Below, in pieces: positions 1-64,000 of a stretch of DNA of 64,000 nucleotides; within the stretch, counting starts at the first letter, position 1; each line of letters begins with the position of its first letter. The DNA lies in assembly GCA_963709345.1 (NCBI GenBank), contig CAVPVX010000010.1, positions 64,001 through 128,000 of the forward strand, read 5' to 3'. The position numbers were made by a program, and so were the translations under genes. The DNA comes from an uncultured Actinomycetes bacterium (GTDB taxonomy: Bacteria > Actinomycetota > Thermoleophilia > UBA2241). The notes beneath the pieces were generated by a model. That model was given only the letters and a program-made list of their open reading frames with translations, made no database searches and had not been told where the DNA came from.

Positions 1-1
1 C

Positions 2-634
2 GAGTTGGCGCTCGGCGCCCGGGATCTGGCGGCTCTCAAAGGCCGGCCAGACCTCGCCGTCGAAGTCAAGGGTCTGGAGATGCCCGCCTACGACCCCAGG
101 GGCACGCACGGCATGGGCCTGAGCTACGCGACCTCCGACCGCGGCGCCTGCCACATGCGCGCCTTCACCGCCGCCGACGACATCCTCGGAGGCGACGGCG
201 CCGCCGACTCGATGGAGGGCAAGGCCCGGCTGGTCGCCGACCAGCAGGACTTCAGCGCTCTTGCCTGGACCGGCGTGTGGTGTGCGAACATGGCGCTCGA
301 CACCGACTTCATCGGCGTTCATCTGACGCACCTGTGGGGGCGCGCCGTCACGAGCGAAGAACTCATGACGACAGGCGCCCGCATCTGGAACCTGGGCAGG
401 CTCCTCAATCTGCGTGAAGGTCTCCTGCGCAAGGACGACGACTTGCCGGAACGGATCCTCAGCGAGCCCCACCCCGACGGTGTCGCGGCCGGCCGGGTGG
501 TCGGGGCGGACGCGTTCCGCGAGGCTCTGGACGAGTACTACCGGCTGCGCGGCTGGGACGCCGACGGCGTTCCGACCGCCGAGACGCTGGAAAGGCTCTC
601 CTTGACCGAGGTGGCCGGCGGCTCAAGCACCTGA
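2..634 (+). CDS. Aldehyde:ferredoxin oxidoreductase (W/Mo AOR family), C-terminal part, cut by window edge
   Basis: Motifs VKGLEMPAYDPR, YATSDRGACH, DDLPERIL and EYYRLRGWD are typical of the AOR C-terminal domain; frame is open from position 2. Confidence 0.9.
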   Translation, partial: ELALGARDLAALKGRPDLAVEVKGLEMPAYDPRGTHGMGLSYATSDRGACHMRAFTAADDILGGDGAADSMEGKARLVADQQDFSALAWTGVWCANMALDTDFIGVHLTHLWGRAVTSEELMTTGARIWNLGRLLNLREGLLRKDDDLPERILSEPHPDGVAAGRVVGADAFREALDEYYRLRGWDADGVPTAETLERLSLTEVAGGSST

Positions 635-682
635 TCGACCGGGCGAGACCCGGCCCGGACGAGACCGAGAGCGAGGGGCGCC

Positions 683-1840
683 ATGACGACGGAGCAGGAG
701 GCGATCCGCCGGCAGACCGACTGCCGTGCAGACCGCTTCGACGCGGCGGCCGGAGGGCCGACGATGAAGGCCGTCGTGACGCTGGGCAACGGTGGACTCG
801 ACATGCTGGACTACCGCGACGTGCCGCTGCCGGTCGCGGGACCGGGAGAGGTGCTGCTGCGGGTCCTCGCCGCCGGTGTCAACACCACCGAGATCAACAC
901 CCGTCTGGGCTGGTACTCGGCGAGTGTGACGGAGGATACGGAGAGCACGGCGTCCGACCAGGAGACCGCTGCGGTCGCCAAGGAGGACGGCGGATGGAGC
1001 GCGCCCACTCCGTTCCCGCTCATCCAGGGCACCGACTGCTGCGGCCGCGTCGCGGCGGTAGGGCCGGCCGGCGACGACCGCCTGCTCGGTCGCCGCGTCC
1101 TGGTGCGCCCGTGCATGCGCCCTTACGGCTTCTCATCGCTGGAGACGGTGTGGATGGCATCCGACTTCGACGGCGCCTTCGCCGAGTACGTCAGGGTTCC
1201 CGCGTCAGAGGTCTTTGCGGTGGAGTCCGAACTCAGTGACGTGGAACTCGGGGCGCTGCCCTGCGCCTACGGTACGGCAGAGAACATGCTGCACCGCGCC
1301 GGCGTGAGCCGCGGGCAGCACGTCGTCGTCACCGGCGCGTCCGGAGGGGTCGGCGCCGCCGCCGTGCAGCTCGCCGGGCGGCGCGGCGCCACCGTGACCG
1401 CCGTCGCCGGCCGCGCCAAGGCCGAGCAGGTGCGGGCGCTGGGAGCCGACGCCGTCGTGGACCGGGACGCCGATCTCGTCGCGGCCATCGGCGAGCAGGC
1501 TGCGGACGTGGTCGTCGACAACGTCTCCGGCCCGGCCTTCGATGCCCTTGTCGCCGTGCTGAAGCGAGGCGGCAGGTACGTCTCCTCCGGAGCCATCGCC
1601 GGTCCCCTGGTCTCGTTCGACAAGCGCACCTTCTACCTGCGCGACCTGACGCTGCTCGGTTGTACCGCGTGGGACGAGCCGGTCTTTGCCGACCTCATCG
1701 GCTACGTCGAGCGGCGAGAGGTGCGGCCACCGGTCGCGAAGACGTATCCCCTCGAGCACATCGCCGACGCCCAGGCCGAGTTCCTCAAGAAGCGGCACGT
1801 CGGCAAGTTCGTGCTGATCCCTCCGCGGGGCAGAGACTGA
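683..1840 (+). CDS. MDR-superfamily alcohol dehydrogenase / quinone oxidoreductase-like protein (alternative start 764)
   Basis: GroES-like start MKAVV...GEVLLRVLAAGVN, Rossmann motif VTGASGGVG, C-terminal GKFVL. Confidence 0.85.
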   Translation: MTTEQEAIRRQTDCRADRFDAAAGGPTMKAVVTLGNGGLDMLDYRDVPLPVAGPGEVLLRVLAAGVNTTEINTRLGWYSASVTEDTESTASDQETAAVAKEDGGWSAPTPFPLIQGTDCCGRVAAVGPAGDDRLLGRRVLVRPCMRPYGFSSLETVWMASDFDGAFAEYVRVPASEVFAVESELSDVELGALPCAYGTAENMLHRAGVSRGQHVVVTGASGGVGAAAVQLAGRRGATVTAVAGRAKAEQVRALGADAVVDRDADLVAAIGEQAADVVVDNVSGPAFDALVAVLKRGGRYVSSGAIAGPLVSFDKRTFYLRDLTLLGCTAWDEPVFADLIGYVERREVRPPVAKTYPLEHIADAQAEFLKKRHVGKFVLIPPRGRD

Positions 1841-1856
1841 CGCGCCCCGCTGGGGG

Positions 1857-3587
1857 TCACTCTGCCTCGAGCCGGACGTCGAGCACGGGGGCGCGGGCCG
1901 AGGCCGATGAGGCATCGTCCAGCATCGACTGGGCGGCGCTCTCGGCGTCCAGCCGCAACAGGTAGTGCTCGATCTCGTGGTCCACGACCGACTGCTGCCA
2001 CTCGAGCAGCGGTGCCATCAGCCGGGCCACGTCCTCGACGGCCCGCCGGCCCCGGTCGGGAGCCTCGAACGCGATGTGGGTCCGGCGCGTGAGGACGTCG
2101 TCGACGTGCAGGGCGCCCTCGAAGAGCGCGGCGTGGACGACCTCCGCGCGGAGGTAGGTCTCGGCTCCGGTGAGGGGAGCGGCGAGATCGGGTTCATCGG
2201 CGACGAGATCCAGCACCTGCAGGGCGAGCGAACCGTACCGGGCGACGAGATGATCGATCTGCCGGGGCGACAGTTCCGCCGCTCCCGGGTGGAGTCGCGC
2301 CCTTACCGCGGTCTGCGACCATCCGACGGCGCCGAGCAGCGGGATGTCCTCGCTGCGGCTCGGCGGCACGTCAAAGGGCAGGTCGCGGGCCGCGACGTCG
2401 ACCGCGTCGCGAGCCATGATCCTGTACGTCGTGTACTTCCCCCCGGCGATGCTGACCAGCCCTGGTGCGCTGCGGCGCACGAGGTGCTCGCGCGATATCT
2501 CGGCGGTGTCCGCCGACCCGGTCGCGACCAGCGGCCGCAGGCCGACGTACACGGCCGTGATGTCATCGGTCGTGAGGGGCTCGCGAAGGACGGCGTTCAC
2601 GTGGCCGAGCAGGTAGTCGACGTCACCGCGGGTGGCCGAAGGGTGATCCAGTCCGAACTCCCAGTCCGTATCGGTCGTGCCGATGATCCAGTGCTCGCCC
2701 CAGGGGAGCACGAAGAGCACGCTCTTCTCGGTGGGGAGGATGAGGGCGAGCGTCGAGTCGATGCGCGCCTTGGGGACGACGATGTGCACGCCCTTCGAAG
2801 GCCGGACCATGAGCGGGTCCTCGACGCCGGCCAGACGCTCCAGCTCGGTCGTCCACGCGCCGGTGGCGTTGACGACGACGCGGGCGCGGATCGCGAGCTC
2901 GTCGCCGCCCTCGAGGTCCTTGACGCGCGCTCCCGAGATTCTCGGGCCGTCGTGGAGGAAGGAGGCGACCTCGACGGCGGAGACGCACACCGCGCCGTGC
3001 GCCTGCGCCGTGCCGGCGAGGGTGACGGCGAAGCGGGCGTCGTCGACCTGCGCGTCGAAGTAGCGGATCCCGCCGGTGACGGCGTCGTCGCGCAGCGACG
3101 GGACGGCTCGCACGCAGGCTCTCCGCGAGAGGTGCCGGTGGCGCGGCATCGCGGGGTGCAGCCCGGCGAGCCCGTCGTACAGGAGCAGGCCGGCGCCCAT
3201 GAGGAGGCGGTCCCGTACGCCCCGCTTGAGCGGGAACAGGAGCGGCATCGCGTGGACGAGGTGCGGGGCCAGCTTCTCGGCCAGCAGGCGCCGTTCGTGG
3301 AGCGCCTCTCGCACCAGCCCGAAATCGAGATGTTCGATGTAGCGCAGGCCGCCGTGGATCAGCTTGCTGGAGCGGCTCGAGGTGCCCGCGGCGAAGTCGC
3401 GCTTCTCGACCAGCGCCACGGAGAGGCCACGGCCGGCGGCGTCGAGAGCCACGCCGCAGCCCGTCACCCCGCCGCCGATGACGAGGACGTCGAAGTACTC
3501 GGTGGCGAGCCGCTGCAGCCGGCGCTTCCGCGCGGCAAGAGGCGCCGGCTGGGGGTTCGTCTCGCCGGCTGGGCTTGAGAACGTCAT
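1857..3587 (-). CDS. glpD: FAD-dependent glycerol-3-phosphate dehydrogenase
   Basis: DVLVIGGGVTG, GTSSRSSKLIHGGLRY, SKGVHIV, IGTTD, GGKYTTYR. Confidence 0.9.
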   Translation of the reverse strand: MTFSSPAGETNPQPAPLAARKRRLQRLATEYFDVLVIGGGVTGCGVALDAAGRGLSVALVEKRDFAAGTSSRSSKLIHGGLRYIEHLDFGLVREALHERRLLAEKLAPHLVHAMPLLFPLKRGVRDRLLMGAGLLLYDGLAGLHPAMPRHRHLSRRACVRAVPSLRDDAVTGGIRYFDAQVDDARFAVTLAGTAQAHGAVCVSAVEVASFLHDGPRISGARVKDLEGGDELAIRARVVVNATGAWTTELERLAGVEDPLMVRPSKGVHIVVPKARIDSTLALILPTEKSVLFVLPWGEHWIIGTTDTDWEFGLDHPSATRGDVDYLLGHVNAVLREPLTTDDITAVYVGLRPLVATGSADTAEISREHLVRRSAPGLVSIAGGKYTTYRIMARDAVDVAARDLPFDVPPSRSEDIPLLGAVGWSQTAVRARLHPGAAELSPRQIDHLVARYGSLALQVLDLVADEPDLAAPLTGAETYLRAEVVHAALFEGALHVDDVLTRRTHIAFEAPDRGRRAVEDVARLMAPLLEWQQSVVDHEIEHYLLRLDAESAAQSMLDDASSASARAPVLDVRLEAE

Positions 3588-3733
3588 GAGGCCCTTCTTC
3601 CCGCGACCCGCCGGTGTTCGTGCTCAGCCTGTGTCCGCAAGGCGACTATCGCCCGTGCGCCCCGGTCTGCGGGGCCGTCGACCGCCGGTCCGTTCAGCCG
3701 CATGTCCGCCGTCCTTTTCGCCTGTCTCCAAAC

Positions 3734-3763
3734 TGGTATGTACCATCTGGCTGGTATGTACCA
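3734..3763. promoter_or_regulatory. Tandem palindromic operators TGGTATGTACCA x2 (likely GntR/HutC type)
   Basis: Identical 12-mers at 3734-3745 and 3752-3763 in the divergent glpD/oxidoreductase intergenic region; reverse-complement copy at 6144-6155. Confidence 0.75.
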
Positions 3764-3881
3764 TGCACGCTGTGGCATACTGCTGTCAAGCGCCGGAGAG
3801 TCACCGGCCCCCGCAGTCCTGGCCGACGTGATGGAGCCGTCGCTCCCGTCGCCGGGCGCCACCACTTCGACTGGAGTCGTC

Positions 3882-5240
3882 ATGCGGCACATCACCGAAG
3901 CAGCCAGGAACACCGCGGTGCTGTGCGATACCGACGTCCTCGTGGTCGGGAGCGGGCCGGGAGGTCTCGCGGCGGCTCTCGGCGCCGCGCGCGCCGGGGC
4001 GCGAACGACGCTTGTCGACCGCTACGGCTGTTTCGGCGGCGCCATCACCCAGGTGGGCGTCGAGTCCATCGCCTGGTACCGCCACGAGGCCACCGTCGAG
4101 GCCGAAGGCATCGGCGTTGAGTTCGAGGAGCGGGCGCAGGCGATGGGCGGGACTCAGCCGGAGTCCCAGTCGATCAGCCAGGCGCTCGACCCGGAGCTCT
4201 TCAAGGTCGTCGCCGACGACCTCGTGAGGGAGGCCGGCGTCGAGCCGCTGCTGCACTGTCTGGCCGCCGAGCCGCTTCTGGATGCCGGCGCCGTCACTGG
4301 AGTGACCACCGAGGGCAAGTCCGGGCGGCAGGCGATCCTCGCGGCGCGTGTCGTCGACGCCACCGGCGACGCCGACCTCGCCTTTCGCGCCGGCGCGCCC
4401 TGCCACGCGACGCCCCTCTCGGAGGCGATGGGCGTCACCGTCACTTTCTCGTGCTCGGGCGTCGACAAGCAACGCTTCCTCGATTACGTCGCCGAACAGG
4501 CCCCCACGTACGCCGACTGGGGCACGGGCTGGCGCATCAACACCTCGGGCAAGGAGGACGAGCTCTTCAGCCCGTACCTCCAGGAGCCCTTCGACCTGGC
4601 GCGCCGGGAAGGGCTGATCCCCGAAGAGACCAAGAGCATCGGCGGGACCTGGGGTCGCCTCTCGGACTCGGGCGAGGCGACCTACCTCAACATGATCTAC
4701 CTGCGCGGGTACGACTGCACGAACGTGCGCGACCTGACGCGCGCGGAGATCGAGGGGCGCCGGCAGGCGCTCCTGGCGATCGAGGCGCTCCGGCGCTTCA
4801 CGCCCGGCTTCGAGAACGCCCACCTGCGCAACTTCGGCATGACCCTCGGCACGCGCGACTCGCGCAAGATCGTCGGCCGCTACGAGCTCACCGAGCGTGA
4901 CGTGCGCGGCGAGGCGCGCTTCGCCGACTCGGTCGGCATCTTCCCTGAGTTCATCGACGGCTACGGCACGCTTGTGCTGCCGACCACGGGCCGGTACTTC
5001 CAGGTGCCCTACGGGATCCTCGTTCCCCGAGGAGTCGACAACCTGCTCGTCGCCGGGCGCTGCGTCGCCGGAGACAAGGTCTCACACGCGGCCACACGCA
5101 ACCAGATGTGCTGTGCGGTGACGGGGCAGGCCGCCGGCGTGGCCGCCGCCGTCTCGCTCGGGGACGGTCGCACCACCGGCGAGGTCGACGTCTCGCGCGT
5201 CCAGGCCGAGCTGAGCCGACAGGGCGTGCGGTACGCCTGA
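3882..5240 (+). CDS. FAD-dependent oxidoreductase (uncharacterised family)
   Basis: GGAG RBS before ATG 3882; DVLVVGSGPGG, VDATGDAD, QVPYGILVP, NLLVAGRC. Confidence 0.85.
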   Translation: MRHITEAARNTAVLCDTDVLVVGSGPGGLAAALGAARAGARTTLVDRYGCFGGAITQVGVESIAWYRHEATVEAEGIGVEFEERAQAMGGTQPESQSISQALDPELFKVVADDLVREAGVEPLLHCLAAEPLLDAGAVTGVTTEGKSGRQAILAARVVDATGDADLAFRAGAPCHATPLSEAMGVTVTFSCSGVDKQRFLDYVAEQAPTYADWGTGWRINTSGKEDELFSPYLQEPFDLARREGLIPEETKSIGGTWGRLSDSGEATYLNMIYLRGYDCTNVRDLTRAEIEGRRQALLAIEALRRFTPGFENAHLRNFGMTLGTRDSRKIVGRYELTERDVRGEARFADSVGIFPEFIDGYGTLVLPTTGRYFQVPYGILVPRGVDNLLVAGRCVAGDKVSHAATRNQMCCAVTGQAAGVAAAVSLGDGRTTGEVDVSRVQAELSRQGVRYA

Positions 5241-5255
5241 GCGCCCGCCCCGGCC

Positions 5256-6032
5256 TCAGATCGGGGCCGAGGAAGGCCGCCCCGAGGCCGGCGACGGCGC
5301 GACGCCTTCGACCGGGGCGCTCACCGAGAACTCCGTGCGGTCACCGCGATACACGTCGCGGGCCAGCTCGACGACGGCGTCGTCGGCATCGAACACGGTC
5401 CGGGTGAGGACGATCGCCGGGCTGCCCGGCGCGACGCCCAACGCTTCGGCCTCGAAGCGGTCGAGCGTCACCGCCACGACCCGGGCATCGGCTTTCATGG
5501 GGCGCACGCCGTAGCGCGAGCGGAGGATCGCCCACAGCGAGCCGGTAAGGTCGTTCTCGAGCAGGTCGGGGAAGCGCTCGGCCGACAACTGGATGTTCTC
5601 GATGGCGATCGGCTCCCCCCTGGCAGTCCTCAGTCGCTGGAGGACGTGCACCCGGCCTCCGGGAGGGATGTCCAGCATCGCGGATGCCCGAGCATCCGGC
5701 TCGAGCGTCCCGGCTGCCAGTATCTCGGTGCCGGGCGCCCGGTCCGCCTCGGTCATGTTCCGCGTGAAGCTCCCGACGCTGAAGCGGAGCCGCGGCTCGG
5801 CGACGAACGTCCCGCGACGCGGATGGCGGTAGAGGTAGCCCTCCAGCGTGAGCGTCTCCAGTGCGTGACGCGCCGTCATGCGACTGACCTGGTACCGCTC
5901 GCTCAGCGCGCGCTCGGAGGGTACCGATGAATGGGGATCGAGGCGCCCGGCCTCTATCTGGTCGCGAAGGAGTGCGGCGAGCCACAGGTACAGGGGGCTC
6001 GAGCGCTCCGGTGTGCCCCGGGTGCTTGCCAC
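5256..6032 (-). CDS. GntR family (HutC/UTRA) transcriptional regulator
   Basis: wHTH motif PSERALSERYQVSRMTAR...RGTFV plus UTRA domain; GTG 6032 follows a purine-rich RBS. Confidence 0.9.
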   Translation of the reverse strand: MASTRGTPERSSPLYLWLAALLRDQIEAGRLDPHSSVPSERALSERYQVSRMTARHALETLTLEGYLYRHPRRGTFVAEPRLRFSVGSFTRNMTEADRAPGTEILAAGTLEPDARASAMLDIPPGGRVHVLQRLRTARGEPIAIENIQLSAERFPDLLENDLTGSLWAILRSRYGVRPMKADARVVAVTLDRFEAEALGVAPGSPAIVLTRTVFDADDAVVELARDVYRGDRTEFSVSAPVEGVAPSPASGRPSSAPI

Positions 6033-6143
6033 AGTCCCCCTTCCCAGCCGAGAGGATCGGCGGGTCCTTCTCGTCGATCCGGTGCCCGTGATGCCGGCGG
6101 AGGCAGCGCCGCCGGATTCGCGATAGGCTACCATACGGTTCAT

Positions 6144-6155
6144 TGGTACATACCA
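6144..6155. promoter_or_regulatory. Third GntR operator copy, TGGTACATACCA
   Basis: Exact reverse complement of the 3734/3752 sites, upstream of gntR and of the divergent ABC operon. Confidence 0.7.
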
Positions 6156-6300
6156 GCAGAGACGGTGCGGGGGTGGTCGCGACTGTCGGCGGGGATCCTG
6201 CCGATGCGTGCATTCGTCGGTGGGAGCACGGTGCGGCCGACTATCATGGCCTGATTCGTTCGTCCTACCGAATATCCTGGTGTCTCCACAGGCGTCCGCA

Positions 6301-6318
6301 GCTAATTAACCGGTCAAT
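6301..6318. promoter_or_regulatory. Palindromic operator GCTAATTAACCGGTCAAT
   Basis: 16/18 match to the reverse complement of the site at 22203-22220 upstream of mtbB. Confidence 0.6.
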
Positions 6319-6442
6319 CCGTCTTGCCAACTTGACGCAGCATGTGTATGGTGACCAACACGTGTGGGAACAGTCTGGCGCCGCCGGCGCCATTGCGGTC
6401 CACGACGTTTCACGAGGCGTACACCTTAGGGGGAGTAGAGAC

Positions 6443-8131
6443 ATGGCTGACGAGAAATACGCGAGGGAGTACGGGCAGCACCTGGTCGACCAGGTGATGA
6501 AGGGCAAGATGACGCGCCGCCAGCTGCTCGTGCGCGCGTCCGTTTTCGGTCTTTCCGTGACGGCCGCCGGCCAGCTGCTCGCGGCGTGCGGCGGCAGCAG
6601 CGACGACTCGGCCTCGCCGGCCGCGTCCGGCATGCCGGAGCCCGTCATGGGCGGCACCATCAAGATGATCGGCCCGGCGCCGATCACCGACCCCGATCCG
6701 GTCACCATCTACGACCAGGGCGGCATCGTCCTCGTCTACCAGTTCCTTGAGTACCTGATCGACCTGGCCGACGACAACGCACTGGTGCCCAAGCTCGCGG
6801 AGAGCTGGGAGGCGAACGAGAGTGTCGACGTCTGGACGTTCAATCTGCGCCAGGGCGTGACCTACAACGACGGCAGCCCGTTCGGAGCCGAGGACGTGGT
6901 CACGAGCATGGAGCGCGTCCTCAACCCTGACAGCGGCTCGGGCGCTCTCTCGCAGCTCGGCGGCGTGCTCTCACCTGGCGGCACCAAGGCCGTCGACGAT
7001 GCCACGGTCGAGTTCACCCTCGACAAGCCCTTCGCCGACTTCCCGTACATGGTGTCCTCGGGCAACTACAACACCGCCATCCTGCCGCGCACGTACAAGG
7101 GCAACATCATCAAGAACCCGGTAGGCACGGGTCCGTTCATGCTCGACCAGTACGTGACCAAGCAGAAAGCCACCTTCAAGAAGAACCCCACCTACTGGGG
7201 CAAGGACGAACAGGGTCGTCAGCTTCCGTACCTGGACGGCATGGAGTACATCATGGTCGAGGACAACTCGGCCCAGAACCTCCAGCTCCAGTCCGGCGCC
7301 ATCGACCTGCAGCCGCAGACCGTGTTCCAGGGCGCGCAGGCGCTGTTCGCCGATCCCAACCTCCGCGTCGACATCTACCCGGGCACGGGCATCCGTGAGG
7401 TCGCCTTCAACGTGGACAAGGAGCCGTGGAAGGACAACCCCAAGCTCCGTCAGGCGGTCGCGTACTGCCTCGACCGTGAGGCCATCAACAAGGCCCTGTA
7501 CGACGGCCGCAGCAACCTCGGTTACGACACCTTCTGGGAGCCGTCCGTCTTCGCCGGCGCCCCGGAGTCGACCCCGCGTGCCCAGGACTACGACAAGGCC
7601 AAGGCTCTGCTCAGCGAGGCCGGCTATCCGGATGGCCTCGAGATCGAGCTCACCTTCGCGAAGTACCTCGAGAACCCGCAGTACGCACAGCTCATCCAGG
7701 AGCAGTGCAAGCCGGCCGGCATCACCGTCAAGCTGAATCAGCTCAGCTACGAGGCGTACTATGCCGGTGACGACGCCGACTACTACGGCACCACGCCGTG
7801 GATCAACGCGCCGATGAGCATCACCGAGTGGGGCAGCCGCCCGGCTCCCGGCATCTACGCCGCGGCCATGCTTCTGCCCGACGCCGTGTGGAGTTCGTCG
7901 CACTGGGACAACGCCGACTTCGTGAGCGCCTTCAACGAATATGAGTCCACCGTCGACGAGGCCGCCCGCATGGAGCTCGCCACCAAGCTCTCGGCTACCC
8001 AGCAAGAAGACACGCCCATCCTCTTGTCCTTCTTCATCACCCAGCTGCGCACGCAGAAGAAGAACGTGTTCGGCGTCAAGGGCCCAGGCTCGTTCTATTG
8101 CGACATGAGCCAAGCCTTCATGACCGCGTAA
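6443..8131 (+). CDS. ABC transporter substrate-binding lipoprotein, peptide/opine/nickel family
   Basis: Tat motif TRRQLL and lipobox LAAC; LAESWE, FNLRQGV, PVGTGPF. Confidence 0.9.
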   Translation: MADEKYAREYGQHLVDQVMKGKMTRRQLLVRASVFGLSVTAAGQLLAACGGSSDDSASPAASGMPEPVMGGTIKMIGPAPITDPDPVTIYDQGGIVLVYQFLEYLIDLADDNALVPKLAESWEANESVDVWTFNLRQGVTYNDGSPFGAEDVVTSMERVLNPDSGSGALSQLGGVLSPGGTKAVDDATVEFTLDKPFADFPYMVSSGNYNTAILPRTYKGNIIKNPVGTGPFMLDQYVTKQKATFKKNPTYWGKDEQGRQLPYLDGMEYIMVEDNSAQNLQLQSGAIDLQPQTVFQGAQALFADPNLRVDIYPGTGIREVAFNVDKEPWKDNPKLRQAVAYCLDREAINKALYDGRSNLGYDTFWEPSVFAGAPESTPRAQDYDKAKALLSEAGYPDGLEIELTFAKYLENPQYAQLIQEQCKPAGITVKLNQLSYEAYYAGDDADYYGTTPWINAPMSITEWGSRPAPGIYAAAMLLPDAVWSSSHWDNADFVSAFNEYESTVDEAARMELATKLSATQQEDTPILLSFFITQLRTQKKNVFGVKGPGSFYCDMSQAFMTA

Positions 8132-8176
8132 GCGGACTGGAAGGTAGCGGACACAGACTGACGTAGGGTTCCCGGG

Positions 8177-9124
8177 ATGCTGCGCCTGATAGGTCGGCGA
8201 CTGCTCCTCATGGTGCCGACGCTGATCTTGGCGTCGATGCTGATCTTCGCGCTCGCCGAGGTCCTGCCCGGCGACGTGGGGCGCTCCATCCTGGGGCCCT
8301 ACGCCACGCAAGAACAGGTCGAGCTTCTCAACGAGAGGCTCGGCGCCGACAAGCCCATCTACGTGCGCTACGCCACATGGGCCGGCGGCTTCGTCACCGG
8401 CGACTGGGGAGACTCGCTGCTTCTCAAGGTGCCGGTGCTCCCCACCGTCATGAAGGCGCTGGGCAACTCGCTGGTGCTCGCGGGGTTCGCGCTGGTGCTC
8501 ATCGTGCCCACGTCCGTCCTCTTGGGCGTGTTCTCAGGCTTACGACGAGACAGCGCCCTCGACCGCACCATCACGGTCTCCACGTTGTCCATGACCGTCA
8601 TTCCCGAGTTCGTGAGCGGCGTCGTGCTGCTCTACGTCTTTGCGGTGTGGCTCAAGGTGCTGCCTGTCACGGCCATGCCGCCAGACGGCTCCCCGTTCGT
8701 GAGCCGCTTCTACTACCTGATCCTCCCGGCGATCCCGCTGATGTTCCTCGAGCTCGGCTACATCGCGCGCATGGCCAGGGTCGGCACCGTGCAGGTGCTG
8801 GCCATGCCGTACATCCGCACGGCCGTGCTCAAAGGGCTGCCGCGACGCAGGGTCATCTTCGGCCACGTGCTGCGCAACGCCATGGTGCCCACCGTCACTG
8901 TCATCGGTAGCCAGATAGGCTGGCTGATCGGCGGTCTGGTCGTTGTCGAGACCCTGTTCGTCTACCCCGGCATCGGCAAGCTCATGGTCAATGCCGCGCA
9001 GACGCACGACCTGCCCATGCTCGAGGCGGCGGTCCTCATGGTGGCGATCCTCTACATGTTGTCCAACCTCATCGCCGACATCATCGTCGCGCTTCTCAAC
9101 CCACGCATCCGGGCGGGCGGATGA
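8177..9124 (+). CDS. ABC transporter permease (DppB-like)
   Basis: PGD motif, YIRTAVLKGL loop, VVETLFVYPGIG. Confidence 0.92.
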   Translation: MLRLIGRRLLLMVPTLILASMLIFALAEVLPGDVGRSILGPYATQEQVELLNERLGADKPIYVRYATWAGGFVTGDWGDSLLLKVPVLPTVMKALGNSLVLAGFALVLIVPTSVLLGVFSGLRRDSALDRTITVSTLSMTVIPEFVSGVVLLYVFAVWLKVLPVTAMPPDGSPFVSRFYYLILPAIPLMFLELGYIARMARVGTVQVLAMPYIRTAVLKGLPRRRVIFGHVLRNAMVPTVTVIGSQIGWLIGGLVVVETLFVYPGIGKLMVNAAQTHDLPMLEAAVLMVAILYMLSNLIADIIVALLNPRIRAGG

Positions 9125-10110
9125 GCATGGACGAGCGCAACGGTTCCCCCGGGCCTGACCCGGATCTGCAGGCGGAAGGCATGCAGGTGAGCTCGGATCC
9201 GGAGATGCTCGAACTCCGGGCGGAGGCCGCCGCAGGCCGCCAAGGCCAGGAACTCCAGGCCGACGCCGCCGCCGCCCTCGAGCAGAAGCGCCAGCGGCGC
9301 TACCTCGTCAAGGCTCTGCTGCGGAGCCCGACCTTCATGGTCGGCATAGTGATCGTGCTCTTCTGGATCATCATGGGCGCCTTCTCGATCTACTTCACGC
9401 AGAGCCCGACGGCCCAGGATGCCCTCTCGTCTCTGCAGGGGCCCAGCGCATCGCACTGGTTCGGCACCGACGACCTGGGGCGCGACGTGTTCGCGCGCAC
9501 CATGGCCGGGGCCCGCACCGTACTCATCATCGCGCCGCTGGCCACGCTGCTGGCGCTGGTGTGGGGCGGCATCATCGGCTTGGTAGCTGGCTTCTGGCGC
9601 GGGATCACCGACGAGATCATCATGCGCCTCGTCGACGTGCTGCTCGCCCTGCCGATCATCATCACCTCGATCCTCATCCTTTCGTTGTTGGGTAAGGGGA
9701 CGGCGATCATCATCGTCACGATCGGCGCGCTCTTCACACCGGTGGTCAGCCGGACCATCCGTTCGGCGGTCATCGGCGAGCGCGAGCGTGAGTACGTCAT
9801 GGCGGCTCGGCTGCGCGGCGAGCGCTCGGCGTTCGTGATGACGCGCGAGATCCTGCCCAACATCACCCAGCCGATCATCGTCGAGGGCACGATCCGCCTC
9901 GGCTACGCCGTCTTCACCGCCGCCACGCTGTCGTTCCTCGGCTTCGGGCTCCAGCCGCCGTCGTCGGACTGGGGGCTCACCATCGCCACCCAGCGCGTGT
10001 TCCTGCAGATCGCCCCATGGACGGTGCTGTTCCCCGCCCTGGCGCTCGCCTCTCTGGTGGTGGGCGTGAACCTGATCACCGACGGACTGGGAAGGGTGTT
10101 CTCGAAATGA
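9121..10110 (+). CDS. ABC transporter permease (DppC-like)
   Basis: HWFGTDDLGRD, EYVMAARLRG, LSFLGFG. Confidence 0.92.
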   Translation: MSMDERNGSPGPDPDLQAEGMQVSSDPEMLELRAEAAAGRQGQELQADAAAALEQKRQRRYLVKALLRSPTFMVGIVIVLFWIIMGAFSIYFTQSPTAQDALSSLQGPSASHWFGTDDLGRDVFARTMAGARTVLIIAPLATLLALVWGGIIGLVAGFWRGITDEIIMRLVDVLLALPIIITSILILSLLGKGTAIIIVTIGALFTPVVSRTIRSAVIGEREREYVMAARLRGERSAFVMTREILPNITQPIIVEGTIRLGYAVFTAATLSFLGFGLQPPSSDWGLTIATQRVFLQIAPWTVLFPALALASLVVGVNLITDGLGRVFSK

Positions 10111-12266
10111 GCGCCGCCGATCAGCCTCTGGACACCCCGGCCACCACGAACGCCGCGCTCGACGTGCGCGACCTGGAGGTCACCTTCCATCGGCGCGGCC
10201 GCAGGTTGCCCGTGCTCAAGGGCGTGACTCTTCGCATCGACCCCGGCGAAGCCTACGGTTTGGTGGGCGAATCGGGGTGTGGCAAGACGACCCTCGCCAT
10301 GGCGGCCATGCGCTACCTCGCCGCGAACGGCACGCTCGACGCCGGCTCGGTGATGGTCGACGGTCAGGACGTCAGCACGCTCTCCGAAGAGGCGCTCCGC
10401 AAGTGGCGTGGCGGCAAGGTCTCGATGGTGTACCAAGACCCGACGCAGGCGCTCAGTCCCGCGATGCGCATCGGCGATCAACTCGCTGAGGTGTATCGGT
10501 ACCACGAGAGCGTGGACAAGGCTGCGGCCATGGAGCGCGCCCGCGAGAGCCTGGAGCGCGTGGCGATTCCCGATCCGGTCGCCACCCTGCGCCGCTATCC
10601 GTTCGAGCTCTCCGGCGGCCAGCAGCAGCGCGTCGTCATCGCCATGGCTCTGTCGGTCAACCCGCGCCTGCTGATCCTCGACGAGCCCACGACCGGTCTG
10701 GACGCGACGGTGGAAGCAGAGATCCTCGATCTCATCGAGGAGCTTCGCGGGCGCATCAACGCTGCGATCCTGCTGATCACCCACAACCTCGGACTGGTGA
10801 GACGACTCTGCGAGCGTGTCGGCGTGCTCTACGCCGGACGGCTCGTGGAGGAGGGGCCGGCGCGGGACATCTTCACCGATCCGCGCCATCCGTACACGAT
10901 GGGCCTGCTTCGCTGCGTGCCGCGCTTCGGCATGAACAAGACCGACGCGGCGCTGGAGACGATCCCGGGGACGCTCCCGGCTCTGGGCGAGCCCCTGGAG
11001 GGCTGCGTCTACTCCGAGCGATGCCCCATGGCCAAGCCGGTGTGCGTGCGTCGCGAGCCCGACCTCTTCGCTTGGCCCGGGGATGCGGGCTCGAAGGGAG
11101 CCGCTGAGGCCGAGGCCATGCCGGCAGACCCCGCCGCCTACTCCCCCCATCACGCCAACCCGGTCGGTGAGGGAGCGCGCCACGCGCGCTGCTACTTCTC
11201 CGCTCACGTCGCAGACATGCCGCGCCTGACCCCGGTGCTCGCGACGAGCCTGGAGGCGAGGGGCGGGACCGAGGGCGATGTGCTCGAGATCGACGACGTC
11301 AGCCGGACCTTCAAGGATGGTCGCAAGCGGCTGACCGCAGTGCACGAGATCTCCCTCAGCCTGAAGCGCGGGGAGACCTTCGGGCTCGTCGGTGAATCGG
11401 GCAGCGGCAAGACTACGCTGGCGAAGTGCGTCACCGGACTCATCGCAGCCGACTCCGGGACGGTCACGTTCGAGGGCAAGGAGCTGCGCTCCACCGCTGG
11501 ACGCCGCTCGCAGGATGCTCTGCGCGCCATCCAGATGGTCTTCCAGAATCCGGACTCCACGCTGAACCCCGCCTGGAGCACGCGCGCGATCCTCACCCGT
11601 GCCGTGCGCAAGCTGGGCGGAGGCGCCTCCGTGCGCGCCAAGGTGGACAAGCTCTCGGCGGACGTGCGCGTGGAGCCGCGCTTCCTGCTGCAGAGGCCGA
11701 CCGACCTCTCGGGCGGCCAGAAGCAGCGCATCGCGATCGCTCGTGCCTTCGCCGGCGACCCGACTCTGGTCGTCTGCGACGAGCCGGCATCCGCACTCGA
11801 CGTCTCGGTACAGGCGAGCATCCTCAATCTGCTCGTCGAGTTGCAGACCAGGGACCGGGTCTCGTACGTCTTCATCAGCCACGACCTCGCTGTGGTGCGC
11901 TACATCTCCGACCGCATCGGCGTCATGTACCTCGCCGAACTCATCGAGGTCGGCTCCGCCGAGCAGGTCTTCAGCCCGCCGCACCACCCCTATACAGAGG
12001 CGCTGCTCTCTTCGATCCCGAAGCTCGACTTCGACATCGAGCAGCAGCGCATCCCGCTGCACGGCAGCATGCCGAGCCTGAGCGACCCGCCGACGGGCTG
12101 CCGCTTCCACACACGCTGCCATCGCAGCCTCGGCGACATCTGCGCGAACGAGGTTCCGCCGTTCCAAGAAGCCGCCGACGGGCACACCTACATGTGCCAC
12201 ATCCCGCCGGACGAACTGCTCGCGGCCCAAAGCGCCGAGCGCCCGGCGACCCCGGCCGAAGCCTAG
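10107..12266 (+). CDS. ABC transporter ATP-binding protein with two fused NBDs (DppD+DppF-like)
   Basis: Two Walker A motifs (GESGCGKT, GESGSGKT), two LSGGQ signatures, Cys-rich C-terminal subdomains; ATGA overlap; ends in TAG. Confidence 0.92.
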   Translation: MSAADQPLDTPATTNAALDVRDLEVTFHRRGRRLPVLKGVTLRIDPGEAYGLVGESGCGKTTLAMAAMRYLAANGTLDAGSVMVDGQDVSTLSEEALRKWRGGKVSMVYQDPTQALSPAMRIGDQLAEVYRYHESVDKAAAMERARESLERVAIPDPVATLRRYPFELSGGQQQRVVIAMALSVNPRLLILDEPTTGLDATVEAEILDLIEELRGRINAAILLITHNLGLVRRLCERVGVLYAGRLVEEGPARDIFTDPRHPYTMGLLRCVPRFGMNKTDAALETIPGTLPALGEPLEGCVYSERCPMAKPVCVRREPDLFAWPGDAGSKGAAEAEAMPADPAAYSPHHANPVGEGARHARCYFSAHVADMPRLTPVLATSLEARGGTEGDVLEIDDVSRTFKDGRKRLTAVHEISLSLKRGETFGLVGESGSGKTTLAKCVTGLIAADSGTVTFEGKELRSTAGRRSQDALRAIQMVFQNPDSTLNPAWSTRAILTRAVRKLGGGASVRAKVDKLSADVRVEPRFLLQRPTDLSGGQKQRIAIARAFAGDPTLVVCDEPASALDVSVQASILNLLVELQTRDRVSYVFISHDLAVVRYISDRIGVMYLAELIEVGSAEQVFSPPHHPYTEALLSSIPKLDFDIEQQRIPLHGSMPSLSDPPTGCRFHTRCHRSLGDICANEVPPFQEAADGHTYMCHIPPDELLAAQSAERPATPAEA

Positions 12267-12281
12267 AGCGCGGCTTCGGCG

Positions 12282-13250
12282 TCAGCCGCGCCTTCGTGCG
12301 GCGGCCACGATCTCCGCGAGCTCTTCCACGACGCTCACCGCATCGTCCATCACGACGGCATCCGCGTTGCCTGCGATGGGGGCGGCTTCATCGTCGTTGA
12401 TGGCCACGATGAACCCCGCTCTCTCGATGCCCCAGAAGAAGGCTGGGGCGCCGTAAGCCCCGGCGGCGATGCAGAGCGCCGGGGCGGAGCGGGCGCCCGA
12501 GACGCCGATCAGCCGGTCCAGGGGGGCGAGGGCGCTCATGGCGACCGGCCGGGTGATGCCGAAGTCGGCGCCCATGCGTCGTGCAGCCCTCTCAACCCGC
12601 TTCACGCCCTCGCGAGTGCCCACTCCGTTGCCGGCGACGACCAGGAAGCGGCTCTCCGCCAGGTCGGAGGTGGCGGGAGGCTCCAGGAGTTCGACGTCGT
12701 CGAAGGCCGCGTCGCCGGCTCCGGCCGACTCATCGGTGTCGGCGACGACGCGGTGCTCGGCGGGCGGCTCCCAGCCTGCGTCGTCCCACGAAGCGTCTAT
12801 GGTCACGCACGAGAGGCGGCCGGAGAGATCGAAGCGGCCGAGCATGTGCGCCGAGTACACATTCCGGCGGCACACGAGGCGGTCCGGTGCGATCTCGATC
12901 GAGAGCGCTTGTGTCAGGATTGCGCCCCCGTTGCGGGCCGCAAGGCGGGCCGCGAGCTCCGCCCCGCCGCCATCCCCGGGGAAGAGGACGAGCCCGGCGT
13001 CCGTGCCCTGAGCTGCGGCGCTGAGGCTCTCGACGAGGCGGTCGGGTCGTTGGACGGGCACCCGGACAAGCCGAACGTCGCGCGTTGGGGCCAGTTCCAC
13101 GAGCCCGTCGCGGTCGCACTGGTCGTGGTAGAAGACCAGGGTCTCTCCGCAGAAGGCGCCGGTCATTCCGCCGCTCAGGAAGCCGCCGAGAGCGCGCGCT
13201 CGGCGCTCTGCGGCGCCTGTGGCGCCGTCCAGCACCGCCACGACTCTCAC
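12282..13250 (-). CDS. Electron transfer flavoprotein alpha subunit (YgcQ/FixB-like)
   Basis: GITRPV, IGVSG, IVAINDDEAAPI; GTGA overlap with the beta-subunit stop. Confidence 0.8.
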   Translation of the reverse strand: MRVVAVLDGATGAAERRARALGGFLSGGMTGAFCGETLVFYHDQCDRDGLVELAPTRDVRLVRVPVQRPDRLVESLSAAAQGTDAGLVLFPGDGGGAELAARLAARNGGAILTQALSIEIAPDRLVCRRNVYSAHMLGRFDLSGRLSCVTIDASWDDAGWEPPAEHRVVADTDESAGAGDAAFDDVELLEPPATSDLAESRFLVVAGNGVGTREGVKRVERAARRMGADFGITRPVAMSALAPLDRLIGVSGARSAPALCIAAGAYGAPAFFWGIERAGFIVAINDDEAAPIAGNADAVVMDDAVSVVEELAEIVAAARRRG

Positions 13251-14074
13251 AGCTTCTCCAGCACGGGCCTGAGGTGTTCGTCGTAGAGCGACTGCGCCTT
13301 TTCGCGCGGTGTCGCGCCGCCGACGACGACGCCGGGGCGCGAGCGGTCGATCATCTCGAGACTCGTCGGTCCCGTCTCGCGCAGGAGCTCGGCCGTGACG
13401 TCCACGTCCAGAGCGACCGCGGCCAAGACGTCGACGGGTCTGTCGCGACAGGCGAGCCTTTGAGTCAGCGTCGGCACGCGAAGGTGCGAGACGGTCGCGT
13501 TGCCCACGGCCAGAACGCACGGGAGCCGGAGCGTCGCGCGCATGAGCCCGTCGTCCGTGACGCAGACCGCGCGCACGCGTCCGTTCGGCAGGGCCTCGAG
13601 GTCGGTCACCTGCGGTAGACACGGCCAGCCGAGTCTCTCAGCCACGAGGAACGGGACGATACCGCTGTCGCCCGGCCCGCTACGACAGCCGAGAAGCAGC
13701 AGGTCGCTCCGATCCACGTGCTTCGCGTAGGCGGCAATGAGCTCCGCAGTGACGCCGGGCGCGAAATCCAAACCGGCGCCTGCGTCCACGCGCGTGGTGC
13801 GCCGGAAGCCCAACGCCTGGAGGGTCTTCAGATAGCCGTCGACCACCGGGCCGCCGATGGACAGGGCTCCGAGATCTGCCGCCACGGCGTGGCTGTCGAG
13901 TGTCTCCGCCAGCCGCAGCGCGAGCTCCAGGGCGCTCTCGTCGAAGCAGTTGAGGATGCGGCGGACGTACCGGGTCTCCGGGCCGTCCGCCGCGTCCGCC
14001 GTCCAGTCCGCGGGGCGCAGAGCCTCGTAGTCGGGCGTGACCTTGAACGACACCAGAATGCGCATGGCGCTCAC
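13247..14074 (-). CDS. Electron transfer flavoprotein beta subunit (YgcR/FixA-like)
   Basis: RILVSFKVTPD, NCFDESALELAL, DSGIVPFLVAERLGWP. Confidence 0.8.
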   Translation of the reverse strand: MSAMRILVSFKVTPDYEALRPADWTADAADGPETRYVRRILNCFDESALELALRLAETLDSHAVAADLGALSIGGPVVDGYLKTLQALGFRRTTRVDAGAGLDFAPGVTAELIAAYAKHVDRSDLLLLGCRSGPGDSGIVPFLVAERLGWPCLPQVTDLEALPNGRVRAVCVTDDGLMRATLRLPCVLAVGNATVSHLRVPTLTQRLACRDRPVDVLAAVALDVDVTAELLRETGPTSLEMIDRSRPGVVVGGATPREKAQSLYDEHLRPVLEKL

Positions 14075-15513
14075 TTCGGGATGATCGTCCCCACGTTCAT
14101 GATGCCCTTTGGGTCAAAGGCCTTCTTCAGCGTCTCGAGGACGTAGTAGGAGGACCCGTATTCGTCCTTGACCCACGGCGCCCGCGCCTTGCCGATGCCA
14201 TGGTGGTGGACGATCGACCCGCCGCGCTTGAGCGTCTCCTCGCAGATGATGCCGATTATCGGCAGGTAGTACTTGTCGGTCTCCTCCTCCGGGCCGACGC
14301 CGACCACGTTGAAGAAGTAGTTGAAGTACATGTTGGTGCCGTTGATGTAGCTGTGCGAGGAGTGGCCGCCCATCATCGTGATGTCGGAGATCTCGGCGAG
14401 GATGCGCGCCTTCGCCGTCTGGTAGATGTCGTTGATGGAGCTCCAGTCGGCGGAGATCTCGGTCGTGCGGTTGACGTTGCGCGTCTGGCGGATGCGCTCG
14501 TCCTCTGCGGTGATCTTGTCGGGACCCCAGCAGAGGTCGTTGAACCAGGTCTCGATGTAGGCGCTGTCGACCGGGGTGCACTCCGGGTGCTGCGCGACGA
14601 TCTCGGCGATGCCCTCGGCGGTCGCTTTCGCGATCCCCGCCGAGCCCTCGGCCATGAAGAGAAGGACGCAGTCGTCTTCGGCGGCGAAGTGTGAGAAGTG
14701 GAGGCCGGCGTCGCCGGGGTCGTACACGCGCGCCACCGACGGTTTGTACCCGTTCACCATCACGTCACGAAGGACCTCGAAGCCGGTCTTCATGTCCTTG
14801 AGCGTCCAACCCAGGAACGCGTTGTTCTCAGGGTAGTACGGGAAGAGCTTGACCGTCACTTCGGTGATGAAGCAGAGGGCGCCCTCGTTGCCGATGACGA
14901 CGTGGCGGATGTCGGGGCCGGCGGCTCGCCGCGGGACGTTCTTGATCCGCGTCACCTGGCCGCCGGGGAAGACCGCCTCGAGGCCGACGACCATGTCCTC
15001 GATGCCGCCGTACAGCGTCGAGAACTGGCCGATGCTACGGGTGGCGACGAGCCCGCCCATGTGGGCGACGGGCTTGGACTGGGGAGAGTGTCCGGTCGTG
15101 AGGCCCTGCTCGCGGGCGAGGTCCTCCAGCACCTGCAGGGGCACGCCGCACTGCGCGGTCGCCTGCATGTTGTAGGCGTCGATGCTCACGACCTTGTTCA
15201 TGGCCGACCCGTCGATGATGACGGAGTCCGCGACCGCGCTCTCGAGGCCGCCTTCGGTCGCCGTGGCTCCGGTGCGCGGGATGACGTTCACGAGGTGTTC
15301 GTCGGCGAAGCGCAGGATCTCAGCCACCTGCTGCGTGTCCTTCGGCAGGACGACGGCGGCCGGCACCGGCATGGTGTGTACGTCGAAGATGTTCTGCAGC
15401 TTGCGGAAGTTGTCGACGCTGCTCTCGACGAGCACCTTCTCGTCGGTGACCACGGCGTCCTGTCCCACGATGCCGCGCAGGCCCTCGACGATGGCCTCTC
15501 TGCTCAGTGACAT
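14071..15513 (-). CDS. ygcU: FAD-binding oxidoreductase, YgcU / alkyl-DHAP synthase-like (VAO family)
   Basis: MSLSREAIV start, TTGHSPQS, GQFSTLYGGIED, HHHGIGK, FDPKGIMN. Confidence 0.8.
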   Translation of the reverse strand: MSLSREAIVEGLRGIVGQDAVVTDEKVLVESSVDNFRKLQNIFDVHTMPVPAAVVLPKDTQQVAEILRFADEHLVNVIPRTGATATEGGLESAVADSVIIDGSAMNKVVSIDAYNMQATAQCGVPLQVLEDLAREQGLTTGHSPQSKPVAHMGGLVATRSIGQFSTLYGGIEDMVVGLEAVFPGGQVTRIKNVPRRAAGPDIRHVVIGNEGALCFITEVTVKLFPYYPENNAFLGWTLKDMKTGFEVLRDVMVNGYKPSVARVYDPGDAGLHFSHFAAEDDCVLLFMAEGSAGIAKATAEGIAEIVAQHPECTPVDSAYIETWFNDLCWGPDKITAEDERIRQTRNVNRTTEISADWSSINDIYQTAKARILAEISDITMMGGHSSHSYINGTNMYFNYFFNVVGVGPEEETDKYYLPIIGIICEETLKRGGSIVHHHGIGKARAPWVKDEYGSSYYVLETLKKAFDPKGIMNVGTIIPK

Positions 15514-15550
15514 GTCGTGTTCCTTTGCGTTCCGGTGGGTGGTCTCTGCC

Positions 15551-16981
15551 TCATTGGAAGATGGTGAAGGACTGTTCGAGGATCGGGTCGGTGGCATCGT
15601 GGATGGCTCGGTACGCGGTCTCGTTCATGCGCCGGTAGATGTCGTGGTTCTCGAGGTCCGGGAGGAACGTCTCGCGCTCGCGCCGCATTGCCGCGGCGGC
15701 GGTCACGAAGTCGGGGTACACGCCCGTGCCGACGGCGGCGCACATCGCCGACCCCAGGCTTGCGCCGCTGCCCCCCCGGTTGCGCGAGGCCGGCACGCCG
15801 AACACGTCGGTGAAGATGCGTAGGAACAGGGGGCTCCTGGACCCGCCGCCGGAGATGACGATCTCCCGAAGGTCGATGTCGAGTTCCGTGCACATGGCAT
15901 CGACGTTGGCCTTCATCGTCAGCGCGATCGCTTCGAGGATGGAGCGGTAGACGTGTCCTCTGGTGTGCCGGGCGTCGAAGCCGATGATCTCGCCCTTGCG
16001 GAAGGGCTTGTGGGTGGGGGCGAGCCAGTCGAGGACGGTCATGAGGCCGTCGCTGCCCGCGCGAACCTGCTCTGCCTCGGGCTCAAGGTACTCCTCGCGC
16101 GAGGTCTCCAGGGTGGCCGCCGCGGCGGCGAACTCGGGCCCGAGCAGGTCGAGGAACCAGCTGAGGGTCCACATGCCGCGGCGAATGCCCCCGCTTTCGT
16201 AGAGGTATCGGTTCGGGACGCAGGCGAAGTTGGTCCAGAACTCCGTTGCCGTCTGCCGGTTCTCGCGCCCGTGGACCATCGAGGCGATGTAGGTACCCAG
16301 TGAGATGAGCGCCGTGCGCTCGTCCAGGGAGCCGGAGCCGAGCGCCTCGACCGCCTTATCGTTGGCCGTGGTCACGACCGGCAGGCCCTCCGGGATGCCG
16401 GTCGCCGCCGCCGCTTCCGCGGTCACGCAGCCGGCGACGTCTCCGGGCATCTGCAACTCCACCAGCAACTCCGGGCGTAGGTTGAACTCGTCGAACAGCG
16501 CCGGGTCCCACTGCCACGTGTCCGTGTCGATCGGCCACTGCAGGATGATGTTGTTGGCGGCACTGTCGCGGAACTCCCCGGTGAAGCGGTGCGTCATGTA
16601 ACCGGACGAGGTGGTCGCGTAGGCGAGCTCGGGGTCGTCCGGGAGGTAGGGCTGGTACGCGCGCGTGTCCATCCAGCTCATGACCGGCTCGAGGAGCGAA
16701 CCGTCTGCCTTGAGGAAGGTCTTGCAGCAGCGGATCGTGCAGAGGCCGACGCCGAGGATGTCGTCGGGGTCGCCCTGGAACATCGTCATCACCTCGCGAC
16801 TCGCCGCGACGATCGACTCCCAGAGGTCGTCGTCGGGATGGATGACGTACCCCGGCAGGGGGCGCTCCATCGGACGGAGCTCCCGTCTGGCCTCACAGAC
16901 GACGTTGCCTGCGAGGTCGTAGATGACGACCTTGGCGCTCTGCGTGCCGTTGTCGATGCCGATCAGGTACTTGCCCGCCAT
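15551..16981 (-). CDS. FGGY carbohydrate kinase (YgcE-like)
   Basis: YLIGIDNGTQSAK, ISLGT, YRSILEAIA, SGGGSRS. Confidence 0.85.
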   Translation of the reverse strand: MAGKYLIGIDNGTQSAKVVIYDLAGNVVCEARRELRPMERPLPGYVIHPDDDLWESIVAASREVMTMFQGDPDDILGVGLCTIRCCKTFLKADGSLLEPVMSWMDTRAYQPYLPDDPELAYATTSSGYMTHRFTGEFRDSAANNIILQWPIDTDTWQWDPALFDEFNLRPELLVELQMPGDVAGCVTAEAAAATGIPEGLPVVTTANDKAVEALGSGSLDERTALISLGTYIASMVHGRENRQTATEFWTNFACVPNRYLYESGGIRRGMWTLSWFLDLLGPEFAAAAATLETSREEYLEPEAEQVRAGSDGLMTVLDWLAPTHKPFRKGEIIGFDARHTRGHVYRSILEAIALTMKANVDAMCTELDIDLREIVISGGGSRSPLFLRIFTDVFGVPASRNRGGSGASLGSAMCAAVGTGVYPDFVTAAAAMRRERETFLPDLENHDIYRRMNETAYRAIHDATDPILEQSFTIFQ

Positions 16982-17005
16982 CAGGTCGCTCCCGTCCCCA
17001 GCGTC

Positions 17006-17782
17006 CTAGCGGACGAGGTAGCCGCCGTCGACGACCAGGACGTGGCCGTTGACGTAGTCGGATGCGCGGCTGGCCAGAAAGACGGCCGCGCCCATCAGGT
17101 CCGCGGGGTCGCCCCAGCGATCGGCCGGGATGTGGTCGAGAACGCGCTTGTTGGTCTCCGGGTCACTCCGGGTCTGGGTGGTGATCTCGGTCGCGAAGTA
17201 CCCCGGGGCGATGCCGTTGACCTGGACGTTGTACTGGGCGAGCTCGTCGCAGTAGGCCTTGGTGAAGCCGGCCAGGCCGTGCTTGGTGGCGGCGTAGGCC
17301 GACGACCACTGGCCGCCGAGAAAGGAGAAGAGCGAGCAGACGTTGACGATCTTGCCGCTCCGCTGGGGGATCATGACCTTGGCGGCCTCGTGGGCCATCT
17401 CGAAGGCGGCGGTGAGGTTCACGGCCACGGTCGCGTCCCACTGCGGCCGGCCGAAGTCGATGACGCTCGCGAGCGGGCAGATACCGGCGCTGTTGACGAG
17501 GATGTCGAGTGAGCCGAACCGCTCGACACAGGTGTCGACGATGCCCTTCGGCGCGCCGGGCTCAGTGATGTCGACCTGCGCGAACTCGTACCCGACGCTC
17601 TCCGCCTCGATGAGCTCTCGCGTCGCGCCGTCGTCGTCCACGATGCTGGGCGCGAAGACGTTGGCCCCGCCTTTGGCCAGCGCGAGGGCGAACGCCTGGC
17701 CGAGACCTGTGTTGCCGCCGGTCACGACGGCGTTCTTGCCCTCCAGGGAGAAGAACCCCATCGCGAAGTCGCTGATGTCCAT
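17006..17782 (-). CDS. SDR oxidoreductase (YgcW/KduD-like)
   Basis: TGGNTGLG, NSAG, catalytic YAATK, VDGG; ends in TAG. Confidence 0.88.
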   Translation of the reverse strand: MDISDFAMGFFSLEGKNAVVTGGNTGLGQAFALALAKGGANVFAPSIVDDDGATRELIEAESVGYEFAQVDITEPGAPKGIVDTCVERFGSLDILVNSAGICPLASVIDFGRPQWDATVAVNLTAAFEMAHEAAKVMIPQRSGKIVNVCSLFSFLGGQWSSAYAATKHGLAGFTKAYCDELAQYNVQVNGIAPGYFATEITTQTRSDPETNKRVLDHIPADRWGDPADLMGAAVFLASRASDYVNGHVLVVDGGYLVR

Positions 17783-17995
17783 GGACGCTGTCTCCTTTGT
17801 GCCGGACCGGGCGCCGGGCGGGACCCGGTCCGCTAGATGCTGCAGGTGCAGGTGTACGGGCGCGCACGCATGAGGCGATGCGCATCTTGGCGCGCTGAGA
17901 CCAGAGTATTCGGCCGGATGTTCAGTAAGTCAACCACGCAGGCGAACATTCTGCCGTTCGGCGCTCCGTCCACCAAATCCGGGCCGGAGCGCGCG

Positions 17996-18916
17996 TCACT
18001 CAGGCTCCAGCTCGTCCGGGAAGCCGGGGGCGCGCAGGTCGGTGCCGACAGCCTCCTCGAGCATCTTGACCACCATGGGGGACTGCGCGCCGCCGCCGTA
18101 CACGGCGCGGGCGCGGGCGAAGATCTGCTCGGTGAGCCCCGCGAGCTCTAGAGGCACGCCGAACTCGCGGCCCATCTGGTGCGCGAAGTACAGGTCCTTG
18201 CGCGCCAGGTCCATCGTGAAGTTGATGTTGTAGCTGCCGTTCAGGATGAGCTGGCCCTCGGTCTCGTGCACGAAGCTGTTGCCCGAGCTGGCCTTGATGA
18301 CGTCCCAGGCCAGCTTGAGATCGACGCCGCCGCGCTTGGCCAGCATCAGCGCTTCGCCGTCGGCGACGAGATGGATGAAGGCCAGCATGTTGGTGATCAC
18401 CTTGATCACCGAGGCCTGGCCCAGCTCGCCGATGTAGAAGACCCTGCCCCCCATGGTCTCGAACACGGGCAGGTGCTTCTGGAATACCGCCTCGTCGCCG
18501 CCGACGAGGACGGTGATCATGCCGCAGGCAGCGCGGTGGACGCCGCCGGTCACCGGCGATTCGAGCGTCGCGATCCCCTTCTCCGCGGCCAGGGCGGCGA
18601 GACGCTGCAGTTCGTGCAGGTCATTGGTGCTCATGTCGATCCAGGTACCACCGGGGGCGAGGTTCTCGATGACGCCGCCCTCGCCGGCGACCACGTCGGT
18701 GACGACCTCCGGCGAGGGCAGACAGGTGATGACGGTGTCCGACGCGCGCGCCGTCTCCGCGACGGTGTCGGCGCAGGTTGCGCCCGCTTTGCCCAGGTCG
18801 ACGGCGCAACTCGCGTCAACGTCGTACACGGTGACCGGGAAGCCGTCGCGCAGCAGGCAGCCGGCGAGTTGCCGGCCGAGGGCTCCGAGCCCGATGTAGC
18901 CGATCCTCATGGTCAT
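17996..18916 (-). CDS. NAD(P)-dependent oxidoreductase, 3-hydroxyisobutyrate dehydrogenase family
   Basis: GYIGLGALG, DMST, ESPVTGG, KVITN, KDL. Confidence 0.88.
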   Translation of the reverse strand: MTMRIGYIGLGALGRQLAGCLLRDGFPVTVYDVDASCAVDLGKAGATCADTVAETARASDTVITCLPSPEVVTDVVAGEGGVIENLAPGGTWIDMSTNDLHELQRLAALAAEKGIATLESPVTGGVHRAACGMITVLVGGDEAVFQKHLPVFETMGGRVFYIGELGQASVIKVITNMLAFIHLVADGEALMLAKRGGVDLKLAWDVIKASSGNSFVHETEGQLILNGSYNINFTMDLARKDLYFAHQMGREFGVPLELAGLTEQIFARARAVYGGGAQSPMVVKMLEEAVGTDLRAPGFPDELEPE

Positions 18917-18961
18917 GCTGCCTCCGATGGCCGGTGTGGAAGTGCTGTGGAGTCCGTTCGG

Positions 18962-20413
18962 CTAGCCGCGCCGCGCGTGAGCGACGGCCTCGCCGTCCAC
19001 GCGGCACGCGGTCGCCAGCGCGTCCAGCCGGTCACTGCCGAGGTAGGGCTCGCTCGTGGCGCGCTCGGACAGGATGAGGTCGATCTTCTCGCACGCCGTG
19101 TCGAGCTCCGTCGTGCCTTCCTCGATCCATCTGTCGTAGGACAGCCGGTTCGAGACGGACGGCAGGTAGTGCTCGCCGGCGCGGATGCGCCGCGCCGTGT
19201 CCTTCTGGCCGAGGAAGCTCCCGCCCGGGCCGGCCGTGGCGATGGAGTCGCCCGCCAGCGTGGCCGGGGAGACCTCCACCGGGGCCATGAGACGCCGCAC
19301 CATGGCCGCGATCTCGTTGTCGATCACCGACTGCGGCAGGTACATGGTGTTGTGCGAGTCGATGAGGCCCCAGCCCGAGACGATGTCGGGGCCGGCGCTG
19401 CAGACGGTCGCCGTCTTCAGCGCCTTCTCGTAGCCGTTCTGGATCCCCGCGTGCTTGGCGTCGGTCGACAACCCGGGATTAAGCGTGGGGACGCCGAGGT
19501 AGTGCCCCACCTCGGTGGCCATGACGCCCATCAGGGCGCTCTCGACACATCCCAAGGAGAAGGTGGTGCGCAGCATGTCGAGCACGCCTGAACCGAAGCA
19601 GAAGACGAGTCTGGCTCCGGGCGCCGCGACCTGCAGCGCCGTGGCGATGCCGAGGAACTCGGCGAGACCCTGGGCGACGGTGCCCGCCAGCGTCACCGGC
19701 GACGTGGCGCCGGCGATCGTCATCGAGTACACCTCGATCGGTACGCCGTGGCCGGCCAGAGCGATGTGGATGTCGAGCGCCGCGCCGTCCACCTGGAGCG
19801 GCGAGGCGGCGGTGACGACGGTGGAGATGCGCGGGCGCTGCCGGAACCGCTCCAGGTCGCCGCCGAGCACCTTGCAGATCTCAAGGACCGCGTCGACCTC
19901 GTGCGGGCAGTCGACGAAGGTCACGTGCTTCCTGGTCTCGGTGAGCAGCGTGAAGTACTCGGTGAGCTCGCGCTGCTCCAGCGGGACGTCCGACGCGCTC
20001 ACCTGCGTCCACATGAGGTCGAGCTCTGAGAGCTCGTCGAGCACGGCGGTGGACTCGCGCACGTCCTGCAGCGTGCTGGCCCGGCGCATCCCTGTGCGGT
20101 GGTCCAGGGTCTTGGCGACGCAGCCGCTGGGCGCGAAGTGGAAGGGCTCGTGCTCACCGAGGACCACGTCGTCGGCCTCGGTGAGGCCGGCCATGAGGAC
20201 GGTGCGCGGGCACTGCCCGAGGGCCCACTCCACGAGCTCCCGGGGCAGGCGCGCGAGGCCTGTGGCCTCGTCCACGCGCGCGCCGCGCTCCTCGAGCCGG
20301 GGGAGTACGCGCGAGCCGTAGAAGCGCATGCCCACGTTGGCGAGAAGGTCCATCGCCTGGTCGGCGATGAGGCTCTTCTCGCCGTCGCTGAGCCGACTCG
20401 TGTTCGCCGTCAT
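18962..20413 (-). CDS. MttB-superfamily methyltransferase, non-pyrrolysine type
   Basis: SPL, AGATSPVTLAG, GLSTDAK (Ser at the Pyl-equivalent site), GPGGSFL; ends in TAG. Confidence 0.85.
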   Translation of the reverse strand: MTANTSRLSDGEKSLIADQAMDLLANVGMRFYGSRVLPRLEERGARVDEATGLARLPRELVEWALGQCPRTVLMAGLTEADDVVLGEHEPFHFAPSGCVAKTLDHRTGMRRASTLQDVRESTAVLDELSELDLMWTQVSASDVPLEQRELTEYFTLLTETRKHVTFVDCPHEVDAVLEICKVLGGDLERFRQRPRISTVVTAASPLQVDGAALDIHIALAGHGVPIEVYSMTIAGATSPVTLAGTVAQGLAEFLGIATALQVAAPGARLVFCFGSGVLDMLRTTFSLGCVESALMGVMATEVGHYLGVPTLNPGLSTDAKHAGIQNGYEKALKTATVCSAGPDIVSGWGLIDSHNTMYLPQSVIDNEIAAMVRRLMAPVEVSPATLAGDSIATAGPGGSFLGQKDTARRIRAGEHYLPSVSNRLSYDRWIEEGTTELDTACEKIDLILSERATSEPYLGSDRLDALATACRVDGEAVAHARRG

Positions 20414-20660
20414 CTCCGTTCACTCCTCTGGCCGAGACCTCTCGCCCAGTCGCGACCCGCGGCGGGCGTACTCCTGGCGCCGTTTCCAGCGGTCACCGCA
20501 GCACAATGGCACGCCGCTGGGGCACTGTCAACACGGGGCTTGCAGATGCGAGGCCCAACGGCCGTGAGGTGTTGCGTCTGAACGCGAAAGAGCCATAATG
20601 CATTGTGAATGTTGGCAGAGTGGCTGGAAACCTTCTCATACTGCTACGAAAGGGCAGGAG

Positions 20661-21227
20661 ATGATCAGAGCGGGGCAGGCGCCGTTCGGGTCGACCGAGA
20701 TGGACGACCTCGATCGTCGCATCATGAAGCTGCTCCGCCCCAATGCACGCCGCTCGTACGCCAGCATCGCGCGCGCCGTCGGGGTATCGGAGCCGACGGT
20801 CCGCAATCGCGTCGACCGCCTCATCAAGAGGGGCGCGATCCTCCCCATGGCCAGGGTCAACCCGGCAGCCATCGGCCTCCCTGTCGATGCCATGGTCGGC
20901 ATCCGCGTGAACCGTGGTTACGCGAAGGCGGTCGGGGCGCATCTCGCGGCCATGGAGAACGTCTCGTACGTCGGCTACACGACCGGTTCGTTCGACATCC
21001 TCATCGAGGCGCACCTGCCGGACAACGAGGGCCTCTACTCGTTCCTGAACGAGGATCTCGATCGGATCGAGGGCATAGCTCACACTGAGACCTGGCACAT
21101 TCTGCGCGCCGACAAGGTCAACTTCGAGTGGGACGGCGAGAACGTCGGCAGGGAGCCCCTCGCCGACGATGAGCCGGAGGCCGCGCCCGCCGATCCTTCG
21201 GCGGCGGCCGGGGAGGTCGCATCGTGA
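20661..21227 (+). CDS. Lrp/AsnC family transcriptional regulator
   Basis: MDDLDRRIMKLL...SYASIARAVGVSEPTVRNRVDRL; TTGSFD. Confidence 0.92.
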   Translation: MIRAGQAPFGSTEMDDLDRRIMKLLRPNARRSYASIARAVGVSEPTVRNRVDRLIKRGAILPMARVNPAAIGLPVDAMVGIRVNRGYAKAVGAHLAAMENVSYVGYTTGSFDILIEAHLPDNEGLYSFLNEDLDRIEGIAHTETWHILRADKVNFEWDGENVGREPLADDEPEAAPADPSAAAGEVAS

Positions 21228-22168
21228 GGGTGGGCTGCGTCGGCCTCGGTCACATCGGCCGTCACCTCGCGAGCAGCCTGGTACGCGCCGGCCACGGCGT
21301 CACCGTCCACGACCTGGATCCGGCGGCGGCTCAGGGCCTCGTCGAGGCCGGCGCCTCGTGGGCAGACTCGCCGGCCGCCGTAGCGCGCGCGTCCGAGTCG
21401 GTGATCACCTGCCTGCCCTCCATCGCCGCCGTCACGGAGGTCGTCGCCGGCGCCGGCGGCCTCGCCAGCGGATTCGCGCCCGGCGGCACGTGGATCGAGA
21501 TGAGCACCAACAGCCCGCACGAACTGGCGCGACTGGCGGCGCTTCTCGCCGAGAAGGGCGTCTCCACACTGGAGGCGCCGGTCACGGGCGGCGTCCACAA
21601 TGCCGAATCGGCCACCATCACCGTGCTCGTAGGTGGCGATGAGGACGTCTTCGCGAGACACGAGGACGTCTTCGCGGCGGTCGGAGGCAGGACCATTTAT
21701 GTCGGCGCCCTCGGCAAGGCCTCGAGCATCAAGGTCATCACGAACATGCTGGCCTTCATCCACATCGCCGCGTCCGCGGAGGCGTTCATGCTGGCCAAGC
21801 GCAGCGGCATCGACCTGCGTCTGGCCTGGGAGATCATCCGCGCCAGCTCGGGTTCCAGCTTCATCCTCGAGACGGAGAGCACGACCATCCTCGGCGGGAG
21901 CTACGACGTCGGCTTCTCCTTCGATCTCTGCCTCAAGGACATGGGCCTGGCGCTGGCGCTGGGCCGCGAGCTCGACGTGCCGCTCGACATCGCCGGCACC
22001 GTCGAGCAGTTGTTCGTGCGCGGTCGCGCCCGCTACGGAGGCGGCGCCGAGTACGCCATGGTCGCCAAGCTGCTCGAGGAGGCCTGCGGCACCGACCTGC
22101 GGGCGCCCGGCTTTCCGACCACGCTCAAGGAGTATCTGGCCACGATGCCGCGCGCCGAGGGCGCTTGA
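21224..22168 (+). CDS. NAD(P)-dependent oxidoreductase, 3-hydroxyisobutyrate dehydrogenase family (paralog of 17996-18916)
   Basis: GCVGLGHIG, EAPVTGG; IKVITNMLAFIH and GTDLRAPGFP shared with the paralog. Confidence 0.88.
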   Translation: MRVGCVGLGHIGRHLASSLVRAGHGVTVHDLDPAAAQGLVEAGASWADSPAAVARASESVITCLPSIAAVTEVVAGAGGLASGFAPGGTWIEMSTNSPHELARLAALLAEKGVSTLEAPVTGGVHNAESATITVLVGGDEDVFARHEDVFAAVGGRTIYVGALGKASSIKVITNMLAFIHIAASAEAFMLAKRSGIDLRLAWEIIRASSGSSFILETESTTILGGSYDVGFSFDLCLKDMGLALALGRELDVPLDIAGTVEQLFVRGRARYGGGAEYAMVAKLLEEACGTDLRAPGFPTTLKEYLATMPRAEGA

Positions 22169-22220
22169 CATCCTTGGCCGCGGGTTGTGTAGTGAGGGAT
22201 TAATTGACCGGTCAGTTAGC
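22165..22220 (+). promoter_or_regulatory. Putative mtbB promoter (TTGACA) with palindromic operator TAATTGACCGGTCAGTTA
   Basis: TTGACA at 22165-22170; near-perfect 18-bp palindrome at 22201-22218; the -10 element is weak. Confidence 0.6.
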
Positions 22221-22256
22221 ACGCCGAGAGTGTTCGGCGAGATGAGGAGGGACAGC

Positions 22257-23645
22257 GTGACGAACGAGGTCCGGGTGCCGACCCGCATGGGCGACGGCAC
22301 CTTCACGCGCATGACGCGCGACGAGATGCGTGCAGATCTCGAGGCGGGGTCGGAGGCGGCGGCCAAGAGAGCCAAGGTGCCGCCGCTCGAGCAGGACGAG
22401 ATCGATCACCTTCTGGACATTTACGCCTCGCCGGCGCGCTTCACCGGCGTTGACGTCGGCGATGAGATCGTCCTGAGCTGCGACGGCACCGGCATGAAGA
22501 CCCATGCCACCCGCATCCAGGATCTGCAGTCGTACGAGCAGTGGATGGGCGCCGACCTGCTGGAACTCTGCGTCGGCGACTACTCGCTCAAGGTCGTGCG
22601 CACCATCCTCGCCTACGAGGCCCAGTACATGCACGACGCGCAGCTGTGCACGATCGCGCCGCTGCAGTACGGCGTGATGCCCAACCTGGGCCTCTACTCC
22701 AAGCCGGACGGGCCCTGCGACAACTGGAACGAGCTGCTCCCGCTCGGCAAGATCGCCGAGGCGCGGGCGGCCGAAGAAGAAGCGGTCGAGATGGCCGTCG
22801 TCGACATGGTCAAGCTCGCCGACTCGCAGTGGGAGGCGGGCGCCGACGCGATCGACTGGGACACCACCGGCGCCTCCGGCGACCCGGAGTTCCTCGCTGC
22901 GCTCAGGGCGACGAAGATCATCCGCGAGAAGCACCCCGACATGGGCGTGCAGCTGGGCATGGCCGGCGAGTTCGTGCTCGGCATGCACGGCGAGCTCGAG
23001 TGGGGCGGCAAGCGTCTCGCCGGCCTGTGGCCCAAGGACCAGCTGCTGCTGGCCCAGGAGGCCGGCGCGACGATGTTCGGGCCGGTGGTCAACGTCAACA
23101 CCGGCAAGTCGCTGGTGTGGAACATCGCTCGTGCCATCGCGCTCATCAAGCCGTGCATGGAGGTCGCTGAGATCCCGGTGCACCCCAACGCCGGGATGGG
23201 CGTCGGCGCCGTGCCGATGTTCGTGCACCCGCTTGCCGACGCCGTCTGCCGCTCGGCCAAGTCGTTCGTCGACCTGCTGCACGTCGACGGGTTGTAGGTG
23301 GGTTCGGGCGATCCCCACGGGATGCACAACGCCCACGCGCAAGCCGCGAGCATCGGCGGTATACGAGCAGCCGGAGACCTGGTGGCTCGGATGCAGATGA
23401 CTCGGGGCATGCGCCTCAAAGAAGCAAAGCAGTACGTCGCCGACAAGCTCGGCGTCACGCCGTTCGACCTCTCCGACCCGGCCGTCATGACCGACATCCG
23501 TGCGGAGCTGGGCTTCGGCGGCATCCACAGCTACGCGATCAGCCAGCCGTACCTGGCCAACCAGATCGAGGCGAAGTTCAACATCGCTCGCGCGCTCGAC
23601 GTTCCCATCAACTGCGTAGAGCGCTTCAAGGAGCGCACCGCCTGA
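22257..23645 (+). CDS. mtbB: Dimethylamine:corrinoid methyltransferase with in-frame TAG (23295-23297) predicted to encode pyrrolysine; 462 aa
   Basis: AGGAGG RBS and GTG start. MtbB motifs lie on both sides of the TAG in one frame: RMGDG, MPNLGLY, DTTGASGD, GMAGEFVLGMHG, LAGLWP, then VDGL*VGSGDP and RAAGDLVARM. Context matches VDGI-O-IGVGDP of Methanosarcina MtbB as I recall it. Confidence 0.93.
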
Positions 23646-23661
23646 GGAGGTGGGGCAGACC

Positions 23662-24291
23662 ATGAACGACCAGCTCAAGCAGGCCATCATCGCCGGCGAC
23701 GCCGGCGTGGCCACCGCGCTCACCACGGCGCTCCTCGCCACCGGGGCCACGGCGCGGGAGATCCTCGACTCCGCCCTGCTCCCCGGCATGGAGGTCGTCG
23801 GCACGCGCATGCGTGACGGCGAGTGCTTCATCCCCGAGGTGCTGCTCTCCGCCCGCGTCATGCAGGCCTGCCTCGACCTGTTGCGCCCGCACATGGCCGC
23901 CGGCGACGAGGCCGGCGGCGGCGTGGTCGTGATCGGCACCGTCGAGGGCGACCTGCACGACATCGGCAAGAACCTCGTCGGCATGCTCCTGCAGGGGGCC
24001 GGCTTCACGGTCGTCAACCTCGGCACCGGGGTGACGGCGGCCGACTTCGTCGCCGCCGTCAAGGAGCACGCGCCGAAGATCATCGGCATGAGCGCCCTGC
24101 TCACGACCACCCTGCCGCACATGGCCGAGACGATCGCCGCGCTCAAGGCCGAGGGCCTGCGCGACTCCGTCAAGGTGATGGTCGGCGGCGCCCCGGTGAC
24201 CGCCGCCTACGCCGACGAGATCGGCGCCGACGGCTACGGCGCCAACGCCGGCATGGCGGTGGAGCGGGCGAAGGAGCTGGTGACGGGCTGA
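23662..24291 (+). CDS. Methyltransferase cognate corrinoid protein (MtbC/MttC-like)
   Basis: Cap domain FIPEVLLSA; B12 motif GDLHDIGKNLV; SALLTTT; VMVGGAP. Confidence 0.93.
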   Translation: MNDQLKQAIIAGDAGVATALTTALLATGATAREILDSALLPGMEVVGTRMRDGECFIPEVLLSARVMQACLDLLRPHMAAGDEAGGGVVVIGTVEGDLHDIGKNLVGMLLQGAGFTVVNLGTGVTAADFVAAVKEHAPKIIGMSALLTTTLPHMAETIAALKAEGLRDSVKVMVGGAPVTAAYADEIGADGYGANAGMAVERAKELVTG

Positions 24292-24328
24292 CGGGAAGCG
24301 GGCGGCCGCGACGTCGCCTGCCGAGGAG

Positions 24329-24377
24329 GGTTGCCGGCCGGCGAGACAGTGACCGCCCGCGGAGCCGGCCGGCAACC
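24329..24377. repeat. Perfect 14-bp inverted repeat between the corrinoid gene and mttB
   Basis: GGTTGCCGGCCGGC (24329-24342) pairs with GCCGGCCGGCAACC (24364-24377). Confidence 0.8.
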
Positions 24378-24442
24378 GTTCTCGAAGCCACACGGACCGT
24401 CGACGGACGACCGGCGGTCAGGAGAGTGCAAGGGAGGTCGAG

Positions 24443-25912
24443 ATGAGACGCAATCCGCGCGCGGGAGCGCGCAAGAGTGGCGGCTTCAGGCTCGAGGTGT
24501 TCACCGACGAAGAGCTGCGCGAGATCCACCTCTCGACGCTCGAGGTGCTCTCGCGCACGGGCGTCTTCGTCGAGGATGACGAAGCGCTCGACATCTTCGA
24601 GAGGGCCGGCGCCGACGTCGACCGCGAGAAGAGCGTGGTGCGTCTTCCGGGTCACCTCGTCGACGACGCGATCCGCTCGGCGCCCTCGACGGTGGTCATG
24701 TGCGGCCGCGACCCGTCCAGGGACGTGGTGCTCGAGGACGGCCGCGTCGGATTCACCAACTTCGGCGAGGGCATCCAGGTCGTCGACCCGTACACCGGTG
24801 AGCTCCACGAGAGCCGCAAGCAGGACGTTGCCGACTGCACGAGGATCATCGATGCCCTGCCCGAGATCGACGTCGTGGAGCGGCCGCTCGGCGCCCACGA
24901 CGTGCCGCCGGACACAGCGTCGCTGCATAACGCCGAGGCGATCTTCAGCAACACCACGAAGCACGCCACCATCGGTCCCCTCTCGGGCTTCTGCGCCCGC
25001 AAGATGATCGACATGGCGGCGACGATCGTCGGGGGGCGGGACCAGCTGCGCCGCCGCCCGATCCTCTCGTTCCTCACCTGCCCGGTCAGCCCGCTCAAGC
25101 TGGTGAAGGACGCGTGCGAGATCATCATCGAGGGTGCCCGCGCCGGTATCCCGGTCAACGTCCTCTCCATGGCGATGGCCGGCGGTTCGTCGCCGGTCAG
25201 CCTGGCCGGCACGCTGGTCACGCACAACGCCGAGGTGCTCGCCGGCATCACGCTCGCGCAGCTCACTGAACGCGGAACGCCGGTGATCTACGGATCGTCG
25301 ACGACCGCCATGGACCTGCGCTTCGCCAGCGCCTCGGTGGGCAGCCCCGAGTGCGCGATGATCGGCGCCGGTGTGGCCTGCCTCGCCCGCTTCTACCTGC
25401 TGCCCAGCTGGGTGGCTGGTGCGTAGGGCGACTCCAAAGTGGCGGACGCCCAATCCGGCCATGAGAAGACGATCACCAGCCTGCTGCCGGCGTTGGCAGG
25501 GGCCAACCTGATCTACGGGCTGGGGATGCTGGAATCGGGCGTCACCATCGATTACGCGCAACTCGTCATGGACGCGGAGTTCGCGCGCATGGTCAAGTAC
25601 TGCGTGCCGGGGATCCCGGTCACCGACGAGACGCTGTCGGTGGACGTGATCGCCGAGGTAGGGCCGTTCCGCGACTTTCTCTCGCACGACGACACCTACA
25701 AAGGCATGCGCGGGCAGTCGCAGTCGAAGTTCATCGACCGGAAGGTCCGCGAGGAGTGGGCCGCTGCCGGGTCGACGACGATCTACGACCGCTCGCTGGC
25801 CGAGGCCCGGCGGATCCTCGAGACGCACACGCCGGATCCACTGCCGGACGAGGTCGCCGTGGAGCTCAGGTCGATCATCGTTGCTGCGGAGGCTGAGCTC
25901 GGCGTCAAGTGA
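24443..25912 (+). CDS. mttB: Trimethylamine:corrinoid methyltransferase with in-frame TAG (25424-25426) predicted to encode pyrrolysine; 489 aa
   Basis: GGAGG RBS; FTNFGEG, CPVSPL, MAMAGGSSPVSLAGTLVTHNAEVLAG, YGSSTT, PSWVAGA*GDSKVADAQSGHEKT, GANLIYGLGMLE, all in one frame. Confidence 0.93.
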
Positions 25913-25965
25913 CGACCGGCTGGATCCGTCGTTCCCGGGTCCGGACCGCCGTCGCTTCCGGCTTC

Positions 25966-26009
25966 GGGGCGCGACCGGCCTGCTGTCGTGTGCAGGCTGG
26001 TCGCGCCCC
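25966..26009 (+). terminator. 18-bp GC-rich hairpin after mttB (probable terminator without U-tract)
   Basis: GGGGCGCGACCGGCCTGC, 8-nt loop, GCAGGCTGGTCGCGCCCC (one G-U pair). Confidence 0.65.
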
Positions 26010-26202
26010 TCGCCGCGACCGCACCCGGACGTCTGGGCACACGCGATGATGTTCCCGAGGTAGCCCCGAGCCTTCCCGCTGGGGTACTGGCGTCGGCGAC
26101 GGTTACCTCCGGCACGCTCTCAAGATGCCCTCCCCCGGGTGACGACTCTCGCGCTTCGGCGCCATAGGCTTCGGGCGATGAATGGAGTCGACAGGAGGGA
26201 TC

Positions 26203-27708
26203 ATGGAACGCTCTGCTTTCACGGCCGGGAGACTGAAGCGGCTCGCGGCCGGAGCTGTGGCGGTCGGAGGGGCCGCCGTGGTGACCGGACTGATCATGCC
26301 GCGCGGGCCCGTGACCACGCTCGACGCGATCGTGACTCTCGCGGCGGGACTCGGGATCGGCCTCGTTGCCGGCTACGCGTGGCGCTCCCGCTGGGCGCTG
26401 CTCGCCTCGCCCGCGCTGTTCGCCCTGGTCTACGAGCTCGTGCGGCTTGGCGAGAGCGGCCCGACCGTCGACCGGATCACCCTGGCCTCCACCTACGGCA
26501 TCGTCGCCTTCGTGAGCGGGCGAGGCGTCCACGGCGCTTTCCTGCTGCTGCCGATGGTCCTCGGCAGCGGCGTCGGCGTGGCTGTTGCGCGCCGAGCGGC
26601 GGCTCCGGCGGCGCGTCCGCTCGGCGTGGGCGGCGTGGCGCGGCGCGTGGCCGTCGCCGCCGCCGCAGCAGCGCTTCTGGCGCTGACGGCTGGCCTCGCC
26701 GTGCCGGCCCGCACCGAGCCGATCCGTGACGTTGCCGGGGCCGTCGTCCCCGGCAGCATCGCCGAGCTCACCGCCATCGACGTCAACGGGACGGAGCAGG
26801 CGCTCATGGTCCGCGGCCGTCGCCAGGATGCGCCGGTACTCCTCTACTTGGCCGGTGGCCCCGGCGGCAGCGAGATCGGGTCCATGCGCAAGCTGAGCGA
26901 GAGCCTCGAGGAGCACTTCGTGGTCGCGACGTGGGACCAGCCGGGGTCGGGCAAATCCCTGTCGAGCTATCGCGACGACATGACGCTTGACGACATGGTC
27001 GACGATACGCTCGCCGTCACGGGCTACCTCCGCGAGCGCTTCGGTCGGCAGAAGGTCTACCTCGCCGGCAATTCGTGGGGGACCATCCTCGGCGTGCTCG
27101 CCGTTCAGAAGCGCCCCGAGTTCTATCACGCCTACGTCGGCACCGGGCAGATGGTCGATCCGGTCGCGACGGACCGGATGTTCTACGCGGACACCCTGGC
27201 GTGGGCCGAGCGGACCGGGCAGCGCAACCTCGTGGCGACGCTTCGCGAGAACGGTGAACCACCGTACGACGAACTCTGGAAGTACGAGCCGGCGCTCGCG
27301 CACGAGCACGACTGGAACCCGTACGCGATGGCGCCCGGGTTCCAGGAGAAGGGCGAGATGCCGGGCAACATCTTCGTCGCCGAGTACACGCTGCTCGAGA
27401 AGCTGCGGCTCATGGGCGGGTTCCTCGACACGTTCTCGGTGCTGTACCCGCAGCTTGCGGCCGCCGGCATCGACTTCCGGACGGCGGTCCCGACGCTGGA
27501 GGTGCCTGTCTACCTGGTCCAGGGCGCGCACGAGGCGCGAGGCCGGGCCGGGCTGGCTCGGGAGTGGTTCGAGCAGCTAGACGCGCCGAGCAAGCGCCTC
27601 ATCGTGTTCGAGCGTTCGGGCCACAAGCCGTCGTTCGAAGAACCTGCGCGCTTCACGGCGGTGATGACCGGCCTCGTCCTCGGTGGCGCGCACGCCGTGC
27701 GGCGCTGA
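26203..27708 (+). CDS. Membrane-anchored alpha/beta hydrolase (proline iminopeptidase-like)
   Basis: Several N-terminal TM segments; AGGPGG, WDQPGSGKS, nucleophile GNSWG, SGH. Confidence 0.85.
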   Translation: MERSAFTAGRLKRLAAGAVAVGGAAVVTGLIMPRGPVTTLDAIVTLAAGLGIGLVAGYAWRSRWALLASPALFALVYELVRLGESGPTVDRITLASTYGIVAFVSGRGVHGAFLLLPMVLGSGVGVAVARRAAAPAARPLGVGGVARRVAVAAAAAALLALTAGLAVPARTEPIRDVAGAVVPGSIAELTAIDVNGTEQALMVRGRRQDAPVLLYLAGGPGGSEIGSMRKLSESLEEHFVVATWDQPGSGKSLSSYRDDMTLDDMVDDTLAVTGYLRERFGRQKVYLAGNSWGTILGVLAVQKRPEFYHAYVGTGQMVDPVATDRMFYADTLAWAERTGQRNLVATLRENGEPPYDELWKYEPALAHEHDWNPYAMAPGFQEKGEMPGNIFVAEYTLLEKLRLMGGFLDTFSVLYPQLAAAGIDFRTAVPTLEVPVYLVQGAHEARGRAGLAREWFEQLDAPSKRLIVFERSGHKPSFEEPARFTAVMTGLVLGGAHAVRR

Positions 27709-27891
27709 CGTCTTGCCGGCGAGGGGCACGAAAGCGCCAGAGGCGCACGCCCCTCGCCGAACTTAAGTCGATACGAACTGCTGTGAAGAGCAAGATCGAC
27801 GTGCACTGGTCCTTGGAGCGGTGTAGTGTTCTGTGGAGCGCCTGCCGGTCTCGGCGAGCGCGTCGCCTAGAAACGCCGTCCAGGAGTGACG

Positions 27892-29331
27892 ATGCCAGAT
27901 AGCAGCATGGAGATCGGCGCCGGCCGGGTGAGCTTCCTCACCGAGGAGCAGAAGCAGCGCATCTACGAGGCCGCGCTTGGGATCCTGTCCGAGATCGGCA
28001 TGGTGGTGCTTCACGAGGAGGGTGAGGCCGTCATGCTCGCCGGCGACTGTGTCAAGGACGACGCCGGCCTCATCCACGTGTCCGCTGAGCTCGTAGAGCA
28101 GGCGCGCTCCACGGTCCCGGCCAGCTTCATGGTCTACGACCGCGCCGGCGAGCCGGCGATGGATCTGGGCGGCCGGCGCGCGTACTTTGGGAACGGTTCG
28201 GACGTGATGCATCTGCTTGACCTCGAGACTGGCGAGCGCCGCCTGGGCAAGCTCGAGGACGTCGGCGAGGCGGCGCGCCTCTGCGACGCCCTGCCCGAGA
28301 TCGACTTCGTCATGTCGGGCGCCTACCCCGACGGCATGGTCGCCGAGGAGGCGTACCCCAAGCAGTTCCGCGCCATGATCGAGGCGACGACCAAGCCACT
28401 CGTCATGACGGCCGGGGGCGTCGAGACCGTCGAGCCCATGTGGCGCATGGCCTGCGAGGTCCGCGGCGGCGCCGACGCGCTGCGCGACAAGCCGTACTTC
28501 GTCATGTACAACCAGCCCGTCAGCCCTCTCAAGCACCCCTTCGAGACCGTCGAGAAGCTGCTGTTCTGCGCCGACAAGGGCATCCCGTCCACGTACTGCC
28601 CGTCGCCGGTGGCCGGAGGGACCGCCCCCATCACCACCGCCGGCCAGATCACACTTGGCATCGCCGAGGCGCTCTTCGGCCTGGTCATGCACCAACTCCG
28701 TGTGCCCGGGGCCCCGTTCGTCATCGGCCAGGGCCCCAACACGCTCGACATGGCGACCTCTCAGTCGGCCTACAACTCGCCCGAGTTCATCCGCGCGTAC
28801 GCGTGCGAGGTCGAGATGGCCAAGTGGCTCGACCTGCCCAACTGGGGCTTCAGCGGTCACACCGACGCGCAGGTGGTGGACGCTCAGGCCGGCATGGAGG
28901 CCGACGAGATCACCAAGCTCTCCATGCAGCTCGGCGCCAACCTCAACCACGACGTCGGCTACATGGACTTCGGGCTCTCCGGGTCGCTCGCCGAGGTCGT
29001 CCTGGTCGCCGAATTCATCTCGCGCAACCGGCAGTTGCTCGAGGAGATCGAGGTCAGCGACGAGACGCTGGCCGTGGACGTGCTCAAGGCGGTCGGCCCC
29101 GGCGGCGACTTCCTCGGCCAGCGGCACACGCGGCGCCACCTGCGCAGCACCCAGTGGCGCGGGAAGCTGCTCAATCGCGCCAGCTACGACCGCTGGGCGG
29201 CGAACGGTGCCACGGACGCCACGGAGAAGGCGCGTTTGCGGGCGCTCGAGCTACTGGCAACGCACGAGGTGCCGGCGCTGCCGGACGGCCTCTGCGCACG
29301 GCTCGACGCAGTCATGGGCGGTCTCTCATGA
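27892..29331 (+). CDS. MttB-superfamily methyltransferase, non-pyrrolysine type
   Basis: PVSPLKH, AGGTAPIT, SGHTDAQVVDAQAG (His at the Pyl-equivalent site), VGPGGDFL. Confidence 0.88.
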   Translation: MPDSSMEIGAGRVSFLTEEQKQRIYEAALGILSEIGMVVLHEEGEAVMLAGDCVKDDAGLIHVSAELVEQARSTVPASFMVYDRAGEPAMDLGGRRAYFGNGSDVMHLLDLETGERRLGKLEDVGEAARLCDALPEIDFVMSGAYPDGMVAEEAYPKQFRAMIEATTKPLVMTAGGVETVEPMWRMACEVRGGADALRDKPYFVMYNQPVSPLKHPFETVEKLLFCADKGIPSTYCPSPVAGGTAPITTAGQITLGIAEALFGLVMHQLRVPGAPFVIGQGPNTLDMATSQSAYNSPEFIRAYACEVEMAKWLDLPNWGFSGHTDAQVVDAQAGMEADEITKLSMQLGANLNHDVGYMDFGLSGSLAEVVLVAEFISRNRQLLEEIEVSDETLAVDVLKAVGPGGDFLGQRHTRRHLRSTQWRGKLLNRASYDRWAANGATDATEKARLRALELLATHEVPALPDGLCARLDAVMGGLS

Positions 29332-30368
29332 AGGCCTACCAGCTGGTCGAGTGGCAGCAGCCACCTCGGCTTCGCGATGTCCGGGTCCCCGAGCCGGACG
29401 TCGGCCAGGTGTTGATCAAAGTCGGTGGCGCCTGCGCCTGTCACACCGACCTGAGGATGATGGAATGGCCCCCCGGCCTGCACGACTACGCTCTGCCTTT
29501 CACGTTGGGTCACGAGAACGCGGGCTGGATCGCCGCGCTCGGCCCGGGCGTTGAGGGATGGCGTGTCGGAGATGCGGTCATCGTGTACGGCCCATGGGGC
29601 TGTGGCCGATGTGCCGCATGCCGCGAAGGCCGAGAGACGCTGTGCGAGCGTGCTGCCGAAGCCGACGTACCTGTCGGCGGCTTCGGTCTTGACGGCGGCA
29701 TGGCTGAGTACATGCTCGTACCGGATGCCCGGTGGCTGGTGCCGCTCGGCGATCTTGACCCCCGTGAGGCCGCTCCGCTCTCGGACGCTGGGCTGACTCC
29801 CTACCACGCCGTCAAGTCGACGCTGTCGCTGCTCACCCCGGGCGCAACGGCGCTTGTGATCGGCGTGGGCGGGCTCGGGCACATGGCGGTGCAGCTGCTG
29901 CGTGCCGTCTCGGCGGCCCGGGTGATCGCGGTCGATGTCGACGAGTCGAAGCTCGGGCTGGCGCGCGCCGTCGGCGCCGATGAGACGGTGGCCGCCGGCG
30001 AGACGGCGGCTGCCCGGATCCGCGAGCTCACGCGTGGTCTGGGTGTGACGGTGGTGTTCGACTGCGTCGGTGCCGAGGCGACGATGCGCCTTGCGACGGC
30101 GGTCGTCCGCCCCGGCGGCGCCGTGCAGGTCATCGGCCTCGCGGGCGGGATGCTGCCGTTCGGCTACGGGGCGTTGCCCTTCGACGTCAGCCTGACCATC
30201 CCCTACTGGGGGAGTCTTCCCGAGTTGGCGGAGGTCATCGAGCTCGCGCGCTCTGGGCGCATCCATGCTCACACCGAGCGTTTCGCTCTCGATGAGGCGG
30301 CGGACGCCTACGCCCGGCTTCGCGCGGGCGCCCTGCAGGGCCGAGCGGTCATCACGCCACACGGGTAG
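29328..30368 (+). CDS. Zn-dependent NAD(P) alcohol dehydrogenase
   Basis: CHTD, GHE, structural Zn motif CGRCAAC..C, DAGLTPYH, GVGGLG; ends in TAG. Confidence 0.9.
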   Translation: MKAYQLVEWQQPPRLRDVRVPEPDVGQVLIKVGGACACHTDLRMMEWPPGLHDYALPFTLGHENAGWIAALGPGVEGWRVGDAVIVYGPWGCGRCAACREGRETLCERAAEADVPVGGFGLDGGMAEYMLVPDARWLVPLGDLDPREAAPLSDAGLTPYHAVKSTLSLLTPGATALVIGVGGLGHMAVQLLRAVSAARVIAVDVDESKLGLARAVGADETVAAGETAAARIRELTRGLGVTVVFDCVGAEATMRLATAVVRPGGAVQVIGLAGGMLPFGYGALPFDVSLTIPYWGSLPELAEVIELARSGRIHAHTERFALDEAADAYARLRAGALQGRAVITPHG

Positions 30369-30406
30369 ACGCGGATCGCCCGGTCTGCCGGCCCTTCCGA
30401 AACGAC

Positions 30407-31363
30407 TCAGGCGAGAGCAGCGAGGGGTCGCATCGCGATTGCCTCTGTGGGACACGTGGTCGAGCAGAGCCCGCAGCCGCGGCAGGCCGAAGGCTCCAGC
30501 CGCGGTCTCCCTTCAGACTCAGAGGTGATCGCTCCGAACGGGCAGCGCATCGCGCAGCGTCCACAGGGCTCGCACGCGTCCGTATCGATGTCCGCGACGT
30601 GCCGCCGGCGCGGCCAGACGGCCTCGGCGTCGAGCTGCCGCGCCGCCCGGTGTGGAAAGCAGCAGTCGGTGCAGCAGTTGCAGATCGCGTGCATGTCGCC
30701 TGCGGAGCGACCCAGATAGTCGGTGTGGGTGAGACCGGCCGCATCGGTCTCGTGCAGTATCTCGATGGCTCTCTCTTGCGAGATCTCCCGGCCCAGGCCG
30801 CGCTCATTGTCGAAGCGCAGGCAGACATCGACGGGCCTGTCGCAGCCGCCGACGATCGCGCGGCAGTCACAGGGCCAAAGATAGACGTGTGGTTCCGCGG
30901 CGATCACAGCCTCAGCCTCGGGCAGCAGAAGATAGGTGTAGTCGATCTGCTTGGAGTCACCCGGCGCTCCCCGCTTGAGCGCCTCGAGGTCGTCGCGGAC
31001 CGACTCGGCGTAGTCGTCGGTCGCCCACTCCGCAAGGCGAAGACGGATGTCGTCCGGGACGTCCATCCAGCCCTCGAACATGGCCCAGATGTCGAGGCGG
31101 TCGGCGAAGGACGCCGGGGTGTGGTCGCCGGCGTCGTCGCGGTCGAGTGCGGCACGGCGAACGCCACGGTCGAGAGCCTCGATGGAGACATCGCGCAGGC
31201 GATCGTCGGCCGCGGCGAGCACGAGATCCGTGTCTTCTTCATCGTAGAAGCGGTCGAGCCACGGGATGGTGAACTCCGGCGCTCCGACGACCGCTCCGAC
31301 ACGAGACAACGCTGCCTCTCGGGGGTCGCCCCCCATCCATCTCTTGATTCCGTTCTCGCTCAC
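30407..31363 (-). CDS. 4Fe-4S ferredoxin-domain protein of unknown function
   Basis: CDCR, ICNCCTDCC and two CxxCxxCxxxCP motifs; GGAGG RBS before GTG. Confidence 0.8.
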   Translation of the reverse strand: MSENGIKRWMGGDPREAALSRVGAVVGAPEFTIPWLDRFYDEEDTDLVLAAADDRLRDVSIEALDRGVRRAALDRDDAGDHTPASFADRLDIWAMFEGWMDVPDDIRLRLAEWATDDYAESVRDDLEALKRGAPGDSKQIDYTYLLLPEAEAVIAAEPHVYLWPCDCRAIVGGCDRPVDVCLRFDNERGLGREISQERAIEILHETDAAGLTHTDYLGRSAGDMHAICNCCTDCCFPHRAARQLDAEAVWPRRRHVADIDTDACEPCGRCAMRCPFGAITSESEGRPRLEPSACRGCGLCSTTCPTEAIAMRPLAALA

Positions 31364-31589
31364 GCCACGACCTCCCCCAGACCCAGTGCGGCAACCGTCT
31401 CCGGTGATGGTACGCCATCTGGGGCCCAGCCGGTGAGTCCACACAGCTCGCGTCGCAGGTCGTACACATCGACCAGGTGGCTACAGCCGCGGCGGCCACG
31501 ACCACGAGTACGCAACAAGAGTGGCGCCTGCTGATGCAGGGTTCATCGGGCGGGCGCTTCGCTCGTGAGGTCTCCCGCCCGTCGCGCCG

Positions 31590-32219
31590 TCAAGCCACGC
31601 TCTCTGCGACGATCTCCCACACGGCCTTCGGGCGCCCATACCTGTCGATGACCTGCTCGCGCGTCTCCAGCGTGCGCCAACCCTCGGCGACCAAGGCCTC
31701 CACTGCGGTGCGGTCGAAGAATCGCTTCGTCCGAGTGCTCACCAGGTAGGAGTCCTTCTCGATCTGCTGGGGATCGTCGGGCCAGTGATGCACATCGTTC
31801 GTGGAGTTGAGTCTGCACAGCAGCAGGCCCGCGGGCAGGAGCAGTGTGTGGATGCGGTCGAAGAGGGCGACGGTCTCGTGCCAGGGGAAGTAGTGGAGTG
31901 ACAGGCTGGCTACGACCACTCGGGCGCCGGCTGCCGCAGATGGAAACGGGTCGCGCACGTCTTGGCAGAAGAACTCAGCGGCCGGGGCGCGCCAGCGTGC
32001 CGCATCGATTTGTGACGGGGAGATGTCCAAGGCGACGACGCGATGACCGGCGGCGACGAACACTTCGGTGTCGCGACCGTCTCCGCAGCCGAGCTCCAGA
32101 ATCGGGTCGTCGGCAGCGCGGCCGGCGACGAGGTCCAGCCAGTTCTCGAGCCACGGATCAGCGCCGACGTTGCGTTTCAACCTTGACCCCACTTCTCGAC
32201 GGTCTCGCGGAGGAAGCAC
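31590..32219 (-). CDS. Class I SAM-dependent methyltransferase (start uncertain)
   Basis: ILELGCGDG, VALDIS, SLHYF. Confidence 0.8.
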   Translation of the reverse strand: MLPPRDRREVGSRLKRNVGADPWLENWLDLVAGRAADDPILELGCGDGRDTEVFVAAGHRVVALDISPSQIDAARWRAPAAEFFCQDVRDPFPSAAAGARVVVASLSLHYFPWHETVALFDRIHTLLLPAGLLLCRLNSTNDVHHWPDDPQQIEKDSYLVSTRTKRFFDRTAVEALVAEGWRTLETREQVIDRYGRPKAVWEIVAESVA

Positions 32220-32385
32220 AACGGATCGATCACCGCTCGCCCCCGTGTCGCATGGCCGTACTCTGCGGCAAGCGCAGGCAGTGCGCTACAGCTGCACACT
32301 TCCGCGCAAGACTGTACCACCAGGTTCTCCGGGTGCGGAGGTACGGACGACGGAATGCGACGGGGAGGTGCGGGTGCCGACCGAC

Positions 32386-33216
32386 TCAGAACTCCGGCGG
32401 GAGTTCCTTCATCTGGGCTGCTGTGAAGACGGGCCCGTCCTTGCAGACGTACACGGGCCCGATGTTGCAGCGGCCGCACTTGCCGAGTCCGCACTTCATG
32501 CGGTTCTCGAGCGTGGTGAAGATGGCCTCGTCGGCGAAGCCCAGCTTCTCCAGCACCGGAAGCGTGAGCTTGACGACGATCGGCGGGCCGCAGAGCACGG
32601 CGACGGCGTTGTCGGCCTTCGGCGCCGTCTTCTCGACGACCGGCGTGACGTAGCCCACCTCGCCGGCCCAGTCCACGGTCTCGCCGCCGGGATCGACGGT
32701 GCTTACCATCGTGATGTCGGAGCGCGAGCTCCACTCTTCCAGCTCGCGCTTGTACACGAGGTCCTCGACCGAACGGGCGCCGTACACGATGGTCACGTCG
32801 CCGAACTCGTCGCGGCGGTCGAGCACGTTCCAGATGACGCAGCGTACCGGCGCCAGGCCGATGCCGCCGGCGACGAACACCACGTCCTTGCCCTTCCAGT
32901 CGTCGACCGGGAACCAGTTGCCGTAGGGACCGCGGAAGCCGACGGTGTCCCCGCGGTTCACTTCGCGAAGTGCCGACGTGACCTTGCCGACCGCCTTGAA
33001 GCTGCACTCGATGTAGCCCTCTCGCGTCGGCGCGCTGGCGATGCAGAAGGTGCTCTCGCCGGCGCCGAAGACGCTGTACTCGCCGAACTGGCCGGCCTTG
33101 AAGGCGAAGCTCTCTCGCAGTGCCTCGTCCTGGAACTCGAGGCGGAGGGTGCGAGTGTCGGGCGTCTCGTCGACAAGCTCCGTGACGGTGGTGAGGAGCG
33201 GCTGATAGATGTTCAC
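32386..33216 (-). CDS. flxA: FlxA/AsrB-like FAD/NAD-binding oxidoreductase subunit
   Basis: RGPYGN, AGGIGLAP, CGPP, MKCGLGKCGRC, CKDGPVF. Confidence 0.85.
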   Translation of the reverse strand: MNIYQPLLTTVTELVDETPDTRTLRLEFQDEALRESFAFKAGQFGEYSVFGAGESTFCIASAPTREGYIECSFKAVGKVTSALREVNRGDTVGFRGPYGNWFPVDDWKGKDVVFVAGGIGLAPVRCVIWNVLDRRDEFGDVTIVYGARSVEDLVYKRELEEWSSRSDITMVSTVDPGGETVDWAGEVGYVTPVVEKTAPKADNAVAVLCGPPIVVKLTLPVLEKLGFADEAIFTTLENRMKCGLGKCGRCNIGPVYVCKDGPVFTAAQMKELPPEF

Positions 33217-34442
33217 GAGGTCACCGGCTCGGGGGCGTCGGGGGCGGGCTCGGCGGCGGCGGCTTCGTCCGGCCGCCGCGCCGCGATGTCGATCTCCTGC
33301 AGGATCTCGACGATGTCCTGGCCGGCGTGGCAGACGCGTGTGCAGCGGCCACAGCCGGTGCAGAGCACCTCCCCGAACTTGAGCGGGTAGATCGAGTACT
33401 TGTGGTTGATCCGCTGGCGGTAGCGCACGTGCTGGTCGTCACGCGGGTTGTGTCCGCTGGCGTGCAGGGTGAAGGTCGGCGCCTGGCAAGTGTCCCAGCA
33501 GCGTCGCCGGGTGCCGCGGCCGACGCCCTCCTCCTCGTCGACGATGTCGAAGCAGTGACACGTCGGGCAGACCGAGGCGCAGGCGCCGCAGCCGTTACAG
33601 CGGATCGCGAGGGTGGCGAGGAGGGGATCTTCGAAGTGGCTGTCGATCCAGTCGCGGACCGAGGCGGCGTCGATCTCGAGGTTGGCGGCGACCCGGGCGC
33701 GGGCGGCGGCACGCTCGTCCTCGGCCTGACGCCCGCGAGTGTCCGCTGGGACGTCGTCGCTGAGGCGCGCCGCGTGCGCAGCCGCGAAGGCACGGCCCTT
33801 GTCGGTCGTCACCTCGAGCACATACCCGCCGTCGACCGGCGTGAGCAGGCCGTCGGCGCCCTTGGTGTCGTCGGGCGCCGTGTCGACCGCGGTGCAGAAG
33901 CAGCTCTCGTCGATGACGGGGCAGGCAAGGTTGATGATCGTCGTCGCTGCGCGGCGGCCGTTCCAGAGCTCGTCCCTGTAGTCCCAGTTCATGACCTGGT
34001 CGACGACGGCGAGGGCGGCGCTGTCACAGGGCTTCGCCGCCAGGACGACCCGCGGAGCGAACTCGATGGGGACGTTCTCCACTGCGATTGTGGTGCCCTT
34101 CTGTTTCCAGTGGCAAAGCGCTTCGTGCTCGGGGAGGAAGTACCCCTTGAGCGAGAGCTGCGGCAGGCCGCGGGAGAGGTCGAGCTCGTCGGCGCCGGCC
34201 AGCGGGCGGTAGTCGATGTCCACGGCGGCGACGCCGGGGAGGGTGCACGCCGACGCGGCCATGGCCGACGGAGACTGACACACATCGGTGGCGAGAGGCG
34301 CGATCACTTCCGTGCCCGCACCCAGCAGGTCGCCGACGAGGCTGCGCAGGTCGGGCTCGCTCAGGAAGAAGCGCTTGGGCGGCCCGTTCGAGGCGGTCGC
34401 GTTGCCGCGTGCGCCGGCCGTCGTGTCCGTCGCGTCGGTCAC
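33213..34442 (-). CDS. flxB: FlxB/AsrA-like 4Fe-4S dicluster subunit
   Basis: PCD, CFC, CNGCGACASVCPTCHCF, CTGCGRCTRVC. Confidence 0.8.
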   Translation of the reverse strand: MTDATDTTAGARGNATASNGPPKRFFLSEPDLRSLVGDLLGAGTEVIAPLATDVCQSPSAMAASACTLPGVAAVDIDYRPLAGADELDLSRGLPQLSLKGYFLPEHEALCHWKQKGTTIAVENVPIEFAPRVVLAAKPCDSAALAVVDQVMNWDYRDELWNGRRAATTIINLACPVIDESCFCTAVDTAPDDTKGADGLLTPVDGGYVLEVTTDKGRAFAAAHAARLSDDVPADTRGRQAEDERAAARARVAANLEIDAASVRDWIDSHFEDPLLATLAIRCNGCGACASVCPTCHCFDIVDEEEGVGRGTRRRCWDTCQAPTFTLHASGHNPRDDQHVRYRQRINHKYSIYPLKFGEVLCTGCGRCTRVCHAGQDIVEILQEIDIAARRPDEAAAAEPAPDAPEPVTS

Positions 34443-35350
34443 TTGATGAACTCCTGCCGGTCGTCGAGGCGGTAGTCGCCTATCGGCGCCACGTTCTCGG
34501 GGTCGTCGCTGACCTTGTAGTCGTAGCGCTCGGCGACGATCTGCTGCAGCTTCCGGTTCACGAGGCTCAGCGGGATCCCGACCGGGCAGAAGCGCTCGCA
34601 CTCGCCGCAGTCGACGCAGCGGCCGGCGAGGTGCAGGGCGCGCGTGACGTTCCAGCTCAGGTTGCCGCGCGGGTGGGCGGAGGACTCGATCCACTGCGGC
34701 TGTGTCTTCTCGACGATGCAGCGCTCGCAGATGCAGAGGGGGCAGACCTGGCGGCAGGCGTAGCAGCGCACGCACTTGCTGAACTGCTCCGTCCAGAATG
34801 CCCAGCGTTCCTCGACTGGCTGGCCGTCGAGCGCAGCCACGCGCTCGTCGATGGTCATCACCGGCCGCGGAGGCTCGGGCTGCGACTCGCCGACGAGGTG
34901 ATCCGTCAGCGTCGGCTCGCGGTTGTCGCAGCCGTAGCAGCGCGGCGCCACGTTCTCCGGCGTGAGGGCCACGGCGGCGGGCAGCTCGTTCTCCTCGAGC
35001 ACGCCGCCGCAGCGTACGCCGATCAGGACGACGTCGTCTCGCTTGAGCTGCGCCTCGCGCAGCAGTCCCGCGACGGCCTTGGCGTCGCAGCCCTTGACGA
35101 CGAGCCCTATCTTGCCGAGCTCGGCGACGTGGTCGCGGCGTGGGTTCAGATAGGTCACCAGATCGTGCACGCAGCGTGTGTCGAAGATGAGTCTGTCCGT
35201 GTCGGCCGGGTCGGTGATGAAGACCGGCCGGGCCCCCAGGCGCGCGGCCTCGTAGCCGATGATGACGCGCACGTCGCCTGCCTCGAGCAGCTCGCGGGCG
35301 ATGCGCCGAAGCTCGGCGACGCCGGTGTAGACGGGCGCGGTCTCCGTCAT
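34439..35350 (-). CDS. flxC: FlxC-like 4Fe-4S dicluster subunit
   Basis: KGCD, CVRCYACRQVCPLCIC, HLAGRCVDCGECERFCP. Confidence 0.8.
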   Translation of the reverse strand: MTETAPVYTGVAELRRIARELLEAGDVRVIIGYEAARLGARPVFITDPADTDRLIFDTRCVHDLVTYLNPRRDHVAELGKIGLVVKGCDAKAVAGLLREAQLKRDDVVLIGVRCGGVLEENELPAAVALTPENVAPRCYGCDNREPTLTDHLVGESQPEPPRPVMTIDERVAALDGQPVEERWAFWTEQFSKCVRCYACRQVCPLCICERCIVEKTQPQWIESSAHPRGNLSWNVTRALHLAGRCVDCGECERFCPVGIPLSLVNRKLQQIVAERYDYKVSDDPENVAPIGDYRLDDRQEFIK

Positions 35351-35841
35351 GGCGTCACCTCGGCGCTCGCCTGAGCGGGTGCGCCGGACGAAACGGCTTC
35401 GCCGTCGTCGGGCGCCAGCGCCCGATACGCCTCGAAGGGGCCGAGCTCGCGCACGCTTGCGACGGCTTCGTTCACGACGTCCTTCCACTTCGCGCCCTCG
35501 CTCGCCGAGACCCAGCTGAAGGTCATGCGTCGCGGGTCGACGCCGACGAAGTCCATGATGTCGTGGAACACGGCGAACCGCCGCCGGGCGTGGTAGTTGC
35601 CCGAGGTGTAGTGGCAGTCGGCCGGGTGGCAGCCGCTGACGATCACGCCGTCGGCGCCGCGCTCGAACGCCTTGATGATGAACAGCGGGTCGATGCGGCC
35701 CGTGCAGGGCAGGCGGATGATGCGCACGTTGCTCGCCATGTGCAGGCGGCTGGTCCCGGCCAGGTCGGCTCCGGTGTAGGTGCACCAGTTGCAGACGAAG
35801 GCGGTGATGCGCGGTTCGAAGTCGTCGTGCGTCTCGCTCAT
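35347..35841 (-). CDS. flxD: MvhD/FlxD [2Fe-2S] subunit
   Basis: FVCNWCTYTGAD, PCTGR, GCHPADCHY, WVSASEG. Confidence 0.9.
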   Translation of the reverse strand: MSETHDDFEPRITAFVCNWCTYTGADLAGTSRLHMASNVRIIRLPCTGRIDPLFIIKAFERGADGVIVSGCHPADCHYTSGNYHARRRFAVFHDIMDFVGVDPRRMTFSWVSASEGAKWKDVVNEAVASVRELGPFEAYRALAPDDGEAVSSGAPAQASAEVTP

Positions 35842-35842
35842 C

Positions 35843-37870
35843 TCACTCCCACGCGCAGAGCGCATTGATCTCGCTGTAGACCTGCTCGTCGGTGAATGTC
35901 TGCAACTCGACGCTCTTGCTCAGGCACACGGCCTGGCAGGTGCCGCAGCCCTGGCAGACGCCCGGGTTCACGTAGGCGGTGTGCCCGCAGACATGGCCGT
36001 CGACCGTGCAGATCTCGCGCTGCTCGATGGCTCCGTACGGGCACACCAGCTCACAACGCATGCAACCGATGCAGGTCTCCTCGCTGACGACTGCCACGGC
36101 CGGCTCGCGCTCGAGCTCGTCGGCGCTGAACAGACCGAGGACCTTGGCGCCGGTGGCGCTGGCCATGGCGACCGCGTCGGGGATATCGCGCGGCGCCTGG
36201 CAGGCGCCCGCGACGAACACCCCTGCGGTGTTGGTCTCGACCGGGCGCAGCTTGGGGTGCGCCTCGTTGATGAAGCCGTGCTCGTCGGTGCTGACACTGA
36301 GCTTCTGCGCCAGCTCACGGATGCCGTCCTGAGGCCGGATGGCAGTCGCGAGTACGACCATGTCGGCGTCGATCGCGACCTGTTCGCCGCTCAGCGTGTC
36401 GAAGCCCCACACCTTGACCTTGTCGCCGTCGCGGAAGATGCGGCTGACGCGGCCGCGGATGTATTCGGCACCGTCTTCCTCGATCGCCCGCCGGCTGAAC
36501 TCGTCGTAACCCTTGCCGGCGGCGCGGATATCCATGTAGAAGGCGACGGCGCGCCCGTCATGCACCTTGTGCTTGTACAGCATCGCGTGCTTGGCGTTGT
36601 ACATGCAGCAGATCTTGCTGCAGTACTCCATGCCTTTGTCCGCGTCGCGGGAGCCGACGCAGTGGACGAAGACCACCGTCTTCGGCTCGGTGCCGTCCGA
36701 CGGCCTGAGGATGGCGCCCGCGGTCGGCCCGCTGGCCGAGGCGAGGCGCTCAAACTGCATGCCGTCGATCACATCCGGTACCTCGCCGTACCCGTACTCG
36801 CCGTATCCTTTGAGGCCCTCGGGCTGGTCGCGACCGATGTCGTAGAGCTTGTAGCCGGTCGCGACCACGATCGCGCCGACCTCCTCGGTCACGAACGTGT
36901 CCTCGGTGTCGTAGTCGATGGCTCCCTTGAGGCACGCCTCCTTGCACTTGCCGCACGCGTCCTTCTTGAGGCCCTTGCGGCGGCCCTTGAAGAGCGTGCA
37001 GTTCTCGCGATCGAGCACCGGGATGTTGGGGACGGCCTGCGGGAACGGCACGTAGATCGCCGTCCGCTTACCGAGCCCTGCCTCGAACTCGCTGGGGATC
37101 TTCTTGGACGGACACACTGCCTGACAATCGCCGCAGCCGTTGCACAGGTCCACGTCCACGGACCGCGCCTTCTTGCGGATCGTCACCTCGAAGTTGCCGA
37201 TGTAGCCGTCGACCTTCTCGACCTCACTCCACGTGTGGAGTTTGATGTTGGGGTGCTGGTATGCCTCGACCATACGTGGTGTCAGGATGCATTGGGAGCA
37301 GTCCAGCGTGGGGAACGTCTCGCTCAGCTGGCTCATGTGCCCGCCGATCGAGGCTTCCTTCTCGATGAGCACGACTTCGTGGCCGCCATCGGCGATGTCG
37401 AGCGCGGCCTGGATGCCTGCGATGCCGCCGCCGATGACGAGGGCGCGCTTCGTCACAGGGATCTTGATCGTCTCGAGCGGCCGGTTGTGCTTGACCTTCT
37501 CCACGATGGTACGGGCGATATCGATCGCCTTGTCCGTGGCCTCTTCGCGGTCCTCATGGATCCAGGAGCAGTGCTCGCGGATGTTGGCCATCTCGCACAT
37601 GAACTTGTTGACGCCCGCCTGGTCGACGGCGCGGCGGAACGTCTTCTCGTGCATGTGAGGCGAGCAGGCGGCCACGACGACGCCGGTGAGGTCGTTCTCT
37701 TCGATGGCCTTCTTGACGAGCTGCTGGCCCGGGTCGGAACACATGTACTTGTAATCCTGTGCGTACGCCACACCCGGGTGGTCTTTGAGCGCCTCGGCGA
37801 CTGCGGCACAATCCACGGTGCGGGCGATGTTCTCTCCGCAGTGGCAGACAAAGACACCGACGCGGCTCAC
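35843..37870 (-). CDS. hdrA: Heterodisulfide reductase subunit A
   Basis: GVFVCHCG, NIREHCSW, IGGGIAG, FPTLDC, CVGSRD, YCSKICC, C-terminal ferredoxin motifs. Confidence 0.95.
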   Translation of the reverse strand: MSRVGVFVCHCGENIARTVDCAAVAEALKDHPGVAYAQDYKYMCSDPGQQLVKKAIEENDLTGVVVAACSPHMHEKTFRRAVDQAGVNKFMCEMANIREHCSWIHEDREEATDKAIDIARTIVEKVKHNRPLETIKIPVTKRALVIGGGIAGIQAALDIADGGHEVVLIEKEASIGGHMSQLSETFPTLDCSQCILTPRMVEAYQHPNIKLHTWSEVEKVDGYIGNFEVTIRKKARSVDVDLCNGCGDCQAVCPSKKIPSEFEAGLGKRTAIYVPFPQAVPNIPVLDRENCTLFKGRRKGLKKDACGKCKEACLKGAIDYDTEDTFVTEEVGAIVVATGYKLYDIGRDQPEGLKGYGEYGYGEVPDVIDGMQFERLASASGPTAGAILRPSDGTEPKTVVFVHCVGSRDADKGMEYCSKICCMYNAKHAMLYKHKVHDGRAVAFYMDIRAAGKGYDEFSRRAIEEDGAEYIRGRVSRIFRDGDKVKVWGFDTLSGEQVAIDADMVVLATAIRPQDGIRELAQKLSVSTDEHGFINEAHPKLRPVETNTAGVFVAGACQAPRDIPDAVAMASATGAKVLGLFSADELEREPAVAVVSEETCIGCMRCELVCPYGAIEQREICTVDGHVCGHTAYVNPGVCQGCGTCQAVCLSKSVELQTFTDEQVYSEINALCAWE

Positions 37871-38991
37871 TCTGCGTCACCACCTTCGGGGCCGGCGGGG
37901 CGGCCTTCGGCCGCTGGGCCGGCGTTGGACTCCGTACTGTCGGCGGCGGCCTTCTCGGCTGCGGCGCGCTTGGCTGCCCGAGCTGCGGCCTTGACGGCGG
38001 CCTCTTCCTGGGCCTTCTTCTCGGCCACGGCACGCACTTCCGCGCGTGCCATGAGGTCTTTGAGGAAAGGCTCGGTGGCGACGAAGTGCCGGCTCATGCC
38101 CATAGGCTCGGTGGGTAGGCCGAGGGCAAGACCCACGACCTCCGTGATGAACAACACGGGCAGCGGCTTCTCTCCGCGCGCCGTCATCGCCTTCTGACGA
38201 AGGTCGAGGTTGCTGTGGCAGAGGGGGCAGGCGACGACGATGGCCTCGGCGCCGCTGCGCCGGGCGTCCTCGACGATCGCGCGGCCCAGTCGTACCACGG
38301 AGGCGGTGCGGCTGACGCTGAAGGCGCCGCCGCAGCACTCCACCTTCATGTTCCAGTCGACGGGCTCGGCGCCACAGGCGCTGATCACTTCGTCCATCGA
38401 GGTCGGCTGCTCGGGATCGTCGTAACCGCACACATCCGCGGGTCTTACCAGCAGACATCCGTAATAGGCGGCCAGCTTGATGCCCCCGAGAGGGTTGGGC
38501 AGTGCGGACGCGCCGGCGACTCTCTCTTTGATGGCCGGCGCCATGTCCCTCAGCAGCTGGATGGCGTTGAAGACCTCGACGCTGTTCTCGAATGGGCGGC
38601 CGAGGATCTCCGGCATGCGCTCGGCGAGACCCTCTTCTTCAGCGACCGCGATGTGTGCCGCTGCCAGGCGGTTGTAGCAGGCGGCGCAGGGCGCCAGTAC
38701 CCGATTGAATCCCTGGGCCTCGGCAAGCGCGAGGTTACGCGCCGGGAGGGCCACACCGAGAAGGTGATCGGTGGTGTGGCCGCTGCTTGCGCCGCAGCAG
38801 TTCCAGTCGTCGATCTCGGTCACGTCGACGTCCAGCGCCTCGACCACGGCGCGCAGGCTCTCATCGAACTCGCGTGAGGTGCCTTTGAGCGAGCAGCCGG
38901 GGTAGTAGGCGATCCGGTCGGACTGCGGCTCAGAGGTCTCCGCCGCGGTTGCGTCGGTCTGCGCGGTCACGTCTTCGGCCACGCTGCTCAC
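37867..38991 (-). CDS. hdrB: Heterodisulfide reductase subunit B
   Basis: Two CCG domains: YYPGC, WNCCG, PCAAC and YYGC, CCGG, ACPLC. Confidence 0.93.
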   Translation of the reverse strand: MSSVAEDVTAQTDATAAETSEPQSDRIAYYPGCSLKGTSREFDESLRAVVEALDVDVTEIDDWNCCGASSGHTTDHLLGVALPARNLALAEAQGFNRVLAPCAACYNRLAAAHIAVAEEEGLAERMPEILGRPFENSVEVFNAIQLLRDMAPAIKERVAGASALPNPLGGIKLAAYYGCLLVRPADVCGYDDPEQPTSMDEVISACGAEPVDWNMKVECCGGAFSVSRTASVVRLGRAIVEDARRSGAEAIVVACPLCHSNLDLRQKAMTARGEKPLPVLFITEVVGLALGLPTEPMGMSRHFVATEPFLKDLMARAEVRAVAEKKAQEEAAVKAAARAAKRAAAEKAAADSTESNAGPAAEGRPAGPEGGDAE

Positions 38992-39530
38992 GGGTTCATC
39001 CCGCATTGCTCGAAGATCCGCTTGACCTCGGCGACGCCGTCGATGCGGTCGGGAAGGATGCTGAGCTTGCCGCGAGCGAACATGGCCGGGGCGTTGGTCA
39101 CGTCTTTCATGAGGTTCCCGCTGCGCAGCTTGTACTCTATGACGAGACCCATCTCATGCAGGCGGCCGTTGCTGCGGATCCGGTCAAGGAAGGACTTGTG
39201 AAAGGCACTGATGGAGCGCGGCATCACGGCCACGCCCGACTCGAAGGCGATCTCACGCACGGCATCGATGACGCGTGCCGGGTCGCAGTCGTTGGGGCAG
39301 CGTGCACTGCAGGTCTCGCAGGTGAGGCAGAGCCAGATGGACTCGTCCTGGAGAGCCTTGTCGCGCGGGCCGTACATCACGCGGCGCATGACCTGGTGCG
39401 GGCGAAGATCCGACTCGGATGCCATGGGGCAGCCGGCAGAGCACTTGCCGCATTGGTAGCAGGTGGCTGCGTTGATGCCGGTGGCGTCCCGGATCTCGGC
39501 GGCGAGGGTGCGGGACTGCGTGCTCGGCAT
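38988..39530 (-). CDS. hdrC: Heterodisulfide reductase subunit C
   Basis: CYQCGKCSAGCP and WLCLTCETCSARCP. Confidence 0.93.
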   Translation of the reverse strand: MPSTQSRTLAAEIRDATGINAATCYQCGKCSAGCPMASESDLRPHQVMRRVMYGPRDKALQDESIWLCLTCETCSARCPNDCDPARVIDAVREIAFESGVAVMPRSISAFHKSFLDRIRSNGRLHEMGLVIEYKLRSGNLMKDVTNAPAMFARGKLSILPDRIDGVAEVKRIFEQCGMNP

Positions 39531-39667
39531 CGTCAGTGATCGATCCCTTCTGGTGGGGCGGGATGGCCTTCGGCCCCGCCGCATCCTTCGTCGAGACTGG
39601 AGAGCAAGTATACATCTTGACTACAGTGTAGAGGCACACCCTAAAGCAGGCAACTCCGCACCTCTAT

Positions 39668-41230
39668 TCACGGGGACGTGCTCGGCGACGTCTGCAGCCC
39701 CGCGCCGGCCCCCGGCGCCCAAGCCGGCGTGAGCGCGTCCTCGAGCAGCACCTTCGCGTCTCCTCCGGCCGGGCTCGTCAGGTAGATCGTCCCGGTCCGG
39801 TACTTCTCCTGGTCGTACTCCGCCCATGCGATGCTCTCGCCGTCCGGCGACCACGACAGCTTCTGCACGATGGTGTCCTTGTACCTGGCCACGACCTGAG
39901 CTTCGCCGCCCGCCTCGATGTCGAAGACCCAGAAGATCGCGGGCCCGATGCCGCCTTCGTCCGCCGCCGGCTCGAGGGAGTGCCCGGTGAACACCACCCT
40001 GGTGCCGCCGGGATCCCAGGCGTACCCCGCCGGCAACTGCGTCGCCTTCTCGGGCATGAGGGTCCTGCCGCTGACGTCGATCACCGTGTAGCTGGTGCTC
40101 ACGTCGCTGCCCGCACGCCTGAAGATGACGGCGTCGCCCGCCGGCGAGAGCAGCGGGTCGTCGAAGCGGCGCGAGTTGACGTCGAAGAACGCCTTTTCCG
40201 AGCCGAGTTCGGTGACCGAACCCGAGGGACGATCGAGCAGCTGGAGCCGCTCCGTGGCCGTGGGCATCCCGTGCTTGTCCGTCTTCTGGTCCGTGTAGGT
40301 GACGAACGCTATCGTCGCGCCGTCGCGGGAGGCGCTCACCGAGACGCCGCTCAGCGCCGAGCCGGCGGAATCCTGGAGCGGAGAGACCTCTTTCGTCGTG
40401 GGGTCGTACACGACGAGCACGGGGTTCTCGCCGGTGTTCTTGGGGGTGGCCGTGTAGCCGGCGATGAGGAGCTCGCCGGCAGAGAGCCAGGCGATGCTGT
40501 CGACTGCGACGACGCCGGGCGTGTCGATGATCACTTCCCTGGGCGCCTCACTCCCGGCCTCAAAGAGCCATACGGCGCTGCGCTTGTAGGTGCCCGCCAC
40601 GCACGCCAGCCACCTGCCCTCCGGCGAATGGGCGATCTGGTAGATCTCGCGGCCGCCGAACGTCATGAGCTCCCGGACGGAGCCGTCGGCGTCCACCGTC
40701 GCCAGCCGGTTGGCGCGTGGGCCGACGGCGGCTGCCAGATACCGAGTCACGACGGGCGCGCTCGTGGCGAGCGTCGAGGCCACCGGCGTCGGGGGCGCCT
40801 CCTTTCCGCCGATGAGGTCGCCGAGGGGCAGGATGAAGACCGCGGCGACGGCGGCGATGGCGATCACGGCGAGGACGACGACCACGATCAGCCAGGTCGG
40901 CGCGCCCTTGCGCGGGCCACCGGGCGGGGCGGTGGCGGCGCCGTGGCCGGGCGGCGGCCCGGCCGGAGGCGGCGCGGTCGATGCGGGCAGAGGAGCGAAC
41001 GACACAGGTGGAGGCGTCGCTGCGAGCGGCTGCGCCGGGGGCACGATCGGCTGGGCCGGAGCCGCCGCCGTAGCCGCCACCGGAACGCCGCAGCTCTTAC
41101 AGAAGGCGGCGTCGGGCGCCAGAAGAGCGCCGCATGAGGCGCAGGTGGCGGAGCGACGGGCCCCGCAGCCCTCGCAGAAGAGCGCGTCGTCTTCGTTTGC
41201 GCGCCCGCAGGCGGAGCAGTTGCTCGCCAT
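39668..41230 (-). CDS. Double zinc-ribbon membrane protein with predicted TolB-like beta-propeller
   Basis: Four CxxCG motifs, Pro-rich linker, one TM helix, SPEG/SRDG/WSPDG repeats. Confidence 0.75.
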   Translation of the reverse strand: MASNCSACGRANEDDALFCEGCGARRSATCASCGALLAPDAAFCKSCGVPVAATAAAPAQPIVPPAQPLAATPPPVSFAPLPASTAPPPAGPPPGHGAATAPPGGPRKGAPTWLIVVVVLAVIAIAAVAAVFILPLGDLIGGKEAPPTPVASTLATSAPVVTRYLAAAVGPRANRLATVDADGSVRELMTFGGREIYQIAHSPEGRWLACVAGTYKRSAVWLFEAGSEAPREVIIDTPGVVAVDSIAWLSAGELLIAGYTATPKNTGENPVLVVYDPTTKEVSPLQDSAGSALSGVSVSASRDGATIAFVTYTDQKTDKHGMPTATERLQLLDRPSGSVTELGSEKAFFDVNSRRFDDPLLSPAGDAVIFRRAGSDVSTSYTVIDVSGRTLMPEKATQLPAGYAWDPGGTRVVFTGHSLEPAADEGGIGPAIFWVFDIEAGGEAQVVARYKDTIVQKLSWSPDGESIAWAEYDQEKYRTGTIYLTSPAGGDAKVLLEDALTPAWAPGAGAGLQTSPSTSP

Positions 41231-41355
41231 GTCCCCCTCCAGGTACGTTCGGTCGAGGTCGTCGCGATGAATGGTACCTGCTGCGGCTCGCTAGTGACAG
41301 GAGGTCGCCGTGGCTATTTCGGGCGGGGATTCGGCGGGTGAGGCAGCCACATCCC

Positions 41356-42594
41356 TCACCAGCCTGGCTCGGGCGCTCGGGAACACGGCTCGGGGCCGGC
41401 GGCCAGGGCGCGGCGCACGCGGCCCCGGCCGAGAAGCATCAGCGCCGCGGCCAAGGCAGCAGTGGCGGCGCCGAACGAGAACGTCGCCCACGGCCCGATG
41501 GCGCTCCATAGAAGTCCGCCGAGCGTGCTGGCGGCGAAGCTCGCGAGGCCGGTCGCCGTGTAGTAGAGGCCGAGCGCGGAGGCACGCTCGCCCGTCGGGA
41601 TAGCGCGCCCGATCAGCGCCTTGCTGGTGCCTTCGGTGGCGGCGATGTAGAGGCCGTAGGCGGCGAAGAGGCCGGCGAGAGCCCACCCCGAGACGGTTGC
41701 CGCGAAGCCCAGGTAGACGACCGCGAACGCCCCGTATCCGGCGATGACCAGTGGGTACTGGCCGATGCGGTCGCTGAGGCCGCCGAGCGGCAGCGACCCG
41801 GCCGAATAGACGACGTTGTAGAGCACGTAGAGAAGGATCACGGCGGAGGTCCCGAGGCCGACATCCTTGGCCTTGAGCAGGATGAACATGTCGCTGGAGT
41901 TGCCGACTGCGAAGAGCAGGGAGCCGGCCAGCAGCCAGCGGAAGGCCGGCGACGCCGGCAGCGACAAACGGAAGGCCCGGCGCTGGGGCTGCTCCCTGTG
42001 CTCGCGCACGAAGAGCAAGATCGCGAGCACGCTCAGCAGCCCCGGCACCACGGCGATGGCGAAGATCCAGCGCAGCGACACGTGCGCCTGCACCAGAGCC
42101 AGGGCCACGAGCGGCCCGATCACGGCGCCCAACGTGTCCATGCTGCGGTGCAGGCCGAACGCCAGACCCTGCTGTCCGGGTCGCGTGTTCGCCGCGATGA
42201 GGTCGTCGCGCGGGGCCGTGCGCATGCCCTTGCCGAGGCGGTCGGTGAAGCGACCGGCCAGCGCCGACGGCCAGCCGGCCGCCAACGCGATCGCGAGCTT
42301 GCCGAGGCCGCCGAGCGTGTAGCCGGCAAGCACGAAGGGCTTGCGCCGGCCGGTGTAGTCGGCGGCCTGTCCGAACGGGTACTTGGTGAGGCTCGCCGTC
42401 GCCTCGGCGATGCCCTCGATGACTCCGAGGGCCGCCACCGGCAGGCCGAGCACCGAGGTGACGAAGATGGGGAACAGGGGATACGCGATCTCCGAGCTCA
42501 GGTCGGCGAAGAAGCTGACGAGGCCGAGGCTGCGCACGTTGGGGTCGAGGGTGCGGAGCCTGGCGGACCAGCGGCGCGGGTCGAGACGGGCCAT
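41356..42594 (-). CDS. MFS transporter
   Basis: Multiple TM helices; DYTGRRK, DRLGKGMRTAPRD, GLSDRIG. Confidence 0.9.
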   Translation of the reverse strand: MARLDPRRWSARLRTLDPNVRSLGLVSFFADLSSEIAYPLFPIFVTSVLGLPVAALGVIEGIAEATASLTKYPFGQAADYTGRRKPFVLAGYTLGGLGKLAIALAAGWPSALAGRFTDRLGKGMRTAPRDDLIAANTRPGQQGLAFGLHRSMDTLGAVIGPLVALALVQAHVSLRWIFAIAVVPGLLSVLAILLFVREHREQPQRRAFRLSLPASPAFRWLLAGSLLFAVGNSSDMFILLKAKDVGLGTSAVILLYVLYNVVYSAGSLPLGGLSDRIGQYPLVIAGYGAFAVVYLGFAATVSGWALAGLFAAYGLYIAATEGTSKALIGRAIPTGERASALGLYYTATGLASFAASTLGGLLWSAIGPWATFSFGAATAALAAALMLLGRGRVRRALAAGPEPCSRAPEPGW

Positions 42595-42738
42595 GGCCCG
42601 ATGCTATCAGTCGAGCGGCTCCCGGGCGGTGAGGCCCTCTGTGAGGGCGCCGGCGTGGCCACGCCGGCGATGCCGCCGGGCGAGCGCGGCGGCGCGGAGG
42701 GGCGGGTCAAGCTCGGCGACGGTCCGCAGCCGGGGGCC

Positions 42739-43137
42739 TCAGAAGGCTCCGGGGCCGATGTAGGCGGTGAGCCCGGAGTCGGCCTCTTCGTAGATGCCCC
42801 AGACCTTCTTCACCGGCGTCAGGTTCCTCCAGTAGCCCGTGCTGCCCTTGGGCGTGATGAGGATGTCGCCGGGACCGGCGACATGCACCGCGCCGTCGTC
42901 GTCGGTGACCTCGACCTCGCCCTCGATGATGTAGGCGACCTCGTGGTACGGCCGCTCGAAGTGGCGGCGCTGGTCGTCGCGTTTCCACAGACCGAAGCTG
43001 AACTTGTCGTCCGCCGACATGGCGGCGGTGAACTCGTGCCCCGGGGGCTCGGTCTCCTCCGGGTTTCGCGGAGCCTCTTCCCAGATGACGTCCTCGGACT
43101 TGATCACGCGGATCCGTGTGGTGTCCAGATCGCCCAT
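42739..43137 (-). CDS. Cupin domain protein (EutQ/DUF861-like)
   Basis: GLW, EVAYIIEGEV, GPGDILITPKG, VKKVW. Confidence 0.8.
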   Translation of the reverse strand: MGDLDTTRIRVIKSEDVIWEEAPRNPEETEPPGHEFTAAMSADDKFSFGLWKRDDQRRHFERPYHEVAYIIEGEVEVTDDDGAVHVAGPGDILITPKGSTGYWRNLTPVKKVWGIYEEADSGLTAYIGPGAF

Positions 43138-43256
43138 CGATCCTCCTGTCGCTTGGCTCTGCGCGCCGCTCGGACGGCGTAGAATCGCGGCGGTGCTCCG
43201 GCGCCGCCATTGTATGCCGCCGGAGTCGTGGTGTCCGTCGTCGGAGGAGGTCGCTG

Positions 43257-44567
43257 GTGAATCTGCAGTCTGCGCTCGAGGAGCACATCGTCGAAGCCGT
43301 ACACGCAGCCAGGGACGAGCTCGTCGGCCTGGCCGCGGAACTCGTCGCCTGCGACACCAGAGCGCGCCTCCCCGGCGAGCCGGCGCGTGACGAGGAGAAG
43401 CTGCAGCGGCTGCTCGCAGGGCGGCTGGAGGCGCACGGCGCGGAGCCGGACGTGTGGGAGCCGGAGCCGACCGGTGAGGGCGACCGTTTCGTGCCGGCCG
43501 GCCTCGACTTCGTCGGGCGGCCGCAGCTCGCCGCCGTCCTCCCCGGCTCCGGCGGCGGGCGAAGCCTGCTCCTGAACGGCCACGTCGACGCCGTCGACGT
43601 GGAGCCGCGCGATCAGTGGCTCAGCGACCCGCTCAGGCTCACCGAGCGCGACGGCTACCTGTACGGACGAGGCGCGAACGACATGAAGGGCGGCATCGCG
43701 GGCATGGCCATCGCCCTGGATGCGCTGCATCGTCAGGGCGTCCGTCTTGCCGGAGACGTCGTCTTCTGCACGGTCACCGACGAGGAGTCGTCGGGCGCCG
43801 GCGGCCGCGCCGCGGTCGAACACGGCGTCCGCGCCGACGCCGGCATCGCTGCCGAGCCCACCGACTTCGACGCCTGGGTGAGCTGTCGGGGCACCGTCAC
43901 GCCGACGATCACCGTCGCCGGCCGCGCCGGCCACGCCGAGATGCCGCAGGCCGGGTGGCGTGAGGGCGGCGCAGTCAACGCCATCGAGAAGCTCGTGACG
44001 GTGCTGGGCGGGGTGGGCGCGCTCCGCGAGGAGTGGAAGACGCGCCCCGACCACGCGCATCCGCTGCTCGCTCCGGGCGACATCGTCCCGACGGTCGTGC
44101 AGGGGGGCACCTGGATCGTGACCATCCCCGCCTCGTGTGCGGTCACGTGCGACATCACCTATTTGCCGAACCACGTGGACGCGGACGGGACCGGGAAGGC
44201 AGTCGAGGCGGAGGTGATCGACCGCCTGAACAAGGCTGTGGCCGGCGACCCGTGGTTCGCGGAGCATCCGCTGCGCTTCACCTGGTCGGATGACGTCGTG
44301 CCCGCCGAGATGCCGGCCGATCACCCGCTGGTGACGACCGCGCTGGGCTGCGCCGCCGCGCTCGGTCGCGCGGGCAAGCCCGCCGGCCTGAACAGCTGGC
44401 ACGACGCGGCCACTTTCACCCGCGCCGGCACGCCGACCTTCAGCTTCGGCCCGGACGGTATCGAGACCGCCCACGCCGTCAACGAGCGCGTCGGCGTCCA
44501 GGCCCTCGTCGACTTCAGCGCCGCGATCGCGCTGACGGCGGTGCGCTGGTGCGGGGTCGCGTCGTGA
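43257..44567 (+). CDS. M20 family deacylase (ArgE/DapE-like)
   Basis: LNGHVD, GRGANDMKGG, DEE, EPT, AHAVNE; GGAGG RBS. Confidence 0.9.
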   Translation: MNLQSALEEHIVEAVHAARDELVGLAAELVACDTRARLPGEPARDEEKLQRLLAGRLEAHGAEPDVWEPEPTGEGDRFVPAGLDFVGRPQLAAVLPGSGGGRSLLLNGHVDAVDVEPRDQWLSDPLRLTERDGYLYGRGANDMKGGIAGMAIALDALHRQGVRLAGDVVFCTVTDEESSGAGGRAAVEHGVRADAGIAAEPTDFDAWVSCRGTVTPTITVAGRAGHAEMPQAGWREGGAVNAIEKLVTVLGGVGALREEWKTRPDHAHPLLAPGDIVPTVVQGGTWIVTIPASCAVTCDITYLPNHVDADGTGKAVEAEVIDRLNKAVAGDPWFAEHPLRFTWSDDVVPAEMPADHPLVTTALGCAAALGRAGKPAGLNSWHDAATFTRAGTPTFSFGPDGIETAHAVNERVGVQALVDFSAAIALTAVRWCGVAS

Positions 44568-44681
44568 ACGTCCGCGTGGTCTCTCGCGCGCCGGGACTCC
44601 CAGGGGCCCGCGCGCCTCACTGCTCGGGCCCGCCGTCGTTGTAGGCTGTGCCCAGGTCGCTCGCGGTCGAGGGAGGTAGTC

Positions 44682-45441
44682 GTGGAAGGTCTGGCCGACA
44701 AGGTCGTTCTGATCACCGGCGGGTCGTCGGGTATCGGTGAGGCGTGTGCGCGGCGTCTCTCGGTGGAGGGCTGCGCCGTCATGGTCGCGGGGCGCGCCGA
44801 GGCGAAGACGCGTGCGGTCGCCGAAGGCATCCTCCCCGAGGGCAAGCACGGCTGGGTGACGGGCGACGTGCGCAACGCTGGTGATTGCCGGGCGCTGGTC
44901 ACGGCGACGATGGAGCGCTATGGGCAGCTCGACGTGCTGGTGCACTGCGCCGGCGTTTGGGATGAGCGGCCGACGCTCGACGTCACCGAGGAGGACTGGG
45001 ACGCCGTCCTCGAGACGAACCTCAAGGGCGCCTTCTTCACGATGCAGGCGGCGCTCTCCCCGATGGTCGAGGCCGGCGGCGGCGTGATCGTCGTCATCGC
45101 CAGCGACTCCGGCACGCACGGGGAGCCCGGCGCTGCCGCCTACGGCGCCTCGAAGGCCGGGCTCATCAATCTGGTGCGCACGCTGGCTCATGACCACGGG
45201 TCCGGACGGCGTGCGCGTCTGCGCCGTCTCGCCGGGCATCATCGAGACGCCGATGCTGACGCGGGCGATCGCCGGCGCGCCGGACCCGGAGGCATACGCG
45301 GCCGTGCAGGCCGACGGGTACCCCGTCGGCAGGGTCGGCCGCCCCGAGGAGGTCGCCGCCGTGGTCGCCTTCGTCGCCAGTGACGAGGCGAGCTTCGTCA
45401 CCGGTGACTCCTGGCTGGTCGACGGCGGTTTCACCGCGTGA
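44682..45441 (+). pseudogene. SDR oxidoreductase with a single-base frameshift near 45198-45200
   Basis: TGGSSGIG...YGASK...AHDHG in one frame; PDGVRVCAVSPG...VDGG in another; removing one G from GGG restores the gene. Confidence 0.8.
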
Positions 45442-46403
45442 CCCGAGGGCCGGCCGAGCCGCCGGAGGCGGTGGCGCCGGCCCCTGCGCGCGCCCGCGTG
45501 CCGGATCGCCGGCGCGCCCTCATCGCCGACGCGGCGCTGCTCAGCGTCGCCGTCATCTGGGGTCTCAACTTCGTCGTCATCAAGGACGCCATCGCCGACA
45601 CGGGCCCGATGACGTACCTGCTCTGGCGGCACATCCTGGCGGCGCTCATGCTCGCGGCGGTGATGCCGCGCGCGGTCGGGCAGATCGGCCGGCGCGACTG
45701 GCTCTACGGCTCCGTTCTCGGTGCCTGCCTCTTCGTCGCCTTCGCGGCGCAGACGATCGGGCTGCAGTGGACGACGCCGGGCAAGAGCGGTTTCATCACC
45801 AGTCTCTACATCGTCATGGTGCCGTTCCTGTATTGGATCGTGGCGCGCCGCTCGCCGGGCTGGCTGCAGGTGTCGGGCGCGGTTGTCGCGACGGCGGGTC
45901 TGGGGTTCCTGACCTTGCGCGGCGGTCTCGGCATGGGGCGCGGCGACCTGCTCACGCTGGTCGGCGCCGTCGGCTTCGCCGGGCAGATCGTGGCCACCGG
46001 GTTCTTCGCGCCGCGCACTCGTCCGGCGGTGCTGGCGCTGACGCAGATCGCCGCCGCGGCCGCGCTCTTCGTCGTCGTCACCCCGTTCGTCGAGCACGTG
46101 AGCGTGGACTTCGGCGCGAGGGCCTGGGCGGCCATCGTGTGGACGGCCGCCAGCGGCACCGTCTTCGGTTTCGTCGTGCAGGCCTGGGCGCAGAAGGCGA
46201 CGACCTCGACGCGCGCCGGGGTCATCCTCGGGCTCGAGGGCCTCTTCGCCGCCGTCTTCGGCCTGCTGTTCGGCTTCGACGCGCTCACCTGGCGCTTCGT
46301 CCTCGGAGCGGCGCTGATCGCCGCCGGCGTGATCGTCATCGAGGCCGCGCCCGGCCGGCGCGGCGAGCCGAACCCGGCCGATGTGCTCCCGCGGGCGGAC
46401 TGA
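45438..46403 (+). CDS. DMT/EamA family transporter
   Basis: IWGLNFVVIK, QTIGLQWTT, QAWAQK; about 10 TM segments. Confidence 0.9.
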   Translation: MTRGPAEPPEAVAPAPARARVPDRRRALIADAALLSVAVIWGLNFVVIKDAIADTGPMTYLLWRHILAALMLAAVMPRAVGQIGRRDWLYGSVLGACLFVAFAAQTIGLQWTTPGKSGFITSLYIVMVPFLYWIVARRSPGWLQVSGAVVATAGLGFLTLRGGLGMGRGDLLTLVGAVGFAGQIVATGFFAPRTRPAVLALTQIAAAAALFVVVTPFVEHVSVDFGARAWAAIVWTAASGTVFGFVVQAWAQKATTSTRAGVILGLEGLFAAVFGLLFGFDALTWRFVLGAALIAAGVIVIEAAPGRRGEPNPADVLPRAD

Positions 46404-46577
46404 CGACGAGTGGCCGCCGGTGCGGCCGGCGGCGGCAGTCGGCCGGCGAGACCCTGCCGGTGGCTCGGGCTTGATGGGCTTGAAGCGACCGAGCCTGAGT
46501 CGGCGGCGCACCAGACCGCCCCGGCGCCCGGCCTTCAGCGTCCCGTCACTCGCCGCGCTTCCGATAGGATCATCGTG

Positions 46578-47582
46578 ATGGCGACTCTCCCGAGCAGCAC
46601 GCACGCATCGCGCCGCAAGGCGCTCGTCGCCGACGTGCTGCTCTTCAGCGTCGCCATCTTCTGGGGCAGCAACTTCGTCTTCATCAAAGACGCCGTCGAG
46701 CGCACCACCGAGCTCGCCGCCGGGAGCATCGTCGCCGGCACGATGCTGTATCTGGTGCTGCGCTACGTGGTCGCGACCGGGATCTTCGCCGTGGCGCAGC
46801 CGCGCAGCTGGCTCCGGTCGACTCGCGGCGACTGGGCGCGGGGCGGCCTGCTCGGCGCCTTCTACCTGACCGCCCTCATCCTCCAGACCATCGGGTTGCA
46901 GCGCACGTCGCCCGGCGTCAGCGGGTTCATCACCGGGATGAGCGTCGCCATGGTCCCCTTCCTCTACTGGGCCGTTGCCCGCCGGTCGCCGGGCCGCTGG
47001 CAGATCATCGGCGCGATCATCGCCACCGTCGGGCTTGGGGCGCTCAGCCTGCAGGGCGACTTCTCGATCCGCTGGGGCGACGCGATCACCCTGCTCGGCA
47101 CGCTCTTCTACGCCTTGCACATCATGACCACCGGCTTCTTCGCGCCGAAGGTGAAGCCGACGACCTTGGCGATCACCCAGATGGCCGTCTCGACGGCGGT
47201 CCTCGTCGTCGTCACCCCGTTCGTGGTGCAGATCACCTTCGATCTGCCTTGGCAGGTGTGGGCGGCCGTGGTCTGGACTGCCGTCACCGGCACCATCTAT
47301 GCGTTCTTCATCCAGAGCTGGGCGCAGCGCTACACGACCTCGACGCACGCGGCGATCCTCCTCGGCTTCGAGAGCGTCTTCGCCGCCATCGCCGGCATCG
47401 CCGTCGGCATGGACTCCGTGACCTGGCGCTTGCTGGTCGGCGGCACGATGATGCTCAGCGGCGTCTTCATCGTCGAGTTGTTGCCCTCGTCAAAGGGGGT
47501 CGTCGACGAGATCGAGGCGGAAGAGGGGCCGGTCGGCGTGGACGGACCGGTGGACTCCGGCGGACCGTCCGGCGCGTCGTGA
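46578..47582 (+). CDS. DMT/EamA family transporter (tandem paralog)
   Basis: FWGSNFVFIK, QTIGLQRTS, QSWAQR; leaderless signature TAGGAT-7nt-ATG. Confidence 0.9.
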   Translation: MATLPSSTHASRRKALVADVLLFSVAIFWGSNFVFIKDAVERTTELAAGSIVAGTMLYLVLRYVVATGIFAVAQPRSWLRSTRGDWARGGLLGAFYLTALILQTIGLQRTSPGVSGFITGMSVAMVPFLYWAVARRSPGRWQIIGAIIATVGLGALSLQGDFSIRWGDAITLLGTLFYALHIMTTGFFAPKVKPTTLAITQMAVSTAVLVVVTPFVVQITFDLPWQVWAAVVWTAVTGTIYAFFIQSWAQRYTTSTHAAILLGFESVFAAIAGIAVGMDSVTWRLLVGGTMMLSGVFIVELLPSSKGVVDEIEAEEGPVGVDGPVDSGGPSGAS

Positions 47583-48310
47583 GCGGCCCGGCGCCCGGTG
47601 GCTACGAGGCGCTCGCGCTCACGCCGGCCGAGCGCGAGCAGATCGAGGAGCAGCTGAGCGCGTGCTTCGGGCTGACGCCCGCCGGCGCCCGCGCCTGGGT
47701 CGCCACATCGGCGCGCCGCGGCTGGTACTACGGCTGGAGGGTCGGGGAGCGGATCGCCGCCAGCGTCGCCTTCGAGCCGCTGGAGTTCAGGCGCGGAGGG
47801 CGCGCGGCGGGCGCCGCTCCGCTCCGCGCCCTCCTTCTGCAGAGCCACTACGTGCACCCCGACTTCCGCGGGCAGGGCTACCGCGTGCGTGAGGCGTTCC
47901 TCGACGAGGTGCTCGAGCGGCACGACGGCCGTACCATCGTGCTCTGTCTGTACGACGACGCGTTGGCTGGGTACTGGCGCGAGGCGGGGTTCGATCTGGA
48001 GCACGGGCGCGAGACCGTTACGACGGCGGCGGCGCTGGATCGCTGGGCCGCCGCGCTCTCGCCGGTGGTCTCCGCCGGCTACCTGGCCGCGAAGCGCGAG
48101 GAGGCCGAAGCCGACGGCGCCTCGGTCACCGAGGTGTGCGGGCTCATGCTGATCAGCGATCGTGGCTCGGCCGCCCACACGGAACTGCTGGTCACCGACC
48201 TCGAGCGCGCGCGTCTCGCGCCTCCGGCGCTGCTCGCGCAGCCGCTCGAGGTCACGACGATCATGAGCTATCCGGCGCGGCTCGGCCTCTTCTGCCCCGT
48301 GGTGGTCTGA
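47579..48310 (+). CDS. Putative GNAT-fold protein
   Basis: YVHPDFRGQG acetyl-CoA-binding-like motif and YWREAGF; GTGA overlap. Confidence 0.55.
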   Translation: MSGPAPGGYEALALTPAEREQIEEQLSACFGLTPAGARAWVATSARRGWYYGWRVGERIAASVAFEPLEFRRGGRAAGAAPLRALLLQSHYVHPDFRGQGYRVREAFLDEVLERHDGRTIVLCLYDDALAGYWREAGFDLEHGRETVTTAAALDRWAAALSPVVSAGYLAAKREEAEADGASVTEVCGLMLISDRGSAAHTELLVTDLERARLAPPALLAQPLEVTTIMSYPARLGLFCPVVV

Positions 48311-48334
48311 GCGGCGCGGGCTCCGTGGCGAGGC

Positions 48335-48623
48335 ATGAGCTCGTGATAGCGCGATGGGGTCACGTCCGAGCTCACAGACCGCCCGTTCGCCGACCTCCCG
48401 CCGACGGCGCGCCGCATCTTTGCCGCCGCGCAGACGATCGTGTCGGAGCGGCTACGCCGATCTCACCATGGCCGCGCTCGAGATGGAGTCGGGCGCCGAC
48501 CCGGCTTCCGGCGCCCGGCGTCCCGTCACGGCTGTTCGCGGCCGTCGTGTACCCGGTGCCGACGTGGGTCTGGGTGAAGCGCGCCGGCAAGGGCGGCTAC
48601 GTGCCCGCCGGAGGCTTTGCCTG
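48335..48623 (+). pseudogene. Degraded TetR-family N-terminal remnant joined to an unrelated membrane-protein-like tail
   Basis: ARRIFAAAQTIVSER, frameshift, then GYADLTMAALEMESG; two stops just after ATG 48335. Confidence 0.5.
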
Positions 48624-48762
48624 ACAAGCACGGTTTCTGCACGGCCGCCTCGCGGGCATAAGGTCGCAGGGGCCGCCTGAAGCGGATTCACGCTTTGTCC
48701 GGCATGGCCCGTACACCGCCGGGGCGAAGACCACGGCCGAGGCGAGGGATACATGGCTCGGG

Positions 48763-50034
48763 ATGAGTGATCAGTTGAAGCCGCGGGTCGCGCTTGACGG
48801 CCTTCTGATCGCCGCATCGTCGGTTGCTTATGCGCGCTTCACGCGAGGCGGTGCCCTGCACAGCGCGAACGCGTGCTTTCGCGACTTGATCGGGGAGGTC
48901 GGAGGAGACGTCCGGCTGGTCGATCTGGTCGTGGAGGGGCAGCGCGAGGCAGTCGAGCGTCTGCTGGACGGCGACGAGCTGCCCTCCGAGGCGCTCAACC
49001 TCCATCTTGCCGTCCGCGACCAGACGCCCACCACGTTGCTCGCGACGTGGGCGTGGGACGGGGACCATCTGGTCCTGCTCGGCGAGATCCCCTTCGCCGA
49101 CCTGGAGGCCGCCCAGGCCACGCTGGTCAAGCTCAACAACCGCGTCTCCGAACTGGCGCGCGAGAATGCGAAAAAGAGCGCTCAGCTCGAGCGCGCGCTC
49201 GACGACTTGCGTGAGACGCAGGCGATGCTCGTGCACCGCGAGAAGATGGCCGCGCTGGGCCAGATGACGGCCGGCGTAGCCCACGAGCTCAACAACCCGC
49301 TCGCCTACGTCAAGAACAACCAGTACCTGGTGCGTCAGGGGGTCCTGGATCTTCTCGAGCTGATCAATCTGTTCGGCGAGGGCCTCGATCCGATCGAGGA
49401 GGCGCAGCCCGAGCTGTTCGATGTGATCATGCAGCGGATCCAGGACGTCGACCTGCCGCGTCTCGGGGAGCGGCTGCCGCGGCTTCTCGAGTCTGTCGAC
49501 GAGGGGCTCGACCGGTCCGTCGGACTGGTCAAGGGCCTGCGCACGTTCTCGCGTCTCGACGAGGCCGAGGTCAAGAGCATCGACCTCAACGAGTCCTTGC
49601 GCTCGGTCGTCGAGTTCGCCGGCTTCCTGATGAAGGAGAACGACACGGAGTTCACTGCGAGCTACGGCGACCTGCCGGCGGTCGTGTGTGCCCCCGGCCA
49701 GCTGAACCAGGCGGTGCTGAACATCCTCACGAATGCCGTGCAGGCGGCCGGTCCCGGCGGGAGGGTGAGCCTGTCCACGGCGGTCGTCGGTGACGAAGCG
49801 CTCATCCGCGTGAGCGACAGCGGGCCCGGCGTGCCGGAGGAGCTCGCCGACCGCGTCTTCGACCCGTTCTTCACGACGCGTCCTGTTGGCGAAGGTACCG
49901 GTCTCGGGCTGAGCATCGCGCACACCGTGGTCGCCGAGCACGGCGGGCGCATCTCTCTTGAAGACGCGCCCGGCGGAGGCGCCGCCTTCACCATCCACCT
50001 GCCTCTCACGGAAGGAGCGCCGCGTGGTCGCTGA
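48763..50034 (+). CDS. Cytoplasmic sensor histidine kinase (degenerate PAS-like N-terminus)
   Basis: AHELNNP H-box, NILTNA, DSGPG, FDPFFTT, GTGLGL; no TM helix. Confidence 0.9.
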   Translation: MSDQLKPRVALDGLLIAASSVAYARFTRGGALHSANACFRDLIGEVGGDVRLVDLVVEGQREAVERLLDGDELPSEALNLHLAVRDQTPTTLLATWAWDGDHLVLLGEIPFADLEAAQATLVKLNNRVSELARENAKKSAQLERALDDLRETQAMLVHREKMAALGQMTAGVAHELNNPLAYVKNNQYLVRQGVLDLLELINLFGEGLDPIEEAQPELFDVIMQRIQDVDLPRLGERLPRLLESVDEGLDRSVGLVKGLRTFSRLDEAEVKSIDLNESLRSVVEFAGFLMKENDTEFTASYGDLPAVVCAPGQLNQAVLNILTNAVQAAGPGGRVSLSTAVVGDEALIRVSDSGPGVPEELADRVFDPFFTTRPVGEGTGLGLSIAHTVVAEHGGRISLEDAPGGGAAFTIHLPLTEGAPRGR

Positions 50035-51235
50035 GCCCATGAACCCGGCATTCGCCGCCAAGCTTGGGCGGCGCAAGACCGGCCGGCGAGCGGACGGCGC
50101 GCCAGAATCGGGTCCGGAGGCGACCGACAGGCGTGCTTGCGTGCTGGTCGTCGACGACGAGCCGGAGATCACTCGTTCGGTGGCTGAGTTGCTCGAGCGC
50201 GACTACCGTGTGCTCACGGCCAACTCCGCCGACGAGGCTCTCGGGCTGCTCGGGACGAATCCCGTCTCGGTGATCCTTACGGACCAGCGCATGCCCGGCG
50301 GCAGCGGGGCGGAGTTGCTCGCCCACTCGCTGGACATCGCCCCCGAGACGACGCGCATCCTGTTCACCGGCTACTCGGACATCAGCGCCGTGATCGAGGC
50401 GGTCAACGAGGGCCAAGTGTACCGGTACGTCACCAAGCCGTGGCGACCGGAAGAGCTGCTGGCGGTCGTGGACCAGGGTCTCGAGCGCTACAGTCTGGTG
50501 GTCGAGAACCGACGCCTGCTCGAGGAGCTCTCACAGGCCAACGCGGACCTGGAGATCGCCAATCGCAATCTCCAGCAGTTCGTCTACTCTATGTCGCATG
50601 ACCTGCGCTCGCCGCTGCGCGCTCTCGACGGTTTCAGCCTGGCCATTCTGGAAGACTACGCCGATTGTCTCGACGACACCGGGGCCGACTACCTGAAGCG
50701 CATCCGGGCCGCCAGCCAGCGGATGGCGGAACTGTTCGACGCTCAGCTGGCGCTGGCGCGAACGGGATACCGGGAGGTGGAGATCACCGACGTCGACGTC
50801 ACTGAGCTTGCGCGACGCCTGGTCGAGAGGCAGAAGAGCGCCGATGCGTCGCGCTCCGTCAAGTTCAGCGTCGCCGACGGCATGACCGCCCGCTCCGACG
50901 CGGTGGTGGCCGGGCTGGTGCTGGAGCGGCTCCTCGACAACGCCTGGAAGTTCACGTCCAAGCAGACTGAGGCGCACGTAAACGTAGGCTGCGAGGACAG
51001 GGACGGAGAGAACGCTTTCTTCGTGCGCGACGACGGCGTCGGCTTCGAAGATGCGTACGCGCACAAGCTCTTTGCGCCGTTCGAGCGGCTCCACACAGCG
51101 GAGGAGTTCGTCGGCACCGGTATCGGGCTGGCGAGCGTCCGTCGCCTTCTGGAGCGTGTCGGCGGGCGGTGTTGGGCGGAGGGCCGGCCCGGCGAAGGGG
51201 CGGTCGTGTGGTTCACTCTCGAGGGCGATGACTGA
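50024..51235 (+). CDS. Hybrid receiver-histidine kinase
   Basis: REC domain (VVDDE, TDQRMP, KPW), SHDLRSPL, LLDNAWKF, GTGIGL. Confidence 0.9.
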   Translation: MVAEPMNPAFAAKLGRRKTGRRADGAPESGPEATDRRACVLVVDDEPEITRSVAELLERDYRVLTANSADEALGLLGTNPVSVILTDQRMPGGSGAELLAHSLDIAPETTRILFTGYSDISAVIEAVNEGQVYRYVTKPWRPEELLAVVDQGLERYSLVVENRRLLEELSQANADLEIANRNLQQFVYSMSHDLRSPLRALDGFSLAILEDYADCLDDTGADYLKRIRAASQRMAELFDAQLALARTGYREVEITDVDVTELARRLVERQKSADASRSVKFSVADGMTARSDAVVAGLVLERLLDNAWKFTSKQTEAHVNVGCEDRDGENAFFVRDDGVGFEDAYAHKLFAPFERLHTAEEFVGTGIGLASVRRLLERVGGRCWAEGRPGEGAVVWFTLEGDD

Positions 51236-52395
51236 TGTCTGCCGCCGGCGCAACGACGCTCAACCCCGCCTTCGCCGCCAAGCTCGAGCAGCGCAGGGCA
51301 GAGCGGCGCCCGGATGGCCCGGCCGCGCGGCGTCCGGAGGCGTCCGACCGGCGCCCGTGCGTGCTGGTCGTCGACGACGAGCTTGAAATCACGCGTTCGG
51401 TGGCTGAGTTGCTCGAACGCGACTACGACGTGCTCACGGCCAATTCCGCCGACGAGGCGCTGACGTTGCTCGAGGACAATGAGGTCGCCGTGGTCCTCAC
51501 CGACCAGCGCATGCCCGGCGGCAGCGGCTCCGAGCTGCTCGCCCGCTCGCTGGACATCGCCCCCGAGACGACGCGCATCCTCTTCACCGGCTACTCGGAC
51601 ATCAGCGCCGTGATCGAGGCGGTCAACGAGGGCCAGGTGTACCGGTACGTCACCAAGCCGTGGCTGCCGGAGGAATTGCAGGGGGTGCTGCACCAAGGCC
51701 TCGAGCGCTACCGGCTCGTGGTCGAGAACCACCGTCTGCTCGAGGAGCTCACGACGGCGAACGAGGACCTGGAGCGCAGGGTCGAGGAGAGGACCAGCAA
51801 GCTGCGCGAGCAGAACGAGGCTCTCCGGCGCGCGCGCCAGCGCATCGAAGAGCTGTCACGACGAGACTCGCTCACGGGTCTCACCAACCGGCGCTGGCTG
51901 GACGAGGTATTCCGCGTCGAAGTGGAGCGCAGCAAGAGGTACGACGCGCCGCTCTCGGTGGTCATGGTCGATCTGGATCACTTCAAGGCGGTCAACGATT
52001 CGTTCGGCCACACGGTGGGTGACCAGGTCCTGAGGTCGGCGGCGGACGCGCTCGCGGGTGCGGCACGGATGACCGATGTGGTCGGCCGCTACGGGGGCGA
52101 GGAGTTCTTGGCGCTCCTCCCCAACACGCGTATCGAGCAGGCACGGGTGCTGGCCGAGCGCCTGCGCGCTGCGCTGCGCGAGATGCCCGTCGCCTTCCGC
52201 CCGGAGCCGGTGACGGCCAGCTTCGGCGTGGCTCAGTGGGCTCCGGGAGATTCACCGACTGACGTCGTCGACCGTGCCGACGAGGCTTTGTATGAAGCCA
52301 AGCACGCCGGCCGCGATCGCGTCGTCAGTCGCGACGCCGAGCGGGCCGGACGATCCGATCGTGAAGGCCGGGATGAGGGGAGCGACGATGGGTGA
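51235..52395 (+). CDS. REC-GGDEF diguanylate cyclase
   Basis: REC domain, coiled coil, DSLTGL, DHFKAVND, RYGGEEF. Confidence 0.92.
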   Translation: MSAAGATTLNPAFAAKLEQRRAERRPDGPAARRPEASDRRPCVLVVDDELEITRSVAELLERDYDVLTANSADEALTLLEDNEVAVVLTDQRMPGGSGSELLARSLDIAPETTRILFTGYSDISAVIEAVNEGQVYRYVTKPWLPEELQGVLHQGLERYRLVVENHRLLEELTTANEDLERRVEERTSKLREQNEALRRARQRIEELSRRDSLTGLTNRRWLDEVFRVEVERSKRYDAPLSVVMVDLDHFKAVNDSFGHTVGDQVLRSAADALAGAARMTDVVGRYGGEEFLALLPNTRIEQARVLAERLRAALREMPVAFRPEPVTASFGVAQWAPGDSPTDVVDRADEALYEAKHAGRDRVVSRDAERAGRSDREGRDEGSDDG

Positions 52396-52789
52396 CGTGA
52401 CACTGGACGATGTTCTCAGAGACAACCACGACGCGATACTCGCGGCCGCGCAGGCGCGCATGCGCGGCGACGAGACGATGGGCAAGGTGGCGGCGCAGCG
52501 GGAACTCACCGAGAGTGATCTCTCGAGCCAGGTACTCGGCTTCTGGCTGCAGGGCATCCGCAGCGACGTGACGCTCGGGTCTACGGTGACCATGGCTCAG
52601 AATCTCCAGTGGCTGTCACACCTGCGCAGCGGGCACGAGCTGCCCTTCGACGACCAGATGGTCCAGGGGATGTTCGACGACATCTCCGAAGAGATCGAGG
52701 CGCATCTCGACTCCGCTGAGCTGCGCAGGGAGTGGGAGACGTACAGGGCACAGGTCGCGTGCCTCATCGGCGACGCCTTTCCCCAGTGA
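52388..52789 (+). CDS. Hypothetical all-helical protein, possibly globin-like
   Basis: Overlaps the upstream stop, has an RBS and normal codon bias; fold is a guess. Confidence 0.6.
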   Translation: MGDVTLDDVLRDNHDAILAAAQARMRGDETMGKVAAQRELTESDLSSQVLGFWLQGIRSDVTLGSTVTMAQNLQWLSHLRSGHELPFDDQMVQGMFDDISEEIEAHLDSAELRREWETYRAQVACLIGDAFPQ

Positions 52790-52802
52790 TCGGAGGCCGG
52801 GA

Positions 52803-53435
52803 ATGAAACTCCAGGAGTACGTGGACCACCTGCTCGCCGGTGAGGACGACGCCTGTGTGGCTGAGGGCAAGCAGCGTGCCGGCGACCTCGACGGCCTGCA
52901 CGCGCTGTACGTCGAGGTCATCCAGCCGTCGCAGTATCGTGTCGGCGAGCTCTGGGAGAGCGGTCGCATCTCGGTCGCGGCCGAGCACCTCGCCACGGCC
53001 ACCAACAGCTTTGTTGCCAGCACCTGCTACGCGCCGCTGGCGCGGGCGACGAGCGGCGGCCCCAAGGCATTCGTCGCTTGCACACCCGAGGAGATGCACG
53101 AGCTCGGCGCGCGGCTGTTCGCCGACCTGCTTGAGTGCGACGGCTGGGACGTCGACTTCTACGGGACGTCCATGCCCGTGCGCGACCTGATCGGCGCCAT
53201 CCGGGAGCGCAAGCCGCGCTTCGTCGGGCTCTCGGCTGCACTGGTGATGCACCTCGGGAGCGTCAAGCGCACCATCACGGCCATCCGTGACGCGCTCGGC
53301 GTCGAGACGCCGCCGATCGTCGTCGGCGGCAATGCCTTCAGCGCCGACCCCGACCTGTGGAAGCAGGTGGGCGCCGACCTCTACGCGGCCGACGCCTCGA
53401 CCGCGGTCGAGATGCTGCGTGGCCTCAAGGAGTGA
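52803..53435 (+). CDS. Stand-alone cobalamin-binding domain protein (CarH/AerR-like, no HTH)
   Basis: W-x9-EH motif (WESGRISVAAEH), EMHELG, VGLSA, VVGG. Confidence 0.88.
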   Translation: MKLQEYVDHLLAGEDDACVAEGKQRAGDLDGLHALYVEVIQPSQYRVGELWESGRISVAAEHLATATNSFVASTCYAPLARATSGGPKAFVACTPEEMHELGARLFADLLECDGWDVDFYGTSMPVRDLIGAIRERKPRFVGLSAALVMHLGSVKRTITAIRDALGVETPPIVVGGNAFSADPDLWKQVGADLYAADASTAVEMLRGLKE

Positions 53436-53467
53436 TCGGTCGGCTGCCGGGTGGGTCCGGCGACCCG

Positions 53468-54820
53468 CTACCGCGCCAGCTCCACACGATTTCGGCCGCC
53501 CTCCTTGGCGCGGTAGAGGGCCTCGTCCGCCAGCTTGATGAGGCCGTCCTCCTGTGCGACGTTCTGGCTCGGATAGGCGGCCCCGCCGCCGCTGAGCGTG
53601 ACGCGCACGGTCTTCTCGCCGTCGGCGACGGAACTGTCTTCGACGGCCTTGCGCAGCCGCTCGCCCATGTGCCGCAGATCCGCGGTGGATGCCGCCGGCA
53701 TCACCGCGAGGAGCTCCTCACCGCCGTAGCGCAGGAGCACGTCTCCCTCACGCAGTGATGAACGGACGATCGCGCACACCGATTTGAGGACCCTGTCGCC
53801 GACGAGGTGCCCGTAGGTGTCGTTCACGACCTTGAAGTGGTCGATGTCGAGCATGAGCACGCCGAGGGGGGAGGTCATGCGCACGGCGCGGCCGAACTCC
53901 TCGTGCAGCCTCCCCAGGCCGAAGCGCCGGTTGTAGATGCCCGTGAGCGGGTCGAGGGCGGCGAGATTCTGCAGGCGGTCGTGGGCGATGGCGTTGTTGA
54001 GCGCCAGTCCGAAACCCTGGATGAAGAGGTCGATGAGGTCGCTCTGATCGGCGGTGAAGGCACGTGGGCCGGCGAGCACGACGACGCCGAGCGGAACGCT
54101 CTTGTACCTGACGGGGTGGACGCGTACCTCGGCCGGGCGGAAGTCCGCGACGACGCCCTCGAGGAGCACATCCTCGGGGATCATGATCGTCTGGGAGCGG
54201 CCGCTGCGCACGGCGTCGTCGACGTGGCCACTCGCCGCGACTGCTGCCGCGTCGCGCAGCCCGCGCGAGGCGGCCACGTTCAGCTCGCCGGCCGCCTCGT
54301 AGAGGATCAATCCTCCGGCAGCCCCGGTGTGTTCGAAGAACTGGCGAAGCGCCTCTTCGGCCAGCGTCTCGATCTCCAGCTGGCTGGTCATCATCTCCGA
54401 GAAGGCACGCACCGCTCCCTGGGTCCTCATCGACGCCGACAGGGCCTCCACGAGCCGGTTGAAGGCAAGCGCGCTCTCGCCGATCTCGTCCTCGGAGTCG
54501 ACGACGATCTCGCAGGCCTCAGGCGTGCAGGCGGACACGTCTCCGCTCGAAGTCATGCCTTCCAGGCTCTGCTCCACGTGGGTCATGCGTTCGGCCAGGG
54601 TTCGCAGACGCTTGCCGACGACGCGGCGCGAGATGGCGTAGTTCACGACGCCGGCCAAGGCTCCGGCGAAGAGGCACGCGGCGAAGAACAGCGGCGTCAG
54701 CGCGGTCTCCTGCGGCACCCCGAGCAGCATGACGAAGAAGGGGAACGCAAGCCCGATGCAGAGGCCGAAGCCGATCTGCCAGATTGCGAGGTCGTGGAAG
54801 ACCTTGCGAGTGATGCGCAT
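53468..54820 (-). CDS. Membrane diguanylate cyclase (2 TM, HAMP, GAF, GGDEF)
   Basis: DEIG HAMP motif, DPLTG, I-site-like REGD, RYGGEEL; ends in TAG. Confidence 0.88.
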   Translation of the reverse strand: MRITRKVFHDLAIWQIGFGLCIGLAFPFFVMLLGVPQETALTPLFFAACLFAGALAGVVNYAISRRVVGKRLRTLAERMTHVEQSLEGMTSSGDVSACTPEACEIVVDSEDEIGESALAFNRLVEALSASMRTQGAVRAFSEMMTSQLEIETLAEEALRQFFEHTGAAGGLILYEAAGELNVAASRGLRDAAAVAASGHVDDAVRSGRSQTIMIPEDVLLEGVVADFRPAEVRVHPVRYKSVPLGVVVLAGPRAFTADQSDLIDLFIQGFGLALNNAIAHDRLQNLAALDPLTGIYNRRFGLGRLHEEFGRAVRMTSPLGVLMLDIDHFKVVNDTYGHLVGDRVLKSVCAIVRSSLREGDVLLRYGGEELLAVMPAASTADLRHMGERLRKAVEDSSVADGEKTVRVTLSGGGAAYPSQNVAQEDGLIKLADEALYRAKEGGRNRVELAR

Positions 54821-55016
54821 CGGGCGCCTCCCAGGTTGCGGCCGCGGTCACGTGCACTGTACCCACGCCGCCGCGCGGTATTCCACGTCGTGATGACGGC
54901 GACAGGGCCGGCGATACGGCCCCTCATCATTCTCCGGGGCCGGCCTGCTATCCTTGCGGCGGGCGGGGCCCGGAGGGCCGCTCCCGCCCCACGCGCCGTC
55001 GTCAACGGGAGACCAC

Positions 55017-56252
55017 ATGCCCGACCAGCCATACGAAGACGTCCAGATCGAGGGCCACCTCATCGACTCTCTCATGATGCCGCAGACGATGGACGAGATC
55101 ATGGACCTCGAGGGCGAGTACGAGGTACTGACCTTCGACGTTGGGCGCGTGAAGGATGACCCGTCTCACGCCGTGCTGCGGATCTTCGGCCGCGACGCCG
55201 CTCACCTGGACGAGCTGCTCAGGGCGGTCACGAAGTTCGGCATGTGCGCCTTGCAGCCCCACGATGCCGTGCTCGAGGCCGCCGACATCGACGGCGTCTT
55301 CCCCGACACCTTCTATTCCACCACCAACCTCGACACCTTCGTCCGCGTGGCCGGAGACTGGGTGCGGGTGCAGCATCCCGAGATGGACTGCGGCATCCGC
55401 GTGGACGAGGCGGCCGGCGCGGCCGAGACGGTGGTGATGAGCGACGTGCGGGCCGGCGACCGCTTCGTCACCGGCCATCGCGGCATCCGCGTGCTGCCGC
55501 TGGCGCGGCCACGTGAGAGCCAGCCGTTCGAGTTCATGGCCTCGGCGGTCAGCAGCGAGAAGCCCAAGGCGCAGATCGTCCACGAGGTCGCGCACATCCT
55601 CCGGCAGGTCAAGGAGGAGGGGCGGCTCACCATAGCCGTGGTCGGGCCGGCGGTCGTGCACACGGGGGCGGCGCCGAGCCTCGCCCGCCTCATCGAGGCG
55701 GGCTACATCGGCGCGGTCTTCGGCGGGAATGCCGTGGCCACCCACGACGTCGAGTCGAGCCTGTTCGGCACCTCCCTGGGCATCAACCTCAAGGAGGGGA
55801 CGCCGGTGCCCGGCGGCCACGAGCACCACCTGCGCGCCATCAACACCATCCGGCGCGCCGGGAGCATACGGGCCGCCGTCGACCAGGGCATCCTGACCGG
55901 CGGCCTCATGTACACGCTCACGAAGACCGGCACGCCCTTCGTCCTCGCGGGGAGCATCCGCGACGACGGCCCGATGCCCGAGGTGGTCACCGACGTCATG
56001 CAGGCGCAGCACGAGATGCGGCGCTACGCGCAGCAGGCCGGCGCCTGCCTCATGCTGAGCACGATGCTGCACAGCATAGCCGTAGGCAACATGCTGCCGG
56101 CCAGCGTGCGCACCGTCTGCGCCGACATCAACCCCGCGGTCGTGACGAAGCTGGCCGACCGTGGTTCCTTCCAGGCCATCGGCATCGTCACCGATGTCGG
56201 CCTGTTCGTGGAGCAACTCGCCGACGAGCTGGACGGCGCCGGCGGCCGATGA
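55017..56252 (+). CDS. TIGR00300 family protein (AgrE/ArgZ C-terminal-like, probable ornithine cyclodeaminase)
   Basis: GHLIDS, FYSTTN, EMDC, FEFMASAVSSEKP, GNAVATHD, LAGSIRDDGP, TKLADRG. Confidence 0.85.
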   Translation: MPDQPYEDVQIEGHLIDSLMMPQTMDEIMDLEGEYEVLTFDVGRVKDDPSHAVLRIFGRDAAHLDELLRAVTKFGMCALQPHDAVLEAADIDGVFPDTFYSTTNLDTFVRVAGDWVRVQHPEMDCGIRVDEAAGAAETVVMSDVRAGDRFVTGHRGIRVLPLARPRESQPFEFMASAVSSEKPKAQIVHEVAHILRQVKEEGRLTIAVVGPAVVHTGAAPSLARLIEAGYIGAVFGGNAVATHDVESSLFGTSLGINLKEGTPVPGGHEHHLRAINTIRRAGSIRAAVDQGILTGGLMYTLTKTGTPFVLAGSIRDDGPMPEVVTDVMQAQHEMRRYAQQAGACLMLSTMLHSIAVGNMLPASVRTVCADINPAVVTKLADRGSFQAIGIVTDVGLFVEQLADELDGAGGR

Positions 56253-56741
56253 AGCCGACACGCCGGCCGCCGCACGCGGACGGGGCGGCGGGAAGCCCTT
56301 CCGGGCCGCCGACAACGGCCCGGTGCCGGCGAGCGTCCCGTCTATGCCTGCCGCCGCGACCGCTTCGGAGTGCACGGACAGCTCCGCGCCGTCCGCGAGC
56401 GCGTCGGCCACGGTGCCGTCGCACGTCCTCGCTTCCAGCGTCGCGGGGCTCTCCGCGCCGCCGCCTTCCTCTTCGCTTCCGCAGGTGGTGACGGCGACCG
56501 CGGAGCCGAGCACGAGCACGGCGATGAAGACGAGCCAGTGCACCACCCCTCGCGATTCCTTCATGCCGACCTTCGCTCTCTGGCTTTCCCTGGCCGTTGC
56601 GTGGCGCTACTTGCCGCACCAGGAAGGGAGCCCATCGGGCGGTTGTGAGGGTTCGGTGAGCGCTCGGTCAGCGGATGGCGGAGCTTCGGTGAGGGCGCTG
56701 CGAAGAAGACGCCGGGGTGGCGGCGGAGCCGGCCCGCGGGT

Positions 56742-57164
56742 TCAGGGCAGCTCAGGCAAGCCATCCTCGCCGATGGTCCAGAAGGGGTTGAAGGCGACTT
56801 CCCAGGCGTGGCCGTCCGGATCCGCGAAGTACCCGGAGTAGCCACCCCAGAACCGGTCCCGGGCCGGCCGCAGCAGCGTCTCGCCGGCCCGTGCCGCCTC
56901 GTCCAGACACTCGTCGACGAGCTCGCGGCTCTCGACGTTCATCGCCAGGGTCGCACGGATGGAGCCGGGAGCCGCCGCCGGCTGCCCGGCCTCATCGGCG
57001 AGGCCCTCAAGCGCGTCGAGCGCCAGCCGCGACCCGGCGGTGCGGAAGAAGGCGACCTGGTCCTCCGGCTCGCCGCTGAGCGGCCAGCCGAGCGCCCGGT
57101 AGAAGGCTCGCGCTCTGGGTACGTCTGCAACGCCCAGAGTGATCACGCTGATCCGTGCCCGCAT
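56742..57164 (-). CDS. VOC/glyoxalase family protein
   Basis: ITLGVADV..ARAFY and FWGGYSGYFADPDGHAWE. Confidence 0.9.
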   Translation of the reverse strand: MRARISVITLGVADVPRARAFYRALGWPLSGEPEDQVAFFRTAGSRLALDALEGLADEAGQPAAAPGSIRATLAMNVESRELVDECLDEAARAGETLLRPARDRFWGGYSGYFADPDGHAWEVAFNPFWTIGEDGLPELP

Positions 57165-57334
57165 GGCTCTCGCTCCTTGTTCGCACGGTCGGGCGGCGAG
57201 ACCGGCCGCCACCACCCGACCGTCTGTCCAACCGTACTCCGCGATTTCCCCCATCCGACAGGCGTCGTGGCCGGCCTCGTGGATATACTCCAAGTGATGC
57301 ACTTCCACAGTCCGCGACCTCATCGAGGGACACT

Positions 57335-58546
57335 ATGAAGCCACGTCTCATCCGCGACAACGTCCATCTCATCGGCAGCGTCGATTGGGACCGCCGCCTC
57401 TTCGATGCGCTCATTCCGCTGCCCGACGGCACCAGCTACAACTCGTACTTCGTCGTCGGCAGCGAGAAGAACGCGCTGATCGACACCGTCGACCCGGCCA
57501 AGTGGCCGGAGCTCTCCGCCCAGCTCGACGAGCTGCCGGCGCCGGACTACCTCGTGATCCATCACGTCGAGCAGGACCACTCGGGCTCGACGCCGATGCT
57601 CCTCGAGCGCTTCCCGGACCTCACGATCGTCTGCAACCAGAAGGCGAAGGGCATGCTCATCGACCACCTGCACGTGGACGACGCCCGCTTCCACGTGGTC
57701 GCCGACGGCGACGAGCTCTCGCTCGGCGACAAGACGCTGAAGTTCCTGTTCACGCCGTGGGTCCACTGGCCCGAGACGATGAGCACGTGGCTGGCCGAGA
57801 GCAAGATGCTCTTCAGCTGCGACTTCTTCGGCTCGCACTACGCCACCAGCGACGTCTTTGCCGACAAGCACGAGGTGTACGACGGCGCCAAGCGCTACTA
57901 CGCCGAGATCATGATGCCGTTCGGCGCCCAGGTGCTCAAGAACATCGACAAGGTCACGCAGTATCCCATCGAGATCGTCGCGCCGAGCCACGGCCCCGTG
58001 TACGACGACCCCGGCTTCATCATCGAGGCGTACCGCGACTGGGCGGGCGGAGAGCCGCAGAACATCGTCTGCCTCCCGTACGTGACCATGCACGACAGCA
58101 CGCGGCTGATGGTGGACCATCTCACGGCCGCGCTCACCGATCGCAGCGTCTCCGTAGAGCGCTTCGACCTCACCACGCTCGATGCCGGCGAGCTCGCCAG
58201 CTCGCTGGTCCACGCCGGCACCATCGTGATCGGCACGCCGACGGTGCTCACCGGGCCGCACCCGCTGGCGATGTACGCGGCCGCGCTGGCGAACGCCCTG
58301 CGGCCGCGCGCCAAGTTCGCGACGGTGGTCGGCTCGTACGGCTGGGCCGGCAAGACCGTCGAGACGCTGGTGGGGATGATGCCCAAGCTCAAGCTCGAGT
58401 ACCTCGAGCCGGTACTCGCCAAGGGCATGCCTCGGGCTGGGGACTACGCGCGCCTCGACGCGCTCGCGGACACCATTGCCGAGAAGCACAAGGACTTGGC
58501 GCCGCGTAACTTCGCCGACCTCACCGTTTGTCGCACCGACTTCTGA
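57335..58546 (+). CDS. fprA: Flavodiiron protein (A-type flavoprotein)
   Basis: GTSYNSY, HVEQDHSG, VHWPE, CDFFG, PSHG, flavodoxin motif GSYGW. Confidence 0.92.
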   Translation: MKPRLIRDNVHLIGSVDWDRRLFDALIPLPDGTSYNSYFVVGSEKNALIDTVDPAKWPELSAQLDELPAPDYLVIHHVEQDHSGSTPMLLERFPDLTIVCNQKAKGMLIDHLHVDDARFHVVADGDELSLGDKTLKFLFTPWVHWPETMSTWLAESKMLFSCDFFGSHYATSDVFADKHEVYDGAKRYYAEIMMPFGAQVLKNIDKVTQYPIEIVAPSHGPVYDDPGFIIEAYRDWAGGEPQNIVCLPYVTMHDSTRLMVDHLTAALTDRSVSVERFDLTTLDAGELASSLVHAGTIVIGTPTVLTGPHPLAMYAAALANALRPRAKFATVVGSYGWAGKTVETLVGMMPKLKLEYLEPVLAKGMPRAGDYARLDALADTIAEKHKDLAPRNFADLTVCRTDF

Positions 58547-58575
58547 CGGGCGGCGGCGGCAGCTGACGGATCGCA

Positions 58576-58612
58576 GAGGGGCGCGCCGGCCGAAGAGCTC
58601 GGCGCGCCTCTT
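58576..58612 (+). terminator. GC-rich hairpin after fprA
   Basis: GAGGGGCGCGCCG pairs with CGGCGCGCCTCTT. Confidence 0.55.
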
Positions 58613-58669
58613 CATGCTGTGGTCTGCCTGCCGGGACGGAATGGCCGAGTAGTCTAGTAGAGTATCCGC

Positions 58670-59539
58670 ATGCTCACCGTCGCATCCGGTCTCGCGTCGG
58701 CTCTTGGCTACGCCGTCCACGACTACCTGCTCGTACGCATCGTCCGCGCGGCCTCTCTGTGGACGGCGCTCCTGTGGGTGATGCTGGTCGGTGTCGCGAT
58801 ACTGCTGCCGCTCGCGCTCGTCATCGACGGGCTGCCCAGCGGCGACGAGCAGTGGCGCGCAGCCGGGTTTGCGGCGGCCAGCGGCGTGCTCGAGTTCCTG
58901 GGGCTGGGCGCGCTCCTCAAGGGGCTGGCCACTGGCGATCTCTCGGTTGTCACGCCCCTGGGGTCGCTTGCCGGCGGGTTCGCCGCAGTGGCCGCCATCG
59001 CGCTCGGCGAGACATTGCCGCCGATCGCCTGGATCGGACTCCCGCTGGCGGTCGCCGGCGGGTTGTTGGCCTCGATCGAGCGCGCGCCGGAGAGCGCCTT
59101 GGGTGTGCGGCGCCGGACCCGGGCCACGGCCGGCGCCGGCTGGGCGCTGCTCTCCGCTGTCCTGTTCGCGGGCGCGCTTCTCTTCTTCGCCGAGGCCACG
59201 GCGCTGCCGCCCGTCTCTCTCGCCGCGGTCGGAAAAGTCGCCACCTGCTTCATCGTCGTTCCGGTGGCCCTGTTCACGGGCGGCCTTGTGCTGCCGCGCG
59301 AGTTCCGCCGGCGGGCGACCGTCGCCGGCGTGGTCGACGCCGGCGCGTTCGTCGCACTGGCGCTCGCGGTCAGCCTGGGGCCGGTGGCGATCGCAGCCGT
59401 CACTGTTGCCCAGGCCGGGACCTGGGCGGTCGTTATCGGGCTCGTCGTGCTGCACGAGCGACTGAGCCGGGTTCAGTTGGTGGGCGTCGTCCTCACGTGC
59501 GTGGCCGTCACGATGCTGGCCGCGGCGGGGCTCGAGTAG
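58670..59539 (+). CDS. EamA family transporter
   Basis: About 10 TM segments, LGETL, LHERLS; leaderless TAGAGT-6nt-ATG; ends in TAG. Confidence 0.85.
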   Translation: MLTVASGLASALGYAVHDYLLVRIVRAASLWTALLWVMLVGVAILLPLALVIDGLPSGDEQWRAAGFAAASGVLEFLGLGALLKGLATGDLSVVTPLGSLAGGFAAVAAIALGETLPPIAWIGLPLAVAGGLLASIERAPESALGVRRRTRATAGAGWALLSAVLFAGALLFFAEATALPPVSLAAVGKVATCFIVVPVALFTGGLVLPREFRRRATVAGVVDAGAFVALALAVSLGPVAIAAVTVAQAGTWAVVIGLVVLHERLSRVQLVGVVLTCVAVTMLAAAGLE

Positions 59540-59720
59540 CGGCTCCGCCCGGGCGCATCCGGCCGGCGACGCTCGGCACGTCACGCTCCCGCGGGTAGCC
59601 CTCTGCTGTCTCCACGAGCCCGGCGCGCTCGAGCGGCCATCCGTGTCCGGGGTACACGACGTCGACGTCGAGCATGCGCAAGACCTCAACCGTCCCCAGG
59701 CAGGCCGTCTCGCTCGAGCC
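59508..59720 (-). pseudogene. Possible C-terminal remnant of a metallo-beta-lactamase-fold hydrolase
   Basis: LRMLDVDVVYPGHGWPL with no HxHxDH-containing N-terminus. Confidence 0.4.
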
Positions 59721-59734
59721 GGGCCGCGGCCGCC

Positions 59735-60234
59735 GGCTGATGGCGTCACTGGAGAAGCTGCCGAAGGAGACAGTGCTCGGGCTGGAAGACGGCGCTTCCG
59801 GTTCTTCGGCTCCGGCCGGCCGGGCGCGCTGCCACCGCCGGCTGGGCACTGCTCTCAGCGGCGCTCTTCGCGATCACCATGCTGCTCCTCGTCGAGGCGA
59901 GTGCACTGCCCCCGGTGGGGCTCGCCGCCTACGGCCGCCTCGGCACGATGGTGGTGCTCGTCCCAGTGACGCTCCTGCTCGCCGGCCTGAGACTGCCGCG
60001 TGCCCTGGTGCGCCGGGCGGCGTTTGCGGGGGTCTTCGATGCCGCTGCGTTTCTGGCGCTTGCAGCGGCGATCACCATCGGCCCCATCGCTGTCGCCTCG
60101 GTGGTGGTCTCGCAAGAAGCGGCACCATGGCGGCGCTGCTCGGGCTGTTCGTTCTGCGCGAGCGGCTCTCGCGCGTGCAGATCGTGGGTGTGGCGCTCAC
60201 GTGCGTGGCGGTGGCACTGCTCGCGGTCGGGTGA
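59735..60234 (+). pseudogene. 5'-truncated, frameshifted EamA paralog of 58670-59539
   Basis: LMASLEK / AGWALLSAALF...ALPPVGLAA / LRERLSRVQIVGVALTCVAV, with frame changes near 59820 and 60117. Confidence 0.7.
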
Positions 60235-60308
60235 CAGCGTCCGTCGTGCGTGACATGTAGCGGCATGACGCCTTGAAAAGGCCCCGTCTCAGGTATCCCC
60301 GAGCTCCG

Positions 60309-61334
60309 TCAGTACTGGGCCTCGTGACCGACCTCGATCATGGCCCGGATGTTTTCGATCGGAGTATGGAGGCTCAGATCGCAGCCACTCGCGAGCACGA
60401 AGCCCCCACCCGCCCAGCCCTTCGACACGCACGACCTGGCCGCTTCCCTCACCGTCTCGGGAGAGCCGTCGAGAAGGAGCCCAACGGGATCCACGTTACC
60501 GAGCAGGCAGACGGAGGCGCCGATGGCCTCCTTCACGACGGCCGTATCCACCGACGCGTCGAAGCTGAAAGCCGTCGCACCCGTGTCCGCTGCGAGCGTG
60601 AGGATCTTGGCGGTCTTGCCACACACGTGCAGGATCGACGGCAAGTCCACCTTCTGGAGCGCCTCGACGACAGTCCTCGTGGACGGAGCTGCGTACTCCG
60701 CGTAGTGTCGTGGAGATATCAGGTCGCCGGACGCGGTGGGGTCGCTGAGGACGAACCCGTGGACCCCGAGGTCCGCGTACAGCTGCAGATGCCGCACGAT
60801 GACCTCGGTCGAGAACTCGATCAAGCGGTGGACCTCGTCGGCGTGTTCGATCAGATCCGTCATCAGGTCGGTCATCCCGCGCAGGTGACCCGCCAGCGTG
60901 AAGGGCAGAGGGAGCGAGGCGTAGCAGAACACTTCATCGCCAAGCTCCTCCAGGAGCGCCTCGGCAGCGATCAGAGACGACTGCACGCGGGAGCTTGCGC
61001 TCGTGTCCACGAGGACGAGGTCCGCCACCTCATCAAGTGAATGAAGCGCAGGCTCGATGACACTGGGGCTCCCAACCTCGGTGATCCGGGAAGTGCAGCC
61101 AAGCAGGTCGACGAAGGCGAACCAATCCCAGACGATCTCGATCGCGTCAAAGGGACAGGCTGCCTGTGCATTGACGATGGCTGCGGCTGCCCTCTCAGGA
61201 TGAGCCAACGACTCGGGGGTCGACAAGCCGAAGGCGTCGAGAGCCCAGTAGCCTTGGAAGGGAGGCGCGACGGGCACCCTGTCGGGCGGGTCGAGCAGTC
61301 GAAGAGCCTTGGTGAACCTCTCCCTCCCGGTCAT
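60309..61334 (-). CDS. UroD-superfamily MtaA/CmuA-like methylcobamide methyltransferase
   Basis: DRVPV, PFTLA, SDPTASGDLISP, Zn ligands LHVCG and SGCD, TPIENI. Confidence 0.8.
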   Translation of the reverse strand: MTGRERFTKALRLLDPPDRVPVAPPFQGYWALDAFGLSTPESLAHPERAAAAIVNAQAACPFDAIEIVWDWFAFVDLLGCTSRITEVGSPSVIEPALHSLDEVADLVLVDTSASSRVQSSLIAAEALLEELGDEVFCYASLPLPFTLAGHLRGMTDLMTDLIEHADEVHRLIEFSTEVIVRHLQLYADLGVHGFVLSDPTASGDLISPRHYAEYAAPSTRTVVEALQKVDLPSILHVCGKTAKILTLAADTGATAFSFDASVDTAVVKEAIGASVCLLGNVDPVGLLLDGSPETVREAARSCVSKGWAGGGFVLASGCDLSLHTPIENIRAMIEVGHEAQY

Positions 61335-61925
61335 CTGCGTCCCTTCTGCGTCTGAGGCTTCATCGGGCGTCCTCTCCGCAGCTGCGGCATGAACGAGGCG
61401 CCCCGCGTGCGGTGCCCGTTCGCCGAGACCTCGCTGCGGACGATGGCGAGTGCAGTGTATCCGTACGTACTCGGCCTTGGCGGTGGCACCCCGCGCCGTC
61501 CTCGACCGCGAGTTCGACGCGCCGTGCGAGTGGAACATCCAGGCGCGTGCACTCGTCTCCCTGGGGCGTACAAGGGTCTGTGGACGAGCGCGACCACTGG
61601 CCGGGCGTTCCGCAGCGAGTGTCGGCCGTCGGTGACTACGTGGGTGCGGGCCCAAGCGCTCTCGCGTGCGTCCAACGCTCGGCGGGCGAGATGCTGAGTG
61701 GCAACGCGCGCGACGATTCCCCCGAGGTCACCGCACCTCTCGCGGCTCCCGGCATGCGACTGTGGGATGACGCAAGTGCTGTGACGATTGTGGGAGCCCG
61801 CGGCGCCGGCGCCGCGTTCGGCGGCGTGTGTCGAGCGATCTCACTCCGCACGCACGGCACTTGCTCTTGCACAGCAGGATGACTCATAGTCGCAAGACGC
61901 TGCGACGAGGAGGATCGAACGTGAC

Positions 61926-62918
61926 ATGCCCGACTCCCCCACCCGACGAGAGGAGGCTCCAGTGAGGGGCTACGGGCCCGCAGACCCATCGGCGACGCCG
62001 CGCTTCGCGGGGATCTCCACGTTCCTGCGTTTGCCGCACACGACGAACCTCGAGGGCGTGGATGTGGCGGCGGTGGGCTTGCCGTTCGACACCGGCGTGT
62101 CGTTTCGCGTGGGAGCACGATTCGGGCCAAAAGCCATCCGGGACGGCTCTCTGGCGTTTCGCCCGGACTTCAACCCGGAGCAGGGCGTCTCGGTGTTCGA
62201 ACGGCTCTCGGTGATCGACTATGGCGACGCCCCGATCGTGCCCGGCGCGACAGTAGCATCGCTCGACAAGATGTCCGGGTCGTTGGGCGTGCTGCATGAA
62301 GCGGGCGTGATACCGATTGGCTTCGGTGGAGATCACAGCGTGCTGCTCGCGGAGCTGCGGGCAGCCGCCGCGACGCGCGGTCCGCTTGCAGTCATCCAGT
62401 TCGACGCTCACTGCGATACTCGTGATGACTACTTCGGCGAGAAGTACACCCACGGTACAGTCCTGCGTCGCGCCTGCGAGGAGGGACTCGTCGACGCGTC
62501 CCGCTCGACTCTGATGGGCATGCGGGGCGGGCTCGCCGGACCGAATGACCATGAAGAGGCTCGTGCCCTGGGCTTCCATGTCGTGCGCTGGACCGAACTG
62601 GCCAGTCTCGGCGTGGGCGCGGTCAAGACGGCTGTCGAACGTGCTCGCGGCAAGGCTTTCCTCACGTTCGACATCGACTTCATCGACCCGGCGTACGCTC
62701 CGGGCACGGGCACCCCCGTGTGTGGTGGCCCGTCGTCGATGCAGGCGCTGGAGTTGCTGCGGGCGTGTCGCGGCCTGCATATCATCGGTGCGGATGTCGT
62801 CGAGGTGGTGCCCGACCTCGACAGCTCCTATCTCACGGCGATGCTTGCGGCGACGGTCGCGTGGGAGATCCTCAGTCTCATCGCCGTGAGTACGGTGATG
62901 ACTGCGGGAAGCCACTAG
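61926..62918 (+). CDS. speB: Agmatinase / ureohydrolase
   Basis: GARFGP, GGDHS, DAHCD, TFDIDFIDP, APGTGTP; ends in TAG. Confidence 0.88.
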   Translation: MPDSPTRREEAPVRGYGPADPSATPRFAGISTFLRLPHTTNLEGVDVAAVGLPFDTGVSFRVGARFGPKAIRDGSLAFRPDFNPEQGVSVFERLSVIDYGDAPIVPGATVASLDKMSGSLGVLHEAGVIPIGFGGDHSVLLAELRAAAATRGPLAVIQFDAHCDTRDDYFGEKYTHGTVLRRACEEGLVDASRSTLMGMRGGLAGPNDHEEARALGFHVVRWTELASLGVGAVKTAVERARGKAFLTFDIDFIDPAYAPGTGTPVCGGPSSMQALELLRACRGLHIIGADVVEVVPDLDSSYLTAMLAATVAWEILSLIAVSTVMTAGSH

Positions 62919-63317
62919 CAGGCCGTCACGCCGATTCGTCCCGGTCTCGCCCTCTACAACCCGGTCAAGATCCCCTTCACCCCGGAGTTCTGGGAACTCA
63001 TGAAGAAGAACGACTGGGAGTTGATTCCGGCCGCCGAGCCGACCTGGGTGCACCAGATCCCGTGCTGCCTGTACGATGTGTACAAGCAGAAGTCATGGAT
63101 CTCCATGAACACCTTCTCGCTCGGCCCGAACACCATCTGCGTGGAGTCGCACGAGACGGCCTTCTGCGAGCAGCTCGACAAGCTCGGCGTCGAAGTCGTT
63201 CCAATCCCCTACGAGAAGGTCACGCCATTCGGCGGGGCGCTCCACTGCACCACGCTCGATGTCTACCGTGATGGGGACTGCGAGGACTACTTCCCCAACC
63301 AGATCGAAGGGTACTGA
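62919..63317 (+). pseudogene. C-terminal third of an amidinotransferase (glycine amidinotransferase-like)
   Basis: PIRPGLALYNP, WISMN, FGGALHCTTLDV..G...DYF; catalytic Asp/His region is missing. Confidence 0.7.
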
Positions 63318-63722
63318 TGGTCAGTTGACTCACGCTCCGGGAGGAGCTGGCCCGAAGCGGCGCTGACGGCGGCGGTTGTTTCACCTGACCCCGGGTCTCG
63401 CCCCAGCGCGCTCGCGGCTCCCCCGCCGTGGCCCACGGGCCGGTTCCTTCCGGAACGTTCTTCTGACGCAGCCGCAGGGCGAGAGTCCTGGAGCCGCCGC
63501 AATGCCTTTTCACCCTCTGAGAACCGCGCCGAGCGCCGTGGACTTGCGGCTCTGCTCTTGAGCGACCATGCGGAGGGACCTGCAGCGACAGGAGTGAGCA
63601 TGGCAGAGAGAACGCAAGCTCTGTTCAACTCTCCAATTGTTCGGTAGGTATTGTCGTCTTCGTGCATCCCACCGCCCTCACGTGTAGCTGTCCGCCTAGG
63701 AAAACGGCCTCCGGAGGACCGT

Positions 63723-63750
63723 TTGACACTCTACAGTCGACTGGTAGAAT
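63723..63750 (+). promoter_or_regulatory. Sigma70-like promoter with a palindrome in the spacer
   Basis: TTGACA, 16 bp, TAGAAT; CAGTCGACTG palindrome between the boxes. Confidence 0.6.
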
Positions 63751-63801
63751 AGCGGCGCTGCAAAGAGGCACGTATAGACACCTGCTACCACAGGAGTGAC
63801 C

Positions 63802-64000
63802 ATGGCTGAGCGAACCAAAGTCCTGATCATGGGAGCCGCCGGACGCGACTTCCACAACTTCAACACGTACTTCCGCGACAACGAGGCGTACGAAGTCGTG
63901 GCGTTCACCGCCACGCAGATCCCGTTCATCAACGACCGCAAGTACCCGGCTGGGCTCGCCGGCAAGCTCTATCCCGACGGCATCCGCATCTACGACGAGT
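63802..64000 (+). CDS. COG2403 cDPG-synthetase-like / arginine synthetase (ArcE)-like protein, N-terminus, cut by window edge
   Basis: AGGAG RBS; IMGAAGRDFHNFN...EVVAFTATQIP...LYPDGI; absent from the ORF track. Confidence 0.75.
   Translation, partial: MAERTKVLIMGAAGRDFHNFNTYFRDNEAYEVVAFTATQIPFINDRKYPAGLAGKLYPDGIRIYDE

Follow-up and report, generated by a model that had tools for sequence, protein, structure and literature searches.

This locus raises the question of whether an uncultured actinobacterium reads UAG as pyrrolysine (Pyl), the 22nd amino acid, within its methylamine methyltransferase genes. The window, that is, the whole stretch of 64,000 nucleotides analysed here, carries three consecutive genes on one strand, and each of the two methyltransferase genes contains one in-frame TAG. 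The relevant features are as follows.

22257..23645, plus strand: mtbB, Pyl-type dimethylamine:corrinoid methyltransferase gene, 462 aa with the TAG read through
23295..23297, plus strand: in-frame TAG of mtbB, codon 347, predicted to be read as pyrrolysine; positions 1-3 of the Rfam PYLIS_2 match
23650..24291, plus strand: gene for a corrinoid (B12) methyl-carrier protein of the MtbC/MttC/MtgC type, 4 nt 3' of mtbB
24443..25912, plus strand: mttB, Pyl-type trimethylamine:corrinoid methyltransferase gene, 489 aa with the TAG read through
25424..25426, plus strand: in-frame TAG of mttB, codon 328, predicted to be read as pyrrolysine

The mtbB frame starts with GTG, 6 nt downstream of GAGGAGG, and is translated into 346 residues, the TAG (context VDGL*VGSGDP) and 115 further residues before TGA. 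That of mttB gives 327 residues, the TAG (VAGA*GDSK) and 161 residues before TGA. The original prediction, made from the letters of the window, had one TAG in each methyltransferase (at 23295 and 25424) and products of 462 and 489 aa; its coordinates, frames and contexts are exact on translation, and both products pass the NCBI equivalog cut-offs. The MtbB read-through product matches PF09505 with 539.9 bits over profile positions 4-462 of 463, and its residues 9-460 match positions 7-465 of 466 of TIGR02368 with 398.7 bits (cut-off 369.1). The MttB product matches PF06253 with 297.2 bits over positions 30-499 of 500, and TIGR02369 with 740.2 bits (cut-off 525), where two flanking non-Pyl paralogues reach only 314-315. 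Thus, mtbB and mttB are full-length members of Pyl-type families. The corrinoid protein has both B12-binding domains (PF02607 and PF02310) and the DxHxxG motif in the form DLHDIG, and matches the MtgC, MtbC and pyl_corrinoid models, each below cut-off. The three genes are regarded as a putative operon purely from their common strand and the gaps of 4 and 151 nt; a scan of the cluster for promoters and terminators found none.

The TAGs of both genes lie in the catalytic Pyl column. In the case of mttB, the product aligns with the solved MttB of Methanosarcina barkeri (7xcl/7xcm) at E about 1e-119 over residues 3-483, and the TAG placeholder falls on X (Pyl) of 7xcl_A in 'VAGSXSDAKV' and on K of 7xcm_A, just at the catalytic site where it had been predicted. 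No solved structure was found for MtbB. The Methanomethylophilaceae MtbB gene call P0301 (354 aa, 40% identity) ends at query residue 346, one before the TAG, and this residue is the common end of N-terminal fragments (353-356 aa) from five distant MtbB clusters. The original prediction likened the site to that of Methanosarcina MtbB, which overstates the comparison; the Pyl column of mtbB was placed here by way of the Methanomethylophilaceae fragments and family models. In Methanosarcina MtbB, Pyl is at codon 356.

The window belongs to a metagenome-type assembly of 3.1 Mb in 11 contigs, which is 98% complete with 1.45% estimated contamination. Ten full-length mtbB and seven Pyl-type mttB make 17 apparently intact Pyl genes in this single genome, a modest addition to prior reports. 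The TAG occupies one alignment column in 10/10 mtbB paralogues, whose mutual identity is 40-66%, and in all eight Pyl-type mttB copies aligned (the seven intact ones and one from a broken gene). Near-full-length non-Pyl MttB paralogues number 26, and the four that were aligned have A, S or H in the Pyl column. No Pyl-type mtmB was found in the genome: both MtmB-family matches are without an internal stop, and the one aligned, on contig C2, carries Ile where Pyl would stand.

The TAG of mtbB is also maintained in relatives. Orthologues of the window copy occur in 18 other genomes of the genus with 76-91% identity and one TAG each, and the next MtbB paralogues reach only 60-64%, which marks the Pyl-mtbB copies as old and separately maintained. 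Compared with the 18 orthologues, the 110 codons immediately 3' of the TAG show 124/152/534 differences at codon positions 1/2/3, and the codon changes there comprise 419 synonymous and 244 non-synonymous ones; the corresponding figures for the stretch of 115 codons 5' of the TAG are 160/153/603, with 460 synonymous and 291 non-synonymous changes. The stretch 3' of the TAG evolves as coding sequence. Among the matches listed, 49/49 relatives of the window MtbB, from 26 of 31 genomes of the genus, have exactly one TAG. PF09505 matches are found in 24/24 other genus genomes, and all 150 among those listed have one TAG (one has also a TGA), with 96 more matches beyond those. The expected conservation in relatives is thus seen in every genus match listed, and together with the shared column of the paralogues it goes well beyond chance. 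Relatives of MtbB in the database are mostly 346-aa products ending at the TAG, which bears out the claim that gene callers split such genes.

The genome with the mtbB-mttB cluster holds a complete bacterial-type pyrrolysine system. The pyl genes are on contig C11 and the operon is on contig C10. PylSc scores 318 bits against TIGR02367 (cut-off 178) and PylSn 122.7 bits against TIGR03912 (cut-off 51); PylB (427 bits, cut-off 348), PylC (279.7, cut-off 248) and PylD (212.5, cut-off 150) are encoded by adjacent genes. A tRNA-Pyl with anticodon CUA (ARAGORN 'cta') lies at L009:9992-10064, 70 nt 3' of pylD; an Rfam search of this locus gave no match at the gathering score. The order is pylB-pylC-pylD-pylT, then pylSn, a radical-SAM gene, a corrinoid-protein gene and pylSc, so that pylT, pylSn, pylSc and pylBCD, the set to be searched for according to the original prediction, are all present. 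Almost all PylSc relatives with 67-81% identity are titled as Thermoleophilia or Actinomycetota, and the host, anticipated as probably actinobacterial, has its named relatives in the class Thermoleophilia. PylSc above cut-off is found in 37/201 genomes of the class: 32/35 other genomes of the window's family, 5/35 of a second family and 0/130 of ten other families. Within the genus, 17 of the 20 other genomes sampled have it. No public sequencing run was found to contain half of the window's sampled words; such sequence as could be matched derived from short contigs of relatives. Because of the TAG columns, the complete pyl set and the conservation in relatives, pyrrolysine decoding in this organism is well supported at the sequence level. 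We consider it very probable that mtbB, the corrinoid protein gene and mttB form a working cluster in this uncultured Thermoleophilia (Actinomycetota) bacterium, with UAG read as pyrrolysine once in each methyltransferase.

UAG is also an ordinary stop in the same genome. Among crude high-GC3 ORFs, about a fifth are ended by TAG (388/1802 or 383/1819 in two counts), and no excess of back-up stops was found after TAG-ended ORFs as compared with TGA-ended ones (median 59 vs 53 codons, Mann-Whitney p = 0.13). Reading UAG as Pyl must therefore need release-factor competition, conditional pyl expression or local mRNA context. As a separate observation, a lineage-specific nonsense TAG was seen in an unrelated DUF438/hemerythrin gene in 1/29 genomes, a pattern opposite to that of mtbB and mttB.

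The mRNA context downstream of each UAG contains the following features.

23295..23394, plus strand: PYLIS_2 region (Rfam RF02509), 100 nt from the mtbB UAG, 65.3 bits (gathering score 36), E 1.1e-14, model positions 1-100 of 100
23364..23389, plus strand: hairpin in the PYLIS_2 region, columns 70-95 of alignment A2, within codons for R-A-A-G-D-L-V-A-R
25424..25523, plus strand: PYLIS_3 region (Rfam RF02510), 100 nt from the mttB UAG, 71.5 bits (gathering score 38), E 8.6e-14, model positions 1-100

Since these models span coding sequence, the matches partly reflect protein conservation. The predicted fold of 120 nt from the mtbB UAG is unusual (z = -5.41; 0/200 shuffles as good) and that after the mttB UAG weakly so (z = -2.33; 3/200). 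In mtbB, the wobble-wobble pairs 72-93, 75-90 and 78-87 of the hairpin rank 1st, 2nd and 6th in covariation among 632 wobble column pairs, and the observed covariation is reached by 0/500 shuffles (35 sequences of one genus). The 5' helices of the region are weak. The hairpin, found independently here, is the 3' hairpin (model 73-92) of Rfam PYLIS_2; consensus structures of PYLIS_2 for mtbB and PYLIS_3 for mttB were presented by Have et al. (2013, PMC3639795). Among four distant mtbB sequences, 10/11 pairs can form in Paradesulfitobacterium, 8/11 in Sporomusa ovata and only 5/11 in each of two archaeal copies of Ca. Hecatella, in which the hairpin is not conserved. Wobble covariation thus favours the 3' hairpin as supporting evidence confined to Thermoleophilia, which is also a modest addition. 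It suggests selection on this hairpin of mtbB, which may contribute to Pyl reading.

Several other readings of these data have to be weighed. If the TAGs were ordinary nonsense mutations or assembly errors, the genes would be dead, and broken copies do exist in this genome: an mtbB in four frame pieces (C11:176097-177473) and two Pyl-type mttB copies in pieces, one at C1:451257-452664 with a TAA and the other at C8:11655-13060. The clear nonsense TAG in the DUF438/hemerythrin gene shows that such events happen in this lineage; however, it is confined to a single genome, while the TAG column of mtbB and mttB is constant among the intact paralogues and, for mtbB, in all genus matches listed, coincides in mttB with the Pyl of the solved enzyme, and is followed in mtbB by a coding-type substitution pattern. 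The conservation refutes this reading in practice, as originally argued, and leaves it a negligible probability. Equally improbable is the thought that the pyl and methyltransferase genes came from different organisms and were binned together. The pyl cluster and the operon do lie on two of 11 contigs in an assembly with some estimated contamination, but G+C is 69-70% in all contigs, the pyl contig itself carries a Pyl-type mtbB and mttB (C11:180096-182925), and both PylSc and PF09505 recur through the genus; we give it practically no weight.

More substance attaches to the view that UAG mostly terminates, yielding fragments of 346 and 327 aa and perhaps separately started C-terminal pieces, with the full-length Pyl protein minor or condition-dependent. 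TAG often serves as a stop here, without a back-up-stop signature, GTG-started ORFs begin just 3' of the TAGs (23298-23645 and 25439-25912), and a model in which termination competes with Pyl insertion is discussed by Have et al. (PMC3639795). Nevertheless, both pieces would lack the catalytic residue, a complete system for Pyl synthesis and charging is kept across nearly all of the family, and the TAG persists in seventeen genes that appear intact, so this is very improbable as the main outcome. In another reading, Pyl decoding is real, and the window MtbB and several of the nine other copies use an amine different from dimethylamine as their substrate, a diversification like that in the non-Pyl MttB superfamily, whose members have an established link to quaternary amines (cited in PMC10805028). 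The wide divergence of the ten Pyl-mtbB copies, the separately maintained orthologue group of the window copy and the many non-Pyl MttB paralogues agree with this, as does the TIGR02368 score of the window MtbB, the lowest among eight copies tested (398.7 vs 407.7-516.9). Against it, all eight pass the curated dimethylamine equivalog cut-off, and the Pyl-type mttB beside the window mtbB encodes an enzyme that yields dimethylamine. We know of no MtbB-family enzyme with a substrate other than dimethylamine. Dimethylamine as the substrate of the window MtbB is a predicted annotation, and the reading with another amine is unlikely.

If the preferred reading, pyrrolysine decoding in a methylamine-demethylating cluster, is followed through, the pathway can be drawn by analogy with Methanosarcina and Pyl-using bacteria. 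Pyrrolysine would be made from lysine by PylBCD, and PylSn/PylSc would charge tRNA-Pyl(CUA), by which the two UAGs are read. MttB would demethylate trimethylamine to dimethylamine, with the Co(I) form of the corrinoid protein encoded between mtbB and mttB as methyl acceptor, and MtbB would likewise methylate this Co(I) protein from dimethylamine. A methylcorrinoid methyltransferase would pass the methyl onward, probably to tetrahydrofolate, and a RamA-type activase (C9:7202-7918) would re-reduce oxidised corrinoid. The genome contains the RamA-type domain, four URO-D-family genes (one of them in the window), a pterin-binding protein and MetF. The following genes of the window surround or may complement the cluster.

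18962..20413, minus strand: upstream non-Pyl MttB-superfamily paralogue, TIGR02369 314.3 bits (cut-off 525), without internal stop and with Ser in the Pyl column
20598..21227, plus strand: Lrp/AsnC-type transcriptional regulator gene; NCBIfam AsnC/Lrp/LysM-type matches, all below cut-offs
21224..22168, plus strand: HIBADH/2-hydroxy-3-oxopropionate reductase-like dehydrogenase gene, about 190 bits, below equivalog cut-offs; overlaps the stop of the Lrp/AsnC-type gene by 4 nt
27886..29331, plus strand: downstream non-Pyl MttB-superfamily paralogue, TIGR02369 315.1 bits, below cut-off, with His in the Pyl column
60309..61655, minus strand: MtaA/CmuA-family (URO-D fold) methyltransferase gene, TIGR01463 212.3 bits (cut-off 235.4), PF01208 214.6 bits

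The MtaA/CmuA-family gene, 34 kb from the operon and with its domain beginning at residue 107 of the longest ORF, is a candidate for the methylcorrinoid:acceptor methyltransferase, as is the pterin-binding protein on contig C3. The Lrp/AsnC-type gene 5' of mtbB is a candidate regulator, with a presumed tie to the operon. No acetyl-CoA synthase was found in the genome, so oxidation or assimilation of the methyl groups is more likely than their conversion into acetate. A broader picture may be offered tentatively, and we hold it to be rather doubtful as a whole: Pyl use would be ancient and common to a whole Thermoleophilia family; a genome with at least 17 apparently intact Pyl genes would exceed the 8 of the largest bacterial set in the papers cited here; its ten deeply diverged and separately conserved Pyl-MtbB would have split into enzymes for different secondary or tertiary amines beyond dimethylamine; and a selected PYLIS_2 hairpin would help UAG to mean Pyl there while it ends about a fifth of other genes.

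The locus is a well-documented case in which the gene, the machinery and the lineage of the 22nd amino acid come together in one near-complete genome, for soil and sediment Actinomycetota, a group usually omitted from accounts of methylamine turnover. Bacteria that demethylate trimethylamine and dimethylamine compete with methylotrophic methanogens for methane precursors. Since standard gene callers halve every such gene, this capacity is under-counted in metagenome surveys. With 10 mtbB, 7 Pyl-type mttB and 26 near-full-length non-Pyl MttB genes in 3.1 Mb, the lineage suits the question of whether the three methylamines are the only substrates of Pyl enzymes, and also that of how UAG stays ambiguous without harm.

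Pyl-type mtbB and mttB in Actinomycetota are already in the literature and are not a new discovery; many other Thermoleophilia genomes analysed here have them as well. An earlier description in the host's lineage had been foreseen in the original prediction as a point against novelty alone, and this is the case. The original prediction had called a bacterial Pyl-MtbB unusual in this background, which overstated its rarity in view of prior reports (PMC1976440; PMC9630628; PMC10805028): a 2022 study reported two Actinobacteria with PylRS (PMC9630628), and in a thawing permafrost mire Ellenbogen et al. (2023, PMC10805028) found Pyl-type mttB and mtbB expressed by MAGs of Actinobacteriota. Those MAGs share with the window the phylum and the two gene families, recognised there by truncation at the amber codon; the available parts of that report are silent on gene counts, on pyl machinery and on recoding signals. 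One PylSc relative here (L043, 67% identity) has a 'palsa' isolate name. A bacterial Pyl-MtbB was described as early as 2007 in the Delta1 symbiont of Olavius algarvensis (Zhang and Gladyshev, PMC1976440). As far as that report describes it, the symbiont likewise has split pylSn/pylSc, pylBCD, pylT and several Pyl-type MtbB and MttB, without MtmB, but it belongs to the deltaproteobacteria and has 8 Pyl genes (6 MtbB and 2 MttB), then called the bacterial maximum, against 17 apparently intact ones here.

Methanogen MtbB of the Methanomethylophilaceae cluster P0132/P0301 resembles the window copy in that the P0301 call stops just before the window TAG position, whereas the window's genome has 10 paralogues. 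M. barkeri MttB with MttC (PDB 7XCL, 7XCM, 7XCN) shares the position of the Pyl residue and a corrinoid protein gene alongside; unlike it, the window's host is bacterial with 69% G+C, has one corrinoid gene for both mtbB and mttB, and probably uses tetrahydrofolate instead of coenzyme M as the downstream acceptor. Finally, the split PylS of Bacillota (Sporomusa, Desulfosporosinus and Desulfitobacteriaceae) is also encoded by separate pylSn and pylSc and includes the nearest PylSc relatives outside the class (52-56% identity), whereas in the present genome the radical-SAM and corrinoid genes stand between pylSn and pylSc, which are on opposite strands, and pylT follows pylD.

The putative operon of the window consists of the following genes, of which mtbB and mttB were read by frame translation:

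22257–23645, plus strand: mtbB; 346 residues, TAG at 23295–23297 (codon 347), 115 residues, TGA
23650–24291, plus strand: corrinoid-protein gene, 4 nt after mtbB; 213 aa, both B12-binding domains, DLHDIG motif
24443–25912, plus strand: mttB; 327 residues, TAG at 25424–25426 (codon 328), 161 residues, TGA

The original prediction was that both TAGs encode pyrrolysine (Pyl), and its coordinates, codon numbers, contexts and lengths for the two genes were all correct. With the TAG read through, MtbB has 462 aa and MttB 489 aa. The former aligns with PF09505 (Dimeth_Pyl) over its full length (539.9 bits) and scores 398.7 bits against TIGR02368 (cut-off 369.1), and the latter reaches 740.2 bits against TIGR02369 (trimeth_pyl; cut-off 525). 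The product of the corrinoid-protein gene is akin to the MtgC, MtbC and pyl_corrinoid models, with scores below all their cut-offs. The start codon of mtbB is GTG, with GAGGAGG 6 nt upstream, and a promoter and terminator scan over 20400–26300 found none.

Both TAGs are located at known Pyl sites. When MttB was aligned to the solved M. barkeri MttB, the TAG fell on the Pyl residue, X of 7xcl_A and K of 7xcm_A, in the context PSYVAGSXSDAKV (M. barkeri) and PSWVAGA-GDSKV (window), as had been claimed. A PDB sequence search with MtbB found no solved relative. When 1.84 billion representatives were searched exhaustively, N-terminal MtbB fragments of 353–356 aa were found in five distant clusters (39–47% identity), each ending at query residue 346, and one cluster includes gene calls named Candidatus Methanomethylophilaceae. 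The MtbB-family protein P0301 from this cluster (354 aa, 40% identical) ends with '...VDGV' opposite '...VDGL' at residues 343–346 of the window MtbB; thus, gene callers stop at the same site in a known Pyl-using methanogen lineage. The Rfam models PYLIS_2 (mtbB) and PYLIS_3 (mttB) have the UAG as their first position, and they match 23295–23394 (65.3 bits, gathering 36) and 25424–25523 (71.5 bits, gathering 38), respectively, each over all 100 model positions. The fragment ends in the Methanomethylophilaceae cluster and the four others, together with the start of PYLIS_2 at the TAG, bear out the predicted site in mtbB. The databases also include P0129, a full-length MtbB-family protein from a metagenome (463 aa, 36% identical to the window MtbB) without a stop; it has Trp opposite the Pyl position (VDMLWATTGDP), and thus non-Pyl homologues of MtbB exist.

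Judging from established knowledge of these families, PylBCD, PylS and tRNA-Pyl would act in Pyl decoding. The corresponding genes are found on contig C11 of the same genome, partly covered by the excerpted locus L009:

C11: pylB, pylC and pylD, consecutive; 427 (cut-off 348), 279.7 (248) and 212.5 (150) bits
C11, 70 nt after pylD: tRNA-Pyl with anticodon CUA, called by ARAGORN
C11, after tRNA-Pyl: pylSn; 122.7 bits (cut-off 51)
L009:11520–12398, minus strand, opposite to pylSn: radical-SAM gene between pylSn and pylSc
L009:12682–13317, plus strand: second methylamine-type corrinoid protein gene, between pylSn and pylSc
C11, after this corrinoid gene, opposite strand: pylSc; 318 bits (cut-off 178)

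All of pylT, pylSn, pylSc, pylB, pylC and pylD are therefore present, and the synthetase, with PylSn and PylSc apart, is of the split type found in bacteria. Rfam at gathering score gave no match on the pyl locus, the ARAGORN call of tRNA-Pyl notwithstanding. The genome comprises 3.11 Mb in 11 contigs (69.5% G+C, 98% complete, 1.45% contamination). C11 bears its own Pyl-type mttB–mtbB pair, which argues against the pyl genes being a binning artefact.

Use of the TAG is consistent across the genome and the genus. Ten full-length mtbB matches carry exactly one TAG each, beside a frameshifted copy and a fragment at a contig edge, and seven mttB genes above the Pyl equivalog cut-off carry one TAG each, beside two broken copies; 26 near-full-length non-Pyl MttB paralogues have no stops. 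The ten MtbB paralogues are 40–66% identical (median 56%) with the TAG in a single column and the motif DG[LY]-O-[VI]G-GD, in which O is Pyl, and the seven further paralogues compared with TIGR02368 are all above its cut-off (407.7–516.9 bits), the window copy scoring lowest. Among the aligned Pyl-type MttB copies, 8/8 have the TAG in one column, where four non-Pyl paralogues show A, S or H. PF09505 matches occur in 24/24 other species genomes of the genus, and all 150 listed (96 more exist) carry one TAG, one of them also a TGA. With the window MtbB as query, 25/30 other genus genomes gave a match at E <= 1e-180; each of the 49 matches listed has one TAG, and orthologues with 76–91% identity exist in 18 genomes. 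The TAG is thus kept in relatives. Compared with these 18 orthologues, the first 110 codons after the mtbB TAG differ at first, second and third positions 124, 152 and 534 times (419 synonymous and 244 non-synonymous codon changes), and the 115 codons before it 160, 153 and 603 times (460 and 291). This substitution pattern indicates that the stretch past the TAG is kept protein-coding in that frame.

In public sequencing runs, the best share of the window's sampled words was 0.23, and the contigs that match the window at >=85% likeness, taken from two runs of DNA and two of RNA libraries, are short and come from relatives. Among them, one from an RNA library (162 nt, 3 differences) spans the mttB TAG, and among the 40 differences listed against relatives' contigs (369 more exist), none falls on either TAG. 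The broken copies, mtbB at C11:176097–177473 and Pyl-type mttB at C1:451257–452664 and C8:11655–13060, run through several frames, one with a TAA, and are either frameshifted pseudogenes or assembly errors. The densest Pyl-gene cluster of the genome extends over 17 kb (C7:334984–351860) and contains five Pyl-type mtbB genes, one Pyl-type mttB and non-Pyl MttB paralogues.

UAG also serves as an ordinary stop: about 21% of crude high-GC3 ORFs terminate at TAG (388/1802 and 383/1819 in two counts); back-up stops after TAG-ended ordinary genes are not enriched compared with TGA genes. A composition screen for further Pyl proteins, which missed the window's own mtbB and mttB, picked out 58 in-frame TAGs flanked on either side by coding-like sequence. 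Known mtbB or mttB genes account for ten of these. Of the other 48, just two, the hemerythrin gene and the ModA-like fragment listed below, have the TAG within a Pfam domain; most of the remainder look like adjacent genes sharing one frame, and 11 are without a Pfam match. Loci with an in-frame TAG outside the two families include the following:

C7:522783–523781 (L127:1501–2499), plus strand: DUF1858-DUF438-hemerythrin-PAS gene; TAG at L127:2116–2118, inside the hemerythrin domain
C4:251210–251818 (L102), minus strand: ModA-like solute-binding fragment covering only 66–226 of the PF13531 profile; TAG at codon 107, inside the domain
Window 61926–63317, plus strand: arginase-family gene ending in TAG at 62916–62918

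The TAG of the hemerythrin gene is not conserved in the genus: the best matches in 28 other genomes lack a stop, and Glu occupies the position in three aligned orthologues. The GAG-to-TAG change is specific to this genome and the gene is otherwise intact; pseudogene formation, an error of assembly or tolerated read-through could each account for it. The ModA-like fragment is probably a decayed gene. Past the TAG of the arginase-family gene, the frame is open for 132 more codons of coding-like composition, in which no Pfam family was found at E <= 1e-8.

The mRNA downstream of the mtbB UAG is predicted to be structured. The folding z of the 120 nt from the UAG is -5.41 (0/200 shuffles as good), against -1.26 and -0.43 for two control stretches upstream. 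With 40 shuffles each, mean z after the UAG is -2.6 vs -0.6 elsewhere in the ten mtbB paralogues, and -1.2 vs -0.45 in the seven mttB genes. When 35 distinct post-UAG mtbB stretches, paralogues and orthologues of one genus, were aligned, the RNAalifold consensus retained a hairpin at columns 55–108; the observed covariation of the full predicted structure was reached by 0/500 shuffles, and slid controls pair far less. The core stem (columns 70–95, window 23364–23389) corresponds to the codons for R-A-A-G-D-L-V-A-R, whose first and second positions are self-complementary, and its three wobble-wobble pairs covary. Pair 75–90 (AU, CG, GC, UG, UA and GU; paired in 31/35), pair 72–93 (30/35) and pair 78–87 (35/35) rank 1st, 2nd and 6th of all 632 wobble-wobble column pairs. 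This stem is the 3′ hairpin of PYLIS_2, and a consensus mtbB structure was proposed earlier by Have et al. (2013; PMC3639795). Of four distant mtbB genes, those of Paradesulfitobacterium and Sporomusa ovata form 10/11 and 8/11 hairpin pairs, respectively, but the two from Ca. Hecatella form only 5/11 each. The stem starts 69 nt after the U of the UAG and is thus too distant to touch the ribosome decoding it.

By analogy with their families, MttB and MtbB would methylate a Co(I) corrinoid protein. Expected helpers present in the genome are one RamA-type activase domain (C9:7202–7918), four URO-D-family genes including an MtaA/CmuA-family gene at window 60309–61655, a pterin-binding protein and MetF. 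Acetyl-CoA synthase (PF03598) was not found in this 98% complete genome, which has about 45 corrinoid-dependent methyltransferase genes, so that oxidation or assimilation via tetrahydrofolate, and not conversion into acetate, would probably be the fate of the methyl groups. No Pyl-type mtmB was found in the genome, and neither of its MtmB-family (PF05369) matches has an internal stop:

C2:391900–393261 (L011:1501–2862), minus strand: full-length MtmB-family gene
C7:776285–777439, plus strand: MtmB-family gene at a contig end

The product of the C2 gene, which adjoins an mtbB and a non-Pyl MttB gene, aligns end to end with M. barkeri MtmB (1l2q) with Ile at the Pyl position, and by sequence it is a non-Pyl homologue. 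The encoded pathway stops at monomethylamine, unless this paralogue or another enzyme takes over. In the window, genes on the minus strand at 32386–39584 encode an HdrA-like flavoprotein with Fe-S clusters, MvhD/FlpD, a CCG-domain HdrB-like protein, a ferredoxin-like protein and an NAD-binding/DHODB-type subunit. Such a gene run, close to the methyltransferase genes, suggests redox metabolism of an electron-bifurcating or anaerobic kind.

About 40 MAG records hold PylSc relatives with 67–81% identity, almost all titled Thermoleophilia or Actinomycetota (by deposited title, the exceptions are one Deltaproteobacteria and one Zixibacteria), in agreement with the predicted actinobacterial host. 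The next relatives are from Bacillota and Desulfobulbus (49–56%) and one archaeon (45%). PylSc scored above the cut-off in 37/201 genomes sampled from the class: 32/35 other genomes of its own family, 5/35 of a second family and 0/130 of ten others. Pyrrolysine is thus a family-level trait, not a single-genome oddity. In 59 PylSc-flank loci, no mtbB was found by motif.

The finding is real and was correctly read, but this kind of finding, taken as unusual in the original prediction, is already known from Actinobacteriota MAGs of a permafrost mire expressing Pyl-type mttB and mtbB (Ellenbogen et al., 2023; PMC10805028) and from two Actinobacteria which Guo et al. (2022; PMC9630628) count among 81 bacterial PylRS genomes. 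The sole paper matching both 'Thermoleophilia' and 'pyrrolysine' in our literature search, as far as the indexed text goes, was a soil survey (PMC9516835); PMC10654671 and PMC8382752 have pyrrolysine in reference lists only. In the text covered by the search, no paper was found stating the Pyl inventory or the family-level spread of PylSc, which the supplements of PMC10805028 may list. What is added here is the family-level distribution of PylSc in Thermoleophilia, the synonymous-site covariation for the PYLIS_2 hairpin, and a complete inventory of 17 apparently intact Pyl genes in one genome, compared with 8 in the record-holder of 2007 according to Zhang and Gladyshev (PMC1976440).

Follow-up and report, generated by a model that had tools for sequence, protein, structure and literature searches.

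A putative two-gene photocobilin-type sensor linked to a kinase and c-di-GMP operon in an uncultured Actinomycetes bacterium

Background

Which signal enters an operon where a stand-alone B12-binding protein sits beside histidine kinases and a GGDEF enzyme, and by which route would it reach c-di-GMP? This question is raised by a locus within a 64,000-nucleotide stretch of DNA (hereafter the window) from an uncultured Actinomycetes bacterium. A first-pass annotation considered the motifs of the B12 protein typical of CarH/AerR-type sensors, which normally control transcription, and was aware of no characterised system arranged in this way.

The literature calls for a revision of both statements. 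Operons combining photoglobin, B12-binding and two-component or GGDEF genes were predicted computationally in 2021 by Schneider et al., in a survey of 5975 genes whose available text also mentions operons with several kinases (PMC8717448). A fusion of B12-binding, globin and cyclase domains was biochemically characterised in 2024 as light-activated; according to the available sections of Zhang et al. (PMC10979010), light activates the diguanylate cyclase more than 10-fold when the photocobilin is loaded with AdoCbl, and does so also in trans. Given these systems, the restriction to transcriptional control is too narrow. The operon is genuine but not of a new type: it falls among the photoglobin/photocobilin sensors, here in a two-gene form.

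Results

Operon organisation

Five soluble, tightly packed genes (A to E) lie on the forward strand, opposite a convergent membrane GAF-GGDEF gene, F (Table 1). A and B are separated by 4 nt, B and C overlap by 1 nt, C and D overlap by 8 nt, and D and E lie 13 nt apart; the 3' ends of E and F are separated by 32 nt. The observation of the first-pass annotation is confirmed, every gene lying at the coordinates given. The starts of B and D were placed by homologue alignments, downstream of the longest-ORF starts. In A to E, no 19-residue window reaches a Kyte-Doolittle mean of at least 1.6. Promoter or terminator signals above chance were not found at the operon boundaries.

Table 1. Features of the operon and its convergent neighbour (positions in the window)
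Feature	Position	Strand	Description
Gene A	48763..50034	+	423 aa soluble histidine kinase; HisKA + HATPase_c (Pfam)
Gene B	50039..51235	+	398 aa hybrid kinase; Response_reg + HisKA + HATPase_c (Pfam)
Direct DNA repeat, copy 1	50042..50341	+	Copy 2 at 51262-51561; 81% nucleotide identity (repeat search)
Gene C	51235..52395	+	386 aa; Response_reg + GGDEF (Pfam)
Gene D	52388..52789	+	133 aa stand-alone protein with predicted photoglobin-like globin fold; no Pfam family
Gene E	52803..53435	+	210 aa; B12-binding_2 + B12-binding (Pfam)
Gene F	53468..54820	-	450 aa membrane-anchored GAF-GGDEF; Pfam and hydrophobic windows

Gene E resembles CarH-type light sensors

Gene E combines a four-helix bundle and a Rossmann domain in the CarH-type cobalamin-binding architecture, as a stand-alone protein devoid of a DNA-binding or other output domain. 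The W-x9-EH and ExH motifs reported earlier are read directly from its sequence as W51-x9-E61-H62 and E97-M-H99-E-L-G102, and W51, E61, H62, E97, H99 and G102 are invariant in an alignment of 45 family members. Of the light-responsive signature given in the available text of PMC11796333, the elements GxxW, EH and GxxxP are all found in E, and GxxH is unmatched, the residue three before His99 being Glu96. The closest PDB sequence matches are the photocobilins 8j2x/8j2w (1e-19) and 8j2y (1e-15), followed by CarH (4e-9) and methionine synthase (1e-7). Photocobilin-type proteins are also the nearest relatives in 401 genomes of the phylum, and those closest beyond E's own family include globin-B12-GGDEF fusions (L025, L027, L029).

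Within the source genome, which has 24 PF02310 (B12-binding) matches in 3.1 Mb, 12 such loci were examined and ten matched E by BLASTP, one being E itself. All nine paralogues, including the previously flagged gene near window position 23.9 kb, carry DxHxxG and none has the EH pair, in agreement with the contrast drawn earlier with methyltransferase corrinoid proteins. At the sequence level, the assignment of E as a CarH-type B12 sensor module, and not a methyltransferase-type protein, is therefore supported.

In proteins of the AerR/PpaA type, the fold of E serves to sense ligand state. Following this precedent, and considering the many B12-binding matches in the genome, E might couple c-di-GMP to how much cobalamin is available, to its upper ligand or to its redox state, with light playing no part, as could suit a corrinoid-dependent methylotroph. 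We consider this improbable: the Wx9EH pocket marks adenosyl binding in light-responsive domains and is absent from the nine methyltransferase corrinoid proteins examined, the nearest relatives of E are of the photocobilin type, and neither a cobalamin riboswitch nor a B12 metabolic gene was found linked to the operon. Moreover, in the one system tested in the available part of PMC10979010, MeCbl, OHCbl and CNCbl were no substitute for AdoCbl photochemistry. Among the signals proposed earlier (light, redox, or methyl versus adenosyl state), light is the best supported, and nothing was found that speaks specifically for the methyl versus adenosyl distinction. Bearing on cofactor supply, a CobA/BtuR-type corrinoid adenosyltransferase gene is present in the source genome. 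The source organism is a corrinoid-rich methylotroph, which makes it conceivable that the protein senses corrinoid status in the dark.

Gene D has a predicted globin fold

The AlphaFold2 (AF2) model of D (pLDDT 90) was compared with known structures by VIA-align, in which helical models can reach globin-fold Z scores of 12-13 by common arrangement alone. The best matches include the ApcE bilin domain (Z 13.7), the RsbR-type globins 3zta (Z 12.8) and 2bnl (Z 12.0), allophycocyanins, and the globin domain of a photocobilin (8j2w_B residues 225-345, Z 12.2, rank 7 of 48,161 chains); 8j2y_B reached Z 10.2. The best Foldseek matches were phycobiliproteins, none of them at E<=1e-3. The model gives D the fold of a phycobiliprotein-like globin.

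D has no Pfam or NCBIfam family match, none of 20 members of its family matched RsbRD_N at E<=10, and profile searches against the PDB returned nothing at E<=10. HMMs of canonical photoglobin domains left the D-family ORFs undetected at E<=1, and hhalign gave E 0.003-0.009 (probability 4-11%) against N-terminal-type photoglobin domains and E 0.4 against the C-terminal type. D is hence not significantly similar to canonical photoglobins, and membership of that family is not established by sequence.

As in SasPcob, D could also bind biliverdin or another linear tetrapyrrole, and green (B12) and red/far-red (bilin) light would then be integrated before kinase A. The structural matches to bilin-binding globins point in this direction, as does the conservation of D: D60 is invariant and D44 common (59 of 69 members), both on the long helix that corresponds to the one binding bilin, and W75 (67/69) aligns, in both weak alignments, with the SasPcob Trp which packs on the bilin D ring. 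Bilin binding has been predicted or shown for this class of globin domain in the available literature. Nevertheless, a second chromophore is doubtful. The canonical bilin-binding Asp (Asp270 equivalent) could not be placed in D by these weak alignments, since the Asp of the CxxD motif falls on the nearly invariant V49 in the best, non-significant one and on the non-invariant D44 in the other, and D has no Cys at the position of covalent bilin attachment. Furthermore, the source genome, 98% complete, yielded no canonical heme oxygenase (PF01126), whereas control genomes gave matches; all that was seen was a weak match to the ABM domain at another genomic position. In the available literature, AbPcob works through B12 despite lacking the Asp and binding biliverdin poorly.

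Kinases A and B

Gene A consists of a PAS fold (residues ~1-110), a signalling helix (~112-165), and the HisKA (H174) and HATPase_c domains; both H174 and the residues of the N/G boxes are conserved without exception across 29 homologues, and hydropathy windows revealed no transmembrane segment. The PAS fold (PAS_A) was missed by Pfam. It emerged from an AF2 model of residues 1-140 (pLDDT 85), for which Foldseek returned 62 PDB matches at E<=1e-3; those listed are largely PAS-domain proteins, with the FixL PAS at the top (8e-6).

The first 172 residues of B (REC and linker) are 80% identical to C (BLASTP, 172 aa). They are a duplicate of that part of C, and the direct repeat of Table 1 marks the duplicated receiver. 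Such near-identity of the two receivers fits one shared kinase. The kinase core of B shares 44% identity with that of the PAS_A-HK-globin fusion P0070, and a B-type REC-HK is absent from the six related loci.

Synteny and natural fusions join D, E and the PAS domain

Neighbourhood conservation, a check proposed earlier, was assessed in seven loci, namely the window and six related ones (L001-L005, L051). D and E adjoin in all of them, and in P0243 a single 352-aa protein holds a D-like globin (32% identical) followed by an E-like domain (63% identical), which indicates that the two belong together. In L024 and L026, stand-alone canonical photoglobin ORFs take the place of D upstream of the E-like gene.

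A gene bearing PAS_A is present in each of the four related loci having upstream DNA, and L002 presents a three-gene minimal set of a kinase-less PAS_A-coil ORF, D and E, without a GGDEF gene. PAS_A is fused to the globin in P0096 and P0097, via a kinase in P0070, and as GGDEF-EAL-PAS_A-globin in P0075; PAS_A-GGDEF fusions also occur (P0132, P0136). The fusions linking D both to E and to the PAS of A support the earlier idea of a detached input module for the kinase: it is very likely that D and E form one such module, and its tie to kinase A through the N-terminal PAS domain is supported.

Output genes C and F

Gene C matches GGDEF (E 5e-45) and REC (1e-17) in Pfam and a PleD-family model in NCBIfam (1e-60, under the model's cut-off), and carries GGEEF with an I-site RxxD (RMTD) five residues upstream. 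A REC-GGDEF gene is found in six of the seven loci, and five of the six related ones have a C-like gene upstream of D-E.

Instead of signalling through the kinases, D/E could act by direct binding to C (or B), in the way the isolated photocobilin domain acts on AbDGC, leaving the kinases as a separate input. In the available text of PMC10979010, photocobilin domains in their light state stimulate an isolated diguanylate cyclase in trans; additionally, C lies directly upstream of D, overlapping it, and globin-B12-GGDEF fusions are among the closest outside relatives of E. This direct route is nonetheless unlikely, as the D globin is recurrently fused to PAS_A and not to GGDEF, the minimal locus has no GGDEF gene, and the complete receiver domain of C points to control by phosphorylation.

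Gene F matches GGDEF (7e-42) and, weakly and below the cut-off, GAF_2 (0.0019), with hydrophobic windows at residues 11-46 and the motifs GGEEL and RxxD. The convergent second GGDEF gene described earlier is thus present, but its presence is not conserved: among the six related loci, one (L001) has an F-like fragment, ~2.3 kb from E. F is probably a neighbour and not part of the sensor module.

Discussion

The domain content, motifs, folds of D and of the PAS domain, synteny and natural fusions observed here are most plausibly explained, with moderate confidence, by a split, two-gene photocobilin-type photoreceptor, in which D and E act as an AdoCbl light sensor in trans on kinase A, and through the receivers of B and C on c-di-GMP. 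E would bind AdoCbl base-off/His-on through His99, with Trp51 and Glu61-His62 forming the adenosyl pocket, and the globin D would dock on E in the manner of the corresponding domain of a fused photocobilin. Under green or near-UV light the Co-C bond would be cleaved, and the D/E complex would change in conformation or in oligomeric state. A dedicated PAS domain at the N-terminus of A would sense this shift in trans, altering autophosphorylation of the kinase. As gene order suggests, phosphate may then pass from A to the two near-identical receivers, changing c-di-GMP synthesis by the activated C, while the lineage-specific REC-kinase B may open a second branch or act as a phosphate sink.

This putative photoreceptor shares with the photocobilins SasPcob and AbDPcob (PMC10979010; 8J2W, 8J2X, 8J2Y) the CarH-type AdoCbl domain with Wx9EH and E/DxH, a phycobiliprotein-like globin partner (by the structural scores above) and a diguanylate cyclase output, their photocobilin domain being also able to act in trans. 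It differs in that two genes encode the globin and the B12 domain, the cyclase would be reached via a PAS-kinase and receivers and not by fusion, the similarity of D to their globin domain is not significant in sequence, the Asp270 equivalent is uncertain and heme oxygenase was not found in the source genome. The operons of PMC8717448 likewise place a stand-alone globin gene immediately next to a B12-binding_2/B12-binding gene amid histidine kinases, receivers and GGDEF enzymes; the globin-fused PAS domain was not found in the available text of that paper. CarH/LitR repressors (5C8A, 5C8D) have the same cobalamin-binding architecture, including the W, the E-H and the lower-ligand His. Unlike them, E has no MerR DNA-binding domain, is more similar to photocobilins, and would act on a phosphorelay and c-di-GMP and not by direct repression.

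Lastly, the non-heme stressosome globins of the RsbR type (2BNL, 3ZTA) are also small sensor-globin inputs, with Z scores to D as high as those of photocobilins; unlike D, they are STAS-fused and have no link to B12-binding genes. In one protein-atlas neighbour cluster (score 0.89), 54% of the members carry RsbRD_N, an observation which serves as a lead only.

Gene organisation of the locus

Five genes, A to E, are packed on the forward strand in a region of about 68% G+C, with successive junctions of +4, -1, -8 and +13 nt; gene F converges on them and ends 32 nt past E. Hydrophobic segments are absent from the products of A to E and present at the N-terminus of F. The first-pass annotation had described a tight five-gene operon facing a convergent GGDEF gene, together with the cobalamin motifs of E, and gene coordinates, Pfam matches and motif reading bear it out in every particular. 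An operon scan returned no promoter-like sites and three terminator-like sites against 1.9 expected, figures that are uninformative in a high-GC genome, and the Rfam scan of positions 46000-56000 found no riboswitch, giving only a sub-threshold mir-15 chance match. The locus is followed by genes for ArgZ-like, ODP-family, URO-D-family and arginase-family proteins, none of which is kept beside D and E in related loci. The URO-D family also includes methylcobamide methyltransferases.

Genes of the locus and of its downstream flank (window coordinates)
Feature	Position	Strand	Domains (Pfam)
A	48763-50034	+	HisKA + HATPase_c
B	50039-51235	+	REC + HisKA + HATPase_c
C	51235-52395	+	REC + GGDEF
D	52388-52789	+	none
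E	52803-53435	+	B12-binding_2 + B12-binding
F	53468-54820	-	GGDEF, weak GAF match
ArgZ-like arginine dihydrolase	54954-56252	+	
ODP-family metallo-beta-lactamase-fold protein	57155-58546	+	
URO-D-family protein	60309-61655	-	
arginase-family protein	61926-62918	+	

Proposed function and published relatives

The reading which we favour, with moderate confidence, is that of a split photocobilin-type adenosylcobalamin (AdoCbl) light sensor, formed by D and E, which would signal to a kinase by way of a PAS domain dedicated to it and in this manner control c-di-GMP. The kind of system is already in print. Schneider et al. 2021 (PMC8717448) defined the 'photoglobin', a phycocyanin-like non-heme globin which is nearly always fused to or encoded beside B12-binding_2/B12-binding domains; the operons concerned abound in histidine kinases, receivers and GGDEF/EAL enzymes, and some have several kinases. 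At that time, the authors note, there was experimental work on none of these loci. The structures of SasPcob and AbPcob, two of the fused B12-globin photoreceptors called photocobilins, were solved by Zhang et al. 2024 (PMC10979010), who describe how AdoCbl photochemistry in AbDPcob raises the activity of the fused diguanylate cyclase >10-fold and how photocobilin domains in isolated form can also affect the cyclase in trans. Both lines of work had escaped the earlier statement that no characterised system has this layout. Among the titles and abstract openings listed from the literature searched, outside which most subscription journals lie, none reports laboratory work on a globin/B12 pair split over two genes and accompanied by a kinase.

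The globin and the CarH-type B12 domain are fused in the photocobilin family, whereas here they are encoded by the separate adjacent genes D and E. With canonical photoglobins, D shares the globin fold and the B12-gene context, but it escapes their profiles at E<=1. Published lists may include the D subfamily; particular to the locus are a globin subfamily missed by canonical profiles, a possibly pigment-free pocket and a portable PAS partner domain. To our knowledge, good understanding of B12 photoreceptors is limited to the transcription factors (CarH) and, from 2024 on, to a single cyclase fusion. The six parts of the locus (E, D, the PAS-kinase A, a pair of near-identical receivers, and a cyclase), all of them soluble, make a compact system for tests. 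If light-gated, it would be a potential green-light-to-c-di-GMP or green-light-to-kinase tool, and a non-phototrophic, corrinoid-dependent soil actinobacterium would be tuning its c-di-GMP level to light.

The cobalamin domain and cofactor supply

E matches PF02607 (7.5e-10, residues 4-67) and then PF02310 (8.6e-19, residues 88-201), corresponding to a four-helix bundle and a Rossmann domain. It carries W51-x9-E61-H62, the motif of the adenosyl pocket, and E97-x-H99-x-x-G102, which includes the lower axial His; W51, E61, H62, E97, H99 and G102 are invariant across 45 family members 57-91% identical to E. The published light-response signature (PMC11796333) consists of GxxW, EH, GxxH and GxxxP. 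E carries three of these four (G48-E-L-W51, E61-H62 and G121-T-S-M-P125), while GxxH is unmatched, Glu96 replacing the G three residues before H99. The best solved relatives are, in this order, the photocobilins 8J2X/8J2W (1e-19), then 8JBS (1e-17), then 8J2Y (1e-15), followed by two corrinoid proteins, CarH (4e-9) and methionine synthase. CarH has a MerR-type DNA-binding domain, whereas the 210 aa of E hold the two B12 domains only by Pfam; the absence of an N-terminal MerR-type domain rules out E as a CarH repressor.

Judged by its motifs, E is a CarH-type sensor domain with predicted cobalamin binding, unlike the other corrinoid proteins of its genome. This genome (3.11 Mb, 98% complete) contains 24 PF02310 matches; 12 of the loci were examined, and ten of them, E itself included, gave a BLASTP match to E. 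DxHxxG occurs in all nine paralogues and the EH pair in none, so that the contrast originally drawn between the sensor-type E and a methyltransferase-type protein holds, including for the gene near window ~23.9 kb. That gene (L012) is one of five corrinoid-protein ORFs (L009-L013) with exactly the same sequence in each of the two motif regions compared (…GDLHDIG…), and their identity points to a recently expanded family of methyltransferase corrinoid proteins. Another B12-binding protein, L017 (C7:223111-223665), is encoded by an open frame of 252 aa and shares 32% identity with E; it carries W-x9-LY instead of W-x9-EH and DHHTLG as its lower-ligand motif, and on these motifs is an intermediate between the sensor and methyltransferase types.

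The predicted use of AdoCbl by E is supported by the presence in the genome of one CobA/BtuR-type adenosyltransferase (C11:46509-47018), the sole point in favour of AdoCbl binding and photolysis; in the same 98% complete genome no PduO-type adenosyltransferase was found. A sensor of corrinoid state operating in the dark would be the alternative use of such a domain. We regard it as very unlikely.

The globin-like protein D

D had been noted as a small helical protein, and this description stands; more specifically it is a globin. It has 69 close homologues, none of them annotated, and its AlphaFold2 model, built from 39 homologues, reaches pLDDT 90. When this model was searched against 48,161 representative chains, the bilin-binding domain of ApcE ranked first (Z 13.7) and allophycocyanins next (VIA-align Z 12.7-13.7 for ApcE and allophycocyanin), with the RsbR-type globin 3ZTA at Z 12.8, the globin of photocobilin 8J2W (residues 225-345) at Z 12.2 and rank 7/48,161, and 8J2Y at Z 10.2; since helical models can reach such values by common arrangement, as the tool warns, these scores do not decide the subfamily on structure alone. 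Foldseek likewise placed phycobiliproteins on top (TM 0.6-0.73), at E 0.02 or weaker and with no match at E<=1e-3. A globin fold is a safe assignment for the modelled protein, and the best matches of both searches relate it to phycobiliproteins. An identity as an RsbR-type stressosome globin was rejected, given the lack of a STAS partner and of any RsbRD_N match among 20 family members at E<=10, and the B12-gene context.

Searches of D against Pfam and NCBIfam gave nothing at E<=0.01; 20 family members run against Pfam at E<=10 gave scattered single matches only (e.g. Protoglobin, 0.062, in 1/20), and PDB sequences, searched with phmmer and with two profiles, returned SlmA-type noise or nothing. 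For a direct comparison, 401 genomes of the phylum were the source of E-like proteins from which canonical photoglobin domains were taken; one of these proteins, L034, a SasPcob homologue (E 9e-86), served to fix residue numbering. Canonical domains of the N-terminal type and of the C-terminal type recognise each other by hhalign (E 5e-13, probability 98%). The D family aligns with the N-type over its full length and collinearly, at E 0.003-0.009 and probability 4-11%; the best value, obtained with an N-type group freed of the non-globin rows L047 and L048, was E 0.0028 (probability 11%, 137 collinear columns), against E 0.42 for the C-type. Under default filters no member of the D family is picked up by the canonical HMMs at E<=1; with filters off (--max), the N-type HMM yields many weak matches in a consistent register, the best being 6e-4 among 104 D-family sequences, with the window's own D at E 4.7. 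A remote relationship of D to canonical photoglobins is thus suggested by context, namely the D-E adjacency and a natural fusion (P0243, described below), and is unproven, sequence similarity not being established.

The same canonical HMMs do find stand-alone photoglobin ORFs directly upstream of stand-alone E-like genes in two other genomes (L024 in G312, N-type HMM 7e-24; L026 in G342, 1e-26), so split pairs exist with canonical and D-type globins alike. The D family is scarce, occurring in 2/401 genomes of the phylum, this one included, where it is single-copy.

The putative pigment pocket

Trp296 of SasPcob falls on W75 of D (67/69 members) in both of two weak alignments, while the bilin-binding Asp270 is placed by one of them on D44 (59/69) and by the other on V49, which is nearly invariant. 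D60 (69/69), the single Asp that never varies in the family, lies on the same helix, further along than the Asp270 position. No PF01126 heme oxygenase was found in the 98% complete genome, whereas control genomes gave matches; a weak ABM-domain match lies elsewhere (C1:290442-290717). The pocket is possibly pigment-free. An additional bilin chromophore in D, an idea that overlaps or competes with the favoured one, could draw on the alignment that retains an Asp at the binding position and has to face the missing heme oxygenase; we consider it rather unlikely.

Tentatively, and with more doubt than confidence, we propose that D is a bilin-free photoglobin descendant and at the same time a protein adaptor presenting the light state of D/E to the N-terminal PAS domain of A (PAS_A). 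The canonical Asp for pigment binding would have disappeared from D, in a genome devoid of heme oxygenase; D would cap the corrin of E, and the light-dependent D/E state would be shown to PAS_A. This domain would be a portable 'photoglobin receptor' module, which occurs in kinases and in GGDEF enzymes, by itself, or joined to the globin. Were this adaptor role true, it would provide the first defined docking interface from a B12 photoreceptor to a histidine kinase in trans. The locus poses the question whether a photoglobin-like partner works without bilin.

Proposed coupling of D and E to the PAS domain of kinase A

In 7/7 loci, namely the window, L001-L005 (five actinomycete MAG loci) and L051 (genome G399), the gene directly upstream of E is D, and in P0243 (352 aa) a D-like globin (32% identity) precedes an E-like B12 domain (63% identity) within a single protein. 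The globin coupled to a CarH-type B12 domain, which characterises photocobilins, is found here in split form, with contact between the two predicted. Residues 1-110 of A are silent in Pfam and are modelled (pLDDT 85) as a PAS fold followed by a long helix; Foldseek gave 62 matches at E<=1e-3 for the N-terminal model, those listed being largely PAS-domain proteins with FixL on top.

The D profile, run against 1.84 billion representative proteins, recovered 36; four of these exceed the length of a stand-alone globin, and all four contain PAS_A. P0096 and P0097 are PAS_A-linker-globin fusions, P0070 has PAS_A, then a kinase core that shares 44% identity with the core of B, then the globin, and P0075 is a TM-GGDEF-EAL-PAS_A-globin protein. 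Gene-calling artefacts were rejected as an explanation, as the linkers of P0096 and P0097 differ, one having a CxxC...CxxC insert. The linker concerned is that of P0096, a metagenomic protein of 338 aa, where the stretch is possibly a zinc ribbon; its sister P0097 lacks it. A further protein, P0208, whose similarity to D ends at residue 92, may be a frameshift product. With the PAS region of A as query, 35 proteins were obtained, 33 of them kinases and two (P0132, P0136) PAS_A-GGDEF proteins. A PAS_A gene is present in 4/4 related loci that have upstream DNA; in L002 it is a 257-aa ORF in which no kinase domain can be recognised, and of the other genes only D and E follow it, in a setting of unrelated metabolic genes.

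These Rosetta-stone fusions and the synteny support the view that PAS_A, D and E work together, with physical contact predicted, and the natural fusions mark the PAS domain of A as the signal entry point. The inference of a detached input module made in the first-pass annotation gains support from the same fusions and from P0243, and the neighbourhood conservation that it had put forward as a check was found. Complex prediction with PAS_A (A 1-135, the scored partner), D and E gave a score of 0.00 and a mark of 0.32, which speaks neither for nor against binding. That D/E acts directly on the cyclase finds a parallel in the isolated photocobilin domains, and against it stand the four fusions of the globin with PAS_A; we hold this to be unlikely.

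The proposed relay and c-di-GMP output

A and B have complete H-box His, N, G1 and G2 motifs, with Pfam matches above cut-off, and the residues of A are invariant in homologues; the receivers of B and C have a complete DD...D...K set (Response_reg above cut-off). From active-site and RxxD motifs, C (RMTD-VVGRY-GGEEF, PF00990 5e-45, with the RxxD I-site five residues upstream of GGEEF) and F (REGD-VLLRY-GGEEL, PF00990 7e-42) are predicted to be GGDEF diguanylate cyclases.

In 5/6 related loci the D-E pair has a C-like REC-GGDEF gene upstream, and L003, L005 and L051 carry an extra REC protein between C and D. B is known, among the loci compared, only from this genome. Over its first 172 residues it shares 80% identity with C, and a 300-nt direct repeat of 81% identity links window 50042-50341 (in B) with 51262-51561 (in C); on these identities B looks like a recent duplicate of the receiver of C joined to a kinase core. 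The near-identity of the two receivers suggests that a single upstream kinase, A, feeds both, and B would then supply a further branch or a phosphate sink. F was rejected as part of the module, as it is not conserved with D-E: an F-like sequence occurs in one related locus only, at a distance. In L005, a 1030-aa ORF directly downstream of D-E (7155-10247, forward strand) encodes a CheB methylesterase, a CheR methyltransferase and two PAS domains.
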